Below are positions 1 through 64,000 of a stretch of DNA of 64,000 bases, in pieces. A model generated the notes under the pieces. That model was not told the origin of the DNA. It worked only from the letters and a program-made list of their open reading frames with translations, and made no database searches. The DNA is from Halorarum halobium (GTDB lineage: Archaea > Halobacteriota > Halobacteria > Halobacteriales > Haloferacaceae): positions 806,001 through 870,000 of the forward strand of contig NZ_CP134949.1 of NCBI RefSeq assembly GCF_032116555.1. The letters are read 5' to 3'. Both the position numbers and the translations under genes were made by a program. How positions within the stretch are numbered: the first letter of the stretch is position 1; each line of letters opens with the position of its first letter.

Positions 1-1268
1 TCGCCCGAGAACGTCTTCTCGTCCAGTTCCGGCTTGTCGTAGTAGCCGTCGAAGATGCCCGGGTTGCCGACCGGGACGGCGATCTCGCCGATCTCGCCCG
101 TCCCGACCTCGGTCTCCTCCTGGGTGTCGATGATGGTCGTCTCCAGGCCCGGCGTCGGCTTGCCCATCGAGCCCTCCTTCACGTCGATGCCGGGGTAGTT
201 GGAGACGAGACACACCGTCTCGGTCTGCCCGTAGCCGTCGCGGGGCGTGATGCCGTAGGCGTCCTGGAGCGCCTCGATGGGCTCCCGGTTGAGCGGTTCG
301 CCCGCCGAGAGCGCCTCTGTCAGGTCCAGGTCGTACGCCGAGAGGTCCGTCTGGGTGAACATCCGGTACTGGGTCGGCACCGCACACAGGCGGGTGACGC
401 CCTCCTCTTCCATCACCGAGAGGAACTCGTCGGCCTCGAACTCGCCCTCGTAGAGCAACTGCGAGGCCCCGACCGTGATGCCGACGCCGACCGGTGACCA
501 GAACCACTTCGCCCAGCCGGTGCCCGTCGTGGCCCACAGCAGTTCCTCGTCGAGGTCGACCGGGTCCGAGCCATGCTCGCCCGGCGCCGTCGTCCCCTCG
601 GCGGTCACGCCCCACCAGTAGGGCGCGTTCACGAGTTCGAACGCGCGCATCCAGCGGTGGCGGTGGAGGACGGGCTTCGGTTGCCCCGTGGTGCCGGAGG
701 TGTAGTTGATGCTCATCGGGTCCGACGCGCCGACGTCCGGGCCGTCGTGGTCGTCGGACCGGCCCGCGAGCAGCTCCGCGAACGACTCCCGGCCGTCCGC
801 CGAGCCGTCGCCCTCGACCACGACGACGGTGTCGACGGGCGTCTCGTCGACGACCGGCTCGACCATGTCGGTCAGGTCGTCGTGGACGACGACCGTCGTC
901 GCCTCGCAGTCGTTCGCGCGGAACGCCAGATCCTTCGGCTTCAACATCGCCGAGCAGGGGACGAGCAGCGCGCCGCGCTTGAGCGCGCCGAGCTGGATGG
1001 CGAACACGTCGGGGTGGCGCGGCAGCAGGTGCATCACGCGGTCGCCCTTGCCGACGCCAAGATCCGCGAGCGCGTTCGCGAAGCGGTTCGTATCGCGCGC
1101 CAGGTCGGCGTACGTCCGCTCCTCGCGGCTCCCCTCGTCGTCGAGGAACGTCACCGCCGTCCGGTCGCCGTGGGCCTCGGCGTGGCCCTCCACGACCGAG
1201 GGGAGCGTGTAGTCCTCCGGGACGTCCCAGTCGAACTCCGAGACCGCCTGCTCGTAGGAGACTGACAT
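1..1268 (-). CDS. Acyl-CoA synthetase / AMP-binding enzyme (3' end runs off the window)
   Basis: Own translation from ATG at 1268 (MSVSYEQAVSEFDWDVPEDY...). Contains the adenylation motifs SINYTSGTTGQPKPV, AGEPL, DGYGQTE and GSMGKP. Confidence 0.9.
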   Translation of the reverse strand, partial: MSVSYEQAVSEFDWDVPEDYTLPSVVEGHAEAHGDRTAVTFLDDEGSREERTYADLARDTNRFANALADLGVGKGDRVMHLLPRHPDVFAIQLGALKRGALLVPCSAMLKPKDLAFRANDCEATTVVVHDDLTDMVEPVVDETPVDTVVVVEGDGSADGRESFAELLAGRSDDHDGPDVGASDPMSINYTSGTTGQPKPVLHRHRWMRAFELVNAPYWWGVTAEGTTAPGEHGSDPVDLDEELLWATTGTGWAKWFWSPVGVGITVGASQLLYEGEFEADEFLSVMEEEGVTRLCAVPTQYRMFTQTDLSAYDLDLTEALSAGEPLNREPIEALQDAYGITPRDGYGQTETVCLVSNYPGIDVKEGSMGKPTPGLETTIIDTQEETEVGTGEIGEIAVPVGNPGIFDGYYDKPELDEKTFSG

Positions 1269-1426
1269 ACGAGTGTGGAGGAAACTGTCCGGGTTAATCG
1301 TTTGGGTGACGGTGACACGAGGCGGGGCAGCCCCCGCCGGCGTTTTCGACGTCGACCGGCCCCGACTGACGGCACGAACCGGCCCCGACTGGCGGCTTTT
1401 TGGTGCCGCGGGGCGACCCGCCACGC

Positions 1427-2404
1427 ATGGAGTACACGACGCTCGGCGACACCGGGATGGAGGTCTCGAAGGTGTGTCTCGGCTGCATGAGTTTCGGCGA
1501 CACCGACTGGCGCGACTGGGTGCTCGACGAGGAGGAGGGGATCGAACTCGTCGAGCGGGCCATCGACCTCGGGATCAACTTCTTCGACACCGCCAACATG
1601 TACTCCGAGGGCGGGTCCGAGCGCGTGCTGGGGAACGCGCTCTCGGAGTACGACCGGGACCGGTTCGTCGTCGCCACCAAGGGCTACTTTCGGATGGACG
1701 AGGACGACCCGAACTCGGGCGGGCTCTCCCGCAAGGCCATCGAGCAGGAACTCGACGCCTCGCTCGACCGGCTCGGGATGGAGACGGTCGACCTCTACCA
1801 GACGCACCGCTGGGACGAGACCGTCCCCATCGAGACGACGATGCGGGCGCTCGACGACGCGGTCCGGCGCGGGAAGACGCACTACGTGGGCACCTCCTCG
1901 ATGTGGGCCCACCAGTTCGCCGAGGCGCTCCACACGAGCGAGCGGCTCGACCTGGACCGGTTTCAGACGATGCAGAACCACTACAACCTGCTGTACCGCG
2001 AGGAGGAGCGGGAGATGCTCCCGCTGTGTGAACGGGAGAACGTCGGCGTCATCCCGTGGTCGCCGCTGGCGCGCGGATGGCTCGCCAGGCCCCACGGGGA
2101 GGCCCGGTCGACGACGCGCGGGGAGTCGGACACGCACGCCCATGGGCACCCGTATCTGGAGGGGGGCGGGCGCGAGATCAACGAGCGCGTGGGGGAACTG
2201 GCCGCCGAGAAGGGCGTGAAGATGGCCCAGATCGCGCTGGCCTGGCTGTTCTCGAAGGAGGAGGTCGACGCGCCCATCGTCGGGACGACGAGCGTCGAGC
2301 ACCTGGAGGACGCCGTGGAGGCGCTCGATGTGAGCCTCTCGGCCGGCGACGTCGCCTACCTGGAGGAGCCGTACGAGCCGGTTCGCGTCTCGGGCCACGA
2401 CTGA
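1427..2404 (+). CDS. Aldo/keto reductase
   Basis: Motifs CLGCMSFG, GINFFDTANMYS, VVATK, DLYQTH and IPWSPLARG; ATG at 1427. Confidence 0.92.
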   Translation: MEYTTLGDTGMEVSKVCLGCMSFGDTDWRDWVLDEEEGIELVERAIDLGINFFDTANMYSEGGSERVLGNALSEYDRDRFVVATKGYFRMDEDDPNSGGLSRKAIEQELDASLDRLGMETVDLYQTHRWDETVPIETTMRALDDAVRRGKTHYVGTSSMWAHQFAEALHTSERLDLDRFQTMQNHYNLLYREEEREMLPLCERENVGVIPWSPLARGWLARPHGEARSTTRGESDTHAHGHPYLEGGGREINERVGELAAEKGVKMAQIALAWLFSKEEVDAPIVGTTSVEHLEDAVEALDVSLSAGDVAYLEEPYEPVRVSGHD

Positions 2405-2406
2405 GG

Positions 2407-2455
2407 CTCCCGCCTCCCGTCTCCCGTCTCCCGTTTCCTGTCTCCAGTCTCCCCG
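2407..2455 (+). repeat. 7-bp tandem repeat (CTCCCGT)n, about 7 degenerate units
   Basis: ctcccgc ctcccgt ctcccgt ctcccgt ttcctgt ctccagt ctccccg directly after the AKR stop codon. Confidence 0.8.
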
Positions 2456-2770
2456 CCTCCGAACGCGCTAGCGACCGATTAACGACCAGTTTCGTGCACG
2501 TCGGGTTCGGTATGGATGGCATTACTATCCCAATGGGGACCCGTTCACGACCATGGGGTTCGTCTGGGTGTCCCAGTTCGAGTGTGCATCGTGCGGTGCG
2601 CGTGAGGCCACGACGCGGCTCCGGTACGACGACCTCGGCTACCCGGTGTGTCCGGGCTGTGGTCGGGGGCAGAACCCGGCACCCGACCGGGCGGCCGGTC
2701 ACTGAGCCGGGGGCCGCCGGTCCGGATCGGGACCGGCCGATTGACGGTGCCGCGTCGCCTCCGGTCGAGC

Positions 2771-3001
2771 ATGACCTGGGAGGAAGCGGGAGCCGTAGGG
2801 GCCTACACGGAGTACGAGCGGACGGACGGGCACGCGACGGTCAGGCTCCGCGAGCGGGCGAGCGGCGGGTTCGTCGTCCGGCTCGACCGTCTGGAACAGG
2901 CCGCCGACGGCCCGGAGTACCGACGCGAGACGCGCGGGGACCGCGAGTCCGCCGTGGCGCTCGCCGAGGCGTGGATGGACGAGTTTTCGGTCGAGAAGTG
3001 A
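2771..3001 (+). CDS. Small acidic hypothetical protein (76 aa)
   Basis: MTWEEAG...VRLRERASGGFVVRLDRLEQA...; halophilic composition. Confidence 0.7.
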   Translation: MTWEEAGAVGAYTEYERTDGHATVRLRERASGGFVVRLDRLEQAADGPEYRRETRGDRESAVALAEAWMDEFSVEK

Positions 3002-3024
3002 TGGCGACGCTGGATGAATCAACC

Positions 3025-3165
3025 GGCAGGCGCGCGTGACGCTCGCCCCCTCGTGGGGCGAGCACTCGCGCGCGAGGGATGAGACGCGCAGCGAGCCTGC
3101 GAGCGAGCATCGCAATCGGTTGGGGAGGGTGTGGCATCTAATCACCGCCAGCAGTAGTGGTCGGC
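3025..3165 (+). repeat. Dispersed palindromic intergenic repeat, copy A
   Basis: GCGCGAGGGATGAG...GCAGCGAGCCTGCGAGCGAG...GG(T)TGGGGAGGGTGTGGC...TAATCACCGCCAGCAGTAGTG; matches the copies at about 12.1, 22.1-22.4 and 49.1 kb. Confidence 0.85.
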
Positions 3166-3229
3166 GTGTTCATCTTGCCACTGCAGGTAACCCCCAGGAG
3201 TCCCACGCATTGACTCGAATCCCAACCAG

Positions 3230-4051
3230 CTAGTTCTGAAACCGCTTCGTCGTCTCGACCAGCGGGTGGCGCGCGTAGTCGACGACCTCGATGTCGCCGA
3301 TCGAGGCGAGCCCCTCCTTTCGCGCGGTCTTTTGCATCCCCAGCTCCACCGGCTCGTCGATGCAGATGACGTAGGCGTCCATCTCGTCGATGTCGGCCCG
3401 GTCGGCGGCCATCACGCGGTGGTGGCCGTCCGCGAGCACGAGCGAGCCGTCGTTGTCGATGACGACGAGCGGCTCCGCGAGGCCGCGCTCCAGTTCGTAG
3501 TGTCGCCCCTCCAGTTCGTCGGCGTACACCCGGCCCTGCGTCGGGGTGAGCGACCCGAGGTCGACGGTCCGGCGCTCCTCGTCCGTGCTGACGCCGTGGA
3601 TCTCCTCCAGGGTCCGCATCAGCTTCCCGACCTTCTCGGGCGTCGCGCGCTCGATGTGGCTGCGCACCACGTCCGTGTTCGAGATGATGCCGACGAGGTT
3701 GCCCGCGTCGTCGACGACCGGGAGCTTCTGGATGCCCGACCGGAGGATGACCCGCGCGGCGTCGGTGACGTTCATCTCCGGGTGCGCAACGATGATGTCG
3801 TCGGTCATCACGGTGAAAAGCGGCGCGTCGGGGTCCGCGAGCAGCAGGTCGCTCGCGCTGACGAACCCCACGACGGTCCGGCCGTCGGTCACCGGGAAGC
3901 CGTTGTGGCCGTCGCTCTCGGCGACCTTCTGGGCGACCTCGCGGACCGAGTCGTCGGGCGAGACGGTCGCCACGTCGCGGGTCATGTACTCCTTGACCTT
4001 GGCGCGGCGCGTGCCGAGCGTCAGGTCGGAGCCGCCGTTCATCGAACTCAT
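3230..4051 (-). CDS. CBS-pair protein with C-terminal ParB/Srx-like domain
   Basis: Two CBS motifs (GFPVTD, KLPVVD...GIIS) followed by LTPTQ...LADGHHRV. Confidence 0.85.
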   Translation of the reverse strand: MSSMNGGSDLTLGTRRAKVKEYMTRDVATVSPDDSVREVAQKVAESDGHNGFPVTDGRTVVGFVSASDLLLADPDAPLFTVMTDDIIVAHPEMNVTDAARVILRSGIQKLPVVDDAGNLVGIISNTDVVRSHIERATPEKVGKLMRTLEEIHGVSTDEERRTVDLGSLTPTQGRVYADELEGRHYELERGLAEPLVVIDNDGSLVLADGHHRVMAADRADIDEMDAYVICIDEPVELGMQKTARKEGLASIGDIEVVDYARHPLVETTKRFQN

Positions 4052-4233
4052 GCTATCAGCGCCCGCGGGGCGGACGCGGTCGCTTCCGACTCCGGCGGTT
4101 CCGCCGGCCCCGTGGGCGTGCCCGACCGGAGTCGGGGTCGCTGGCCTGGATCCCGCATCTGCTCGCACGTCGCGCCCCAGGGGCATGAACGCTTAGGGTC
4201 ACGTCGGAGCGGTCGCGGGCCGTCGAAGCCGTC

Positions 4234-5694
4234 TCAGTCGTCCTCCTCGGGGAACGAGACGGATCGCTCGGTGTCGTGGGTGGGCGCCGAGGGCGCGTCG
4301 GCCAGCGTCTCGAAGAACCGGCCGGCGATGACGTCGCGGACGATCTCGGCCACCGACTCCGCCTCGTCCTTCTCGACCTCGGCGAGGATGCCGAGCGGGA
4401 CCTGCGCGCCGGCCATGTCGGCGTGGCCGCCGGCGCTGCCGATCTGACCGAGCGCGTCCCGAAGCGTCTCGCCAAGGTCGAGGTCGGCACCGCGGGTGCG
4501 GCCAGAAACGTACACCGTTCCCTCGGAAAAGCCGTACACGAGCGTCGTCGTGACGCCCTCCATGTCCAGCAGTTGCTCGGCGGCCTGGGCCAGCGCGTCG
4601 CGGTCCGAGAGCTCCCCGACGCAGGAAGCGACCGTCTCGCCCCGCGTCTCGCGGTTCCTGATGGCCCGCGCGATGACGTCGAGCACCTCCGAGCTGACGC
4701 TGGGCTCCTCGACGCGGGAGAGCACGTCCTGGTCGGTGTACGGCAGGAGGAACTCGGCGGCGTCGAAGTCCGCCCTGGCGGTCTCGCGGGTGAAGTCCTT
4801 CGTGTCGACGCGGATGCCGTACAGGAGCGCCGTCGCCACCTGCTCGTCGGGCTCCAGCCCGAACCGGTCCAGATACTCGGCGAGCAGCGTCGACGTCGCG
4901 CCCACGTCCGACCGGACGTCGATGAACTCCGCCTCGACGGGCACGCGCGGGGGGTGGTGGTCGACGACGATCGTCGGCCGGACGTCCCCGGGCAGGCCGT
5001 CGTTGATCCCGGGCCGCGAGTGGTCGACGAGCGCGAACGCGTCGTACGTCTCGCGCGGGTCGTCCTCGGGGTCCAGCTTCCGCATGTCGAGTTCGAGCAG
5101 GTTCACGAGCGCCCGGTTCTCCTGGTGGGAGATCTCGCCGTAGTAGCACGCCTCGGCTTCGATCCCGGCGAACTCCGCGATGCGGACGAGCGCGATCGCG
5201 GAGGCGATGGCGTCCGGGTCGGGGTTGTCGTGTGCCACCACCGCGAGCGTGCCCTCGACGCCCCGGAGCGCTCGCAACAGGTTCCACATCCGTTCTGCCG
5301 GCTCGTCGCGGGCCGCCGCCAGCACCCGATCCGTGGCGACTTGGATCGGGTCGATGACGTGATCCGAGAGCTCCGCGAGCGCCTGCAGGTCGGCCTCGTC
5401 GGCGTCGTCGCCGGCGTACGAGAGGATGAACGCGTCCGGGAACGCCGAGCGGGCCCGGTCGGCGACGGTGAGGTTCCTGGTCGCCACGTCGCCGGCGACG
5501 ACGATCATCTCGGCCCGGTCCGGGTACGTCGAGGGGTCGGTCGGGTCCGCCTCCAGGGCGTCGACGTTCTCCTCGCGGAGCGCCGTCGCTCGGCCGCTGT
5601 CGTCGGTGACGACGTGGAGTTTGCCGGGCCGGTCGGCGAGCGACGCGACGATGTCGCGGCCGACCGCGCCACAGCCGAGGACCAGCCGACACAT
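4234..5694 (-). CDS. DHH-family phosphoesterase with N-terminal TrkA_N-like (RCK) domain and DHHA1 tail
   Basis: LVLGCGAVG Rossmann start; HDNPDPDA, LVDH, VVDHH, YGIRVDT and AGGH motifs. Confidence 0.88.
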   Translation of the reverse strand: MCRLVLGCGAVGRDIVASLADRPGKLHVVTDDSGRATALREENVDALEADPTDPSTYPDRAEMIVVAGDVATRNLTVADRARSAFPDAFILSYAGDDADEADLQALAELSDHVIDPIQVATDRVLAAARDEPAERMWNLLRALRGVEGTLAVVAHDNPDPDAIASAIALVRIAEFAGIEAEACYYGEISHQENRALVNLLELDMRKLDPEDDPRETYDAFALVDHSRPGINDGLPGDVRPTIVVDHHPPRVPVEAEFIDVRSDVGATSTLLAEYLDRFGLEPDEQVATALLYGIRVDTKDFTRETARADFDAAEFLLPYTDQDVLSRVEEPSVSSEVLDVIARAIRNRETRGETVASCVGELSDRDALAQAAEQLLDMEGVTTTLVYGFSEGTVYVSGRTRGADLDLGETLRDALGQIGSAGGHADMAGAQVPLGILAEVEKDEAESVAEIVRDVIAGRFFETLADAPSAPTHDTERSVSFPEEDD

Positions 5695-5781
5695 CACAGG
5701 GAATCGTCGCGGGCGTCCCGGAAAACCCTACCGTACTGGTCGCTTCAGCGGACGGGAGAAAAACTGGTGCCGGACCGACCG

Positions 5782-7290
5782 TCAGGGGATCAGCGCCGCC
5801 GCGGCGGCCTGGGCCGTCTCGATGACCGGCCCGAAGCCGGGCAGCAACAGCAGCGTCGCCACGGCCGCGAACAGCACCGCGGCGTACAGCGCCGTCGGCG
5901 TCGCGCCGAGTTCGAACTCCGTCTCGGGGTCGTCGAACCAGAGCGCCTTCACGACGCGGCTGTAGTAGAACAGCGACAGCGCGCTGTTGACCGCACCGAC
6001 GGCGGCGAGCCACCAGTAGCCCGCGCCCACGGCGGCCGCGAACAGGAAGTACTTCGAGAAGAAGCCCCCGAACGGCGGCAGCCCCGCGAGCGAGAACATG
6101 AACACGGACATGGCGACCGACGCCATCGGCGCCCGCGTGCCGAGCCCCGCGTAGTCCTCGAACGTCCGGCCGATCTCCCAGTGCTCGGCGAGCGCGACGA
6201 ACAGGAACGCGCCGGTGTTCATGAAGCCGTAGACGAGCAGGTGGGCCATCGCCGCACCCATCACGTCGCCGCCGGCGGAACCGGTCCAGGCGGCGAGGCC
6301 GATGAGCGCGTAGCCGGCGTGCCCGATGGAGGAGTACGCCAGCATGCGCTTGACGGTCTCCTGGGTCGCCGCGGCGAAGTTACCCAGCGTCATCGTCACG
6401 ACCGCGAGGATCTGGAACAGGAGCACCCAGTCGACGGAGGCGACGACGTCGCCGCCCGCGAGCGGGAAGCCGACGACGAACACGCGGAACGCGAGCGCGA
6501 ACCCGGCGGCCTTCGAGGCCGACGAGAGGAAGCCACTGATGGGTGCGGGCGCGCCCTCGTACGCCTCGGGCGCCCAGAAGTGGAACGGCACGGAGGCGGT
6601 CTTGAACGCGAACCCGCCGGCGATCATCAGGATGCCGATGGCGGCGACGCCCGCGAGCCCCTCGTCCGCCTCGGTCAGCGCGGCGGCGACGTCGGGCAGC
6701 AGGAGGCTGCCGGTCGCCGCGTACACCAGCGAGATGCCGAAGACGAACACTGCCGAGGAGAGCGCGCCGATGAGGAAGTACTTCAGCCCCGCCTCGACGC
6801 TCCCGCGGTTGCCCTTCAGGAACGAGACGAGCGCGTACGAGGGGAGCGAGGCCAGTTCGAGCGCGACGAACGCCACCGCGAGCGAGTTCGCCGAGGCCAT
6901 CAGCGCCATCCCGGTCGCGGCAAACAGCGTGAGGCTGTAGAACTCCGCGCGGTGCGGGTCGTCGGCGAGGTAGTCGTAGCTCGCGACGACGACCAGCGCC
7001 GTCACCGAGGCGAACACCGCGGCGAAGAACAGCGACATGCCGTCGACGACGAGCGCCTCGCCGTACAGCGCGACGCTGTCCTCGGGACCCGAGAGCACGC
7101 CGGCAGCGCCCGTCAGCAGCGCGCCCGCCGCGCCGAGCGCCGCGAGCGAGCCGACCGTCGAGACGGCCGCGAGCAGCGTCGGCCTGTCCTCGGTCGGATA
7201 CACCGCGTTGATGATCAACAGCAGCAGTCCGGTGGCCGCGAGCAGGACGGCGGGACCGAGCGCGACGAGGCCCGAGACGAGCGTCGCCAT
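5782..7290 (-). CDS. nuoN: NADH-quinone oxidoreductase-like complex subunit N
   Basis: EAGLKYF, FKTASVPFHFWAPEAYEGAP, KRMLAYSSIGH; last gene of the nuo operon. Confidence 0.93.
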   Translation of the reverse strand: MATLVSGLVALGPAVLLAATGLLLLIINAVYPTEDRPTLLAAVSTVGSLAALGAAGALLTGAAGVLSGPEDSVALYGEALVVDGMSLFFAAVFASVTALVVVASYDYLADDPHRAEFYSLTLFAATGMALMASANSLAVAFVALELASLPSYALVSFLKGNRGSVEAGLKYFLIGALSSAVFVFGISLVYAATGSLLLPDVAAALTEADEGLAGVAAIGILMIAGGFAFKTASVPFHFWAPEAYEGAPAPISGFLSSASKAAGFALAFRVFVVGFPLAGGDVVASVDWVLLFQILAVVTMTLGNFAAATQETVKRMLAYSSIGHAGYALIGLAAWTGSAGGDVMGAAMAHLLVYGFMNTGAFLFVALAEHWEIGRTFEDYAGLGTRAPMASVAMSVFMFSLAGLPPFGGFFSKYFLFAAAVGAGYWWLAAVGAVNSALSLFYYSRVVKALWFDDPETEFELGATPTALYAAVLFAAVATLLLLPGFGPVIETAQAAAAALIP

Positions 7291-8811
7291 CTACGCACCA
7301 CCCCCCAGCAGCGGGACGACCGCGTCGGTGATCATGCCGAAGAACGCCTCCGGGGCGACCCCCAGCGCGATGGTACACAGCAGGAGCACCGCGAGCGGCG
7401 CGGTGTCGTGGAACTTCGCGCGGGTCACCTCGTAGTCGGTTTCGAGGCGGAACGGGCCGAACAGCGTGCGCTGCATCGCCCAGAGCAGGTAGCCCGCGAC
7501 GATGACGATGCCGAACATCGCCGCCGCGGTGAAAAGCGGCGCGGCCGGCAGGACCGTCGAGGCGAACGCGCCCTGGAAGATGAAGAACTCGGCGGCGAAG
7601 CCGGCCATCAGGGGCAGGCCCATGTAGCCGAATGCGCCGGCGACGAAGATGCCCGCGGTGACGGGCATCCGGTCTGCCATGCCGCCCATGTCGCCGAGCA
7701 TGCGCGTGTGGGTGACGTTGTAGATGACGCCGACCGCCATGAACATCAGCCCCGAGATGAGCCCGTGGGCGACCATCTGGAACGTCGCGCCGCCGATGCC
7801 GAACTCGGTGTAGGCGACGAGTCCGAGGATGACGTAGCCCATCGAGGACACCGACGAGTAGGCGACGATGCGCTTGAGGTCCTGCTGGGCCAGCGCGAGC
7901 ATCGCGCCGTAGATGACCGAGAGGACGGCGATGGCCGCGATTGGCACCGCGAGCGTCGCCGCGACGTCGGGTAGCATCGTGAAGTTGAACCGGAGCAGGG
8001 CGTACGTCCCCATCTTCAGGAGGACGCCCGCCAGCATCACCGAGGCGGGCGTCGGGGCCTCGACGTGGGCGTCGGGCAGCCACGTGTGGACCGGGACGAC
8101 GGGAACCTTCACCGCGAAGCCGAAGAACATCGCGGCGAACGCGACGGTGGCGAGCGTGCCGGCGCCCATCCCGAGGAAGCCAGAGAGTTCACCCCCGCGG
8201 AGCGCCTGCGCGATGGCCGGCAGCCCGAAGCTGTCGACGGGGAGGTTGAACACGAGCGCCATGAAGCCGATGAACATGATCAGCGAGGCGACGTTCGTGT
8301 ACACGAAGAACTTGATCGCCGCGTACTCGCGGCGCGGGCCGCCCCAGACCCCGATGAGGAAGTACATCGGGACGAGCACGGCCTCCCAGAAGACGAACCA
8401 GACGAAGAAGTCCAGCGCCGCGAACACGCCGAGCAGGTTCGCCTCCATGAACAGCATCAGCCCGTAGAACTGGCTCTGGCGCTCGTCGATGGGCGTCCAC
8501 GCCGACAGGATCGCCAGCGAGGTGAGCACCGTCGAGAGGACGATCAGCGGGAGGCTGATCCCGTCGAGGCCGACGAACCACTGGAGCGTGTAGCCGCCGA
8601 CGGTGAGCCAGTCGATCTGCGTCTCGAAGGCGAGCGATCCGCCCGACAGCAGGGCGTTGCCGGTCGCGTCGAACGCCGACCACATGTACAGGCTCCCGAC
8701 GACCGGGAGCAGGCTGAGGCCGAAGCCGACGCGGCCGGCGTACTCGTCCGGCGAGAGGAACGTTGCCAGCGCGGCCAGGAACGTGAATCCGATGAGTGCT
8801 TCGAGTATCAC
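7291..8811 (-). CDS. nuoM: Complex I subunit M
   Basis: GLDGIS, FWEAVLVPMYFLIGVWG, VKVPVVPVHTWLPDAHVEAP; GTG start overlaps the nuoL stop (GTGA). Confidence 0.93.
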   Translation of the reverse strand: MILEALIGFTFLAALATFLSPDEYAGRVGFGLSLLPVVGSLYMWSAFDATGNALLSGGSLAFETQIDWLTVGGYTLQWFVGLDGISLPLIVLSTVLTSLAILSAWTPIDERQSQFYGLMLFMEANLLGVFAALDFFVWFVFWEAVLVPMYFLIGVWGGPRREYAAIKFFVYTNVASLIMFIGFMALVFNLPVDSFGLPAIAQALRGGELSGFLGMGAGTLATVAFAAMFFGFAVKVPVVPVHTWLPDAHVEAPTPASVMLAGVLLKMGTYALLRFNFTMLPDVAATLAVPIAAIAVLSVIYGAMLALAQQDLKRIVAYSSVSSMGYVILGLVAYTEFGIGGATFQMVAHGLISGLMFMAVGVIYNVTHTRMLGDMGGMADRMPVTAGIFVAGAFGYMGLPLMAGFAAEFFIFQGAFASTVLPAAPLFTAAAMFGIVIVAGYLLWAMQRTLFGPFRLETDYEVTRAKFHDTAPLAVLLLCTIALGVAPEAFFGMITDAVVPLLGGGA

Positions 8812-10868
8812 AGCAACCACCCTCCGTAGATGCCGAAGGCGATGAGAAGGACCGTCAGGCCCAGCGTGACCAGCGCCGCGTAGTTACTGACGACGCCGGT
8901 CTGGATGCGGCGGATCCGCGAGCCCGAAAAGAGGCTCACGGAGGAGACGGCGTTGACCGCGCCGTCGACGACGCCCTGATCGAAGGTGTCCGCGGCCCGC
9001 GAGAGCGGGGCGACGACCCGGGTCGCCAGGAACACCTGGTACTCGTCCTGGTAGTAGTTGTTGTACAGCAGGTCCTGGACGGAGCCGAGCCGTGCGGTGT
9101 GCTCGTCGGGCTCCGGGACCGCGTACAGCGAGTATGCGAGTCCGGCCCCGACCAGCGCGAGCCCGAGCGAGACGACCGCGCCGCCGAGCACCGTGGCGAG
9201 TTTACTGCCGGCGACCGTGCCCGTGGAGTAGCCCGCGAAGTCGTGGACGAGGTCCCCGTAGTAGTGTGCGGTCAGTCCCTCGAAGCCCCCGTCGAGCCAC
9301 GAGTGCAGGAAGTCGATGGGTGCGCCCGTGAGCACCTGGACCGGCACCATGTTGATGAAGCCGGCCGTCGCGGCGAGGACGCCGAGCACGACGAGCGGGG
9401 CCTTCACGTTCCAGCCGACCGCCTCGGGCGACTCGGCCTGTCCGGTCCGGGCGTCGCCGTGGAACGTGAGGAACACCATCCGGAACGTGTAGAACGCGGT
9501 CACCGGGACGGCGAGCAGGCCCATCGCGTAGCCCAGGAACAGCAGCGGCGTGCCGCCCAGGCCATGGGCGAGCGCCTCGTAGAGGATCTCGTCCTTCGAC
9601 CAGAAGCCGGCGAACGGGAAGATGCCCGCGAGCGCCAGCGAGCCGGCGAGGAACGTGTAGTAGGTGACGGGCATCCTGTCCTTCAGCCCGCCCATGTCCC
9701 ACATGTTCTCGTTGTGGTGCATCGCGATGATGACCGAGCCGGCACCGAGGAACAGCAGCGCCTTGAAGAACGCGTGGGTGAGCAGGTGGAACGTCGCCGC
9801 GACGTAGCCGCCCGCGCCCAGCGCGAGCATCATGTAGCCGTACTGTGAGATGGTCGAGTACGCGAGCACCTGCTTCAGTTCGCGCTTCACGATGCCCATC
9901 GACCCGGCGAACAGGGCGGTGAAGCCGCCGACCAGCGTGATGACGCCCAGCGCCGTCGGCGACACCGCGTAGAAGCCGTACATCCGGGCGACGAGGTAGA
10001 CCCCGGCCGCGACCATCGTCGCCGCGTGGATGAGCGCGGACACCGGGGTCGGGCCCTCCATCGCGTCGGGCAGCCAGGTGTGGAGCGGGAACTGGGCGGA
10101 CTTGCCGATCACGCCGCCCAGCACGAGCAGGCCGACGACCGTGAACCACGCCTCGGGACCGAGCCCCAGGAACGTGCTCACGGCTTCGGGCATCGCGGTC
10201 TCCGCATTCAGCGCGGCCGCAGCGAGCGCCGGGAACGAGTTCTCGCCCGCGAACTGCGCGGTGCCGAAGGTGGCGAAGACGGCGACGACGCCGACGAGGA
10301 AGAAGTAGTCCCCGAAGCGCGTCACCAGGAACGCCTTCTTCGCGGCCGAGGGCGGGCCGGCCTCCCGGAAGTGGAAGCCGATGAGCAGGAACGAGCAGAG
10401 CCCGACCAGCTCGAAGAACATGAACGCCATGAGCAGGTTGTCGGCGACGACGAACCCGAGCATGGACGCGGTGAACAGGCCGAGGCCGGCGTAGTAGCGC
10501 GGTAGGCCGGTCTCGCCCTCGTCGTTCATGTAGCCGAGCGAGAACACGTGGACCAGCAGCGCGACGAGCGAGACGATGACGAGCATCAGCGCCGCGAGCG
10601 GGTCGAGCAGCAGGCCGAAGGAGAGTTCGAGGTCGCCCGCGGCGGCCCACGTGTACAGCGTCTCGTCGTAGGCGTTCCCGCCGCCCACGGTCAGTGCGAC
10701 CCACGCCGAGAGCAGCAGTGATCCGGCGGTCGCGGCGATGCCGGCGAACGCGCCGCCCTTCGGGAGGACGTCCGAGTCCTCGCCGGAGAGCGCGCCGCCG
10801 AGCGAGATGAGGAACGACAGGAACGGCAGCAGGACGATGGCCGGCGCGTAGTCGAATGCTCCCGCCAT
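8808..10868 (-). CDS. nuoL: Complex I subunit L
   Basis: GKSAQFPLHTWLPDAMEGPTPVSALIHAATMV; LAYSTISQ. Confidence 0.95.
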   Translation of the reverse strand: MAGAFDYAPAIVLLPFLSFLISLGGALSGEDSDVLPKGGAFAGIAATAGSLLLSAWVALTVGGGNAYDETLYTWAAAGDLELSFGLLLDPLAALMLVIVSLVALLVHVFSLGYMNDEGETGLPRYYAGLGLFTASMLGFVVADNLLMAFMFFELVGLCSFLLIGFHFREAGPPSAAKKAFLVTRFGDYFFLVGVVAVFATFGTAQFAGENSFPALAAAALNAETAMPEAVSTFLGLGPEAWFTVVGLLVLGGVIGKSAQFPLHTWLPDAMEGPTPVSALIHAATMVAAGVYLVARMYGFYAVSPTALGVITLVGGFTALFAGSMGIVKRELKQVLAYSTISQYGYMMLALGAGGYVAATFHLLTHAFFKALLFLGAGSVIIAMHHNENMWDMGGLKDRMPVTYYTFLAGSLALAGIFPFAGFWSKDEILYEALAHGLGGTPLLFLGYAMGLLAVPVTAFYTFRMVFLTFHGDARTGQAESPEAVGWNVKAPLVVLGVLAATAGFINMVPVQVLTGAPIDFLHSWLDGGFEGLTAHYYGDLVHDFAGYSTGTVAGSKLATVLGGAVVSLGLALVGAGLAYSLYAVPEPDEHTARLGSVQDLLYNNYYQDEYQVFLATRVVAPLSRAADTFDQGVVDGAVNAVSSVSLFSGSRIRRIQTGVVSNYAALVTLGLTVLLIAFGIYGGWLL

Positions 10869-10869
10869 C

Positions 10870-11172
10870 TCACCACCTCATGGTCGTCGCGTCGGTGACG
10901 TCGACGCCCTCGAAGTTCCGGTACAGCACCAGGATGATACCGAGCCCGACCGCGACTTCCGCCGCGGCGAGCGCCATCGTGAACAGCCCGAACGTCTGGC
11001 CCGTGACGTTCCCCCAGTACTGGGAGAACGCGACGAGGTTGATGTTCGCGGCGTTGAGCATGAGTTCCACGGACATGAGGAACAGGAGCGCGTTCCGTCG
11101 GGTGAGCAGGCCGAACACGCCGATACAGAAGACGGCGGCGGCCAGCAGCAGGTAGTACTGCGGGGGGACCAT
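10870..11172 (-). CDS. nuoK: Complex I subunit K
   Basis: RRNALLFLMSVELMLNAAN; AAAEVAVGL. Confidence 0.93.
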   Translation of the reverse strand: MVPPQYYLLLAAAVFCIGVFGLLTRRNALLFLMSVELMLNAANINLVAFSQYWGNVTGQTFGLFTMALAAAEVAVGLGIILVLYRNFEGVDVTDATTMRW

Positions 11173-11543
11173 CAGTCGCTCCCCCCGTCGGTGCGTTCGC
11201 TCGAATCACGGGACAGCGCGGTCTCGAGGACGCCCTCGTCGCCGCGCTTGGCGAGGAAGATGGCGCCGTCGATGGCGATGTCTAGCACGACGGCGATGAC
11301 GAGGAACGCCACGAGGAACCCCTCGGCGGGGACGGGACCGCCGGTGATGTTGAACATCGCGTAGCCGATGCTCGCGGTGATCGACGCGCCCTCGGGGAAG
11401 CCGGCCGCCTCCTCGAGCGGGAACGACGAGGTGAGGAACACGAGCGCCATCACCACGAACAGCGCCACCGCCGCGAGGCCCGGTACGAGATGCGACCCGA
11501 GTTTCAGTTCGGGTTTCGACCCGCGTGCACCGTCCTGGCTCAC
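11172..11543 (-). CDS. nuoJ2: Complex I subunit J, C-terminal part (J2)
   Basis: Hydrophobic ORF between J1 and K (IGYAMF...FLVIAVVLDIAIDGAIFLAKR); GTG start overlaps the J1 stop. Confidence 0.8.
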   Translation of the reverse strand: MSQDGARGSKPELKLGSHLVPGLAAVALFVVMALVFLTSSFPLEEAAGFPEGASITASIGYAMFNITGGPVPAEGFLVAFLVIAVVLDIAIDGAIFLAKRGDEGVLETALSRDSSERTDGGSD

Positions 11544-11818
11544 GTGCGCGTCACCTCGGGTTCGGTCCCGGCTTCGTCGGTCCGCACGAGCATCACGGCG
11601 AACGTGATGAGCACGAGCACCCCGCCCACGTAGACGAGTATCTGCATGGCGGCGAGGAACTCCGCCTGCAGCATCACGTAGTGGACCGCGACGCTCAACA
11701 GGGCGACTCCCAGCAGGAGTGCGGAGTGCCACACGTCCCTGACCAGGACGACGCCCAGGCTGGCGCCCACCGTGACGAGGGCGAACAGCGCGAACGCGAT
11801 AGTCTCTGCTACAACCAT
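11540..11818 (-). CDS. nuoJ1: Complex I subunit J, N-terminal part (J1)
   Basis: HSALLL...AEFLAAMQILVYVGGVLVLITFAVML. Confidence 0.88.
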   Translation of the reverse strand: MVVAETIAFALFALVTVGASLGVVLVRDVWHSALLLGVALLSVAVHYVMLQAEFLAAMQILVYVGGVLVLITFAVMLVRTDEAGTEPEVTRT

Positions 11819-12029
11819 TACGCGACACTCCCGTCGGAGGGCGTTTGAAGGTTTCGAGAACGTTCCGCGCGTATGCGTGTGTGCGTGGCGATTACCGGTG
11901 GTGAGTTCCGGAGGGTTTTCCTCTCCGGTAGGCGTCTGTTACCGTTGGATTCCGTGTTGGAATTCAGTCGGTTGCGCGCGATTCTTTTGCCTGGAAATGG
12001 CGCGTGCGGGAGTCTTTGCCTCATATAGG

Positions 12030-12180
12030 CAGATTACTGCTGCTTGACCTAGGAGAGCCTCGCCCTCCCCAGCCGCTTGCGATGCTCGCTCGCAGGCTCG
12101 CTACGCTTCTCACCCCTCGCGCGCGAGTGCTCGCGCCACAGGGGCGCTCGCGTCACGCGCGCCGACCGCCAGCACGCGCT
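12030..12180 (-). repeat. Dispersed palindromic repeat, copy B (between nuoI and nuoJ1)
   Basis: Reverse complement of the copy A core (ccctccccagccg...gctcgctcgcaggctcgct...ccctcgcgcgcgagtgctcgc...gtcacgcgcgcc). Confidence 0.85.
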
Positions 12181-12467
12181 CGACCGCACCCCTGCTGCCA
12201 ACGTACCCGCCGGCCAGCCGGACGAAAGTCAGGCCGGACTACCCACGGCGTGTACCTGCGGTAGTCGGGCCCGCGACGCTCGACCGACTTCCCGGCGGGT
12301 GGGAATGGAAGGGACCGCGGGGGCTTCCGAGGCGGTCCGAACGGGACGAGTGACCGAGTCGAGGGGTCAAACGTAGACGGGAGCTTTCGCGGCCATCACT
12401 ACGGTAGTAGGGACTCAGCACCACACCATACCGAAAACTGCTCCAGAAAAACGCCGGAATCAGAAAA

Positions 12468-12929
12468 CTACTGGTAGTCCAGTTCGCCCTCGCCCTCGCC
12501 GATCCAGGCGCCGCGATCCGGCTCGCGAGACGCGAGCGGGTCGATGCCCTTGTACCAGGGCACGTTCTTCAGTTCCTCCTTGTTGTACACGAAGTCGTCC
12601 TTCGTGTCCGCGGTGAACTCGAAGTTCTGCGTGAGCAGGATGGCGTCCACCGGGCAGACCTCCTCACACAGTCGGCAGTAGATGCACTGCCCGATGTGGA
12701 GGTTGTACTGCTCGCCGTTCCGCTGTTCGTCCATCACGATCTGGATCGTGTCGTTCGGACAGACGTTCTCACACTGGCGACACCAGATGCACCGCTCCTG
12801 TGAGAACTTGTGGACCCCGCGGAACCGGGGGCTGACTTCGGGCGCGACGTCCGGGTACTCCACCGTGAACGTCGTGCCGTCCAGTGCGTGCTTCATCGTG
12901 GTCGCCATGCCTTTGAGGATTCCAATCAT
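12468..12929 (-). CDS. nuoI: Complex I subunit I (2x[4Fe-4S])
   Basis: CIWCRQCENVCP and CIYCRLCEEVCP. Confidence 0.95.
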   Translation of the reverse strand: MIGILKGMATTMKHALDGTTFTVEYPDVAPEVSPRFRGVHKFSQERCIWCRQCENVCPNDTIQIVMDEQRNGEQYNLHIGQCIYCRLCEEVCPVDAILLTQNFEFTADTKDDFVYNKEELKNVPWYKGIDPLASREPDRGAWIGEGEGELDYQ

Positions 12930-12931
12930 GA

Positions 12932-13996
12932 TTACGCGAGCACCCCCACGAGCACCGCGGTGAGGACGAGGTTAGCGAAGGACAGCACGAGCATGCCCTT
13001 CCAGCCGATCTCGATGAACTGGTCGACGCGGAGCCGCGGGATCGCCGAGCGCGCCCACTGGGTGAACAGGTAGAACGCCCAGATCTTCGCGGTGAACCAG
13101 ACGATCCCCAGCGCCGCCGGGCCGGGCCCGGCCGGGCCGCCGAGGAACAGCGTCGCCGCGAGCGCGCCACCCAGGAAGATGTGGATGAACTCGCCCAGAT
13201 AGATCAGCACGAAGTACACCGAACTGTACTCCGTCTGGTAGCCGGCGACGATCTCGGTCGGCGCCTCGGGGACGTCGAACGGGTTGCGCCCGACCTCCGC
13301 GAGGTTCGCTGCGATGAACAGCGCGAACGCGAACGGGTTCACGAACGCGAACCACATCGGGATCGAGACTCCGGCGATCGTGACGAACGGCTCGGCCTGC
13401 TGGGCGACGATCTGGCTCGTCTGGAGCGTCCCCGTGAACAGCACGACCGAGAGCGCCGTGATGACGAGCGGGATCTCGTAGGCGATGTTCGAGGCAACCG
13501 CGCGCAGCCCCCCAAGCAGCGAGTACTTGTTGTTCGACGCGTACCCCATCATCATCAGCCCGAGCGACGCGATCGAGGAGGCGGCGAACGCGAACGCGAG
13601 CCCCGTCTCGGGGTCCGCGAGCTGGATGCCGCTCCCCATCGGGATGACCGCGAAGCCGAGCAGCGCCGAGAAGGGGATGAGTATCGGTCCGAGGTCGTAG
13701 GCCGGCCGGTCAGCCCCGTCGGGGATGATGAGCTCCTTCGAGAGCAGGCGGACCGCGTCGGCGACGATGATGAACAGCCCGAACGGGCCGATACGGTTCA
13801 CCGCGATGCGGTCCGTGAACGCCGCCGTGATCTTCCGTTTCGCCCACGGGCCGGCGACGGCCGTGTTGATGAGCAGGAAGTTGGCGACGAGGAACGCGCC
13901 GACGAGCGCGCCCACGATGTCCGCCGCCAGCCCGCCGAACGGGAGCAGTCCGGCGATGGTGTCGGGCAGCATCTGCTGGAGCACGACCCCCGCCAT
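12932..13996 (-). CDS. nuoH: Complex I subunit H
   Basis: SNNKYSLLGGLRA, EVGRNPFDVPEAPTEIVAGYQTEYS, PRLRVDQ; ATG at 13996 preceded by GGAGGTG. Confidence 0.93.
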   Translation of the reverse strand: MAGVVLQQMLPDTIAGLLPFGGLAADIVGALVGAFLVANFLLINTAVAGPWAKRKITAAFTDRIAVNRIGPFGLFIIVADAVRLLSKELIIPDGADRPAYDLGPILIPFSALLGFAVIPMGSGIQLADPETGLAFAFAASSIASLGLMMMGYASNNKYSLLGGLRAVASNIAYEIPLVITALSVVLFTGTLQTSQIVAQQAEPFVTIAGVSIPMWFAFVNPFAFALFIAANLAEVGRNPFDVPEAPTEIVAGYQTEYSSVYFVLIYLGEFIHIFLGGALAATLFLGGPAGPGPAALGIVWFTAKIWAFYLFTQWARSAIPRLRVDQFIEIGWKGMLVLSFANLVLTAVLVGVLA

Positions 13997-14010
13997 CAGC
14001 GGTCCACCTC

Positions 14011-14055
14011 CGCGAAAGCCCTCGCGGCCGCTCCGCGGCCGCTCGCCCTTTTCAT
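14011..14055 (-). repeat. Mini copy G of the repeat terminal module
   Basis: Minus strand TGAAAAGGGC-GAGCGGCCGCGGAGCGGCCGCGA-GGGCTTTCG resembles TGAAAGGGGCC...GGGGCTTTCG. Confidence 0.55.
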
Positions 14056-14099
14056 GTCCACCAGGGCGTGGCCAGTGATGGCATCGAAGGTCCGGATCG

Positions 14100-15779
14100 T
14101 CATCGATCCACCTCACCGAGCACGATGTCGAGGCTCCCGAGCGCGGCCACGAGGTCGGGCACGTACTCGCCCTCGGCCATCTCCGGGAGCGTCTGGAGGT
14201 TCGAGAAACACGGCGAGCGGATCTTGAACCGCGCCGGCTTGTCCGTGCCGTCCGACCGGATGTAGATGCCGAGTTCGCCCTTCGCGCCCTCGACCGCGCG
14301 GTACACCTCGGTGTCGTCCGCCGGCTTCAGCGTCCGGGGAACGTTCGCCTGGATCTCCCGATCCTCCTCGGGCCAGTCCTCGAGGAGGTCGATACACTGT
14401 TCGATGATCTTCGCGGACTCCTCGACCTCGCGCATGCGCACGAGGAGGCGGCTGTAGTTGTCACAGCCGTCCTCGGTGACGACGTCCCAGTCGAGTTCGT
14501 CGTAGTAGCCGTACGGGTCGTCCCGCCGGAGGTCGTAGTCGATGCCGGAGCCGCGGGCGACCGGCCCGGTCGCACCGTAGCTCTTGGCGACCTCGGGCGG
14601 CAGCACGCCCGTGCCGACGGTCCGCATCTGCAGCACCTCGTTCGAGGAGATGAGGTCGTGGTACTCCTCGAGCGCCTGGGGGAGCTCCTCCAGGAAGTCG
14701 CGGGTCTTCTCGAAGAACTCCTCGCGGGGCTCGGGCAGGTCCCAGACGACCCCGCCGAGCCGGAAGTAGTTGAACATGAGCCGCTGGCCGGTCAGGTCCT
14801 CCAAGATGTTCTGGGCCTTCTCGCGGTCCCGGATCGCGTACATGAAGATGGCGGTGAAGTCGCCGTACACGTCCAGCGCGAACGTCCCCACGGCGAGCAT
14901 GTGTGCGGCGATGCGGCACAGCTCCGCGCCCATCGTCCGGATCACCTGCGCGTACTCGGGCACCTCGATGTCGGCGAGATCCTCGGCGACCCGCGCGTAC
15001 GCCCACTCGTTCAACAGCCCCGCCGAGATGTAGTCCCAGCGGTCGGGGTAGGGCATGATCTGGTGGCGGTAGGTGCCGTTCTGGCACATCTGCTCCTCAC
15101 AGCGGTGGAGGTAGCCGATGTCCGATTTCACGTCGGCGACCTGCTCGCCGTCGAGCGTCGTCTCCAGGTGGAGCACGCCGTGGGTCGCGGGGTGGTGGGG
15201 ACCGATGTTGAGGAACATCGTGTCCGCGTCCGTTCCCCCTTCCTCGCGCGTGTCCTCCTGCAGCGGGTTCGCGTGTTCGCGCAACGGGACGACCTGCGGT
15301 CGGTTCTGGTCGTACGACTGCGAGAGCGGGTGTCCCTGCCAGGTTTCGGGGAGCAGGATGCGGCGGAGGTCGGGGTGGTCGTCGTACTCGATGCCGACGA
15401 GGTCGTACGCCTCCCGCTCGTGCCAGTCCGCGGTGCGGAACACCGCCTCGCCCGACTCGGAAACCGGGTTTTCGCGATCCGTGGGGACGACGACGCTGAC
15501 CTCCTGGGTCGGGTCGTCGTACTTCCTCAGGTGGTAGATCGACTCGAACCGGTCCTCGTACTCCTGGGCGGTCACACACGAGAGGTGGTCGAAACCGGCC
15601 TCCGTGCGGAGCGTCGAGAGCACGTCCTGCACCTCGTCGGGCCGCACGACGTAGCCCGGCGCGTTCAGATGCTCCTCGCGTCCGATGACGTGCTCACCCA
15701 GCAGGGCCGCGAGTTCGTCCGGCGTCTGTTCCGCGAGCGCCCCGTCGGCCGCACGCGGATCGGGTTCTTCGAGGCTCAT
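14100..15779 (-). CDS. nuoCD: Fused complex I subunit C/D
   Basis: WHEREAYDLVGI (C part); NIGPHHPATHGVL, GYLHRC, GEVDR (D part). Confidence 0.95.
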   Translation of the reverse strand: MSLEEPDPRAADGALAEQTPDELAALLGEHVIGREEHLNAPGYVVRPDEVQDVLSTLRTEAGFDHLSCVTAQEYEDRFESIYHLRKYDDPTQEVSVVVPTDRENPVSESGEAVFRTADWHEREAYDLVGIEYDDHPDLRRILLPETWQGHPLSQSYDQNRPQVVPLREHANPLQEDTREEGGTDADTMFLNIGPHHPATHGVLHLETTLDGEQVADVKSDIGYLHRCEEQMCQNGTYRHQIMPYPDRWDYISAGLLNEWAYARVAEDLADIEVPEYAQVIRTMGAELCRIAAHMLAVGTFALDVYGDFTAIFMYAIRDREKAQNILEDLTGQRLMFNYFRLGGVVWDLPEPREEFFEKTRDFLEELPQALEEYHDLISSNEVLQMRTVGTGVLPPEVAKSYGATGPVARGSGIDYDLRRDDPYGYYDELDWDVVTEDGCDNYSRLLVRMREVEESAKIIEQCIDLLEDWPEEDREIQANVPRTLKPADDTEVYRAVEGAKGELGIYIRSDGTDKPARFKIRSPCFSNLQTLPEMAEGEYVPDLVAALGSLDIVLGEVDR

Positions 15780-16480
15780 TAGGGTGAATCAGCCCAGTTG
15801 TACCGCATGACGAGGTCCTCCTCGTCGATGTCGTCGGCGAGCTGGTCGATGATCTCGTCCCGGTCGAGGTCGCCGAACTGTTCGAGCTCGTACGGCTTGA
15901 CCGTCACCGGCGAGGACTCGCCGTTGGCGATGCGCTCCTGCAGCTTCACGACCCCGTAGACGAGCGCCTCGGGACGGGGCGGGCAGCCGGGGACGTGGAT
16001 GTCCACCGGGATGACCTCCTCGGCGCCCTTGATGACGTTGTACCCCTCCTGGAACGGGCCGCCGGAGATGGTACACGAGCCCATGCCGACGACGAACTTC
16101 GGCTCGGGCATCTGGTCGTACACGCGCTTCATCCGCGGGGCGAACTTCGAGACGATGGTGCCCGGCACGATGATGACGTCCGCCTGGCGCGGCGAGGCGC
16201 GCGGCACGCCCGAGCCGAAGCGGTCGAGGTCGTGTTTCACCCCGTAGGTGTGCATCATCTCGATGCTGCAGCAGGCGATGCCGAACTGCAGCATGAACAT
16301 CGACGAGCCCCGGACCCAGTTCATGAACTTGTCGAACTTGGTGAGGATGAACGGGGAGGAGCCGAACGCCTCCCGGAGCTTCGAGTTGAAGCGGTCGTCC
16401 TGCCCGGCCATCCGCGCGTCGCGGGTCTCTGTCAGTACCTCGGAGTCGTCCGTGATGAACGGTCTGTTGTCGCTACTCAT
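15779..16480 (-). CDS. nuoB: Complex I subunit B
   Basis: FGIACCSIEMM, RASPRQAD, GSC, PGCPPRPE. Confidence 0.95.
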   Translation of the reverse strand: MSSDNRPFITDDSEVLTETRDARMAGQDDRFNSKLREAFGSSPFILTKFDKFMNWVRGSSMFMLQFGIACCSIEMMHTYGVKHDLDRFGSGVPRASPRQADVIIVPGTIVSKFAPRMKRVYDQMPEPKFVVGMGSCTISGGPFQEGYNVIKGAEEVIPVDIHVPGCPPRPEALVYGVVKLQERIANGESSPVTVKPYELEQFGDLDRDEIIDQLADDIDEEDLVMRYNWADSP

Positions 16481-16893
16481 GATTGACGCTCCGTCTTCCG
16501 TCGGGCCGCCCGCGGGCTCTGTGCCCAGCTGACTGCCCCCTGCCGCCACGCCCACACGAGCCCGACGACCAGCACCGCGATGAACACCAGCATGGGGAGG
16601 AGCACGTCCGCCAGCGGGACGCCCGCCTCCAGCGCGGAGCCGTAGATGACCGCCCACGGGAACACGAGGACGGTCTCGATGTCGAAGACGACGAACAGCA
16701 ACGCGACCATGTAGTACTGGATGTTGAACTGGATGCCGATCGCCGACTCGGTGGGAATCTCGCCGGACTCGTACGTGGCGCTTTTCCCCTGTTCCGGCAC
16801 GGTCGGGCGAAGGATCGCGGACGCGGCCATCATCCCGAGAGGGATGCCCACGCCCATCAACGCCAACGCGCCGATAGCTATCCATGGATTCAT
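16477..16893 (-). CDS. nuoA: Complex I subunit A
   Basis: KSATYESG, YYMVALLFVVFDIETV. Confidence 0.93.
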   Translation of the reverse strand: MNPWIAIGALALMGVGIPLGMMAASAILRPTVPEQGKSATYESGEIPTESAIGIQFNIQYYMVALLFVVFDIETVLVFPWAVIYGSALEAGVPLADVLLPMLVFIAVLVVGLVWAWRQGAVSWAQSPRAARRKTERQS

Positions 16894-17006
16894 TCCGGGT
16901 TCTCCTATCGTTCGTGGCTAGTCGGGGGGCGCTAATAAGCGTTGATAAGCGCCGCCCGCGGGTGGACGGACGCCCGGCCGAAGCGCACGAACCGCCAACC
17001 GACTCG

Positions 17007-18022
17007 TCAGGGCGTCACGACGGCCCGGAACCGGACGTCGCCGTCGGTCATGCGGCGGTAGGCCGCCCCGACGTCCGGAAGGTCGAACGTCTCGACCGCC
17101 GGCACGACGCCGCGGCGGACGCCGAACGCGAGCGTGTCCTCGGCGTCCCGTGGGGCGCCGGACGGCCACCCCGAGACGCCCGCGCGGTTCGTGGCGAGGT
17201 GCCCCACCGCGACCGAAACCGGCTCCTCGGGAACGCCGACGGCGACGACCTCGCCGTCGGTTCCCAGCCCCTCCACGACCTCGGCCACCGGCTCCCCGGC
17301 CGGCGCGGTCGTCAGGACGAGGTCCGCACCGCCGAGGTCCCGCAGCGCAGCGGCGGGGTCCTCCGCCTCGCTGTCGACGAAGTGGTCCGCGCCGCGCTCC
17401 AGCGCCGCCGACCGCTTGTCGGTCCCGCGGGAGACGGCGACCGTCTCGAAGCCGGCCTCGTGGGCGTAGCTGATCCCGAGGTGACCGAGGCCGCCGACGC
17501 CGACCACCGCGACCAGGTCCCCGACGCGAGCGTCGCCGTTCCGGAGGGCGTTGAACGACGTGAGCCCGGCACAGAGCAGCGGCGCCGCCTCGACGCTGGA
17601 GAGGTCAGCCGGAACCGCGACCAGCGCCTCCGCCCGGGCCAGCGTGTACTCGGCGTACCGCCGTCACGGTGGAGTCCGGTGATCGGCTTGTCCGCACAGC
17701 GGACGAAGTCGCCGCGTCGGCACGCCTCGCAGGTGAAACAGTGCCCGCCGTGCCAGCCGACGCCCACGCGCTCGCCCGCGGTCCACGCCGACACCCCCTC
17801 ACCCACGGCGTCGACCGTCCCCACGATCTCGTGGCCGGGCACGCGCGGGTACTCGACCGCGGGGTTCCCGTCGAGCACCGCGTCGTCCCCGCGGCACATG
17901 CCACAGGCCTCGACCGCGATCCGGACCTCCTCCGGTCCTGGCTCGGGCACCGGACGCTCGACGAGCTCGAACGAGCCGCCGGGTTCGGACACCGCCGCCG
18001 CACGCATCGTCTCCTCGGGCAT
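17007..18022 (-). pseudogene. Zinc-dependent alcohol dehydrogenase, frameshifted near 17658
   Basis: The 5' frame has ACGMCRGD, PGHEIVG and CFTCEACRRG; the 3' frame has GVGGLGHL and RFRAVV. The junction GAC GGC GG TAC GCC GAG TAC lacks one base of DGGYAEY. Confidence 0.8.
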
Positions 18023-18169
18023 ACGTCGAGCCGCTGGCTCGCGTGACTTAGCGGTTCCCTGAATCCGGCTTGTGTACCGGGACTGGCAGTTTCCGTGACG
18101 GTCCCGAAGTCGGCGACGACCGACTGACCGCCTAGTGGACGATTGGCCGCCTGAGGGGGGAATGCTCTG

Positions 18170-18784
18170 CTACCGCCGCCGCTCCCTGAAGCCGTCGACG
18201 CCAAGGTCGTGCAGTTCGCGCGACGTTTCGGCGACGTCCCCGACCAGGGAATCGTGGTACGCGAGCAGTTCCTCGCGTAGTTCCTCGTGTTCGCGCGCGA
18301 GAATCTGTGCCGCCGACAGGCCCGCGTTGAACGACTTGCCGGCGTCGACGGCGACGATGGGCGCGCCGGTCGGCATCCCGATGACCGAGTCGACGGACTT
18401 CTCCTGAACTGGAACTCCCACCACGGGAATCGGGTACGCGATGCTCGCGGTCATGTTCGGCAGGTCCGCGGACTTGCCGCCCGCGCCCGCGACGATGACG
18501 TCGAGCCCCCGGGGGGCCGCCGTCTCGCCGTAGGCGTACATCAGTTCGGGGGTCCGATGGGCCGAGACGACGTACGTCTCGTAGGTGAAGCGCGCGGCGG
18601 GCGCGTCGTGGAAGTCGGTCTGCTCGGCGAAGCCGAGTTCGGAGAGCGCGTCGAACGCCCCCTGCATGACGTCGAGGTCCGAGTCCGACCCCATGATGAT
18701 CCCCACGTCGGGGGTGGCCGCGGGGTCGGCGTCGCTCCCAGCCTCCGATTCGAGCCGGTCGATGAGGTCCTGGACGGTCGTCAT
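18170..18784 (-). CDS. purE: N5-CAIR mutase
   Basis: IIMGSDSD, VVSAHRTP, AGAGG..ADLPNM, GMPTG. Confidence 0.93.
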   Translation of the reverse strand: MTTVQDLIDRLESEAGSDADPAATPDVGIIMGSDSDLDVMQGAFDALSELGFAEQTDFHDAPAARFTYETYVVSAHRTPELMYAYGETAAPRGLDVIVAGAGGKSADLPNMTASIAYPIPVVGVPVQEKSVDSVIGMPTGAPIVAVDAGKSFNAGLSAAQILAREHEELREELLAYHDSLVGDVAETSRELHDLGVDGFRERRR

Positions 18785-19956
18785 TGGTTGGCGTGGTCGG
18801 TGAACGTGAGTCGTTCTCGGAGGTCGCGCGCCGCCGCGAGCAGGTCGTCGGTGTCCGAGTCGGCGTCGGTCAGCGTCACGTGACCCATCTTGCGCAGCGG
18901 GCGCACTTCGTGTTTACCGTACCAGTGCAGGTGGGCGTTCGGCACGGAGAGGGCACGTTCGACGCCGCGGAGCCGTGCCGGCTCGGGCTCGTCGACGTCG
19001 CCGAGCACGTTCGTCGTCACGGTCGGCGCGCGCGCCTCGGCCGGCGCGAGCGGCCACCCGAGCACGGCGCGGACGTGCTGTTCGAACTGCGAGGCGGTCG
19101 CGCCCTCGATGGTCCAGTGGCCCGAGTTGTGCGGGCGCGGGGCGACCTCGTTGAGCAGCACGTCGCCGCCGGCGGTTTCGAACAGTTCGATGCCGAAGAC
19201 GCCGCGCCCCTCGAGCGTGTCCAGCGCGTCGAGCGCGACCTCGCGGGCGCGCTCGGCGACCGCGTCGCTCGTCCGCGCGGGAACGACCGTCTCGCGGAGA
19301 ATTTCCGCCTCGTGGACGGTCTCCGTGAGGGGGAACGCGCGCACCTCGTCGTCGCCGCGGACGCCGATCACCGCAACCTCGCGCTCGAAGCCGATCAGTT
19401 CCTCGGCGAGCGCGCCGCCGGTTTCGGCACCGACCTCCGCCAGCGCCGCCCCGTAGTCGTCGCCGCGTTCGACGGGGCGGTTGCCGCGACCGTCGTAGCC
19501 GCCGGTCCGGGCCTTGAGCATGACGCCCTCACCGGGCAGTCCCTCGACCGCGTCCGCGAGGTCGTCGGCGTCGTCGACGCGGACGAACTCCGGCACCGGC
19601 ACCCCGGCGTCGGCGAACGCCCGGTTCTGCACGAGTTTGTCCTGGATCGTCCGGAGTGCGTCGGGCGAGGGATGGACCGGCACGTCCGACTCCTCGTGGA
19701 CCGCAGCGAGCACGTCGGGGTCGGCGAGTTCGATCTCCAGGGTCAGCGCGTCGGCCCGTTCCGCGAGCGCCCGCACCGCCTTCGGGTCGTCGAACGCGCC
19801 TGCGACCTGGTCGGCGACGCCCGCCGCCGGGCAGTCCGGCGTCGGGTCGAGCACGACCACGTCGACGCCGAGCGGCGAGGCGGCCTCCGCGAGCATCCGG
19901 CCGAGCTGCCCGCCGCCGACGACGCCGAGCGTCGGGCCGGGACACGTCGGGTTCAC
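18781..19956 (-). CDS. purK: N5-CAIR synthase
   Basis: GVVGGGQLGRM, GGYDGRG, NEVAPRPHNSGH, WYGK...RKMGH; GTG start about 27 nt downstream of TTTATT. Confidence 0.93.
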   Translation of the reverse strand: MNPTCPGPTLGVVGGGQLGRMLAEAASPLGVDVVVLDPTPDCPAAGVADQVAGAFDDPKAVRALAERADALTLEIELADPDVLAAVHEESDVPVHPSPDALRTIQDKLVQNRAFADAGVPVPEFVRVDDADDLADAVEGLPGEGVMLKARTGGYDGRGNRPVERGDDYGAALAEVGAETGGALAEELIGFEREVAVIGVRGDDEVRAFPLTETVHEAEILRETVVPARTSDAVAERAREVALDALDTLEGRGVFGIELFETAGGDVLLNEVAPRPHNSGHWTIEGATASQFEQHVRAVLGWPLAPAEARAPTVTTNVLGDVDEPEPARLRGVERALSVPNAHLHWYGKHEVRPLRKMGHVTLTDADSDTDDLLAAARDLRERLTFTDHANQ

Positions 19957-20083
19957 GGCCGCTGCTTCGGCATCTCCGCGAATAAATCTTACCAACTGTA
20001 CCTGAATGTGTGCGCGTTCGTGTGTACTCCGTGCGGTCGGAAGCGCCGGGCGTCGCTCGCGGCCACGGTCCTCGCCCGCGGCC

Positions 20084-21994
20084 TCAGGCTTCGCCCGCGG
20101 CAGCGCGCGCGTCGGCCAGCGCCTCCTCGTCGAACAGGAACACGATGTCCTCGCCCCAGAGCTTGAACGGATGCTGGCGCGCCTCGTAGCCCTCGTAGCG
20201 CTCCGTGAGGTCCTCGCGGTCCCGGGGCATCGCGATGATGACGGGCGGCGGGTCCTGCGGGAGGTCGTCGTAGCGGGCCGAGGGCGGCGTCGACTCGATC
20301 TCGGCCTCGGAGAGCTCCAGATACCACGGGAGCGGCAGCCGCGAGTGCCACGCCGGACCGCCGGCCGGCATCCGCTCGTCGCTCGACTCGTTGGCGACGT
20401 ACAGCTCCTCCTCGCCACCAGCGGTCTCGGAGCCGACGAACAGCACGTCCGTCCCCTCGTTGTACTCGGCGACGAGCCGCGCGTCCGCGAGCGTCGACTC
20501 GATCTCGTTTGCCGGCTGGGACCACTGGAGCACCTCCTTGTCCTCCTCGGTCGAGGCGTTCCAGTAGTCGGCGTTCGCGGCCGCGACGCCGCCCGCGGCG
20601 GCGAAGATGACCAGCCCGGCGAGCGCGACCCCCGCGACGTCCTCGAACGCGAGCGACCGGTCGAACGAGTCGAGCACGCTCGTCACGCCGACGGCGGCCG
20701 GAACTGAGAGCGGGAGCACGATGTGAACCGCGGCCCAGGGCGCCTCGATGTCGGTCGCCACCGGGTAGCCGACGAGCGACGCGACCGCCCAGTAGGCCGC
20801 GAACGCGACGACCGGCCGGTTCCGGCCGCCGTAGCCGTCCGCCAGGAAGCCCAGCGCGGCGAACACGACGACGACGCCCGAGCCGTACACCAGCGTCACC
20901 CCCAGATCGTGCAGGTATGGGACGTAGTTGTGGCCCGAGTGGGTGCCGGATGCCCACGTTCCGTAGAAGCGCTCGGCGGGGGGTACGGTCGCCTCGTAGA
21001 GGAGTTCGCCGGGCGGCACGGTCCCGGAGAGGGCGTTCCAGAGCTCCGGCCGGGGCGCGTAGAAGAACGTCACGACGGCGAGGAACGTGCCGACGACGCC
21101 GACCGCGACGAGCGGGACCCAGATCGCCACGTGGCCGAGGAAGCCGGCTTCGGGCGCGAACGGGCCGATTCGGCCGCCGCGCTCCCCGACCCGGGATTCG
21201 ATGGCGTCGCGGGTTCGTCGCCCCGCCGTCCAGTCGCGGGCGAACCGGACGAGGGAGACGGCACTGCCGGCGGCGGCATCGAGCAGGGTGTCGGCGTTCC
21301 GGGACGAGCGGACGAGGTAGTGGTCCGCCAGCAGGAACGCGCCGCCGGCGAAACACAGCAGGTAGAGGAGCGCGTTCTCCTTGGCCGCGAAGCCGAGCGC
21401 GATCAGGACCGCCGCGGGGAACAGCGGACGGACCCGCCGGCTGTCGTAGGCGTGGACGGCCAGCGCGAACGCGCCGAACGAGAACGCGCCCACCAGCACG
21501 TCGCCGCGCATGAACCGCGAGTAGTAGAGCAGCAGCGGGTCGAGCGCGAGGACGGCCGCGAGCGCGACCTGCTCGCGCCCGGAGAGCCGCGAGTGGAAAC
21601 AGAGCGCCGCGAGCGGGAGCAGCCCTCCCACGACCGCGACGGGGAGCCGCGCCGCGAAGTCCGAAGCGCCGACGAGATCGAACAGGACGTTGTTGACGAC
21701 GGGGAGAAACGGGCCGTGGATGATGGGACGGTAGAAGAACTCGCCCGTCGCGTCGAAGCGGAGGATCCAGTAGCCGACGCGGCCCTCGTCCCAGTGGAAC
21801 ACCCGGCCGCCGAGGTCGACGACCCGGAGCAGCAACGAGAGCAGGGTGACGAGGACGACCCCCTGCGTGGCAGGCGAGCCCGGGAGTCGGTCGGTCAGTC
21901 GCGTGGCGGCGGAACGATCGGGGCTGTGGCGGTCGGCGGGGGCTGACGTGTCGCCGTGTTCGCCGGAGGGCGCGTCGCCGGCCGCCTCGCTCAT
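20084..21994 (-). CDS. TIGR03663-type (Agl23-like, GT-C/PMT-related) polytopic membrane protein
   Basis: RVFHWDEGRVGYW, YRPIIHGP, YYSRFMRGD, KEN, PWAAVH, LPLPWY. Confidence 0.72.
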   Translation of the reverse strand: MSEAAGDAPSGEHGDTSAPADRHSPDRSAATRLTDRLPGSPATQGVVLVTLLSLLLRVVDLGGRVFHWDEGRVGYWILRFDATGEFFYRPIIHGPFLPVVNNVLFDLVGASDFAARLPVAVVGGLLPLAALCFHSRLSGREQVALAAVLALDPLLLYYSRFMRGDVLVGAFSFGAFALAVHAYDSRRVRPLFPAAVLIALGFAAKENALLYLLCFAGGAFLLADHYLVRSSRNADTLLDAAAGSAVSLVRFARDWTAGRRTRDAIESRVGERGGRIGPFAPEAGFLGHVAIWVPLVAVGVVGTFLAVVTFFYAPRPELWNALSGTVPPGELLYEATVPPAERFYGTWASGTHSGHNYVPYLHDLGVTLVYGSGVVVVFAALGFLADGYGGRNRPVVAFAAYWAVASLVGYPVATDIEAPWAAVHIVLPLSVPAAVGVTSVLDSFDRSLAFEDVAGVALAGLVIFAAAGGVAAANADYWNASTEEDKEVLQWSQPANEIESTLADARLVAEYNEGTDVLFVGSETAGGEEELYVANESSDERMPAGGPAWHSRLPLPWYLELSEAEIESTPPSARYDDLPQDPPPVIIAMPRDREDLTERYEGYEARQHPFKLWGEDIVFLFDEEALADARAAAGEA

Positions 21995-22029
21995 TGCCGC
22001 TTCCTCGCGCGCCCCCGGTAACAACTCTT

Positions 22030-22900
22030 GTGATTGCTGCTGTTCGGTGATCTCGTGGGTGGAATCGCGAATGGAGGACTGATGGTACACTGAGTGTATT
22101 TCCGCGTCGCTAGACCGGCTGTTCGGTGGCAGACCACTACTGCTGGCGGTGATTTCGGCCTCGCCCTCCCTTACCTCGGAGCGAGCTCCTCGGAACTCAC
22201 CCTCGTGGTTCGAAAGACGCCAGGGCGTCTTTCGTCAGTACGGGAAACCGACGGTTCCCCGTCAGCGGTCGGATTCCGTCGGAATCCGACAGCATCACGA
22301 AAATCTTCGATTTTCGAACGACTGCGCTCGCGTGAGCAGCCGCTTGCGATGCTCGCTCGCAGGCTCGCTCCGGTGCTCACCCCTCGCGCGCATCCGGCGG
22401 GCACTCACCGAGACCTGCGGTCTCGTGAGATCACCCTCGCTCGCAGGCTCGCTCGCGTGAACGGAGGCCCGTCAGCACGCGCCGACCGCACTTGACCGGA
22501 CGAGCCGCGTGGCGCGCGGCGGTCAAGCGCCAGCGAGACCGCTCGTGCGAGGGACGAGCACCGCAGCGACTGAGCGAAGCGAAGGAGCGAGGAGCGCAGG
22601 AGGCTGGGGAGGGTGAGGCGCGGTGCCGTGCGGTGGGTGGGACTGAAAGGGGCCGCGGCTGTCGGCGACGCCCGGTGCCTCAAGCACCGCAGGGAGCGAA
22701 CGGAGTGAGCGACCGAGGAGCGCAGAGCGTACCACGCGAGCCGACAGCCGCGGGGGCTTTCGAGGCGTGCGTCATCCCCATAGACCAAGCGTGTGAGCTG
22801 GCAGCCGCGGGGGCTTTCGAGACGTACGACACAGTAGCCAAACGTCCACAGAAGCTGACAACCGCCGGGACGTTCGAGGCGGCCCACGCCGAGTTCGGAA
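22030..22900. repeat. Composite repeat cluster C (back-to-back copies, hairpin chain, 57-bp tail array)
   Basis: Contains a reverse copy of A, four short hairpins, the GGGTGGGACTGAAAGGGGCC...GGGGCTTTCGAG module, and TTCGAG at a 57-bp spacing. Confidence 0.85.
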
Positions 22901-23004
22901 CGACACCGAGCGCGACACCCCGTACCCGACAGCAACGGGCCAGTCGAGAAGCCCGATAAGCCAGCTTCGGAACCCTTACGCCCGAAACCCCCACACGTCC
23001 TACA

Positions 23005-24054
23005 ATGAGCGACGAACCGGTCGTGCGCGCGGACTCCCTCCACAAGTCCTACGACGACACCGTCGCGCTCGCTGACGTCTCCCTCGCCATCCCCGCGGGC
23101 GAGGTGTTCGGCCTCATCGGTCCGAACGGGGCCGGGAAGACGACCCTCGTCAGGGCGCTGACCGGCACCACGAGCGTCGACGGCGAGGTCCGGACGTTCG
23201 GCGTCGCGCCGACCGACGCCGACCGCGGGCGGGTCGGCCTGCTCCCGCAGGAGTTCTCACCGCCCGAGCGCCTCACGGCGCGCGAACTCGTCGCGTACTA
23301 CGGCGGCCTGTACGACGACGACCGCAACCCCGATTCGGTGCTCGCTGACGTCGGCCTCGCCGACGCGGCCGACACCTGGTACGAGGACCTCTCGGGCGGG
23401 CAGAAGCGCCGCGCCTGCGTCGGCATCGCGCTCGTCAACGACCCCGACCTGCTGTTCCTCGACGAGCCGACCACCGGAATCGACCCAGCCGGGCGGCGCG
23501 CGCTCTGGGACCTGCTCGACGGGCTCGCGGCGGGCGGCACCACGGTCGTGCTGACCAGCCACTCGATGGACGAGGTCGAACGGCTCGCCGACCGCGTCGG
23601 CCTCCTCCGGGACGGACGGCTCGTCGCCGTGGGCTCTCCCGGCGAACTCGTCGCGGAGCACGGCGGCCCCGCGCGGCTGGTCGTCGGCATCGGCGAGCCG
23701 GCCAACGCGACCGACACGAACGGGGCGGCCGGTTCGAGCCCCGCCGGCGACGTCGGCGCGGACGCGCTCCGCGGGGCCGGCTTCGACGTGGAGGCCGGCG
23801 CCGACGAACTCGTGGTCGAGGGCGTCACGCCCGCCGACCTCGGACGGGCGGTCGCCGCGCTCGACGGGACCGGCGTCACCTTCGAGTCGCTGACCTGGAC
23901 CGAGCCGTCCCTGGAGGACGTCTACCTCCGCCTCACGGGCGAGCAGTTCGAGGGGGCGGTCACCCCCGGCGCGAGCGTCGTGGACGGCGGTGCCGACGCC
24001 GGCGCGAGCGAACCGGACCCGGCGACCACGCCCGGGACGGAGGTGGGCGAGTGA
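23005..24054 (+). CDS. ABC-2 type transporter ATP-binding protein
   Basis: GPNGAGKTT, LSGGQ, LFLDEPT, SH. Confidence 0.93.
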   Translation: MSDEPVVRADSLHKSYDDTVALADVSLAIPAGEVFGLIGPNGAGKTTLVRALTGTTSVDGEVRTFGVAPTDADRGRVGLLPQEFSPPERLTARELVAYYGGLYDDDRNPDSVLADVGLADAADTWYEDLSGGQKRRACVGIALVNDPDLLFLDEPTTGIDPAGRRALWDLLDGLAAGGTTVVLTSHSMDEVERLADRVGLLRDGRLVAVGSPGELVAEHGGPARLVVGIGEPANATDTNGAAGSSPAGDVGADALRGAGFDVEAGADELVVEGVTPADLGRAVAALDGTGVTFESLTWTEPSLEDVYLRLTGEQFEGAVTPGASVVDGGADAGASEPDPATTPGTEVGE

Positions 24055-24830
24055 GTCGCCTCCGCCGGGTCCGGGCCGAGGCGACGGCCGCGTACCGCTC
24101 GTTCCTCCGCCGGAAGACGGCCGTCTTCTTCACGTTCTTCTTCCCGGTCATCCTCGTCGTCATCTTCGGCGCGCTGGTGACGACGCGGCCCGGCGGCGGT
24201 GGGCTGTTCGCGGAGCCGGCCGCCTACTACGTGCCGGGCTACCTGGCGACGGTCGTGCTGTTCACGCCGCTCTCGCGGGTCGGCTCCGAGATCGCCCGCC
24301 ACCGCGACGGCAACCGGTTCGAGAAGCTAGCGACGACGCCGCTGTCCCGCGGCGAGTGGCTGCTCGCCCACACCGCGGTCAACGTCCTCATCATCGGCGT
24401 CGCGTCGGCGCTCATCCTCGCGCTGACGCTGCTGCTCACGGGCGCGAGGATTCCGGTCACGCCGGCGCTCGCGCTGCTCGTCCCGCTCGTCGTCGTCGGC
24501 GTCGTCCTCTTTTGCGGGTTCGGTGCGGTGCTCGGCAGCCTCGCGGACTCCCAGGACGGCGTCATCGCCGCCTCGAACACCATCGCGCTCCCGCTATTGT
24601 TCCTCTCGGACACGTTCGTCACGGGAGACCTGCTGCCCGCGTGGTTCGCGCCGGCAGTGAACCTCTCCCCGCTCACCTACTTCGCGCGCGGGGTCCGGGG
24701 CGTCACGTACGCCGTCGACGGGACGCCCTACGCGCCGCCGCTGGGCGTCGCCGGCAACCTCGCGGTGCTGACCGCGCTGGCGGCCGTGTTCTTCGTCGCC
24801 GGCGCGTACGCGATTCCGCGGACGGACTGA
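24051..24830 (+). CDS. ABC-2 type transporter permease
   Basis: About 6 TM segments, FEKLATTP, LSPLTY; start overlaps the ATPase stop. Confidence 0.9.
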   Translation: MSRLRRVRAEATAAYRSFLRRKTAVFFTFFFPVILVVIFGALVTTRPGGGGLFAEPAAYYVPGYLATVVLFTPLSRVGSEIARHRDGNRFEKLATTPLSRGEWLLAHTAVNVLIIGVASALILALTLLLTGARIPVTPALALLVPLVVVGVVLFCGFGAVLGSLADSQDGVIAASNTIALPLLFLSDTFVTGDLLPAWFAPAVNLSPLTYFARGVRGVTYAVDGTPYAPPLGVAGNLAVLTALAAVFFVAGAYAIPRTD

Positions 24831-24989
24831 CGCCGACCCCGCGTCCGCCGTTCGGCCGGTCCCACGCCGTTCCGGCTCCTTCGTCCCGTTCCGGCTCGAC
24901 CGCGTCGTTCCGGTTCCTTCGCCCCGTTCGGACCCTTCCGCCCGGCGAGCACGGCGTAGCTTCTTGTCGACTCCCGTCCACCAGTCCCC

Positions 24990-26252
24990 ATGAGCGGGCG
25001 CGAACCGGACGCCGAGGTGCTCGTCGTCGGTGCGGGGCCGGGCGGCGCGACCCTGTCGTACCTCCTCGCGCGCAGCGGCGTCGACGTGACGCTCGTCGAG
25101 CGCGAGCGCACCTTCGAGCGGGAGTTCCGCGGGTTCGGCTGGAGCCCCGGCGTCATCGAGCTGTTCGACCGGATGGACCTGCTGGCGGACCTGCGGGAAC
25201 TCGACCACGACGTCGTCACCGCCGGCGCGGGGTCGCTGTACGGCGAGCGCGTCGAACTGTTCGACGTCGATTCGCTGGACGCCGAGCATCCGTACATCAT
25301 GATGATGGAGCAGCCGACGCTGCTCGAACTGATCGTCTCGCGGGCGAGCGAGTACGACGGCTTCACGTTCCGGCCGGCGACGACGGTCACCGGACTCGTC
25401 GCCGAACGGGAACAGGTCACCGGCGTCGAGGCCCACGACCGCGCGGCCGACGAGGACGTGACGCTCCGGGGACGGCTGGTCGTCGGCGCGGACGGCCGCT
25501 ACTCCCGGGTCCGCTCGGCCGTCGGCATCGACGCGGGGCTGTTCGATCCGATCCTCGACCTCGTCTGGTTCAAACTCCCCGTCGAGGACGCCGACCCGGC
25601 GAGCGACACCCAGGCCCACGTCGCTCGGGACGGCATCCTCGTCTCGTTCGGCACCGGCGGCGGCGAGTACCAGATCGGACTGCCGATCCTCGCCGGCACG
25701 TACCCGGACCTCAAGCGCGCCGGCATCGGGGCGTTTCACGACCGGGTCGCCGCCATCGCCCCGGAGCTCCGACCCGCGCTGGAGGAACACGTGTCGAACT
25801 ACGGCGACTGCTCGCTGCTCGAGGTCGCACCCGGCATCGGCCCCGACTGGGTGCGGGACGGCCTCCTGCTGCTCGGCGACGCCGCACACGTCGCATCGCC
25901 CATCGGCGCGCAGGGGAACCCGCTGGCCGTCGCGGACGCGGTCGCCGCGCACGCGACGATCACGGAGGCGCTGGAGCGGTCCGAGACGCCCCTCCCGGCC
26001 GGCGCGCTCGCCCGGTACGAGACGAGGCGTCGACCCGCCGTCGAGGAAACCATCGGGCTCCAGCGCCGCGCCGAGCGCGCGATGGGGCTGTTCCTCCGGT
26101 ACGGCCACCACGTCCCGCCGTCGCTGGCGCTCCGGGGAGCGAAGGCGGGCGCGGGGCTGCTCTCCCGCTCGCGGCTGCTCCGCAGTGGCATCGAGCGAAT
26201 GGCGCTGGGGGCCGCGGACGAACCGGTGGACACGACGCGGTTCGTCGACTGA
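24990..26252 (+). CDS. FAD-dependent monooxygenase/oxidoreductase (UbiH/PHBH-like)
   Basis: VVGAGPGG, VGADGRYS, LLGDAAHVASPIGAQG. Confidence 0.9.
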   Translation: MSGREPDAEVLVVGAGPGGATLSYLLARSGVDVTLVERERTFEREFRGFGWSPGVIELFDRMDLLADLRELDHDVVTAGAGSLYGERVELFDVDSLDAEHPYIMMMEQPTLLELIVSRASEYDGFTFRPATTVTGLVAEREQVTGVEAHDRAADEDVTLRGRLVVGADGRYSRVRSAVGIDAGLFDPILDLVWFKLPVEDADPASDTQAHVARDGILVSFGTGGGEYQIGLPILAGTYPDLKRAGIGAFHDRVAAIAPELRPALEEHVSNYGDCSLLEVAPGIGPDWVRDGLLLLGDAAHVASPIGAQGNPLAVADAVAAHATITEALERSETPLPAGALARYETRRRPAVEETIGLQRRAERAMGLFLRYGHHVPPSLALRGAKAGAGLLSRSRLLRSGIERMALGAADEPVDTTRFVD

Positions 26253-26302
26253 GCCACCCAGGAGGCCCGTTCGTCCGAACCGGTGGCGACCGGCCCCGCG
26301 GA

Positions 26303-27319
26303 TCAGCGGATCGGAACGCCGTCGGCGGTGTCGGGCCGCTCGCGGAGTTCGACCGGGACGGTGACCTCGCCGCCGACGCCCTCCCGGAGCACCGTCACGT
26401 CCACGGATTCGCCCGGCTCGGTGTCGACGATGAGTCGCCGGATGAGCTCCTCGCCGGACCGCACCGGTTCGTCGTCGAGCGCGACGACGACGTCGCCGCC
26501 GACGGGCACCTCGCGGCCGCGGACGCGGGTCGTCCGGTCACAGCCCCGGAGCCCCTCGTCGCCGGCCTCGACCACCAGCACGCCGCCCGGTTCGGGGAGC
26601 CCGTTCGCCTCGGCGACGGCGGGCGTCGCGTCCAGGGTTCTCGCCCGGAGGTACGAGTGCCGGTAGATGCCGTCGGCGACGAGGCCGGGCACGACCCGGT
26701 TCACCAGCCGCGCGGAGACGGCGAAGCCGATGTTGTCCCCGCCCGTCGCGCGGTTGACGCCGACCACCTCGTACGCCGCGTCCGAACCCGCCGCGTCCGG
26801 GTCGTCGGGATCGACCGCCTCCCGGGACGCGAGTGCGACGAGCGGCCCGCCGCTGTTGCCGGGGTTGATGGGGGCGTCGGTCTGAACGACGTCGGGGATG
26901 GCGAAGCCGCCGCGGGTCGACATCGACCGGTTCACGCCCGAGACGATGCCGGCCGAGACGGAGCCGTCGAGCCCCATCGGGTTGCCGAGCGCGGCGACTG
27001 GTCGGCCGGGTTCGGGCACGTCCTCGGCGACGGCCAGCGGCGGCGCGTCGGCGGGGAGGTCGGGAACCCGGACGACGGCGAGGTCGGTGTAGGCGTCGCT
27101 GCCGACGACGCGCCCCGCGCGCCAGCGGCCGTCGGCGAGACGGACGTGGACGTCGTGCTCGTCGCGCACGACGTGGTCGTTGGTCACCACGTGGCGCCGG
27201 TCGTAGACGAACCCGGAGCCCGCGCCGCGCGAGCCCGCCGATGAGCCGACGTAGATGGAGACGACCGAGGGGGCGACCGCGTCGTAGAGCCGCTCGAAAT
27301 CGAGTGACTTGGAGGTCAT
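26303..27319 (-). CDS. HtrA/DegP-like trypsin serine protease with PDZ domain
   Basis: GSGF, TNDHVV, DLAV, QTDAPINPGNSGGPL, GGDVVVALD. Confidence 0.92.
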   Translation of the reverse strand: MTSKSLDFERLYDAVAPSVVSIYVGSSAGSRGAGSGFVYDRRHVVTNDHVVRDEHDVHVRLADGRWRAGRVVGSDAYTDLAVVRVPDLPADAPPLAVAEDVPEPGRPVAALGNPMGLDGSVSAGIVSGVNRSMSTRGGFAIPDVVQTDAPINPGNSGGPLVALASREAVDPDDPDAAGSDAAYEVVGVNRATGGDNIGFAVSARLVNRVVPGLVADGIYRHSYLRARTLDATPAVAEANGLPEPGGVLVVEAGDEGLRGCDRTTRVRGREVPVGGDVVVALDDEPVRSGEELIRRLIVDTEPGESVDVTVLREGVGGEVTVPVELRERPDTADGVPIR

Positions 27320-27429
27320 CCGCTAGTGTATGCGCCCGACTCGCATACCCCGCTCGCGGTCTGGGTGATGTGGCGCACGACCGAACTGTCAGTGGGGGTC
27401 AGGTTGAGTTCGGATTTTGGTTCGTCTGT

Positions 27430-28250
27430 ACCGCCTCGAAAGCCCCCGCGGCTGTCGGCTCGCGCGGTACGCTCTGCGCTCCTCGGTCGCTCACTCCGTT
27501 CGCTCCCTGCGGTGCTTGAGGCACCGGGCGTCGCCGACTTACGGGAGAGCACGCTCTCCCGAATTCACGGGCGCAAGCGCCCGTGAACGCCGCGGCCTCC
27601 TTCAGTCCCACCCACCGCACCGCAGCCACGGCCTCCCCAGCCGACGAGGCCCCTCCCTTCGGTCGGGACCTCGCCTTCCCTCGGAGCACGCTCCTCGGAA
27701 CTCACCCTCGTGGTTCGAAAGACGCCAGGGCGTCTTTCGTCAGTACGGGAAACCGACGGGTTCCCGTACTGACGAACGGCGCGAGCGCCTTTCGAGCCAC
27801 GCTCCTCGCGCTCCCGACGGTCGCGCTGTGGTGCTTGTCAGCCGCGCCTCGGCGCGGCCGCCGCGCGCCATCTGGATCGCCCAATAGATGCGGTTGGCGC
27901 GTGCCGGCGGGCCTCCGTGCCCGCCGGGCGCGCGCGTGGGATGAGTGAGGGGAGCGACCAGAGGGAGCGAGCCGAGCGAATCGGCTGGGGAGGCGTGTGG
28001 CTGTGCTTGGCGGTCGCGGTGGGTGGGACTGAAAGGGGCCGGCTGGCTCCGCGACCCCCGGAACCCGCAAGCCGAGTGACGAGGAGCGCAGCGCGGTCCG
28101 CGGGAGCGGAGCCAGCCGGGGGCTTTCGAGGTGGTCGCCGCGATACCCGAAACGAGACTGAACGCGACCTACTTGGGGACTTTCGAGGCGGTCGTTACGA
28201 CAACTGAAACAGACCGAAGACGACCCAAAGCAGGGGTTTTCGAGACAGCC
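27430..28250. repeat. Composite repeat cluster D (two outward-facing modules, hairpin chain, 57-bp tail array)
   Basis: 27432-27538 is the reverse complement of 22661-22767; 27690-27759 equals 22185-22254; TTTCGAG at 28124, 28181 and 28238. Confidence 0.87.
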
Positions 28251-28337
28251 CTCACGAACACCGAGACGATCCCGGGGACGGTCCACCAAACGCGCCGACA
28301 GTGAGTTTATCCCGACCGGTCACGTCCACCCACCAAG

Positions 28338-28856
28338 ATGCGCCGGATCTACGACTCGGAGGCGCTCCGGCGGGACGACGACGACCCGTTCGTCCCGAAC
28401 GGCGACGAGGGCGGGTCCGGGGGCCACGTTCACTGGGGGAACGTGAGCCACGCGCTGCTCCCGCGGTCGCTCCGCACGCGCTCGGTGGCGGTGACGGTCG
28501 AGACCGACGGGGCGATCTACGCCCCCGACGAGCCGATCCGGTTCCGGGTCGGCTTCCGCAACCGGCTCCCGTTTCCCGTCACGCTCGTGACCGCCTCGCC
28601 GAAGCACTGGTCGTGGTCCATCGACGGCAACCCCGAGGCCTCCCTCGTCCCGGACGAGGTGCCCGAGGAGCGCGCCCGCTTCCAGTTCGACCGCGCGGAG
28701 ACGAAGCTGTTCCACCGTCGCTGGGACCAGCGCGTGCGCGAGTCCGACCGGGAGTGGCGCGCCGCGGAGCCGGGCGAGCACACCCTCGCGGTCGGCATCG
28801 ACGCCGTCCGCGGCGCCGACCGACTGCGCGCGGAGACGACGTTCCGCATCGAGTGA
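28338..28856 (+). CDS. Hypothetical protein (beta-rich, possibly Ig-like)
   Basis: 172-aa ORF with halophilic codon and amino-acid bias; TTTAT at about 28306 upstream. Confidence 0.7.
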   Translation: MRRIYDSEALRRDDDDPFVPNGDEGGSGGHVHWGNVSHALLPRSLRTRSVAVTVETDGAIYAPDEPIRFRVGFRNRLPFPVTLVTASPKHWSWSIDGNPEASLVPDEVPEERARFQFDRAETKLFHRRWDQRVRESDREWRAAEPGEHTLAVGIDAVRGADRLRAETTFRIE

Positions 28857-28949
28857 GGCGGGCGAGCCGCGACGGATGGCCGCCACGGACGGCCCGTCGT
28901 CGCGCCCGTCGGTCGGCGGGCATAAGCCGCTCCGGGCCGCCCGGTCGGT

Positions 28950-29540
28950 ATGCGACAGTTCGTCGTCTGCGGGCACGAGGCACCGACGACGCCCGAGTTC
29001 ACGCTGGAGGACCTCCCCGGCGCGGCGGGGCGACTCGACCTGCTGGCCCGCTGTGTCAACGCGGGACTGTTCGTCTCCCACGGCATCCGCGAGGATGCGC
29101 GCGTCCACCTCGTGCTCGGCGACGAGTTCACGGTGCGGTTCGACGGCGCGGACGCCCGCGGCATCCACCCGGACGAGCGCAGCACCGCGGCGCGGGTCCG
29201 CGAGGCGCTGGAGAACCGCGAGGACGCCATCGGCCACATGCCGGCCGAGGTCAGCCCCGGCGTGGAGCTCTACCGGATGGGGCTGGCCGAGACGCTCGAC
29301 TCGCTGGAGGGAACGCTCGTCCAGTTGCACGAGGACGGCGACCCCGCGGCCGAGCGCGAGCCCCCGACCGATCCGGTGTTCGTGCTCTCGGATCACTCGG
29401 ATTTCACCGACGACGAGGCGGCGCTGCTGGACGAGCGCGGCGCCGAACGGCTCCGGCTCGGCCCGGCCGCGGTCCACGCGGACCACGCCATCGCGGTGGC
29501 GCACAACTGGCTCGACACGGCCGGATTCGAGCGGTACTGA
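28950..29540 (+). CDS. trmY: tRNA (pseudouridine54-N1)-methyltransferase
   Basis: AGRLDLLARC, SHGIR, PDERS, FVLSDH, LGP..HADH; adjacent to a tRNA gene. Confidence 0.9.
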   Translation: MRQFVVCGHEAPTTPEFTLEDLPGAAGRLDLLARCVNAGLFVSHGIREDARVHLVLGDEFTVRFDGADARGIHPDERSTAARVREALENREDAIGHMPAEVSPGVELYRMGLAETLDSLEGTLVQLHEDGDPAAEREPPTDPVFVLSDHSDFTDDEAALLDERGAERLRLGPAAVHADHAIAVAHNWLDTAGFERY

Positions 29541-29619
29541 GTCCGCGTTCGGGTCGCAGAGTCCCCGAGGGCGACGCTTTCGGAAGCGTTAAAGGAATCC
29601 GTGGCGTCGATTCACCTGC

Positions 29620-29692
29620 GGGCCGGTGGGGTAGCTTGGTATCCTTCGGCCTTCGGGTGGCCGTAACCGCGATTCGAATTCGCGCCGGCCCA
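29620..29692 (+). tRNA. tRNA-Pro (CGG)
   Basis: GGGCCGG/CCGGCCC acceptor stem; anticodon arm CGGCC-TTCGGGT-GGCCG; TTCGAAT T-loop; upstream TTAAAG. Confidence 0.93.
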
Positions 29693-30108
29693 CTTCTCCC
29701 GCATTTCCCGCCCGCTAGCGACCGCTCACGGGATGATCCAGGGAGTCGAGCGTCGTTCGGTGGCCGGTCGTACCGCGAAGCACTCGGGTGGTCTCCCCGT
29801 CGGGTCTGTCCCGAGTGGTTCAGGTGGCGCCGAACACGACGGGGTTCCCGCGTGATCGCGCCGAAGTCGAGCGGTCGTTATGGTCGTCCGGGTCCGCCAT
29901 CAGTAGCCGTACCACCTCGGCGTTCGTCGACTGGGATCGGTGCCGGCGCTCCGAAACTCGCTCCGGGTGTCGCTGAGGCTGACGCAGGCCGGTCGATCGC
30001 GCGTGGGAAGCGGGATACGCACCGAGAGACGGCGACACCGGCGCTACCCGCTGAAACTTTCGATACGATGGACGATCCGTGTGACGGATCGAGCGCCCGT
30101 TTCGTACG

Positions 30109-30450
30109 TCAAAGATTCAGAACCAGCAGCCACCCCTGCCCCAGCGCGAGCATCCCGAGCACGAGATGCGCCAGAATCTCGAAGAGCCGGACGTCCACGT
30201 CCTCCGTGACGTCGAGGACGAACCGCGCGACGCGAAACACGACGTACAGCGCGACCGTGACCGCGGGGATGGCGACCAGCCCGAGGAGTCGCGGGCCGCG
30301 CGTGAGCGAGACCCGACCGTCGAGTCCAAGGTGCCAGCCGACGATCATCCGCTCCGGGAGCGCCGGGGCGACGAGGAGGCCGGCGGTGACCGTCCCCAGG
30401 ACCAGCGCGAGCGACGTCAGTTCCGGCAGGACGCGCCGGATGGAGCTCAC
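30109..30450 (-). CDS. Small membrane protein (DUF1648/SdpI-like)
   Basis: Three TM segments, LPERMIVGW motif; GTG start overlaps the upstream stop. Confidence 0.65.
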   Translation of the reverse strand: MSSIRRVLPELTSLALVLGTVTAGLLVAPALPERMIVGWHLGLDGRVSLTRGPRLLGLVAIPAVTVALYVVFRVARFVLDVTEDVDVRLFEILAHLVLGMLALGQGWLLVLNL

Positions 30451-31319
30451 GATTCGCCCACCCCCGACTGCTCGGTGGCCCGACGCCGTGCCGGGTCCGC
30501 GCCCGTCCAGGTCGGCGTCCGGGCGTCGCGGGCCGAGAGCGTCTCGGCGCCGTAGCGGCCCACGAGCGCGAGCGCCACGAGACCGAAGCCGAGCGCGAGC
30601 AGGCCGGTGAAGGGAACCGGAAGCACCGACTGGCCGCCGACGACCTGCAGCGGGACGTTCACGCTCGCGTTGATCGTGCCGTGCATCAGCACCGCGGCGG
30701 GCACACAGCCCCGCGACCCGTTGTACAGCCAGGTGAGGATGACGGAGAACGCGACCACCGAAACCGCATACAGGAGCGGCGAGAGGGCGTAGACGTCGAG
30801 GACGAACAGCGGGGCGTGCCACAGCGCCCACACCAGCCCGACGAGCACGCTCGCGCTCAGCGCGTCGTACCGGGCCTGGAGTCGCGGGAGCGCGAACCCG
30901 CGCCAGCCGAACTCCTCCTGGCCGCCGCCCAGCAGCGTCGCGAAGACCATGTTGAGCGCGAACGCCGCTGCCGCGGGCCGGAGCGTTCCCTCGCCGACGC
31001 CGCCGGCGAGCGCGATCATCCCGGCACCGAGGGCGACGCTGACGCCGACAGGGACGGCCAGGGCGGCGGCGTACCACCGCGGCGATCGCCGCCAGTCCAG
31101 CGTCGAGGCGAGCCAGTCCCGGACGGCGTTCCCGCGCAGCCGTGTCACGATGGCAGCCGCGGCCAGCGGGCCGAACGCACCCGGGATCGTCGCGAACGTG
31201 GCGACCGGTCCGTGGACGGTCGAGAGGAGCGGTATCCAGACTGCCCAAGAGAGGGCGACTGCGAGGGCGAAAAACGCCGCGACGGGGTGACGCTCGACGG
31301 GGTCGAGTGATGTTCCCAT
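30447..31319 (-). CDS. CPBP (CAAX/Abi) intramembrane glutamic protease
   Basis: EEFGWRG, WALWH, HGTIN. Confidence 0.9.
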   Translation of the reverse strand: MGTSLDPVERHPVAAFFALAVALSWAVWIPLLSTVHGPVATFATIPGAFGPLAAAAIVTRLRGNAVRDWLASTLDWRRSPRWYAAALAVPVGVSVALGAGMIALAGGVGEGTLRPAAAAFALNMVFATLLGGGQEEFGWRGFALPRLQARYDALSASVLVGLVWALWHAPLFVLDVYALSPLLYAVSVVAFSVILTWLYNGSRGCVPAAVLMHGTINASVNVPLQVVGGQSVLPVPFTGLLALGFGLVALALVGRYGAETLSARDARTPTWTGADPARRRATEQSGVGES

Positions 31320-31425
31320 GTACGGTGCCGACTACCGACGGGTGAACCATAGGAGGGGAGCCAGCGCTTCACGCGCTGAAGCATCCGGTACCCCTTTAGG
31401 TGGTTTTCCTGTGTCCTCTCCCACG

Positions 31426-31770
31426 GTGAGTGAGGAGCCCGACATCGAGACCGTCGCGGGCCTGCTGGCGGACGAGACAGCGCGGGCCATCCTCACTCGA
31501 ACGAGCCAGGAACCTATGTCAGCGAGCACGCTCAAACGACGGTGTGACGCGTCGGGGCCGACGATCTACCGGCGGCTCGAACGCCTCCAGGACTGTGACC
31601 TGATCGTCGAACGCACCCGTCCGGACCCCGAGCGGGGCCACCACAGGAAGGTGTACGCGCCGAACCTCCGGACGCTGACCGTCGAACTCGTGGGCGGCGA
31701 ACTGCGCCTCGAACTCGACCGCCGGGAGGACATGGCCGACCGGTTCACCCGCCTGGTCGAGGGGATCTGA
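31426..31770 (+). CDS. Winged-HTH (ArsR-like) transcriptional regulator
   Basis: LLADETARAIL...ASGPTIYRRLERL...GHHRKVY. Confidence 0.82.
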   Translation: MSEEPDIETVAGLLADETARAILTRTSQEPMSASTLKRRCDASGPTIYRRLERLQDCDLIVERTRPDPERGHHRKVYAPNLRTLTVELVGGELRLELDRREDMADRFTRLVEGI

Positions 31771-31771
31771 G

Positions 31772-32074
31772 ATGCTCGTCCCGGCACAGATCGTCAGCGT
31801 GGCACGGCCGTTCCTCCAGGCGTACGAGATGGTCGGCGCGGCGCTCGGCCTGTTCATCGCGTACCTCGCCTACAGGGGCTACCGCCGGAACGACAGCCGT
31901 CCGATGCTGTACCTGGCGATCGGCTTCGGCATCATCCTCGGCCTGCCGATACCGGTCGTCGCGCTGTCGCTCGCGTTCCCGACGATCCCCGGCCCGCCGA
32001 GTCAGGCGCTCATCCAGACGCTGGAGATCGTCGGGCTGCTCTGTATCATCTACGCCCTCCGGATGGACCCGTAG
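31772..32074 (+). CDS. Small 3-TM protein paired with the HTH regulator
   Basis: AYLAYRGYRRNDSRPMLYLAIGF. Confidence 0.75.
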   Translation: MLVPAQIVSVARPFLQAYEMVGAALGLFIAYLAYRGYRRNDSRPMLYLAIGFGIILGLPIPVVALSLAFPTIPGPPSQALIQTLEIVGLLCIIYALRMDP

Positions 32075-32405
32075 CGGTCCGGCGTCGTCGCTCGCCCGTT
32101 CGAGGACGGTTCGACTCGGCCCAGCAGTTCGTCGGCCGTGATGCTCGGCCACGCCCACCGTCTCCGGGCCGAACGATGTCGGTCCACCGGGTCGACACCG
32201 CGTCGCCCCCGCCGCGAGTGTCGCAACCCGATCGTGGGGCACCGGCCGCATCGGTCGCCCCGCTACCGACCGAACACGTTCGTGGAACCGTCCACCTACG
32301 TGCCAACTTGCTCCCGGTAACGAACGAAACAGTCGCGGTAAGCGGTCACAAACGATCGTAACACGGCACTGTGTTGATGCCGGTCGACGCGAAACCCTTC
32401 GGTTC

Positions 32406-33611
32406 ATGAGCGCGGACCATCGTGACGTGGAGTCGGTCCTCGTCCCGACCCAGCACGACCCCTCCCGAAGCTATCCGACGATGCGCTCGCTCGCCAGCAA
32501 GGGTATCAACACCGTCGTCGCCTCCGAGAACGCTCACCCTCCCGTGTTCGCCTCGCGCTTCTGTGACGAGCGGCACCGCGTCCCGGCCGCCGAGGACGAC
32601 CTGGCGGCCTACAGGGACGGGCTCCTCGAACTGGCCGCCCGCGAGGACGTCCGCACGGCCGTGCCGCTCCGCGAGGAGGACGCCTACGTGTTCTCCCGCT
32701 ACTACGACGCCTTCGACGAGCACCTCGACCTCGTCGTCCCGCCCCTCGACGCGCTCGAACGCGTCCACGACCGGATGCTGCTCGCGGAGGCGGCCGAGGC
32801 CGCCGGGGTGCCCGCCCCGGAGACGCGCCCGCTCGACGAGGTGGACGACTGGAGCGGCGGCAACATCGTCAAGTCGCGGTACAACCTGCTCACCGACGCG
32901 TACGTCGACTCCTACCCCGGAGGCGAGGCCGGCAAGGAGAAGGACGTGATCCACCTGCGCCCCGGCGAGACGCCCGACGTGGACGAACTCTGCGACGGGA
33001 TGTCCCACGTCCCCATCGTGCAGGAGTGCGTTCCCAAGGACGACGAGTACATGTTCGCCGGGCTGTACGACCACGGCGAACCGCTGGCGACGTTCCAGCA
33101 CCGCCAGATCCGCGGCGACTCCTACGTCGGCGGCGGCGGCGTCTACCGCAAGTCCGTCTCCATCCCGGAGCTCGAACGCGTCGCCCGCGACCTGCTTTCG
33201 GAACTCGACTGGCACGGGCTCGCCTGCATCGAGTACATGGAGCACGCCGAGACCGGCGAGTTCGTCCTCACCGAGATCAACCCGCGGATGTGGCAGTCGC
33301 TCCCGGCGACGATCCACGCCGGCGCCGACTTCCCCCACTACTACTGGCTCCAGGCGACGGGGCGGGCCGACGAGATCGACCCCGGCTACGATCTCGGCAC
33401 CGGCAGCCACTCGCCCCGCGGCGAACTCGTCTACCTGGCGAGCCTCCTCACGGACGAGTCGCCCTACGTCGACCGGCCGGGGTTCCTACGGACCGTCGGC
33501 GAGATGCTCGCCTCGTTCTACCGGCAGCCCCACTTCGATTACACCCACATCGACGACCCCGTGGTGTTCGTCAGCGGCTTCGGTCGGATGATCCGCAACC
33601 GGCTGAAGTGA
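32406..33611 (+). CDS. ATP-grasp carboxylate-amine ligase (D-aspartate-ligase-like)
   Basis: IVQECVP, ACIEY, LTEINPRMWQS, AGADFP. Confidence 0.8.
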   Translation: MSADHRDVESVLVPTQHDPSRSYPTMRSLASKGINTVVASENAHPPVFASRFCDERHRVPAAEDDLAAYRDGLLELAAREDVRTAVPLREEDAYVFSRYYDAFDEHLDLVVPPLDALERVHDRMLLAEAAEAAGVPAPETRPLDEVDDWSGGNIVKSRYNLLTDAYVDSYPGGEAGKEKDVIHLRPGETPDVDELCDGMSHVPIVQECVPKDDEYMFAGLYDHGEPLATFQHRQIRGDSYVGGGGVYRKSVSIPELERVARDLLSELDWHGLACIEYMEHAETGEFVLTEINPRMWQSLPATIHAGADFPHYYWLQATGRADEIDPGYDLGTGSHSPRGELVYLASLLTDESPYVDRPGFLRTVGEMLASFYRQPHFDYTHIDDPVVFVSGFGRMIRNRLK

Positions 33612-33724
33612 TCGCCCGGTCGACCGCGACCGGCCGAGCGCGGTACCCGGAGCGTCCCGACCGACGAGTCGGCGGAACGGGCCGGTGGGAAGCGATTTAA
33701 GCCGCCCGCCCGCCACCCGCGCAC

Positions 33725-34747
33725 ATGAGCGAACGGGTCGCCATCCTCGCCCACGAGAAGTTCCCCGACCGGTCCAAGACCGCGAACGGCCTCCTCCGCT
33801 ACGGCGACCGCGAGGTCGTCGCCGTGCTCGACCGGGACCGCGCCGGCGACGGCGTCGCCGACCACCTCCCGGGCGTCGGTGACGCGCCCATCGTCGGCTC
33901 CTTCGCCGACGTCCCGGGGGCCGTCGACCGCCTCGTCGTCGGCATCGCGCCCATCGGCGGCGGCTTCGACGAGTCGTGGCGGCCGGACGTCCGCGCCGCC
34001 ATCGAGGCCGGCTGTGACGTGAGCGCCGGCCTCCACTACTTCCTCTCCGAGGACGAGGAGTTCGCCGCGCTCGCGGCCGAGCACGGCGTCGACCTCCACG
34101 ACGTCCGCCGGCCCCACGATGAGCTCACCGTCAGCGGCGCGCGCGCGGCCGACGTCGACGCCGCGGTCGTGCTGACGGTCGGCACCGACTGCTCGGTCGG
34201 GAAGATGACCGCGACGATGGAACTGGCCGCCGCGGCCGAGGACGCCGGAGTCGACGCCCGCGTCGTCCCGACCGGCCAGACGGGGATCATGATCGAGGGG
34301 TGGGGGAACCCGATCGACCGCGTCGTCTCCGACTTCACCGCCGGGGCCGTCGAGGAGATGGTCCTCGAGGTCGGCGACGACCACGATCTGCTGATCGTCG
34401 AGGGCCAGGGGAGCATCGTCCACCCCGCCTACTCGGCCGTGACGTGCGGGATCCTCCACGGGGCGATGCCCGACCGACTCGTCCTCTGTCACGAGGTGGG
34501 CCGCGAGGCGGTCCACGGCTACGAGTCGTTCGACCTGCCGCCCGTCGCCGACTACGTCGACCTGTACGAGTCGCTCGCGGCACCCGTCTCGGGGGCCGAT
34601 GTCGTCGCCGGCGCGCTGAACACGTCCGGCGTCGGGAGCGACGCGGACGCCGAGGCTGCCGTCGACGGGTTCTCCCGGACGCTCGACGCGCCCGCGACCG
34701 ACCCCGTTCGCTTCGACGCCGGGGAGATCGTGGGGGCGATCCGGTGA
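33725..34747 (+). CDS. DUF1611 P-loop protein (DgcN-like)
   Basis: KTANGLLRY, GIAPIGG, TVGTDCSVGKMT, TGQTG, EGQGS, HGAMPD. Confidence 0.85.
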   Translation: MSERVAILAHEKFPDRSKTANGLLRYGDREVVAVLDRDRAGDGVADHLPGVGDAPIVGSFADVPGAVDRLVVGIAPIGGGFDESWRPDVRAAIEAGCDVSAGLHYFLSEDEEFAALAAEHGVDLHDVRRPHDELTVSGARAADVDAAVVLTVGTDCSVGKMTATMELAAAAEDAGVDARVVPTGQTGIMIEGWGNPIDRVVSDFTAGAVEEMVLEVGDDHDLLIVEGQGSIVHPAYSAVTCGILHGAMPDRLVLCHEVGREAVHGYESFDLPPVADYVDLYESLAAPVSGADVVAGALNTSGVGSDADAEAAVDGFSRTLDAPATDPVRFDAGEIVGAIR

Positions 34748-35784
34748 TGCTCACGACCGCGACCGAACGGGTGTCGCTCCCGCTGGAGCACGCGTTCACC
34801 ATCTCGCGTGGCACCACCACCGAGGCCGAGAACGTCGTCGTCCGGATCACCGACGACGGCGACATGACCGGCGTCGGCGCGGCGGCGCCCTCCGCCCACT
34901 ACGGCGAGACGGCCGACACCGTCGAGGCCGTGCTGCCGGACCTGTTCGCGGTCGTCGAGTCGGTCGGCGACCCCCACGCGCTCGCCGAGATCGAGGCCCG
35001 GATGCGCGAGGCGGTCGAGGGGAACCCGGCCGCCCGCTGTGCGGTGAGCATCGCGCTCCACGACCTCGCGGCGAAACGCCTCGGCGTGCCGCTGTACCGA
35101 CTCTGGGGGCTGAACCCCGGGACCGCGCCGGACACGTCGTTCACGGTCGGCCTGGACGACCTCGACACGATGCGGGAGAAGACCGGCGAGGCGGTCGAGG
35201 CTGGCTACGGCACGCTGAAGCTGAAACTCGGGACCGACCGGGACCGCGAGGTCGTCGAGGCGGTCCGCGAGGAGGCGCCCGACGCGACGATCCGCGTCGA
35301 CGCCAACGAGGCGTGGACGCCCCGCGAGACGGTCGAGAAGAGCCGGTGGCTCGCGGAGTCGGGCGTGGAGTTCATCGAACAGCCGGTTCCGGCCTCGGAC
35401 CCGGAGGGGCTGAAGTTCGCCTACGAGCGGTCCGAACTCCCCGTCGCGGCCGACGAGTCCTGCGTCACGCTCGCGGACGTTCCCCGGATCGCGGACCGCT
35501 GTGACGTGGCGAACCTGAAGCTCATGAAGTGTGGCGGGCTGCTGGAGGCGAGACGGATGATCCACGCGGCCCGCGCCCACGGGCTGGAGGTGATGCTCGG
35601 CTGCATGGTCGAGACGAACGCCGCCATCGCCGCCGGCTGTCACCTCGCGCCGTCGCTCGATTACGCCGACCTCGACGGAAGCCTGCTGCTCGCGGATGAC
35701 CCCTACGAGGGCGTTCCGATGCCCGACGGGGAAATCGACCTCGCGGGCGTCTCCAGGAACGGGACGGGCGCGGTCGAGCGTTGA
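34747..35784 (+). CDS. Dipeptide (L-Ala-D/L-Glu) epimerase, enolase superfamily
   Basis: FTISRG, KLKLG, VDANEAW, IEQP, ADES, KLMKCGG, GCMVE, DLDG. Confidence 0.88.
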   Translation: MLTTATERVSLPLEHAFTISRGTTTEAENVVVRITDDGDMTGVGAAAPSAHYGETADTVEAVLPDLFAVVESVGDPHALAEIEARMREAVEGNPAARCAVSIALHDLAAKRLGVPLYRLWGLNPGTAPDTSFTVGLDDLDTMREKTGEAVEAGYGTLKLKLGTDRDREVVEAVREEAPDATIRVDANEAWTPRETVEKSRWLAESGVEFIEQPVPASDPEGLKFAYERSELPVAADESCVTLADVPRIADRCDVANLKLMKCGGLLEARRMIHAARAHGLEVMLGCMVETNAAIAAGCHLAPSLDYADLDGSLLLADDPYEGVPMPDGEIDLAGVSRNGTGAVER

Positions 35785-35796
35785 CCGCGGGCGGAC

Positions 35797-36666
35797 TCAG
35801 AGCAGGTCGGGCAGGTCGGCAAGCGAGTCCAGGCGGTGGTCCGGTTCCGGATCGCTCCCGTCCCGCGAGCCCGTCCCGTTGGGGATCCAGACCGACGTCA
35901 GTCCGAGTTCGTTCGCGCCGCGGACGTCCTTCCGGAGCGAGTCGCCGACCTTCAGCGTCCGCTCGGGTGCCGCGTCGAGCTCGGCGAGCGCCAGTTCGAA
36001 CGGCTCCGGGTGGGGCTTCACGTGGTCGGCGTCGTCGCCGTACACGACCGCGTCGAAGGCGTCGGCGAGCCCCGCGGCCGAGAGCTTCACGGCGTGGGTC
36101 CGCTCCCGTCCGTTCGTGATCGCCCCGAGCGCGTAGTCGGCTCCGAGTTCGTGGACGACCTCCGCGCCCGGCACCGTCGACACTCCGGCGTGGTCGAGCG
36201 CGGCGTCGTACGCACGCGCGAGCGCCGTCGCGTCCACGCCGCCCTCCGCGTCCCCGGCGCCCCCCGCCGTCGCTCCGACTTCCCGGTCCACGTCGCCGTC
36301 GTCGTCGGCCGCCGCGACCCGGAAGACGCGCGCGAGGTAGTCGAACCGGCCCACGGATTCGGTGCCCGAGCGCGCGACGGTTTCGGCGGCGTCCTCGAAC
36401 TCGTCGGCCGAACAGGCGCGCTCGACCCCGACCGACTCGAACGCCCCGTCGAGGACCGTCTCGGTCGACTGCTCGGAGCACAGCAGCGTCCGGTCCACGT
36501 CGAAGAGGAGCGCGTCGTAGCCGGCGTCCTCACCGTCTGCTCCCGTCGGGGAGCCGCGCCGTCGGGACGAGTCAGTCGTGACGCCGGCCGACGCGCGGGC
36601 CTGCCGTAAAGCGGTTCCGGACCGCGAACTACTCCCACTCGACCTCGTCGACGTCGTCCGTGTCAC
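35797..36666 (-). CDS. HAD-family hydrolase (start codon uncertain)
   Basis: LLFDVDRTL, ITNG, KPHPEPF, VGDS..KDV. Confidence 0.82.
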   Translation of the reverse strand: MTRTTSTRSSGSSSRSGTALRQARASAGVTTDSSRRRGSPTGADGEDAGYDALLFDVDRTLLCSEQSTETVLDGAFESVGVERACSADEFEDAAETVARSGTESVGRFDYLARVFRVAAADDDGDVDREVGATAGGAGDAEGGVDATALARAYDAALDHAGVSTVPGAEVVHELGADYALGAITNGRERTHAVKLSAAGLADAFDAVVYGDDADHVKPHPEPFELALAELDAAPERTLKVGDSLRKDVRGANELGLTSVWIPNGTGSRDGSDPEPDHRLDSLADLPDLL

Positions 36667-37660
36667 GGAGGATGAACGGGCCGATCGAGAGCGTGCGCTT
36701 CGTCACCGTGGCGATGCGGAGCACGTAGGCGAGCAGCACCAGGAACGGGACGGTCGCGACGGTCGCCGTCAGCACGATGACGAGCGGGAGGAGGTTCACG
36801 CCGCCGACGATGACCGTGATCGCGGACGGGTCGAAGAAGCCGACCATCGATCCGGAGACGACGAGCGCGGGGATCGCGGCCGTGAGCACCGCGCGCGAGA
36901 GGCCGATGAGCTCCCACTGGAAGTAGAGCGTCTTGAAGTGTTCGCGCGCGGGGCCGAACAGCTCCAGGGTCTCGATCACCCCTTCGAGCGCGTCCCGTGC
37001 GTCCCCGGAGAGGTCGTCCCCGTGGCGCTCCCGGATGCGTCTCGCCGCGAACAGCTTCCAGGAGTAGTTGAAATCGAGCGCCGCCGAGATGACGTCGAAC
37101 TCGCCGAACGTCGCGCCGTCGAGCTCCCCGGCGACCTCCTCGGCGTTGTCGGTGATGCTGTCGGTGAGTTCGTCCACGTCGCTCGCGACCGACTCGTCAA
37201 CCGACCCGTGAACGGCCGCCCGGAACGCCTCGGCCCGCTGACCGGTGACCTGGACGAGCGCGCGGAGGAACTGGGCCGGCCGGGCCGGACTCACCGGGGC
37301 GTCGATGACGCCGGCGACGTCCTCCCGGAACGCCATCGCGCCCGACATCCGTTCGCGCTGGTCGCCGACGGCGCCGAGCTCCTGTGAGAGGACGAGCTGG
37401 TTCAGCGTGAGCACGAGCGTGACGCCGGTGATCGTCGCCGTCGTGAACGCCTGGAACAGCGTTTCGACGGGGTCGCTCGACCGCATGAACGGGACGACGC
37501 CCGGCAGGCCGTAGGCGGCGACGAGAAAGCCCGCGAACACGACCGCCACGAACGCGCCAGAAACCAGCCGGCGGTCGGCATCCAGCAGGAACCAGAGCTT
37601 CCACCGCGATTCGTCGGCGCGTCCGCGGAGGCTGTCGCTTGGCGCGTCGTCGTCGGCCAT
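36629..37660 (-). CDS. Hypothetical membrane protein
   Basis: 343-aa ORF with TM segments at both ends; halophilic bias. Confidence 0.75.
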   Translation of the reverse strand: MADDDAPSDSLRGRADESRWKLWFLLDADRRLVSGAFVAVVFAGFLVAAYGLPGVVPFMRSSDPVETLFQAFTTATITGVTLVLTLNQLVLSQELGAVGDQRERMSGAMAFREDVAGVIDAPVSPARPAQFLRALVQVTGQRAEAFRAAVHGSVDESVASDVDELTDSITDNAEEVAGELDGATFGEFDVISAALDFNYSWKLFAARRIRERHGDDLSGDARDALEGVIETLELFGPAREHFKTLYFQWELIGLSRAVLTAAIPALVVSGSMVGFFDPSAITVIVGGVNLLPLVIVLTATVATVPFLVLLAYVLRIATVTKRTLSIGPFILRDTDDVDEVEWE

Positions 37661-37721
37661 GGCTCACCAATCGGGAGCCGCCGGCAAAAGCCCGTGGGCG
37701 GCCGATTCTCGCCGGCGGGGC

Positions 37722-38588
37722 TCAGTTGTCGTTCTCCTCCTCGCTTCTAAGCTCCTCGAGCTCCGCCTCGACCTCCTCGTCGGACGGCTCGACGTCGGCC
37801 GCCTCGGCCGCGTCGGCGTCGGGTTCGGTCGCCGACCCGCTCTCCGCGGCCGCGTCGGCGGTCTCCGTGGCCCCTTCGCCGTCCGCGTCGGCCTTGCCGA
37901 ACTCGGCTTTCAGCGTCTCCAGCTCCGCGTCGACCTCGCGGTCGGTCCGCCCGCCCTCGAGTTCGCGGTCGATGGCGTCCTCGTCCGAGAGCGCGTCCTC
38001 GAACGCGCCGCTCGCCTCGAGTTCGTCCATCGCCTGCGAGCGTGCCTCCATCTCCTCGGTGCGCTCCTCGGCGCGCTCGATGGAGCGGCCGACGTCCTCC
38101 ATCTCGTCGCCGACGCCGGTCATCGCCTCGGAGACGCGGGTCGAGGCCTCGGCGGCCTCGTAGCGCGCCTTCATCGTCTCCTTTTTCGTCTTGAACTCGT
38201 CGATGCGGTTCTGGAGCTCGTCCTTCTTGTCGACGAGCTGGTCCTGCGTGTTCTGCAGGTCGGCGATCTGGCCCTCCAGGTCGTCGATCTGGTTCATCTT
38301 CGACTTCTTCTTCTCCAGCGCGCGGCGGGCCAGGTCCTCGCGGTCCTGCTGGACGGCCTCGCGGGCCTGTTCGTTGTGTTTCTCGACGTTCTCCTCCAGC
38401 CGACGCTTCTGGATCTCCAGTCGCTTCTTCTGGGTCGTCAGGTCCGCGATGCCCTGTTTGACCTCCTGGAGCTCGTCGCGCATCTGCTCGTAGCTGTAAT
38501 CGAGCGTCTCCGTCGGGTCCTCCGCCCGGTTGAGGATGGCGTTCACCTTCGACCGGACGACGTAGGACGCACGAGAGAGGATTCCCAT
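37722..38588 (-). CDS. pspA: PspA/IM30 family protein
   Basis: MGILSR...AEDP, long coiled coil, EDLARRAL, ELETLK. Confidence 0.88.
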   Translation of the reverse strand: MGILSRASYVVRSKVNAILNRAEDPTETLDYSYEQMRDELQEVKQGIADLTTQKKRLEIQKRRLEENVEKHNEQAREAVQQDREDLARRALEKKKSKMNQIDDLEGQIADLQNTQDQLVDKKDELQNRIDEFKTKKETMKARYEAAEASTRVSEAMTGVGDEMEDVGRSIERAEERTEEMEARSQAMDELEASGAFEDALSDEDAIDRELEGGRTDREVDAELETLKAEFGKADADGEGATETADAAAESGSATEPDADAAEAADVEPSDEEVEAELEELRSEEENDN

Positions 38589-38677
38589 ACTCCGTTTTGG
38601 CGAGTGCCCCGTATAAATCTCACCCGAACTACTGATTGCCCGCCAGCGTTTTCGCCCGTCGACCCGCAGTCGAGATC

Positions 38678-39427
38678 ATGACCGACGAGGACGCCGCGGG
38701 CGGACGGGCCGACGACGCCGACCGAGAACCCGGCGGGGACGACCCCATCGGTGACGACCCGGAGGACGGCGACGCCGTGCTGATTCCGGGCGGGCGCGAC
38801 GTGCGGGCGACGATCGACGTCGCCGGTGCCTGGGACGGGGCCGAGCCCCGCGACGACGACTGGTCACGGGCCGGCGACGGGGAGCGTGGCGACGACGCCC
38901 GATCCTGCGTCGTCGCGTGCCCGCCCCACCCCCAGCACCGCGGTCATCGCGGCGACGGACGGCTCGTGGCGGCCAGCGACGCGCTGACCGAGCGCGGCGT
39001 GGACTGTCTCCGGTTCGACTACGGCGACTGGGACGGGGGCCGGGGCGAACTCGCGGACGCGCGTAACGCGGTCGAGTGGGCGCACGAGCGCTACGACCGG
39101 GTCGGCCTGTTCGGCTTCAGTTTCGGCGGCTGCATCGCGCTGAACGCCGCGGCGAACGGGGACGCCGACGTGACCGCGGTCAGCGTGCTCTCGCCCGCGC
39201 GCCGACTCGCCGAGGGGATCGACTCGCTCGACGCGCTCGACCGGATCTCGTGTCCGGTGCAGGTGGTGTACGGCACCCGGGACGACACGGTGGACTGGGA
39301 GCCGACGGTCGAGCGCGCCCGCGAACTGGACCACGAGGTCGTCGAGTTCGCGGCCGACCACTTCTACGTCGGGCAGACCGGGAAGGTTGGCGAGGCGGTC
39401 GGCGCGTGGCTGGCCGAGCGGGTCTGA
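38678..39427 (+). CDS. Alpha/beta hydrolase
   Basis: PPHP, LRFDY, GFSFG, GTRDD, DHF. Confidence 0.85.
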   Translation: MTDEDAAGGRADDADREPGGDDPIGDDPEDGDAVLIPGGRDVRATIDVAGAWDGAEPRDDDWSRAGDGERGDDARSCVVACPPHPQHRGHRGDGRLVAASDALTERGVDCLRFDYGDWDGGRGELADARNAVEWAHERYDRVGLFGFSFGGCIALNAAANGDADVTAVSVLSPARRLAEGIDSLDALDRISCPVQVVYGTRDDTVDWEPTVERARELDHEVVEFAADHFYVGQTGKVGEAVGAWLAERV

Positions 39428-39444
39428 GTCGACCGGGTGCTCCC

Positions 39445-39855
39445 TCAGCCGAGCGGTTCGGCGTCGCCGGCGTCGCGGTACCCCACTGCCAGCCAGACGA
39501 CCAGCGAGACCACGGCGGCGGCGACGACGAACGCCCAGAAGGCGGTCCACGCCGCCGCGCCGAGCGAGTTCGTCGCGACGAGCACCGTCGCGGCCGAGCC
39601 TGCGGCGACGACGAACGGCACGAGGAACGGGGCGTCGCTCCACGCCCCGCCCGCGTTGCGGTACTCGACGGCGTACGCCCAGACGTTGCCGACGGTGAAC
39701 TGGAAGACGACGAGCGCGAGCAGACCGTAGAGAACGGCGGTGACTCCGGACCCGTACGTGAGGACGCCTTCCCGCGCGAGGAAGCCGCCTGCGGCGACGA
39801 GGAAGACGGCGAACATCAGCCCGTGCCACGGTCGGACTCGATCCTGGAGGGACAT
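39445..39855 (-). CDS. Hypothetical membrane protein
   Basis: 136 aa, about 4 TM segments. Confidence 0.7.
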   Translation of the reverse strand: MSLQDRVRPWHGLMFAVFLVAAGGFLAREGVLTYGSGVTAVLYGLLALVVFQFTVGNVWAYAVEYRNAGGAWSDAPFLVPFVVAAGSAATVLVATNSLGAAAWTAFWAFVVAAAVVSLVVWLAVGYRDAGDAEPLG

Positions 39856-39949
39856 GGCGGGGCCAACTCGGGGCTGGTGTAAAGTCGTGTCGTCGTGGGA
39901 GTTCGGTTCATCGTGGTCACGAACTGCGACGTCGAGGTGTGGGAGCGGT

Positions 39950-40666
39950 TCAGACCGAGACGTTCTGTGTGAACCACGCCAGGATGTACAGTATCGTTAG
40001 CACGCCGGCCACGGCCTCGATGTACTGGACGTATTTTCTGCGAACCTCCCAGGTGGCCTGCCGTGATTGGGAATCCCCGGCCGGCGTCTCCGAGGGGGGT
40101 TGCTCGGCCACCTCGGTTCGGTTCCGGGTTCCCCGTGGTTCGGTGCGTTCGGTCCCCGTTCGCGGCCGGGGGTGCTGGAGGAAGATCGACTTCACGGTCG
40201 AAACGGCGGCGAGAAGGGCCTTCTTGTGGGACTGGACTGCGAGCCGGACCCCCGACCGCGGGAGCGATTTCAGGTGCATGAGGACCACCGTCGGATCCTC
40301 GGAGACGGTATCGATCCCCTCCCCGAGGGGGACGTGCCAGTCCTTGTGAAAGAACTCGGGGAGAAACAGGAGTAGCGCGACGGCAACGGAGGGGGCGAAC
40401 GTCGGGGCGAACAGGAGCACTGACAGGGTCACCCCCGAGACGACGAGGATCAGGTACAGGATCTCGTGGCCGTACATCCCGGGAACGGAAAACAGGACGA
40501 ACTCGAGGAGCAGCGGGAACGGGAGGAGCACGATGAACGAGTGGGGAGTCAGGAGGCTCGCCGCCCCTGCGACGAACACCGACACGGTCACCCTCACCGC
40601 GAGTTCGACGAGGTGTGTCGAGATGGGCGCCTCCGAGTCCCAGCTCGGACCGACATCGGATGTCAC
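39950..40666 (-). CDS. Hypothetical membrane protein (start uncertain)
   Basis: Hydrophobic N-terminal half and a C-terminal TM segment; no recognisable motif. Confidence 0.5.
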   Translation of the reverse strand: MTSDVGPSWDSEAPISTHLVELAVRVTVSVFVAGAASLLTPHSFIVLLPFPLLLEFVLFSVPGMYGHEILYLILVVSGVTLSVLLFAPTFAPSVAVALLLFLPEFFHKDWHVPLGEGIDTVSEDPTVVLMHLKSLPRSGVRLAVQSHKKALLAAVSTVKSIFLQHPRPRTGTERTEPRGTRNRTEVAEQPPSETPAGDSQSRQATWEVRRKYVQYIEAVAGVLTILYILAWFTQNVSV

Positions 40667-40860
40667 GATAGTACGAACGTGTAGTGTACACTAACACATC
40701 AAAGAGGTATCGCTTACACGGGTTCTCGCGTGATGAAGGAACGGTCGCCGGAGCCTCCGCGAACCCGCACACTTCGGAGTTGCACATGAAAGGTCGCAGC
40801 CGCAGGGTGCTGGTCGGCCCGGGCGGCCGATGGATCGAGCCGCGATCAGCGAGACCGCCG

Positions 40861-40902
40861 TCAGTTGTACTCGCGCCACCGATAGCCGCACTCCTTACAT
40901 TT
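40861..40902 (-). pseudogene. Displaced original 3' end of tfs (left att junction)
   Basis: Minus strand AAA TGT AAG GAG TGC GGC TAT CGG TGG CGC GAG TAC AAC TGA = KCKECGYRWREYN*. Confidence 0.9.
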
Positions 40903-41150
40903 GCAAGAGTGTGGCTCAGCGGGGTTCACTTATAAAGGTTGCCCAAGCCTTTAGTAGTGGATGCTTTTCGAGCCTTACCTCATGTAATCTATCCCGACGC
41001 CATCTTGCGGTTTCGGTATCGCAGAGGGTAGGCAACTACACTCTTAGCAGAGCCTTGGTATTTCTTGCACCATTGGTGCAAGGAGAACTAAGTCAATCTG
41101 CGAGAAATGTAGATACAGAGCCTAAGACGCGGATACGAGGGTTCCGACCC

Positions 41151-42329
41151 ATGAGTAAGGCAAACGATACATCGGACAGTAGTGGCAACGCTGACTTAAA
41201 AGAGAATCAGGCGCAACAGGACTTGTGCGATTTCCTGTCTGAGCGAAGCGAGCTTGTCGTCTCCTACGAGGAGCCAGACGACGGGCGGGACCGTCGCCAC
41301 GACTGCCTACCTGTCGCCCGAACGACGGACGGAGACAAGGCAGACGTGAGCGATTTCCCCAGTGGCAAGAACGACGGTCGGGGCAACTTCAGTAAGTCCA
41401 CCTACACCCGATACCGGGATACGATGAACGACTTCATCCAAACGCAAGACGTGAGCGACTTGATGGACGTGACGCCCCGAGAGATTAACCGCTACAATCA
41501 GGTGACGCAACGCCGGGACTATGCCCGGACCACTCGTGACGGATTGCTCGAAACTCTCGAAGTGTTCTTCAAGTGGGCAGAAACGGAGTGGCGTGCGCCA
41601 CGAGGGGACGATAAGCTCAGTGAGACAATCGCCCGAAAGCGTGAGGATTTGGACGTAGGTGGCGACGAGAAATCACGGGCAGGCGACGACAATCACCGTA
41701 TCTCGACTGAGCGAGCAGAGGAGATAGTCGGACACTTGGCGAAACACCAGTACGCCTCTCGCCAGATGATTGAGTTTCTGCTAATCTATCACGTCGGTAT
41801 GCGGAAATCCGCGCTACTGTCTATCAATTGCGACGACGTGATGCCACGGAAGGGAATCATCCAGATTCGCAATCGCCCGGAGCAGACAGGGGTTCGACTC
41901 AAGCGAGGGAACAAGGGTGAGCGAGACGTGAATATCGCCAGTGGCGTCATGGGTGTCGTCACTGACTACATAGACGAGAATCGGACAGAACCGCAAGACA
42001 GCAGTGACGCGCTACTCACGTCATGGGCGGGACGGATAGACGACTCCACTCTATACCGGGACATTACGGGATTGACGAAGTGCGGAGAGTGTACCGACGA
42101 CGACGGCGAGCCTCTCGTCAACCAGAATGCCTCAGACTGTCCCGAGTCTATCGGTTGCCACGACTTGCGACGAGTGGCAATCACCCGAATGCGGGACGAA
42201 GGAGTGTCGTGGGATACGATTAGTGGACGAGTGAATGCGACTGTCCAAATGCTCAAGGACCACTACGATTCCCCGACTCACTCACAGGCGGCAGAACGCC
42301 GGAAGGAGGAGATATTGAACGCACTGTAG
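41151..42329 (+). CDS. Tyrosine recombinase/integrase (haloarchaeal type)
   Basis: Catalytic R (GMRKSAL), K (RLKRG), HxxR (HDLRR) and Y (KDHY); Cys-rich insert before HxxR; SAM-like N-terminal region. Confidence 0.92.
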   Translation: MSKANDTSDSSGNADLKENQAQQDLCDFLSERSELVVSYEEPDDGRDRRHDCLPVARTTDGDKADVSDFPSGKNDGRGNFSKSTYTRYRDTMNDFIQTQDVSDLMDVTPREINRYNQVTQRRDYARTTRDGLLETLEVFFKWAETEWRAPRGDDKLSETIARKREDLDVGGDEKSRAGDDNHRISTERAEEIVGHLAKHQYASRQMIEFLLIYHVGMRKSALLSINCDDVMPRKGIIQIRNRPEQTGVRLKRGNKGERDVNIASGVMGVVTDYIDENRTEPQDSSDALLTSWAGRIDDSTLYRDITGLTKCGECTDDDGEPLVNQNASDCPESIGCHDLRRVAITRMRDEGVSWDTISGRVNATVQMLKDHYDSPTHSQAAERRKEEILNAL

Positions 42330-42501
42330 CCTTTCTCTCGCCCGACACTCGAACCGCCTCACAAGCCTCATACGTCGTCTCACAGCATTCGTAGCAGGGG
42401 ACCGAGGGTTCCTTGCGTCCCGCAGGTTCCCCTCCTCGTGACTGCGGTTGCGGTGTGCTATCCGTATAGTTTTATGATGGTCCGACGATGTGTGTCAAAT
42501 A

Positions 42502-42798
42502 ATGGCAGTGCCCGAGTTTACGGTTCGAGGAAATAAAGTGCGAATAGAAGGAAATACGAACGAAAAAACCAATTGTGGTAAGATAGAAGTTTACAAAGAC
42601 CGGATGAAGATACAGCAAAAAGGGACAGTAATGTGTAAAGGCTGGATAACTGTCCAATTCGACAATATCGTTGACGTTCAAGTATCCTCATTAGGGAAAA
42701 TGCGATTCCAGACACGCCGTCAAGACGTTTCCGTCACTGGGCTTGGTGGACCGCCCGGTACGAAATTACTTGAACATATCCGCGACTATCTGCAATAA
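42502..42798 (+). CDS. Small basic protein, possibly PH-like fold
   Basis: 98 aa; beta-strand pattern (KIEVYKDRMKI...VQFDNIVDVQV) ending in a helix; not acidic. Confidence 0.55.
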   Translation: MAVPEFTVRGNKVRIEGNTNEKTNCGKIEVYKDRMKIQQKGTVMCKGWITVQFDNIVDVQVSSLGKMRFQTRRQDVSVTGLGGPPGTKLLEHIRDYLQ

Positions 42799-42809
42799 TA
42801 GAGACTGGG

Positions 42810-43064
42810 TTACTTGCCGTTACCGTGCATCCATTCCCGAATCTCGTCTTGAGCTTCGGAAACTTCTTTCTCTTTCTCTACCGAATTGTTTTCCGATAGG
42901 CTGGAAGATTGTTCGTTTTGCAAATATTCTCTTGCCAATGCCGCAATAACCGAATCAATATCGTTATGGTCCGAATTTCGCTTGATTTTATTAAGGAGAC
43001 TCTTGGTGCTTTCGGACAATTGTTCACTATTCCGTGGAGAAAGGGCGAAATCTTCACTCATCAA
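42810..43064 (-). CDS. Small protein, possible ribbon-helix-helix regulator
   Basis: QLSESTKSLLNKIK...DIDSVIAALAREYL pattern; start overlaps the upstream ORF stop. Confidence 0.5.
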   Translation of the reverse strand: MMSEDFALSPRNSEQLSESTKSLLNKIKRNSDHNDIDSVIAALAREYLQNEQSSSLSENNSVEKEKEVSEAQDEIREWMHGNGK

Positions 43065-43572
43065 CTACCGCCTCACAGAATACTTTGAGCATATGCCGAA
43101 CCTGTTGGGCAAGCTTGCCATTCCGGCGATAGGCATTCCGGGGACCTGTCGTCTCAATCCCGTGGTTGTCCATGAGTGCCATTTCTCGCGGAGTGACGGC
43201 AATCTCAAGCGGCAGATAGACCGACTCGGATACGTCCGTAGGCTCGGAGGCAGATACGTCGTATGGGGTTACGTCGCCCCGAATGACGGCACGACACCAA
43301 TCACCGAATGCCGAATTGTGGTGAAGGGTAGAAGCACTATCAGGCTCCGGTTCTCCCATGCTGGCGTAAGCTTCTCGAAGAATCTGTACCTCTCTATCGG
43401 GAATCTTACACGTAGTGGTCCGTGAATCCGACTCTCGCGGATTCGGGAAGGTCGCGCTACTCATGTCCCTCAAGGTAGTCTTCCGCAAGCAGTCGTACCA
43501 TGACACCGCGAGGAACCTGTCGGTTCTCTCCAAAGCGTACCTCTGTCGCTTCGGCAAGGGTGTCAAGCTCAT
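43054..43572 (-). CDS. Hypothetical protein of the element
   Basis: 172-aa ORF; TTTAAA about 40 nt upstream on the minus strand; true start could be a downstream Met. Confidence 0.55.
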   Translation of the reverse strand: MSLTPLPKRQRYALERTDRFLAVSWYDCLRKTTLRDMSSATFPNPRESDSRTTTCKIPDREVQILREAYASMGEPEPDSASTLHHNSAFGDWCRAVIRGDVTPYDVSASEPTDVSESVYLPLEIAVTPREMALMDNHGIETTGPRNAYRRNGKLAQQVRHMLKVFCEAVVDE

Positions 43573-43599
43573 CCTCAGTCAATCGTAGCATTGTGTGAT

Positions 43600-44249
43600 T
43601 CGCAGTCATAGATTTAAACAAGTGTCTTAAGAGTCAACTTGTGAGACTCGAAAAAGCAAGTTTGGACGGTGGCACTTACTTAAGCCACAGGTATCCACCA
43701 TGAGCATAGTGAAACCGAAAGCAGAAGCCCAGTACGTTGAACAGTACGGGAACTACCACTACAGTGGGCGAAAGGGCAGAAACCTTTCTACCCATTAGCA
43801 CATACGTACTCCACGTACTTAAATCTTTCGGTTTTTTGATATATCATTTGCTATCAATCGCATATTGCCTGATGAGATTTGCCTATATTTTTGCGATTCG
43901 GCAGGCGAAGGCCCGAGACTGATAACATATAAACTATATAAAAAAACTGACCTATCAAATTATCAAACTCATATATTCAAACCGACATATTGGGGAAGAT
44001 TTCTATTCAATCAGACATATTAAAGAGATTGAAGTTTCGAAAGATTTAAGTGTCCAGAGCACGTACATATTATCAGGCAGTTTAGATATAACGACTGATA
44101 CATCTACGCGGAATTAGAGTAAGTAGAGCAGAGGGGAAAGCGGCACAAACCCCAACTACCCAAAGACATATATTAGTTGGGTCTACAGGCACTTAAAGCT
44201 TTCGGCTACTTCCCCTCTGCTTGCATCCGTTTTCTGCCTATGATTCAGT
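43600..44249. promoter_or_regulatory. AT-rich control region / candidate replication origin of the element
   Basis: 18-bp direct repeat at 43974 and 44004; nested inverted repeats at 44127-44221; lies between divergent gene blocks. Confidence 0.5.
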
Positions 44250-44372
44250 ATGCAAGCAAACGAAACAAACCAAACTAACAGCAACGCGACAGAAACATCT
44301 CTCGAAGTATCGGGGACCGTGGTTTTCCAAGTCCTTTGGTTCACTCTCGTAGTGGCGGTGATTCTCCTATGA
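44250..44372 (+). CDS. 40-aa membrane microprotein (not in the ORF track)
   Basis: MQANETNQTNSNATETSLEVSGTVVFQVLWFTLVVAVILL*; its stop overlaps the rep ATG (ATGA). Confidence 0.55.
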   Translation: MQANETNQTNSNATETSLEVSGTVVFQVLWFTLVVAVILL

Positions 44373-45400
44373 GTGCGACAGAGTGCCTTCGAGGGATGGC
44401 AGAGATACTTGATGAGACGGACGTGACGATAGAATGGCCTGTCACTGAATTACCCAATGCTAACTCCACACGCATTGATACATTCTTGACATGGCTTGAG
44501 GAACGTAGGGACAAGGCTCACCCGTATCCCCTTCAACACACATGGTCCCACCGAAACGCCCGCAAGCGATTTGCTCGCTCGAAGGATGTGGACCGCTACT
44601 ATTGGGACACCTACGACAAGTTCACGACAGTATTGCTCACTCGTACTGCCGACGAGAGTACCGCCGGACTGATTGAGCAATCGGAGTCATTCAACCCACG
44701 GGCATACAAGGCGAAACGTCGCAGAATGCTCAAGAGCCTGTCTGACGACTATGCAGGAGTCTCGTGCATCGCTCCAAAGTACAACCTACCCATGGCTAAC
44801 TCCACAGTCTTGAGCCATGTGCATGAAGCCTACTGGGTCCCCGGACACTACTCGGCAGAGGATTTTGAACCCCTCTTAGACAAGCACCGTGAGACGGTCC
44901 CCGGAGCGACGACGGCACACGTCTCAGTGCAACGGCACTCTGCCGACAGCTACCCATGCCTAACTCCACAGAGTGAGACGGACGCAATCCGTGGGGCGAC
45001 GACGGCACTCCCGTATGAGCTTGCGGAGAACCTACCACTGATGAACGTAGCGACGGACGCAAGCGACTTGCACGATAGTCGTGCGCTCGAATGGTGCGCC
45101 CGCCTCTCGGCAGGCTCAGACGGGGACCACTCCACCAAGGGTGTACGTCGATGGCAACCGTTCGGGCAATTCCGTGAGTGCGCGGATACGGTGAAGGATG
45201 GCCTACGCTACAAGGTGGAGAGAGACTATAGGAGAACCGTCAGAGACGAGAAACTGAATAACCCATGGCTAAGTCCACAGCCATTGGATGAATCGAAGGC
45301 TTCCCCTCGTACAATCTCGCAACCCGCCAGAGACGCACTGATTCAAGCGGTGGCTCAGTATGCCCGAATGCCCTCTCCCGACCCCATGGAGGTATTCTGA
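44369..45400 (+). CDS. HUH-superfamily rolling-circle Rep-like protein
   Basis: Motif I-like TTVLLTRTA; motif II HVHEAYWV; DFEPLLDKH...AH segment resembling haloarchaeal plasmid/pleolipovirus Reps; atypical motif III (PYELAENL). Confidence 0.68.
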   Translation: MSATECLRGMAEILDETDVTIEWPVTELPNANSTRIDTFLTWLEERRDKAHPYPLQHTWSHRNARKRFARSKDVDRYYWDTYDKFTTVLLTRTADESTAGLIEQSESFNPRAYKAKRRRMLKSLSDDYAGVSCIAPKYNLPMANSTVLSHVHEAYWVPGHYSAEDFEPLLDKHRETVPGATTAHVSVQRHSADSYPCLTPQSETDAIRGATTALPYELAENLPLMNVATDASDLHDSRALEWCARLSAGSDGDHSTKGVRRWQPFGQFRECADTVKDGLRYKVERDYRRTVRDEKLNNPWLSPQPLDESKASPRTISQPARDALIQAVAQYARMPSPDPMEVF

Positions 45401-45475
45401 AACCCTCGTAATCAGGGGTTTGAGTGCGCTCCATAGACAGTCTCAACATTCACAATATTTCAGAAAATTTTAACA

Positions 45476-45805
45476 ATGAACTCGGAAATCGACCTAACAA
45501 TTCCAGAAACTCACGACAGAATCGTAGAAATCGTAACCGCCTCTCTCGAATCCGAGGGAATCGACTATGAAACCGAACGGTGGCTTGACGACAAGTCACG
45601 GGTTGATGTATTCTACGATGAGATAGTTCTTGAAATCAAGTCATCGGTAGGAGTAGTGAATCACGACAAGCTTGCCCGATACGAGGCACACCCGGAAGTG
45701 GCGGAAGTGGTGTTAGTCATGCCCGAACCCCATGCTTCGAGGGTCGAGACAGGGGACTATCGGACCCTCACGATTCCGCGAGAGAAATTCACCGTGACAT
45801 TCTGA
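45476..45805 (+). CDS. Minimal PD-(D/E)XK nuclease-fold protein
   Basis: YETE...RVDV...VLEIKS...KLARY...VVLV. Confidence 0.65.
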   Translation: MNSEIDLTIPETHDRIVEIVTASLESEGIDYETERWLDDKSRVDVFYDEIVLEIKSSVGVVNHDKLARYEAHPEVAEVVLVMPEPHASRVETGDYRTLTIPREKFTVTF

Positions 45806-45864
45806 AGGTGTTGTGGCTCTGTATGTGCAACAAATTTATTAGTTGATACATACAAATAGTATGT

Positions 45865-46080
45865 ATGTCCAGTCCTCTCAAATACATCGCGGCGGCATGT
45901 GGGGTCATCGCAGTACTACTGGCTTACTCGTCTGCCATGACCATCATGCAAGGTAATCTTGAGCAGGGTTTGACTCCGTGGTGGATTGACTTCGCCACCG
46001 CCAACCCGATGCTTTTCGCCCTCGTTCTGGTTGGCGGCACTGCCCTGATTGGTGCCCCGTTCAGAGCAATATTCGGATAG
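45865..46080 (+). CDS. 71-aa two-TM membrane protein
   Basis: Two hydrophobic helices; TTTATT about 29 nt upstream of the ATG. Confidence 0.65.
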   Translation: MSSPLKYIAAACGVIAVLLAYSSAMTIMQGNLEQGLTPWWIDFATANPMLFALVLVGGTALIGAPFRAIFG

Positions 46081-46268
46081 CAGATATTCTCGGTATCGTG
46101 GAAGTAGCGGCAATATTCTCTCCTACTATCGCAGATTAGGTAGTTTGAAGTGCCCGGCGACCGTGGTTTCATCTGGACGGATTACGATGCAATCGTTGCA
46201 AGGATTAAGGCTCACGCGAAAAACCTATTCTGCCACTAACGGCAGTTTTGGGCCTTCTATCGCTGGAT

Positions 46269-46592
46269 TTAGTTATACTCTCTCCAGCGGTTATGACAAT
46301 CTTTGCACTTGAAAAAGCGCGTCGGCGGTTCGTCCGCGGCGCCGGTCTGCTTGATGGTGTACCACGCGACGCCGTGCCCGCAGTCGTCGCAGGTCACGTC
46401 GTCGGAGGTTGGCTTCCCCTCGAAGTTCGCGCCCTCCTCCGTCTCGATGACGTCGTCGTCGCTCTGTTCCTCGGTGGAGACGAACCGGGCGGCGCGCTCC
46501 TCGTCGCGCGCCTCGCTGTGGCCACATGAGGTACAGACCATCCGGCCGTCCTCGCTCACCATCATCGAGCCGCACTCCTCGCAGAACTGCAT
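46269..46592 (-). CDS. tfs: Transcription factor S (TFS / RpoM-like), with element-derived 3' end
   Basis: FCEECGSMM..CTSC and CDDC..QTGAADEPPTRFFKCKDC zinc ribbons; acidic DE hairpin. Confidence 0.93.
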   Translation of the reverse strand: MQFCEECGSMMVSEDGRMVCTSCGHSEARDEERAARFVSTEEQSDDDVIETEEGANFEGKPTSDDVTCDDCGHGVAWYTIKQTGAADEPPTRFFKCKDCHNRWREYN

Positions 46593-46623
46593 TACGCGAT
46601 AGTAGCCGCCCCGGTCGGATAAA

Positions 46624-47205
46624 TCAGCGGTTCCCGTCGCTGGGGGTCCCCTCCTCGGCCACCATCGGACAGCCGCGGACTCGGAACTGCGCCGAGTCCA
46701 CCGCCTCCACGATGTCGGTCCCCTCGTGCTCGCACGACACCGCCGGCGGCTCCGAGAGGTGGGGACAGCGCTGGCAGTACTCCCGCTTGTTCACGACGTG
46801 TTCGGGCCGGTCGTCCGACTCGTCGACGCGCTCCCCGTCGGCGGTTCGCTCCCCCCGGACGGGCTCCGCCTCGCCGCCCGCACCCACCGCCCGCTCGGCG
46901 TCGTCGTCCGCGAGCGACTCCCAGAGGTCCTCGCGCTCGACGGCCGAGACGTCCATCTCCTCGAACGGGTCGCCGTCGTCCGGTCCGTCCTGCTCCCGTC
47001 TGTCCCGCCGGGCCCGGCGCTCGCGCGTCTCCGCGGCCAGGCCGGCGAACGGGACGCCGTCCTCGACGGATGCGTCCCCACCGTCCGCGCCGTCGGCCGG
47101 CTCCGTCGATCCGTCAGCCGACTCCCCGAAGGGGTTTCGAACGGCCGGTCGCTCCCCGGTCCCGGACTCTCCTCGGTCGTCGTCCGACGAGTCGTCCTCA
47201 CCCAT
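46624..47205 (-). CDS. Acidic hypothetical protein with C-terminal Cys cluster
   Basis: YCQRCPHL...CEHEG...CPMV. Confidence 0.75.
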   Translation of the reverse strand: MGEDDSSDDDRGESGTGERPAVRNPFGESADGSTEPADGADGGDASVEDGVPFAGLAAETRERRARRDRREQDGPDDGDPFEEMDVSAVEREDLWESLADDDAERAVGAGGEAEPVRGERTADGERVDESDDRPEHVVNKREYCQRCPHLSEPPAVSCEHEGTDIVEAVDSAQFRVRGCPMVAEEGTPSDGNR

Positions 47206-48034
47206 CCTCGAAGATGTCCTCCGGGTCGAGTTCCTCGACGGTCTCGCCCTCCAGCGCGGGCCGGGTCCCGACCGGCAGCGTCGCGGAGCCGAAAAAGCCC
47301 GACGAGGGCTCGACCGACTCGAACGTGCCGCCGCAGTTCGGGCACTCCGGGGCCGACAACAGCCCGAGACGGACGGTCGACCCGCACGCCCCGCAGGTCG
47401 CCGTCTCGACGCCGATCCGGTTCGCCTCGTTCTGCAGTTCCGCCCCCGCGCGGGCACGAGCCTCGCGCGCCTCCAGTTTGCCGAGTCGGGTCCGGACGCC
47501 GGCGGCGACCGAGGCCAGCGTGTCCGCCTTCCCCTCCAGGTCATCGACCGTTTCGGTGAGGCACTCGAGCACCTCCTCGTAGTTTCCGAATCCCGCCTCG
47601 AACGTCGATTCGAGGGCCGCGAGGTCCGCCCGGAGTTCGTCCACCTCGTCGGCGAGCGTCGCGGCCGATTCGGCCGTCCGTTCGAGCTCGGGGTGGTCGT
47701 GATCCGCCTCGGCCTTCGCGTCGGTCTCGCGTTTCACCTGCACGACGCGGCTCCGCACGTCGTCGATCTTCTGGTCAAGGTCGTCCTCGACGGCACCGAC
47801 CCGCGCGTCGAGGTCCGCGACCGCGTCCGCCAGGCCGAGGTACCCCTCGCCGTCCCCGTTCGGGCTCGAGTCGCCGTCGAACGCGGGGAGGTCGCCGTCG
47901 TGGTCCGAGAGGAGCCGGTAGGCGGCGGTCGCCCGTTCCAGCACCTGCTCGGGGGACCTGTCGGTCTCGGCCGCGCGGGAGCGAACCCACTCGCGGAGCC
48001 CGTCCGGCAGTCCCTCGACCTGCTCTCCGGCCAT
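47198..48034 (-). CDS. Coiled-coil protein with C-terminal zinc ribbon
   Basis: RVVQVKRETDAKA..DHDH; CGAC...CPNC. Confidence 0.78.
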   Translation of the reverse strand: MAGEQVEGLPDGLREWVRSRAAETDRSPEQVLERATAAYRLLSDHDGDLPAFDGDSSPNGDGEGYLGLADAVADLDARVGAVEDDLDQKIDDVRSRVVQVKRETDAKAEADHDHPELERTAESAATLADEVDELRADLAALESTFEAGFGNYEEVLECLTETVDDLEGKADTLASVAAGVRTRLGKLEAREARARAGAELQNEANRIGVETATCGACGSTVRLGLLSAPECPNCGGTFESVEPSSGFFGSATLPVGTRPALEGETVEELDPEDIFEDG

Positions 48035-48086
48035 CTATCGAAGTCCAGCGGTGACCGACACTTAAGAATATGGTCGCGGTTCGCAG

Positions 48087-48923
48087 TCAGCGAATCTTGC
48101 GCACGTCGCTGATGTCCAGCCCGCCGTCGTGGATCTCCGTCTCGAAGCGCACGATGTTCTCGGCCTCGAGCTGTGAGAGCACGCCCCGGAACTCCCGGAC
48201 GACCATCGTCCGGGCGCGCTGGGAGCCGCCCGACTCCCAGCTGAACTGGAACGTGCCGCCGCTGCCGTCGACGAGCTGGCCGAGCTGCCGGTCGTCGATG
48301 GTGTCGGTGTTGGCGACGACGAGCAGCAGGCCGCCCCACGAGTGGGCCGCCTTGCCCAGCCCGCGCACGAGCATCGCCACGTCCTCCCACCCGATCTCGC
48401 CGCCGCCGGCACCGATGAGGTCTGTCACCGAGTCGATGACCACGAGGTTCCCGGGGGCGTTGTCGGTGAGGTACTCGCCAAGCGCCGTGAGCACCCCGTC
48501 GCGGTTCTGGCCCCGACCCAGGTCGCGCAGGGAGGTGGTCTCGCCCAGGTACCACTCGGGCGGGATCGAGGAGAGCTGGAAGTATTCGGGCGCGAAGTCC
48601 GTGAACTCGACGGCCTCGACCGCCGAGTCGACGATCTCGTCGGCCATCGTGAACCGGAGCTCCCGCTCGACGTACTCCCCGCCGGCGGTAAAGGAGATGT
48701 AGTGGACCTCCTCGGGGGGGACGGCGTCCCCATCGAGGTCGCCGTAGTAGAGGTCGAACAGGTCGGCGTCGGTCGTCGCCAGCGCGTTCATCGCCGCGCT
48801 GGTGTAGGCGAACTCCCGGGCGCCCGCGCCCGACTCGCCGGCGACGAGGACGGCGTTGCCCTTCGGCGAGCCGCCGCCGAGCACCGAGTCGAGCTGGGCC
48901 ACGCCGAACGGCATCCGGGCCAT
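48087..48923 (-). CDS. KaiC/RAD55-like (HTR-like) single-domain RecA-fold protein
   Basis: FGVAQLDSVLGGG, GESGAGAREF, VVIDS, VREFRG. Confidence 0.85.
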   Translation of the reverse strand: MARMPFGVAQLDSVLGGGSPKGNAVLVAGESGAGAREFAYTSAAMNALATTDADLFDLYYGDLDGDAVPPEEVHYISFTAGGEYVERELRFTMADEIVDSAVEAVEFTDFAPEYFQLSSIPPEWYLGETTSLRDLGRGQNRDGVLTALGEYLTDNAPGNLVVIDSVTDLIGAGGGEIGWEDVAMLVRGLGKAAHSWGGLLLVVANTDTIDDRQLGQLVDGSGGTFQFSWESGGSQRARTMVVREFRGVLSQLEAENIVRFETEIHDGGLDISDVRKIR

Positions 48924-49029
48924 ACCCCGCCTGTCGGGCGCGGGCGCTTAGTCGTTGTGCTGACGAGTCAATCGGTGGGATTCGGTGGGTGTAGGGGTCG
49001 ACGCGGCAGCGGTGTGGTCGGTGCTGTTT

Positions 49030-49180
49030 TCGCGGTGCGGTGGCGCGCGTGACGCGGGGCCCCCTCGTGGGGCTCGCAACCGCGTGCGAGGGATGAGCAC
49101 CGCAGCGAGCCTGCGAGCGAGGAGCGCAGTCGGCTGGGGAGGGTGTGGCTGTAATCACCGCCAGGAGTAGTGATTCGCTT
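49030..49180 (+). repeat. Dispersed palindromic repeat, copy E
   Basis: GCGAGGGATGAGCACCGCAG-CGAGCCTGCGAG-CGAGGAGCGCAGTCGGCTGGGGAGGGTGTGGC-TGTAATCACCGCCAGGAGTAGTG. Confidence 0.85.
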
Positions 49181-49304
49181 GTCGGACCGACAGCCGTGAT
49201 CCCCCTGATCGACCCACTTTCAGCCGCCCGGTCCCCAACCGAGGAACCCGCAACACGAAACCTACCAAAACAATTTGTCACACGTCAACAAACCACTCAC
49301 GACC

Positions 49305-49457
49305 ATGTCGACCGAACCGTGTGGCGTCTGCGGGGCCACCGTCCCGTTCGCGCAGGCCGTCCACGTCGTCGTCCACACGCGCACCGAGGCGGGCGTGGTC
49401 GACCACTACCTCTGTCGCGACTGCTACGAGGGGGAACTCGCGTCGCTGCTAGAGTGA
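49305..49457 (+). CDS. Small CxxC zinc-finger protein (50 aa)
   Basis: CGVCG...LCRDCY. Confidence 0.75.
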   Translation: MSTEPCGVCGATVPFAQAVHVVVHTRTEAGVVDHYLCRDCYEGELASLLE

Positions 49458-49496
49458 TCGGCTCGGAAAACCGGGGACGCTACGGGGTGGCTCGCT

Positions 49497-50051
49497 TCAG
49501 CGGTCGACGTCGACCGACTCCAGCACGACCTCCTCGCGGGGTTCGTCGTTGCGACCGGTCGGGACCGAGCCGATCTCCTCGACGACGTCCATGCCGTCGA
49601 CGACCTTTCCGAACACCGCGTGGCGGTCGTCGAGGTGGGGCTGTGCGCCCAGCGTGATGAAGAACTGGGAGCCGTTCGTGTTCGGGCCGGAGTTCGCCAT
49701 CGAGAGGACGCCGGCGTCGTCGTGGCGCAGGTCGTCGTGGAACTCGTCGTGGAACTCGTAGCCGGGGCCGCCGCGGCCGGTTCCGGTCGGGTCACCGCCC
49801 TGGATCATGAAGTCCGAGATGATCCGGTGGAACTGGACGCCCTCGTACAGCGGGTCGACCCGCTTCTCGCCCGTCTCGGGGTCCTCCCACGCGCCGGTGC
49901 CGCGGCCCGGCGTCGCCGAGTCGTAGTCGTCCGCGCCCTCCGCGAGGCCGACGAAGTTCTCGACCGTCTTGGGCGCTCGGTCGGCGTACAGTTCGGCCGT
50001 GATGTCGCCGTGGTTCGTGTGCAGCGTCGCCGTCGGCAGATCGTCGCTCAT
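49497..50051 (-). CDS. ppiA: Cyclophilin-type peptidyl-prolyl isomerase
   Basis: [37 protein letters not shown]. Confidence 0.93.
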
Positions 50052-50154
50052 GGCACCGAGTGGGAGCGCGAGGGGGAAAAGTCGTGCCATCGGCGGCGGG
50101 TGGACGGGAAGGCGAAAGCGGGAGCCCGAACCGGTCGCGTGATGTGGGACAGCC

Positions 50155-50380
50155 GGATGGCGCGCGTGACGGCGAGCCCCGGAGGGGCGAGCGGACGCGC
50201 GCGAGGGACGAGCACCGCAGGCCGAAGTTCTCGTGAGCGACGCAGGAGCGAACGAGAGCACGCGGGTCGAGCGAAGCGAGTCCCACGAAGGCCGAGGAGC
50301 GCAGGAGGCTGGGGAGGGTGAGGTGCGGTTGCGGTGCAGTGGGTGGGACTGAAAGGGGCCGCGGGGGCTTTCGAGGTGTC
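50155..50380 (+). repeat. Dispersed palindromic repeat, copy F (empty terminal module)
   Basis: Core followed by GGGTGGGACTGAAAGGGGCCGCGGGGGCTTTCGAGG with no insert. Confidence 0.85.
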
Positions 50381-50463
50381 GTCACTGAACCCGGAACTGT
50401 CCCACCAACGCTACACTGCGAGGAGCAAGTGGTTACAAGCCCGTCCGCGCCCTCGAACCCCCA

Positions 50464-51426
50464 ATGACCGAGTACGAACGCGAGCGCGTCACGCTCGCCA
50501 GGCTCCCCTCCGGAGTCGCCGTCGAGACGACCGTCCACGTCTACGGCGAGGGCGACCCGACGGTGTACGCCCAGGCGGCCCAGCACGGCCGCGAGATCAA
50601 CGGCTCCGCCGTGCTCCGGCGGCTGCACGAGGAACTGCTGGACCGCGACTCGCTGGACGGCACGCTCGTCGCGGTCCCCGTGGCGGACCCGCTCACGTTC
50701 GACCGGGTCTCCTACACCACGCCGGAGGCGTACGACGCCGTGAACCCCAACATGAACCGGTGCTGGCCGGGCGATCCGGAGGGGAGCCTGCACGAGCGCA
50801 TGGCCGCCGCGCTCTGGGAGTACGCCGGCGAGGCCGAGTTCATCGTGGACCTCCACACCGGGAGCCGGGACATGCTCACCCACACGGTGTACCTGAAAGG
50901 CGACGAGGGCTGCCGGGAACTCGCGGAGGCGTTCGGCACCGACCTCCTGCTCGCGGAGGCCGCGGGCGAGGACGCCGCCGACGAGTGGGAACAGCGGGAC
51001 TTCGGCGGGAAGCTCCGCGTGGCGGCGACGCGGGAGGGGATTCCCACCATCACGCCCGAACTCGCGCACAATAAGGAGCTCGTCGCGGGCGCCATCGACG
51101 CGGGCCTCGACGGACTGTACGGCGTCCTCCGCCACACGGGCCTGCTCGATGACGCGCCCGTCCCCGACTGGAACGGCATCCGGGCCCGGAACCACCTCGG
51201 TCGCGTGACTGCGAGCGAGTCGGGCCTGTTTCGGGCCGCCGAGGGGCTCGAAACCGGCGACGAGGTCGCGGCGGGCGAGTACGTCGGCGAGGTGTTCGAC
51301 CCGACGACCTACGAGACGCTCCAGTCGGCCCGCGCCGACCGCTCCGGGATCGTCTACTCGGTCGCGCGGGAGGCGACGGTGACGGCGGGCCAGACGCTCG
51401 TGGGCGTGGCCATCGGGCTGGAGTGA
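50464..51426 (+). CDS. Succinylglutamate desuccinylase/aspartoacylase (M14) family protein
   Basis: QHGRE, NMNRCWPG, VDLHTG, TPE; C-terminal barrel-sandwich region. Confidence 0.88.
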   Translation: MTEYERERVTLARLPSGVAVETTVHVYGEGDPTVYAQAAQHGREINGSAVLRRLHEELLDRDSLDGTLVAVPVADPLTFDRVSYTTPEAYDAVNPNMNRCWPGDPEGSLHERMAAALWEYAGEAEFIVDLHTGSRDMLTHTVYLKGDEGCRELAEAFGTDLLLAEAAGEDAADEWEQRDFGGKLRVAATREGIPTITPELAHNKELVAGAIDAGLDGLYGVLRHTGLLDDAPVPDWNGIRARNHLGRVTASESGLFRAAEGLETGDEVAAGEYVGEVFDPTTYETLQSARADRSGIVYSVAREATVTAGQTLVGVAIGLE

Positions 51427-51470
51427 GCTGCGGTTCGACTGAATTCTGGCTGAAGTGAGTCCGGAGCGAG

Positions 51471-52001
51471 TCAGGCCGAGCGCGCCGCCGGGGCCGAGCC
51501 GTCCGTGCGAGTCCGTGCGAGCAGCGCCAGGGTCGCCCCGCCCGCGACGAGTCCCACGACCGCCATGTAGGTGAGGAACCCCGCGTACCACTCCAGCCCG
51601 AACAGCGTCGGCCCCCAGGAGATGACGGCGTCGAGGGAGGCGCCGGCCGCCTGGGTCACCAGCGCGAACACGAGCGCGGCCATCCAGCCGCCGAGCAGCA
51701 CGCGACACACCTCGCGCCAGCGCTCCTCGCTGAGTCCCTTCGCCACCGCGGCGCCGACCGCGGGGGGAACGTAGAGGAAGGCGACGCCCAGCAGGAGCGG
51801 GATGCGCGCCGCCGCGAGTCCGAGCCCGCCGACCCCGCCGACGACCGTGAACGCGGCGACGAGTCCCAGCACGCCGACGAGTGCGAGGTCGTGGCCGACC
51901 TGCCTGCCGATGACGTACGTCGTGAGCGCGAGGAGCACCACCGCGGCGCTGGCCGCGAGAAAGAACAGGCCGTAGACGTGCGCGGTGGCGACCCCGCTCA
52001 T
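51471..52001 (-). CDS. Hypothetical membrane protein
   Basis: 176 aa, about 5 TM segments. Confidence 0.7.
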   Translation of the reverse strand: MSGVATAHVYGLFFLAASAAVVLLALTTYVIGRQVGHDLALVGVLGLVAAFTVVGGVGGLGLAAARIPLLLGVAFLYVPPAVGAAVAKGLSEERWREVCRVLLGGWMAALVFALVTQAAGASLDAVISWGPTLFGLEWYAGFLTYMAVVGLVAGGATLALLARTRTDGSAPAARSA

Positions 52002-52054
52002 GCGTGCGGGTGCTCGACCGTTCTAGATAAACCCTCGCCGCCGAATATCAGCCG

Positions 52055-53131
52055 TTAGAACGCGCGCAGGTCCGAGAGCACCGCTGCGGCGCTTCCGTCG
52101 TCGATGGCCTCGCGTGCGGCCGCCAGCCCCTCCTCGATGGAATCGACGTCCTCGCGGGCGTAGATGCGGAACGCGGCGTTGAGCGCGACCGCGTCGCGCC
52201 AGTGGTCCGTCCGGTCGCCGGAGACGACCTCCTCGGCGATGCGGGCCGAGTCGACCGCGACGTCGTCGACTTCCAGGTCTGCCTCCTCGAAGTCCATGCC
52301 GTACTCGGGCGTCTCGATCTCGTAGTCGGCGAACTCGGCGTCGCCGTCCCCGCCCGCGGTCCACTCGGCGACCTTCGTGTAGCCCGGCCGGACGTCGTCG
52401 TACCCCTCCATCCCCTGGAACATGATGACGCGGCCGAGGTCGTGGAACTCCGAGCGCTCGAACGTGTCGACGACCTTCCTGGCGAACGCGAGGTGGTAGA
52501 AGGAGCCGAGGTGGACCGACGCGCCCGACGGGTTCGCCAGCGTCTCGACGGTGTTCACGAACGTCCGGACGCCCATCGCGTCCCGGCGCTCCCAGAGCGC
52601 GTGGACGTCGGGGTTGAACGACGGCTGGTAGTAGAAGCCGAACCCGGCGTCGTCGACCATGTCCGCCGACTCGTCCGGCGAAAGTTCGGTTCGGACGTCG
52701 AGTTCGTCGAGGACGTGCTTGTAGGCGTCCTGCTTCTGTGTCGGCACGCGGTCGCCCGAGTGGACGACGACCGGCGTGCCCGCGCCCGCGGCCACGACGC
52801 CGGCGGCGACGCCGAGGAGGGCCGTCTCGCCCTTGCCGTCGTAGTTCGCGCCGCAGTCGACGGGGTCGGCGTCGGGTTCGGCGTACTCGACGCGCGAGCA
52901 CATCTCGTCGACGTAGGCCGCCAGTTCCTCCGGGGTGTTGCGCTTCCAGCGGTTCGCCAGCCAGAACGCGCCGAGCGTGGTGTCGTCGGGTTCGCCGGCG
53001 AAGATGCGCCGCATCGCCTCGGTCGCCTGCGCGCGGGTCATGTCGTCGGCGGACTTCGGGCCCGAACCGCAGACCGCCGTCATGAGCCGCTTGAGGGGCC
53101 ACTCCCCGAACGTCTCGGTCGCTTGTGCCAT
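52055..53131 (-). CDS. Anthranilate phosphoribosyltransferase-like paralog (TrpD2/YbiB-like)
   Basis: VDCGANYDGK, VVVHSG, GVRTFVNTVETLANP, NAA; lacks the GTGGD motif. Confidence 0.78.
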   Translation of the reverse strand: MAQATETFGEWPLKRLMTAVCGSGPKSADDMTRAQATEAMRRIFAGEPDDTTLGAFWLANRWKRNTPEELAAYVDEMCSRVEYAEPDADPVDCGANYDGKGETALLGVAAGVVAAGAGTPVVVHSGDRVPTQKQDAYKHVLDELDVRTELSPDESADMVDDAGFGFYYQPSFNPDVHALWERRDAMGVRTFVNTVETLANPSGASVHLGSFYHLAFARKVVDTFERSEFHDLGRVIMFQGMEGYDDVRPGYTKVAEWTAGGDGDAEFADYEIETPEYGMDFEEADLEVDDVAVDSARIAEEVVSGDRTDHWRDAVALNAAFRIYAREDVDSIEEGLAAAREAIDDGSAAAVLSDLRAF

Positions 53132-53282
53132 GCCGCCGGCTTGGGGGCGTCGCCGCAAAAGCGTCCCGTTCGTTCCCGAGACGTGGACGGTCGTCCACCC
53201 GACTCGGGAGCGCCCGCGAGGTCGTGACGTCGGACGGACGGACTCCGAAACCGGTAGGTAGGCCGACACCCTAGGCCGGGCA

Positions 53283-54377
53283 ATGAGCGCGCTGGAGGAC
53301 GACGACTGGCGCGAGGGCCTCGACGCGGTCGACGCCCGCCTCGTCGACGACTACCAGAGCGGCTTCCCGGTCGCCGAGCGGCCGTTCCGCGTCGTCGCCG
53401 CCGACCTCGGCGTCGACGAGTCCGAGGCGGTCGAACGGGTCCGAACGCTACGCGAGCGGGGCGTCTTCCGACGTTTCGGCGCGGTGTTGAACCCGCCCGT
53501 CATCGGCTCCTCTACGCTCGCTGCGGTGCAGGCACCCGAGGGCCGGTTCTCCGAGATCGCGGCGGTGATCAACGGCTACCGGCAGGTGAACCACAACTAC
53601 CGGCGCGACCACGAGTGGAACATGTGGTTCGTCGTCACCGCCGGCGACCGGGCGCGACGCGACGAGATCCTCGCGGAGATCGAGGCGGAAACCGGCTGTG
53701 AGGTACTGAACCTCCCGATGTTGACCGACTTCTACATCGACCTGGAGTTCCCGGTGTTCAACGACGACGCGTTCGCACGGGAGGGCGCGGCGCGCGGTGC
53801 CACGGAATCCGCTCGCGGCGACGAGCCACGGGCGTCCGTCGAACGGACCGAGGCATCGGCGACGCGCATCTCCGAGGACGCGGCCGGGGACCTCTCGGCC
53901 CTCGACGCGCGACTCCTGCTCGAGATCCAGGACGGCTTCCCGCTCTCTGCGACCCCGTACCGAGACGTCGCCGACGCCGTGGACGCCGACGTGGCCGACG
54001 TGCTCGCGGCGGTCGAACGCCTGCGCGACGAGGGGTGTATCAAGCGCATCGGCTGCGTGGTGAACCACGTCGTCACGGGGTTCCGGAACAACTGCATGGT
54101 CGTCTGGGACGTGCCCGACGACCGGCTGGACGACCTCGGCGAGCGCGTGGGCGAACTGCCGTACGTGACGCTGTGTTACCACCGGCCGCGCCGGCCCGAG
54201 CAGGGCTGGCAGTACAGCCTGTTCACGATGGTCCACGGCAGGGAGGCAGAGGCGGTGGACGCGAAGATCGACGAACTGGCGTCCGAGTACCTGCCGTTCG
54301 AGCACGAGCGGCTCTACTCGACCGAGACGCTGAAGCAGACCGGCGCGCGGTACGAGGACCTGGTCGGCTCCGGGTAG
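53283..54377 (+). CDS. ahbB: Siroheme decarboxylase (fused AhbA/AhbB, Lrp/AsnC-like)
   Basis: VNHNYRRDHEWNMWF and VTLCYHRPR...WQYSLFTMVHG halves, each preceded by an HTH. Confidence 0.85.
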   Translation: MSALEDDDWREGLDAVDARLVDDYQSGFPVAERPFRVVAADLGVDESEAVERVRTLRERGVFRRFGAVLNPPVIGSSTLAAVQAPEGRFSEIAAVINGYRQVNHNYRRDHEWNMWFVVTAGDRARRDEILAEIEAETGCEVLNLPMLTDFYIDLEFPVFNDDAFAREGAARGATESARGDEPRASVERTEASATRISEDAAGDLSALDARLLLEIQDGFPLSATPYRDVADAVDADVADVLAAVERLRDEGCIKRIGCVVNHVVTGFRNNCMVVWDVPDDRLDDLGERVGELPYVTLCYHRPRRPEQGWQYSLFTMVHGREAEAVDAKIDELASEYLPFEHERLYSTETLKQTGARYEDLVGSG

Positions 54378-54526
54378 GTGGCCCGACCCTTCCACCCCGG
54401 GTCGTCGTCCCGAACGGGTGACCGAGCCCGTCCGTGTCGACGCTCCTCGATCCGGCTCGGGCCGTCGTCACCCCGGAAAACCACCCCGGCCGGGAGGTTA
54501 TCCGACTGGGCGACCTACGATCGGGG

Positions 54527-55126
54527 ATGGCAGACGACAAACGAGGCCGAGACAAGCAAGCACGAGACGCCGAGCGACGCCAGCGGGAGCGCGCCATCGC
54601 GGCGGAACTCGAACGCGGGGACGAGACGGAGCCGCCGACCGACGAATCGGCGCTCGACGAGTTCGAGGCGGAACTCGACTCCCTTGCGTTCCCGGCCACG
54701 GGGGCCGAGGTCGTCGCCGCGGTCGGCGATCGGCAGGTCGAGTCGGTCGGGGGGACCTACGCCGTCGAGGAACTCGTTCCGGACACGGCCGAGGAGCGGT
54801 TCGACTCCCCGGCCGCCGTCCGCGTGCGGGTACGGCGGCCGACGATCGCCGCGGCCATGAAACGGGTCGTCGAGGCGAGCGAGACGCTCCCGAACGAGGA
54901 GCTCGGGAGGTCACGGCGGGAGGCCTACGAGAAGACGCTCAGGGAACTCAAGGCGATCGACGCCGACGACGAGGACGAGGGGATCAGTGCCATCACCGAC
55001 TGGATCGTGGAGCGCATCCGCGACGAGGAGGCGCTCCCGGGGTCCCGGGCGGTGCGCCGGCAAGCGGCGAAGTTCTGCCGGGCGAACGGGTACGAGGTCC
55101 GGAACGACGACTGGATCGGCGTCTGA
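54527..55126 (+). CDS. Haloarchaeal hypothetical protein (DUF5789-like)
   Basis: MADDKRGRDKQ..., LAFPATGAEV. Confidence 0.7.
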   Translation: MADDKRGRDKQARDAERRQRERAIAAELERGDETEPPTDESALDEFEAELDSLAFPATGAEVVAAVGDRQVESVGGTYAVEELVPDTAEERFDSPAAVRVRVRRPTIAAAMKRVVEASETLPNEELGRSRREAYEKTLRELKAIDADDEDEGISAITDWIVERIRDEEALPGSRAVRRQAAKFCRANGYEVRNDDWIGV

Positions 55127-55252
55127 TTCGACGGCCCGCCGCGGGCCGTCCCACGCCGTCACGGCGACCGTGCGACGGAGGCGCTCGTCCCGCCGAATCC
55201 GACGGGGAGCGACCGACAGACGAAAGACGACCCGCCGACAACGCCAACCAAG

Positions 55253-55594
55253 ATGAGCGACTTGGACGCGGAGGTCCAGACCGCGAGCGACTTCGGGGGG
55301 GAGGGGCCGCCGGTCGAGGAGAAGCCGTACAAGATCATCTTCGAGGCGAACGCCTGCTTCGGGGCGGGCAAGTGCGCGGAGGTCGCGGACAACTGGGAGA
55401 TGGACATCACCTCCGGCATGGCGAAACCGACGTCGTACTACGTCGCCGAGGACGAACTCGACGAGAACCTCCGCGCCGCGGAGGTGTGTCCGGCCAAGAA
55501 GGACGTCGGCTGCATCCACGTCGTCGACCGCCGGACCGACGAGGAGCTCGCCCCGGACCCGCACGGCGACGGGACGCTGAGCGTCGACTGGTAA
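55253..55594 (+). CDS. Ferredoxin (single-cluster type)
   Basis: CFGAGKC...AAEVCP...CIHV. Confidence 0.82.
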   Translation: MSDLDAEVQTASDFGGEGPPVEEKPYKIIFEANACFGAGKCAEVADNWEMDITSGMAKPTSYYVAEDELDENLRAAEVCPAKKDVGCIHVVDRRTDEELAPDPHGDGTLSVDW

Positions 55595-55635
55595 CCGAAA
55601 CCGACAAGCGGGCGACCGAGCAACGGTGTGATCGC

Positions 55636-55720
55636 GCGAGGGTGGCTGAGCTTGGCCAAAGGCGGCGGACTTAAGATCCGCTCTCTCAGGAGTTCAAGGG
55701 TTCGAATCCCTTCCCTCGCA
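55636..55720 (+). tRNA. tRNA-Leu (TAA)
   Basis: GCGAGGG/CCCTCGC acceptor stem; GCGGA-CTTAAGA-TCCGC anticodon arm; long variable arm; GTTCGAATC. Confidence 0.95.
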
Positions 55721-55825
55721 GTCTCCATCGACCCGTTCGCTTCGCCGTTCGCACGTTCCTTGCCCGCGGAGCGCCGGCGAGAGCGACCCAAAGATACTCA
55801 AGGTCCGTAATGATATGTAATTACA

Positions 55826-56014
55826 GTGCTTCCGACGAACGCCCCGACCCGCGCGGACGCCCTCCTCGCGGTCATCGGCACGGCGCTGGCGGCGGCCGCG
55901 GCCGCGGCTCACGTCACCGCGCTCCCGTTCGCGCTCGCCGGCGGCCTCTGTCTCGCGCTCGCCGGGACCGCGATGGTCGACGGCCTGCTCGTCCACCCGC
56001 CGGGCGACGGGTGA
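55826..56014 (+). CDS. Small two-TM protein
   Basis: TRADALLAVI...DGLLVHPP. Confidence 0.6.
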   Translation: MLPTNAPTRADALLAVIGTALAAAAAAAHVTALPFALAGGLCLALAGTAMVDGLLVHPPGDG

Positions 56015-56372
56015 GCCGTCGAACGCGTCCGGCCGTCCGGAGCGACGTGGCCGCGGAGCGACATGGCCGTCGCTGGAACGTGTTGAAACGAAGGTCGGCA
56101 CGCACCGCGAAAGAGTGGTGCGGTGCGGTGCCGACCCGAATTGGTCCCCGCTGACGCTTCGGCCCTCCAGACGAAGCGTCGCCTGTGACTCGTGGCCGGA
56201 CGTACTTAACGATGGCGCAGGCGGCGGGAGTTCCCGGAGCAAACTCACCGCCGGTTGTGTGTTTTCGACGCGCGAGCGTCCCCGTCGGATCGCCCGGCTC
56301 GATCGGTCGTCCTCGATCACGGACGGGGAGGTCCCGGGGCGGCCGTGGCGTCGATTCCGCCGAACGGCCCGG

Positions 56373-57731
56373 TCAGCTTCTCGCCGGGTGGTCGGCCGCC
56401 AGGCGTGGCCCGTCTCCGAGCAGGCGCTCGCGGAGGGTCCCCGCGGTCGGCTCCTGGGGCAGCAGGCCCCGCTCGCGCAACACGGGGCAGACGAGGTCGA
56501 CGAAATCGTCGAGGCTCCCGGTCCGGACGACCTCCTTGACGTTGAACCCGTCAATGCCGACCTCGCGGTACCAGCGTTCGAGTTCGTCCGCGACCGCTTC
56601 GGGCGTGCCGACGACGACCGGCGAGGTCGTGCCCAGTCCCGAGAACTCGGCCACCTCGCGGACGGTCCAGTCGCGGTCCGGGTCCGACCTCGTGAACGCG
56701 TTCATCGTCCCCTGGATGGCGTCGGTCTCGATGTGCTCGATGCGCCGATCGGGGTCGAGTTCCGAGAGGTCCACGTCGAGAAAGCCCGAGAGGAGCGCGA
56801 GCGACGCCTCGACGTCGACGTGCTCGACGAGCGCCTCGTGTTTCGCCTCGGCCGCCGCCGCGGTCTCGCCCACGACGGGGACGATGCCGGGGAAGAACGC
56901 CAGCGAGTCCGAGTCGCGCCCGAGCGCAGCGGCCCGTTCCCGCAGGTCCTCCACGTACTCGACCACGCTGCCCTCGGTCGGCTGTGAGCAGAACACCGCC
57001 TCGGCGTTCGCGGCGGCGAACTCGCGCCCGCGGTCCGAGGAGCCGGCCTGGAAGACGACGGGCGTGCGCTGGGGCGACGGCTCGCAGCCGTGCGGCCCCG
57101 GGACGTCGAAGTGCTCGCCCTCGTGGTCGATGGTGCGGACGCCGTCGGGGTCGGCGTAGAGTCCCCGTTCGGCGTCGCGGACGACCGCGTCCTCGTCCCA
57201 CGACTCCTCCCAGAGCGCGTAGCAGACGTCCATGAACTCGTCCGCGCGGTCGTACCTGGTCGCCTTGTCCATCCGCTCGTCGAGCCCCAGGTTCGTCGCC
57301 GCGGAGTCGAGATACGAGGTGACGACGTTGAACGCGATCCGGCCGTCCGTGAGGTGATCCAGCGTGGAGAACTCCCGCGCGAGCTGGTACGGATGGGTGT
57401 ACGTCGTCGAGCGCGTGAGCGCGAACCCGAGGTCGTCGGTGACCTCAGCCATCGCCGGGACGAGGTAGCTCGGGTCGTTCGCGGGCGTCTGGACCCCCTT
57501 CCGGATCGCCGTCTCGCGGTCGCCGCCGTACACGTCGTACACGCCGCGCACGTCGGCGAAGAACACCGAACTGAACCCGCCGCGCTCTGCGGTCCGGGCG
57601 ACGTCGGTCCAGTAGTCGCGGTCGGTGTACCGATGGGACTGGTCGCCCGGGTGGGTCCACGACCCCGGCGAGACGTGATCGACCGAGTTCATGGTGAAGA
57701 GGTTGAGCCGGAGGTGGTCGTCGCCGCTCAT
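56373..57731 (-). CDS. NtaA/DmoA/DszA-family FMN-dependent (luciferase-like) monooxygenase
   Basis: AERGGFSSVFFAD, STLDHLTDGRIAFNVVTS, SPQRTPVVFQAGSS. Confidence 0.9.
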   Translation of the reverse strand: MSGDDHLRLNLFTMNSVDHVSPGSWTHPGDQSHRYTDRDYWTDVARTAERGGFSSVFFADVRGVYDVYGGDRETAIRKGVQTPANDPSYLVPAMAEVTDDLGFALTRSTTYTHPYQLAREFSTLDHLTDGRIAFNVVTSYLDSAATNLGLDERMDKATRYDRADEFMDVCYALWEESWDEDAVVRDAERGLYADPDGVRTIDHEGEHFDVPGPHGCEPSPQRTPVVFQAGSSDRGREFAAANAEAVFCSQPTEGSVVEYVEDLRERAAALGRDSDSLAFFPGIVPVVGETAAAAEAKHEALVEHVDVEASLALLSGFLDVDLSELDPDRRIEHIETDAIQGTMNAFTRSDPDRDWTVREVAEFSGLGTTSPVVVGTPEAVADELERWYREVGIDGFNVKEVVRTGSLDDFVDLVCPVLRERGLLPQEPTAGTLRERLLGDGPRLAADHPARS

Positions 57732-57931
57732 GCCCCTGCCTCCGGGACACCGCCGGTAAGCCCCGGCGGAATCGGCCGTCCGTGCCGGGTTCTCGGACGC
57801 GCCGGGCGATCGCTCCGCCGCGGCCGGCGCGTTCGTCCTCCCCTCGCTTCCGACGCGTCACCTCCGCCGCTCGCGGCGCGCGAAGCGCAACCGTCTAAAC
57901 CCCGCCCGAACACCGTCCAGCCGACCCATCG

Positions 57932-58432
57932 ATGTCAGGAGGGGATCGACTCGTCGTGGTGTGCGGGCTGCCGGGGGCCGGGAAGACGACCGTCGCGGCC
58001 GAGATCGCCGAGCGCATCGACGCCGAACTGCTCCGGACCGACGTGGTCCGCAAGGACGTCGTCCCCGAACCGGAGTACACCCCCGAGGAGACCCGCCGGT
58101 CGTACGACGAACTGTTCGACCGCGCGGCCGCGGCCGTCGCCGAGCACGGCGCGGTCGTCCTCGACGGGACGTTCCGTCAGGCGCGCTACCGGGCGGAGGT
58201 CCGGGCGGTCGCGGGTGACGTCGGCGCGTCGTTCGACCTCGTGAAAGTCGAGTGCGACGAGGAGACCGTCCGCGAGCGAATCACCGCCCGGGAGGGCGAC
58301 GAGAGCGACGCCGACTTCGGGGTCCACGAACTGATCCGCGAGGAGTTCGAGGCCGTGTCGGCCCCCGACCTCACCGTCGACAACTCGGGCGACCTCCCCG
58401 AGACCCGCCGACAGGTCGACGCGATGTACTGA
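57932..58432 (+). CDS. P-loop kinase (AAA_33-like)
   Basis: CGLPGAGKTT, RTDVVRK, VLDGTF. Confidence 0.85.
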   Translation: MSGGDRLVVVCGLPGAGKTTVAAEIAERIDAELLRTDVVRKDVVPEPEYTPEETRRSYDELFDRAAAAVAEHGAVVLDGTFRQARYRAEVRAVAGDVGASFDLVKVECDEETVRERITAREGDESDADFGVHELIREEFEAVSAPDLTVDNSGDLPETRRQVDAMY

Positions 58433-58649
58433 TCCCGGGTCCCTCCCGGGGCATTCGCCCCGTTTCTCCGGACCGCCGTGTGGTTCTCCGAGTCGAGCGT
58501 CCGTCGAACCTTTCCGCGCTCGCTCCGGCCGCCGGCGTCCAGGCCGCCGCGTCATCAGCAGCCAGGTCACCCCGCCACCGGGCCGCACGCCCGCGACAGG
58601 CTTATGCTGATGCACACATTCGTACATCACAAGACGGATTCATTCATCC

Positions 58650-59651
58650 ATGTCCACAATACAGACGCTCGTCGAGCGCGTGACCGAGGGCGATGACCTC
58701 ACCGTCGCCGAGTCGCGCGAGGCGGCGACGCTCGTGTTCGAGGAGGCGACGGAGGCACAGATCGGCGCGCTGCTCGCGGCGCTGCGCGCGAAAGGCGAGA
58801 CGGAGGCCGAGATCGCGGGCTTCGCGCAGGGGATGCGCGACGCGGCCCGGACCATCGACCCGGCGGGCGACCCGCTCGTCGACACCTGCGGCACCGGCGG
58901 CGACGACTACGACACGATCAACGTCTCGACCACCTCGGCCATCGTCGCGGCCGGCGCGGGCGTGACGGTGGCGAAACACGGCAACTACTCCGTCTCCTCC
59001 TCCTCCGGGAGCGCGGACGTGCTGGAGGTCGCTGGCGTCGAGATCGACGCCGAACCGCCGGCCGTCGAGCGCGCCATCGAGCGCGACGGCATCGGATTCA
59101 TGCTCGCGCCCGTGTTCCACCCTGCCATGAAGGCAGTCATCGGCCCGCGCAAGGAACTCGGGATGCGGACGCTGTTCAACGTGCTCGGCCCGCTGACGAA
59201 CCCCGCCGGCGCGGAGGCGCAGGTGCTGGGCGTGTACGACCCCGACCTCGTCCCGCTGCTGGCCGACGCGCTGACGCACATGCCGACCGACCGCGCGCTG
59301 GTCGTCCACGGCGACGGCGCCGACGAGATCGCGCTCCACGGCCCGACCACGGTGGCGGAGGTCGACGGCGACGACGTGACGGAGTTCACGCTGACGCCCG
59401 AGGACTTCGGCCTCGAGGGCGCGCCCGTCGCCGACATCGCGGGCGGGACGCCCGAGGGCAACGCCCGGGACCTGGAGGGAATCGTAACCGGCGAGGTGAC
59501 CGGGCCCAAGCGGGACGTCATCCTCGCCAACGCCGGGGCGGCGATCTACGTCGCCGGCGAGGCAGACAGCATCGAGGACGGGGTCGACCGCGCCGCGAGC
59601 GCCATCGACGTGGGGGACGCCGCCGACACCCTGGCGGCGATGCGCCAGTGA
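58650..59651 (+). CDS. trpD: Anthranilate phosphoribosyltransferase
   Basis: DTCGTGGD..TINVST, KHGN, GSAD, RTLFNVLGPLTNP. Confidence 0.95.
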   Translation: MSTIQTLVERVTEGDDLTVAESREAATLVFEEATEAQIGALLAALRAKGETEAEIAGFAQGMRDAARTIDPAGDPLVDTCGTGGDDYDTINVSTTSAIVAAGAGVTVAKHGNYSVSSSSGSADVLEVAGVEIDAEPPAVERAIERDGIGFMLAPVFHPAMKAVIGPRKELGMRTLFNVLGPLTNPAGAEAQVLGVYDPDLVPLLADALTHMPTDRALVVHGDGADEIALHGPTTVAEVDGDDVTEFTLTPEDFGLEGAPVADIAGGTPEGNARDLEGIVTGEVTGPKRDVILANAGAAIYVAGEADSIEDGVDRAASAIDVGDAADTLAAMRQ

Positions 59652-60310
59652 CCCGCGTGAAGGTCTGTGGCGTCACGAACGCCACCGACCTCCGGGCGGT
59701 CGCGGAGGCGGGCGCCGACGCGGTCGGCGTCATCGCCGACGTGCCGGTGGACACGCCCCGCGAGGTGAACCTCGCCACCGCGGCCGACCTGGCGGCCGCC
59801 GCGCCGCCGTTCCTCACGACGACGCTCGTCACGATGCCGGTCGAGGCCCAGGACGCCGTCGACGCCGCGCGACTGGTCGACCCCGACGTGCTCCAGTTGC
59901 ACGGCGATGATCTGGGCCCGACCGACATCGGCTACGTCCGCGCCGAGGCGGGCGTCAAGGTCGTCCCCGTCGTCGACCACGCGGACGCCGACCGCGCCCG
60001 GGAGCTCGACGAGGCCGCCGACGCCATCGTGGTCGACTCCACGAGCGAGGAGGGCGCGGGCGGCACCGGCGAGACGCACGACTGGGGGGCGACCGCCGAA
60101 CTCGCCCGGGAGCTCGTCTCGCCGGTTATCCTCGCCGGCGGGCTCACCCCGGAGAACGTCGCCGCGGCCATCTCGACGGTCGAGCCGTTCGCCGTCGACG
60201 TCGCCTCCGGCGTCGAACAGTCCGGCGGTGCGAAGGACCACACGGCGGTCGCGCGGTTCGTCCGCAACGCCGGCCGGTCGCTCGGCGAGGCCGAGGAGGT
60301 CCACGGCTGA
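59648..60310 (+). CDS. trpF: Phosphoribosylanthranilate isomerase
   Basis: VKVCGVT, QLHG, GGTGETHDW, LAGGLTPENV, DVASGVE. Confidence 0.95.
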   Translation: MTRVKVCGVTNATDLRAVAEAGADAVGVIADVPVDTPREVNLATAADLAAAAPPFLTTTLVTMPVEAQDAVDAARLVDPDVLQLHGDDLGPTDIGYVRAEAGVKVVPVVDHADADRARELDEAADAIVVDSTSEEGAGGTGETHDWGATAELARELVSPVILAGGLTPENVAAAISTVEPFAVDVASGVEQSGGAKDHTAVARFVRNAGRSLGEAEEVHG

Positions 60311-62094
60311 TGGGGGAGGACGCCGAACTCGATCGCACGCGCGAGGCGTTCGTCGAACTCGCCGAGTCGGCCGACGGTCCCGCGGTCGTCCACCTCACCG
60401 CCGGCGTCGACGCGGACGTGGAGCCGCTGACCGCCTACGCCGCGCTCTCGGACCGGTCGGACCACTCGTTCCTGCTGGAGAGCGCGCGGAAGGTCGCCTC
60501 CAGCGACCCGGCCGGCGCGTTCGCGCCAAGCGCCGGCGGCGATCCGACGGCGGAGGGCGGGGCGGGAACCGACGGCGACACCCCGGCGGGCCCCGCGGAC
60601 GCCGGCGCGGAGCGACACGCCCGCTTCTCGTTCGTCGGCTACGACCCCGAGGCGGTCGTCTCCGTCTACCCCGACCGGACCGAACTCGCGGCGCTCGGCC
60701 CGGCGGCCGAGTACGTCGAAACCGGCGGCGACGACGTGGTCGACCGCGTCCGCGCCGCGCTGCCCGACGCCGAGCGCGTCGGCTTCCCGGACTCGGACCG
60801 GCAGACGCTCGACGGCGGCCTCGTGGGCTTTCTCGCATACGACGCGGTCTACGACCTGCGGCTCGGGGCGGTCGGGGTCGAGCGTCCCGACCCGATCGTC
60901 CCGGACGCGGAGTTCGTGCTGACGACGCGGACGCTCGCGTTCGACGACCGCGAGGGCACCGTCCGGCTGGTGTTCACGCCCGTCGTCGGTCCGGACGCGG
61001 ACCCGGGCGCCGTGTACGACGAGCTCGCCGCGGAGGCGAGCGACGTCGAGGCGACGCTCCGGTCGGCCGACCCGCCCGAGACGCGGGGAATCAGGCGGAC
61101 CGGCGGGACGGCGGGCCCGCGGGATGCCTACGAGGCGGCGGTGGAGACCGCGAAGGAGCACGTCCTCGACGGCGACATCTACCAGGGCGTGATCTCCCGG
61201 ACCCGGACCGTCGAGGGGGCGGTCGACGACCTCTCGCTGTACGAGTCGCTGCGGGCGGTGAACCCGTCGCCGTACATGTACCTGCTCCGGCACGGCGACC
61301 GGTCGGTCGTGGGCGCGTCGCCGGAGACGCTCGTCTCGGTGCAGGGCGACCGGGTCGTCTCGAACCCCATCGCGGGGACGTGCGAGCGCGGCTCCTCGCC
61401 GGTCGAGGACCGCCGGCTCGCGGGCGAGATGCTCGCGGACGGGAAGGAGCGCGCCGAACACACGATGCTCGTGGATCTTGCGCGCAACGACGTCCGGCGC
61501 GTCTCCGCCCCCGGCTCCGTCCGGGTCGAGGAGTTCATGAACGTCCTGAAGTACAGCCACGTCCAGCACATCGAGTCCACGGTGACCGGGACGCTCGCGG
61601 CCGACGCGGACGCGTTCGACGCGACGCGCGCGACGTTCCCCGCCGGCACCCTGACCGGCGCGCCGAAGGTGCGCGCGATGGAGCTCATCGACGAACTCGA
61701 GCTCGCACCGCGCGGCGTCTACGGCGGCGGCGTCGGCTACTACTCCTGGAGCGGCGACGCCGATTTCGCCATCGTCATCCGGACCGCGACCGTCGAGCAC
61801 GGCGCGCTCGGCAGTTCCGGGGACGGTCGCCGGGTCGGCGGCGAGGCGGAGGACGAACTCACCGTCCGCGCGGGCGCGGGAATCGTCGCCGACTCCGACC
61901 CCGCGAGCGAGTACGAGGAGACCGAGCAGAAGATGGGCGGCGTGCTCGACGCCGTCGAGCGCGTGCTCGTCGGCGAGGGTTCGGGGCGGCTGGACGACGA
62001 TTCGGCAGGGCGGGTCGGCGACGAGGAGGGCTCCGATTCGGGCTGTCCCGCCGGCGAGTCCGGGCCGCTCGCCGGGTCGGAGGCCGACCGATGA
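60310..62094 (+). CDS. trpE: Anthranilate synthase component I
   Basis: LLES, NPSPYMY, GASPE, PIAGT, KERAEHTMLVDLARND, GAPKVRAM. Confidence 0.95.
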   Translation: MGEDAELDRTREAFVELAESADGPAVVHLTAGVDADVEPLTAYAALSDRSDHSFLLESARKVASSDPAGAFAPSAGGDPTAEGGAGTDGDTPAGPADAGAERHARFSFVGYDPEAVVSVYPDRTELAALGPAAEYVETGGDDVVDRVRAALPDAERVGFPDSDRQTLDGGLVGFLAYDAVYDLRLGAVGVERPDPIVPDAEFVLTTRTLAFDDREGTVRLVFTPVVGPDADPGAVYDELAAEASDVEATLRSADPPETRGIRRTGGTAGPRDAYEAAVETAKEHVLDGDIYQGVISRTRTVEGAVDDLSLYESLRAVNPSPYMYLLRHGDRSVVGASPETLVSVQGDRVVSNPIAGTCERGSSPVEDRRLAGEMLADGKERAEHTMLVDLARNDVRRVSAPGSVRVEEFMNVLKYSHVQHIESTVTGTLAADADAFDATRATFPAGTLTGAPKVRAMELIDELELAPRGVYGGGVGYYSWSGDADFAIVIRTATVEHGALGSSGDGRRVGGEAEDELTVRAGAGIVADSDPASEYEETEQKMGGVLDAVERVLVGEGSGRLDDDSAGRVGDEEGSDSGCPAGESGPLAGSEADR

Positions 62095-62687
62095 ACGTCA
62101 CCGTCCTCGACAACTACGACTCGTTCACGTACAACCTCGTCGAGTACGTCAGCGACCTCGACCTCCCCGACGGCCGGCCGTCCATCGAGGTGCTGACGAA
62201 CGACGTCCCGCTGGCGGCGGTCCGGGACGCCGACCCGGACGCGCTGGTCATCAGTCCCGGCCCCGGCCACCCGAAGAACGACCGCGACGTCGGCGTAACG
62301 ATGCCGGTCCTGCGGGAGCTTTCCCCCACGGTCCCGACGCTGGGCGTCTGTCTCGGCCTGGAGGCGGCGGTGTACGAGTACGGCGGGACGGTCGGGCACG
62401 CGCCGGAACCGATCCACGGGAAGGCGTTCCCGGTCGAGCACGACGGCGCGGGCGTGTTCGCGGGCCTGGACCAGGGGTTCAGGGCGGGCCGGTACCACTC
62501 GCTCGTCGCCACCGCGGTGCCGGACTGTTTCGACGTGACGGCGACGACAGACCACGGCGGGGAGTCGCTCGTGATGGGCGTCAGACACCGCGAGCACCCG
62601 ATCGAGGCCGTGCAGTTCCACCCGGAGTCGGTGCTCACGGCGGTGGGACACGACGTCGTGGCGAACTTCCTGACCGAGTGCGTCTGA
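62091..62687 (+). CDS. trpG: Anthranilate synthase component II
   Basis: DNYDSFTYNL, SPGPG, GVCLG, RYHSL, QFHPES. Confidence 0.95.
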   Translation: MNVTVLDNYDSFTYNLVEYVSDLDLPDGRPSIEVLTNDVPLAAVRDADPDALVISPGPGHPKNDRDVGVTMPVLRELSPTVPTLGVCLGLEAAVYEYGGTVGHAPEPIHGKAFPVEHDGAGVFAGLDQGFRAGRYHSLVATAVPDCFDVTATTDHGGESLVMGVRHREHPIEAVQFHPESVLTAVGHDVVANFLTECV

Positions 62688-62741
62688 GGCCGTGCGGAAC
62701 GGCGATTCGGTCGTCGGCCCTCGACCGTCGGCGGACCCCGC

Positions 62742-62954
62742 TCAGATGAGGTACGTCGTGACGAGCAGGAACGCGCCGACGCCGACGGCCGCGATGAGCG
62801 CGATCTTCCAGGCGATCTTCATCACGATCCGCCCGACGAGCAGGACCGCGAGGAACGCCACGGTGGCGAGGAAGACCTGTCCGAGGGTGCCGTCGAAGGG
62901 GGCCGGAAGCTGCTGTAGCGCGGTGCCGACGAGCGGGGCGAGTTCCACGACCAT
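62742..62954 (-). CDS. Small membrane protein (70 aa)
   Basis: LLVGRIVMKIAWKIALIAA; ATG at 62954. Confidence 0.65.
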   Translation of the reverse strand: MVVELAPLVGTALQQLPAPFDGTLGQVFLATVAFLAVLLVGRIVMKIAWKIALIAAVGVGAFLLVTTYLI

Positions 62955-63363
62955 GCTCGCTCCGTAGACGGGCCTCCTACATACCGCTTGTCCCTCGATT
63001 AGGCACACCGTATCCGGCGGTACTCCGGGGATACTAACCACGTATGCACAATACTGCATCCCGTTCCCGTCGTCACGTTTCCACTCGAACCGCACGACTG
63101 AACAACTTTCGCTCCGCTCTACACACTCTTATACTTCCGGAGGACGTATCAGCACACATCCGGAAGCGATTCACCCCGGCAGGGCCGTCGCCGCGAAGCG
63201 ACGGTGCCCAACCGTGGTTGAATTAATGAAACTACGTTCGGACCCACAACGGTTATGAGCGTGGGTCCGGAAGCGAACTTCCGTCCGAACCACCCATGGA
63301 ACACCACCACGCAATCACCGAATTCGCTCGCAAGCGGGCCCGCTCGGGGGAGGGGCACGAGGA

Positions 63364-64000
63364 ATGAGCCGCGCGGACCTCGGCGCGGACGAACTCGACC
63401 TCCCGATCAAACGTACCGAGGGGAACACCCTCCGGGAGCGACTCACCGGTAACGCCTACGACAACATCCTGCCCGCGCGCTACCTCCGCAAGGACGCCGA
63501 CGGCAACCTCACCGAGACCCAGGAGGAGCTGTTCGTCCGCGTCGCGGAGAACATCGCGCTCGCCGAGGCCGTCTACGAGGCCGACAAGCGCGGCGTCGAG
63601 GTGACGGTCACGCCAGACCAGCTCAAGCCCGACCACCCGCGCCGCGACGAACTCGCTGCGGAGGTCTTCGGCAAGGGGGTCTCCCCGGAGGACGACGCCG
63701 AGACGACGCTTTCGGTCCACAACGTCAACAAGTTCGCCTACGACACGGTCGTTCCCGACCTCCCCGACGACGTCGCCGCCCACGTCGAGGACGTGGCCGA
63801 CGAGTTCCGTGAGCTGATGGAGCAGCTCTCCTTCATGCCGAACTCGCCGACGCTGATGAACGCCGGCGACGAGCTCCAGCAGCTGTCGGCCTGCTTCGTC
63901 GACTCGCCGGGCGACGACATCGACGACATCCACCAGACGGCCAAGGAGGCCGCCCAGGTGTTCCAGTCGGGCGGCGGCATGGGCTACGCGTTCTGGAAGC
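63364..64000 (+). CDS. nrdJ: Class II (AdoCbl) ribonucleotide reductase, 5' part
   Basis: Own translation: MSRADL...[10 protein letters not shown]...[20 protein letters not shown]...QSGGGMG; runs off the window. Confidence 0.9.

Follow-up and report, generated by a model that had tools for sequence, protein, structure and literature searches.

The window analysed here, 64,000 nucleotides of Halorarum halobium (contig NZ_CP134949.1, positions 806,001 to 870,000; assembly GCF_032116555.1), contains an integrated element of 5408 bp (40904-46311). It carries a tyrosine integrase gene (int), a gene for a Rep-like protein and several small open reading frames, and it is bracketed by two versions of the end of tfs. 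A sequence-only reading had placed an AT-richer block between two tfs tails in register, 5408 nt apart, and both points were confirmed: the stop codons of the displaced and the borne tail (40861-40902 and 46269-46592) are separated by 5408 nt, and the GC content, counted over 200 nt at a time, ranged from 0.35 to 0.615 within 41000-46399, the flanks having values of about 0.63-0.79. No tRNA gene was found within 9 kb of the element, the nearest being at 55636. The coordinates are collected in Table 1.

Table 1. Features of the tfs-integrated element and its surroundings, in positions of the window
Feature	Position	Strand	Remarks
Extra block	39909-40860	-	Absent from G001 and G002; outside the 5.4-kb element
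Orphan ORF, 238 aa	39950-40666	-	Within the extra block
Displaced host tail	40861-40896	-	AAG GAG TGC GGC TAT CGG TGG CGC GAG TAC AAC TGA (KECGYRWREYN*); no start codon
Int-proximal core, CAAATGT	40897-40903	-	Host version; 2 mismatches to the other core
Int-proximal att arm	40904-41150	+	Alignment of 7 loci; block TGTGGCTCAG or TGCGGCTAAG conserved beside the core
Tyrosine integrase (int), 392 aa	41151-42329	+	Intact; Pfam Phage_integrase (PF00589), 38.4 bits, cut-off 27.1
ORF, 102 aa	42490-42798	+	No family match
ORF, 84 aa	42810-43064	-	No significant family match
ORF, 172 aa	43054-43572	-	No family match
Small ORF, 54 aa	43457-43621	-	51% identity over 45 aa to an ORF of the L043 element
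Rep-like protein, 343 aa	44369-45400	+	Intact; related to DUF1424/PF07232 'putative rep'
22-nt repeat, four copies	44450-45280	+	At 44450, 44786, 44950 and 45259; within the rep-like gene, in two reading frames
ORF, 109 aa	45476-45805	+	phrog_5928 match (unknown function), E 9.4e-11
ORF, 71 aa	45865-46080	+	Hydrophobic; no family match
Tfs-proximal att arm	46130-46268	-	3' of the borne stop; alignment of 5 loci; small hairpin, T5 run
Element-borne replacement tail	46269-46304	-	AAA GAT TGT CAT AAC CGC TGG AGA GAG TAT AAC TAA (KDCHNRWREYN*)
Tfs-proximal core, CAAGTGC	46305-46311	-	In the Phe-Lys-Cys codons
Chimeric tfs, 107 aa	46269-46592	-	TFS_arch match; its body can be aligned with G001 and G002 as far as 46271

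The tfs reading frame passed the NCBIfam model TFS_arch (TIGR01384) with 83.3 bits (cut-off 64.75), and its Pfam matches were Zn_ribbon_TFIIS (3e-16) and Zn_ribbon_RPB9 (2.2e-06). Codons 1-96 have the composition of the host, while the last 11 codons and the stop TAA are derived from the element, giving the C-terminal end FFKCKDCHNRWREYN*. At the other junction, the minus strand of 40861-40902 reads AAA TGT followed by the displaced tail, which corresponds to KCKECGYRWREYN*. This is a fragment and not a gene, since its frame is closed by a stop 20 codons upstream. The two tails have 23/36 nt and 8/11 residues in common, and the third codon position is G or C in 5/11 codons of the borne tail against 10/11 of the displaced one. 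The swap replaced E with D and GY with HN, and the Gly lost in this way is kept by 29/29 relatives. A tfs paralog (41% identity) is present elsewhere in the genome, and a partial second copy adjoins tfs in one relative, G008.

Two genomes of the same genus, G001 and G002, were found to be free of the element, and their tfs ends in FFKCKECGYRWREYN*, the peptide of the displaced tail. The remnant of 48 nt was 93.75% identical to the end of the G001 tfs (E 3.8e-14). The element-type KDCHN tail occurred in none of 29 relatives, all of which have Gly after the second CxxC; the ending KDCHNRWREYN, which the sequence-only reading expected to be missing from element-free tfs, was thus indeed missing there. 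The tail motif was also searched over about 15-20 kb downstream of the unoccupied tfs at 12 control loci, which were picked in relatives mainly for AT-rich tails or flanks. No second tail was detected (0/12), showing that tfs is no general hot spot in that sample. The same scan of nine Rep-island loci revealed no second tail, and over all 23 loci a single chance match was obtained (L071 6163-6198).

These observations bear on the origin of the fragment at 40861. That it has nothing to do with the element and is left over from a tfs paralog or a local duplication is extremely unlikely: the paralog and the partial copy of G008 are what such an origin could draw on, but the fragment begins exactly at the core, has the above-mentioned identity to the G001 gene end, recurs in the same position relative to int in all seven loci described below, and has no counterpart at the 12 unoccupied loci. 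The expected junction of element-free relatives was recovered in one of its two parts. The tfs of G001 and G002 carries the peptide of the displaced tail, but it is not joined to the flank at 40860: the conserved flank, which begins within about 15 nt of their tfs stop, resumes at 39908, and therefore 39909-40860 is also absent there. The ancestral site of the lineage is only partly reconstructed, since this block is not conserved in the two relatives. The orphan ORF in the block had no homolog beyond its own product (100% identity) in a search of 5.8 billion proteins and no convincing match in 40 relatives.

Eight loci with integrases 73-100% identical were taken, the window included. Seven had enough flank, namely the window, L043 (G102), L039 (G292, Halovenus sp. 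HT40), L040 (Halarchaeum acidiphilum), L045 (a metagenome), L070 (G549) and L071 (G583), covering several genera and one metagenome. In each of them int is preceded, at about 220-290 nt, by a displaced tail that runs on the opposite strand, and a full chimeric tfs is located beyond int at a distance of 3.6-6.1 kb. Homologs of this integrase do sit beside duplicated tfs tails, a check that the sequence-only reading had suggested, and with the empty site of G001 and G002 the same layout bears out the proposed target, the Zn-ribbon codons of tfs, and the supply of a replacement tail by the element. The junction in the 3' coding part, the borne end that keeps the reading frame and the displaced end opposite were present at 7/7 loci, which makes this a gene-end-replacing integrative element. 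The borne tails stop with TAA and the displaced ones with TGA in 6/7 loci each. In the five loci measured, the DNA identity of the tails was 23-30/36 nt (64-83%), the window being joint lowest.

These small integrative elements form a clade that is site-specific and has tfs as its target. The occurrence of int is patchy (3/401, 1/257 and 3/232 genomes sampled), and clade integrases with 92% and 67% identity are found in Haloferax according to source names. Integrases of the clade are also encoded on metagenome contigs of 4.2-6.3 kb. An int identical at 98% is carried by the metagenome contig L044, and one sediment run has contigs that match the int region at about 98% identity, which indicates that near-identical copies circulate.

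The crossover maps to 7 nt of the Phe-Lys-Cys codons, the same 7 nt in 7/7 loci. The tfs-proximal core is CAAGTGC in six loci and CAAATGC in L070. Both junctions carry one and the same core in 6/7 loci, CAAGTGC in five of them and CAAATGC in L070, whereas the two cores of the window differ at 2/7 positions; its int-proximal version, CAAATGT, is also that of the unoccupied tfs of G001. The exact CAAGTGC core was present in 15/29 unoccupied tfs orthologs of other genera. The replacement tail had been proposed to be conserved as protein rather than as DNA. The tail itself stands, but its conservation is not limited to the protein, given the shared core in 6/7 loci and the 23-30/36 nt in common.

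The position of the junction also speaks to the manner of entry. It is very unlikely that the element came in without its integrase, by the host's homologous recombination of the chromosomal tfs with a tfs fragment on a plasmid. Homology of the two tails spans about 45 nt, and in L040 and L045 identity extends 18-27 nt past the core, as this route would allow; yet the junction falls on the same 7 nt in 7/7 loci though the tails are just 64-83% identical, the identical stretch in L043 is just the 7-nt core with mismatches flanking both sides, and the int-proximal arm is conserved in all seven loci.

The alignment of this arm revealed an invariant TATAAA at 40931-40936, and a palindrome at about 41054-41092 that is common only to the window and L043. 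In the tfs-proximal arm the block GATTGCATCG at 46185-46194 was invariant among the five loci aligned. A terminator after the borne stop was considered and rejected, the hairpins not exceeding shuffled sequence in stability (z between -1.33 and +0.32 in five loci; -1.31 in the window). The inferred attP arms displayed dyad symmetry at 6-10 of 14 positions, a modest excess over the control mean of 4.0 (P of at least 9 matches, 0.0095) among seven loci that are mutually related.

The catalytic set of tyrosine recombinases is R..K..HxxR..H/W..Y. Across 10 members of the integrase clade R218, K251, H337, R340, W354 and Y372 were invariant, a predicted active site that agrees with this pattern. The tfs-targeting clade also has an insertion ahead of HxxR with three invariant Cys. 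The core of the window lies about 250 nt upstream of int, and since int sits outside the att site, integration leaves it unsplit; in the SSV-type ('suicidal') integrases, by contrast, attP lies inside int, which is split on integration. The integrase was 27.2% identical to that of SNJ2 over 84% of the query (tblastn, E 1e-20). Both are tyrosine integrases of haloarchaeal mobile elements with int whole beside att. For the SNJ2 type nearly every att site is reported to overlap a tRNA gene, the exceptions being three intergenic ones (PMC5861418), while the target here is tfs and the clade has the three Cys before HxxR. In SNJ2, int also shares a transcript with orf2 and orf3 (PMC5861418), whereas the tfs element has no ORF between att and int.

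The sequence-only reading had named an integrase and a Rep in the block; the former scores above its Pfam cut-off (38.4 bits against 27.1), and the 'Rep' label for 44369-45400 is probable. The protein scored 16 bits with PF07232, under the gathering cut-off of 23, and three homologs (47-54% identity) carry a precomputed PF07232 domain. A rolling-circle Rep of the HUH type is expected to have the HUH motif, an invariant catalytic Tyr and the HUH fold. An alignment of 14 sequences showed an invariant H150, H152 in at least 90% and a conserved HxH motif, with no invariant Tyr. Fold comparison (VIA-align) gave as best match SIRV1 ORF119, which we take to be a Rep protein (Z 6.8), then RepB (Z 5.2), along with many unrelated GGDEF chains at Z 5-6.2; Foldseek against the PDB returned nothing at E ≤ 0.001. 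The identity as a Rep is weak because of the sub-threshold PF07232 score, the missing invariant Tyr and the best fold match of Z 6.8. The 22-nt repeats within the gene look like iterons, and the rep of L061 has four copies at corresponding places. Homologs of the Rep-like protein occur on contigs of 1.8-2.4 kb, similar to the small haloarchaeal DUF1424/PF07232 plasmids labelled pGRB1-like in a preprint (bioRxiv 10.1101/2025.02.15.638363); the likeness of the window's sub-threshold protein to this group is via these homologs only, and contigs of that size are too small for int plus rep, unlike the tfs element.

Based on these results, the block is very probably a plasmid-like element, with a tyrosine integrase and a Rep-like gene, that integrated site-specifically in the host tfs, at the codons of its last Zn knuckle. 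Its att site would join the 7-nt core, which corresponds to the Phe-Lys-Cys codons, to the element's own copy of the last 11 tfs codons with a stop. In the integrated state the first 96 codons of the host read into the borne tail, so the reading frame is whole, and the original tail is left beside int as a dead fragment. The integrase would have catalysed the event, a circular form would be replicated by means of the Rep-like gene, and the chimeric TFS would be a working protein. In the window, recombination would have proceeded via a mismatched overlap, which replication would resolve, leaving the host core at one junction and the element core at the other.

Mismatched cores are poorly handled by most tyrosine recombinases. 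The copy in the window may thus represent a rare or trapped event, because its two cores mismatch. It is possible, though doubtful, that this was a one-off integration, now trapped or decaying, whose mismatched cores block excision, so that it would be a fossil and not an active element. The two differing core positions fit this, as does the genome G000, where one 100% int match was found among 3 contigs and no second or episomal copy. Such decay is at odds with the intact int and Rep-like genes, with a GC content that shows no drift toward the host value, and with the 98%-identical int of L044 and the sediment contigs.

A circular form or excision product was not seen in the data searched. 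The Rep-like protein had no match in plasmid or phage collections, matches of int there reached 24-34% identity only, none of them close, and viral contigs gave nothing from int alignment or an attP-type pattern. Of 24 public runs listed, 20 hold part of 40700-41300 (shares of at most 0.46), and metagenome contigs of the public runs are uninformative on this strain's own state. When four public runs were mapped on the locus, joints skipping 5408-5409 nt had sides of 25-30 nt at a 90% likeness setting; excision in this strain was rejected as their source, and they were read as the unoccupied tfs of other haloarchaea.

At icd of E. coli, phage 21 and e14 likewise enter a housekeeping gene within its 3' coding region, and a diverged substitute end that they bring keeps the protein functional. 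They differ from the tfs element in being bacterial and phage-sized and in having another integrase lineage and target. In archaea, 14/68 thaumarchaeal elements of one study are integrated in protein genes (PMC6563490). One of these, NitEve-E2, is an integrase-bearing element in the 3' end of a Zn-finger protein gene; its sequence replaces the gene end and gives a new stop, by which the reading frame is reconstituted (PMC6563490). The replacement is of 8 nt including the stop in NitEve-E2 (PMC6563490) and of 36 nt (11 codons and stop) of a conserved Zn ribbon in the tfs element, which belongs to another phylum, has another target and shares this target with a whole integrase clade. Since archaeal gene-end integration with reconstitution of the reading frame has already been described, what is new in the present case is the target and the clade, and the mechanism is a known one. 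The sequence-only reading knew of no described TFS-targeting family. In agreement with this, tfs as an integration target was not found in the literature searched, which for PMC5861418 and PMC6563490 was the main text; the review PMC8371274 has 0 occurrences of 'tfs' and of 'TFIIS', and PMC5861418 has 0 of 'tfs'.

The exchange of the Zn knuckle could conceivably tune or weaken transcript cleavage by the host RNA polymerase to the benefit of the element, which is unlikely. If this were true, tolerance of mismatched cores would let the clade move between hosts with differing tfs codons.

The same 2021 review of archaeal tyrosine recombinases states that recombination at archaeal intragenic att sites was never tested, and asks whether intragenic att genes offer dyad symmetry (PMC8371274). 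Small and tractable, and with junctions mappable to 7 nt, the tfs system is a candidate for such a test. It defines a compact haloarchaeal clade (3.6-6.1 kb) whose integrase would have its specificity for a site within the coding sequence of a core transcription gene. It also shows that the TFS of some strains is a chimera of host and element, a point of importance when TFS sequences are annotated or compared.

Between the two tfs tails the GC content is low, 0.35-0.615 compared with about 0.63-0.79 on either side. Family-profile searches assigned an intact tyrosine integrase and one small ORF within this block (table), while several other small ORFs gave no family match. The nearest tRNA genes lie at 29620 and 55636. 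At the far side of the element, the 107-aa ORF scored above the NCBIfam TFS_arch cut-off (83.3 vs 64.75 bits), and both Zn ribbons of the transcript-cleavage factor TFS were present according to the profile match. The body of this chimeric tfs is of host-like composition, whereas the final 11 codons and stop, the tail borne by the element, are AT-richer. In the window, 5 of 11 codons of the borne tail have G or C at the third position, compared with 10 of 11 in the displaced tail, the original host end beside the integrase gene. The displaced tail has no start codon, and an in-frame stop occurs 20 codons upstream. Re-reading of the coordinates gave a distance of 5408 nt between the two tail stops, in agreement with the sequence-only reading.

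Features of the element and its surroundings in the window
Feature	Position	Strand	Remarks
Orphan hydrophobic ORF, 238 aa	39950-40666	minus	inside block 39909-40860
Displaced tail, KECGYRWREYN, TGA stop	40861-40896	minus	second tfs tail
Int-side core, CAAATGT	40897-40903		
Tyrosine integrase, intact	41151-42329	+	Pfam PF00589, 38.4 bits (cut-off 27.1); phrog_1 'integrase'
Rep-like ORF	44369-45400	+	below PF07232 threshold (Pfam search)
22-nt repeat, four copies	44450-45280		within the rep-like gene, two reading frames
Small ORF	45476-45805		phrog_5928 (function unknown)
Hairpin and T5 run	46199-46268	minus	past the borne stop
Borne tail, KDCHNRWREYN, TAA stop	46269-46304	minus	11 codons and stop
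tfs-side core, CAAGTGC	46305-46311		
Chimeric tfs, 107-aa ORF	46269-46592	minus	ORF read in window

The strongest evidence for a tfs-targeting element is the recurrence of this layout at related loci. Integrase homologs were found in L043 (genome G102, 90% identical), L040 (Halarchaeum acidiphilum, 81%), L039 (G292, Halovenus sp. HT40, 80%), L070 (G549, 77%), L071 (G583, 73%) and the metagenome contigs L045 (79%) and L044 (98%). The last one, of 1716 bp, was excluded as too short, so that seven loci including the window were counted. A displaced tfs tail was observed about 220-290 nt upstream of the integrase gene, on the opposite strand, in all seven, and the far side of each element holds a full-length tfs whose tail differs. 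The proposed check of whether integrase homologs sit beside duplicated tfs tails was positive at every assessable locus. The stop-to-stop spans were 5408 (window), 6126, 4105 and 4139 nt in four loci, and about 4344, 4177 and 3616 nt, by coordinate subtraction, in the remaining three. Common to the elements are the integrase, one or two small ORFs, and a Rep-like gene of 27-47% identity whose orientation varies. Occurrence of the integrase is sparse and scattered: it was detected in 3/401 genomes class-wide, 1/257 in the window's family and 3/232 in the family of G292 (overlapping samples). From a collection of 5.8 billion proteins, 44 cluster representatives with 51-92% identity were retrieved; contigs of 4.2-6.3 kb carry many of them, and among the named sources are Haloferax prahovense, Halobacterium hubeiense, Haloglomus halophilum, Halovenus salina and Haloferax volcanii.

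In all seven loci the borne tail retains the paired CxxC and the RWR-x-Y pattern, and six of the seven end in TAA. Measured in five loci, the borne tail matches the displaced one at 23-30 of 36 nt and 6-10 of 11 residues; the window pair (23/36 nt, 8/11 residues) shows the joint lowest DNA identity. The proposal of a tail conserved as protein rather than as DNA therefore holds in spirit for the window copy, but a short DNA core belongs to the site. Near-identity of the two tails extends 18-27 nt beyond this core in L040 and L045. Hairpins similar to that past the borne stop in the window occur in L039 and L045. Their stability was not above that of shuffled sequence, and a terminator role for the window hairpin is only a guess.

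Orthologs of tfs were found in 41/41 related genomes, and the gene ends were read for 29 orthologs from other genomes. In the two same-genus genomes G001 and G002 tfs ends in FFKCKECGYRWREYN and a stop, the exact peptide of the displaced tail, as anticipated for element-free relatives; the same peptide ends 8 of the 29. The sequence-only reading had named a KDCHNRWREYN end in such relatives as evidence against itself, and no element-type tail was present among the 29 orthologs. Gly follows the second CxxC in all 29, whereas the window chimeric protein has His there. The 48-nt fragment 40861-40908 is 93.75% identical at the DNA level to the G001 tfs end. The prediction that the empty site would join tfs to the flank at 40860 failed: homology to G001 and G002 restarts at 39908, and therefore the block 39909-40860 is also missing from both. 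This block (~950 bp) begins right after the stop of the displaced tail, and its orphan ORF has no homolog in the 5.8 billion proteins besides the window's own product. It could be a lineage-specific gene, or what is left of an earlier insertion at this position; the junction analysis is unaffected by it. A block of ~900 bp and 41-42% GC was also seen right behind the tfs stop in L046 (G030:C14, ~18750-19650; genome 70% GC), flanked at each end by inverted repeats rich in CCATG; it contains two small ORFs but neither an integrase nor a second tail. In G008, a partial second tfs copy (C1:2717397-2717687, +), matching residues 1-98 at 63% identity, adjoins the main tfs (2717783-2718100, -) divergently.

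When the two junctions of each locus were aligned in gene direction, the shared stretch always contained 7 nt, namely the last base of the second Phe codon and the Lys and Cys codons. Five loci (L043, L039, L040, L045 and L071) have CAAGTGC as this core at each junction, and L070 has CAAATGC at both. In L043 the core is bounded by mismatches on either side; therefore, the overlap region cannot exceed 7 nt, which fits the 6-8 bp overlaps of tyrosine recombinases. The two window cores differ from each other, and the unoccupied tfs of G001 carries the same CAAATGT as the int side. Recombination in the window would have run through an overlap with two mismatches, replication then resolving the heteroduplex and leaving one version per junction. 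Such a model predicts two outcomes, and the observed cores correspond to one of them. The mismatch between its cores may have trapped the window copy. All seven loci conserve the int-proximal arm, with an invariant TATAAA ~25 nt from the core, and the tfs-proximal arm has an invariant GATTGCATCG ~75 nt beyond the borne stop. Dyad symmetry of the arms around the core is modest (6-10 of 14 positions in the putative attP, control mean 4.0). Of 29 unoccupied tfs genes from other genera, 15 contain the exact CAAGTGC. This suggests that protein constraint and GC3 bias hold the core constant, which would suit the site to a broad host range. Plasmid, phage and viral-contig collections and metagenome runs yielded neither a circular form nor an excision product or free plasmid.

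Alignment of 10 integrase clade members showed R218, K251, H337, R340, W354 and Y372 to be invariant. C311, C314 and C330 (a CxxC and one more) are invariant too, in an insertion immediately before the HxxR motif. These cysteines may form a metal site, a feature that is not known to be typical of tyrosine recombinases. The nearest named relatives are integrases of haloarchaeal viruses and plasmids (24-34% identity), including those of SNJ2 (27% over 84% of the query), HHPV4 and Harhisp1. In contrast to SSV-type integrases, the window gene is left whole by integration and is therefore not of that type.

The Rep-like gene product is probably a replication protein, with no firmer label. It has 24 homologs, of which many lie on 1.8-2.4 kb contigs and three gave a PF07232 match. 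Among 14 aligned sequences an HxH motif is conserved and an invariant Tyr is absent. The structure model (mean pLDDT 77.3) had no Foldseek match at E ≤ 0.001; VIA-align ranked SIRV1 ORF119 first (Z 6.8), with RepB of pMV158 at Z 5.2 and many GGDEF-type chains at Z 5-6.2. The 22-nt repeat likewise occurs four times, at matching places (L061 9546-10376), in the rep of the G312 element, which encodes a 73% identical Rep; the repeat is thus conserved at the DNA level. A scan allowing up to 5 mismatches gave no copy in the six remaining tfs elements or in L062. The repeats look like iterons or an origin. In L061 (G312:C1:307800-327700), within 5008-12358, a related Rep-bearing island of ~5.3 kb with a different integrase (6501-7565) sits mid-way in a fused ABC transporter gene, with a 12-nt direct repeat at both junctions. 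The membrane-domain ORF terminates in PMRQFGPRIIAYC and the ATPase part restarts at PMRQMGQ, so this target appears split rather than repaired. Rep-like homologs in L062-L069 (G067, G402, G083, G182, G263, G095, G105 and G223) lie within low-GC chromosomal regions, several being discrete 5-6 kb islands; L064 is low-GC throughout and L069 is at a contig end. No tfs gene, tail motif or close integrase homolog was nearby in L062-L069, and a tRNA gene was in range at only one of nine Rep loci scanned, L061 included. The islands of L062-L069 likely use other targets.

The mechanism of the tfs element is of a known kind, and phage 21 and e14 at icd of E. coli follow the same principle. A 2021 review of archaeal tyrosine recombinases names a few archaeal att sites that lie in protein genes, without tfs among them, and says that none had been tested for recombination (PMC8371274). 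In a thaumarchaeal survey, 14 of 68 elements lay 3'-distally within protein genes, and one of these swaps 8 nt and the stop codon for element sequence (PMC6563490). The SNJ2 paper gives tRNA targets nearly always, with three intergenic exceptions (PMC5861418). Full-text literature searches, supplementary target tables aside, returned no paper that gives TFS or tfs as the target of an integrating element. What is new here is tfs as the target, together with a coherent integrase clade tied to it.
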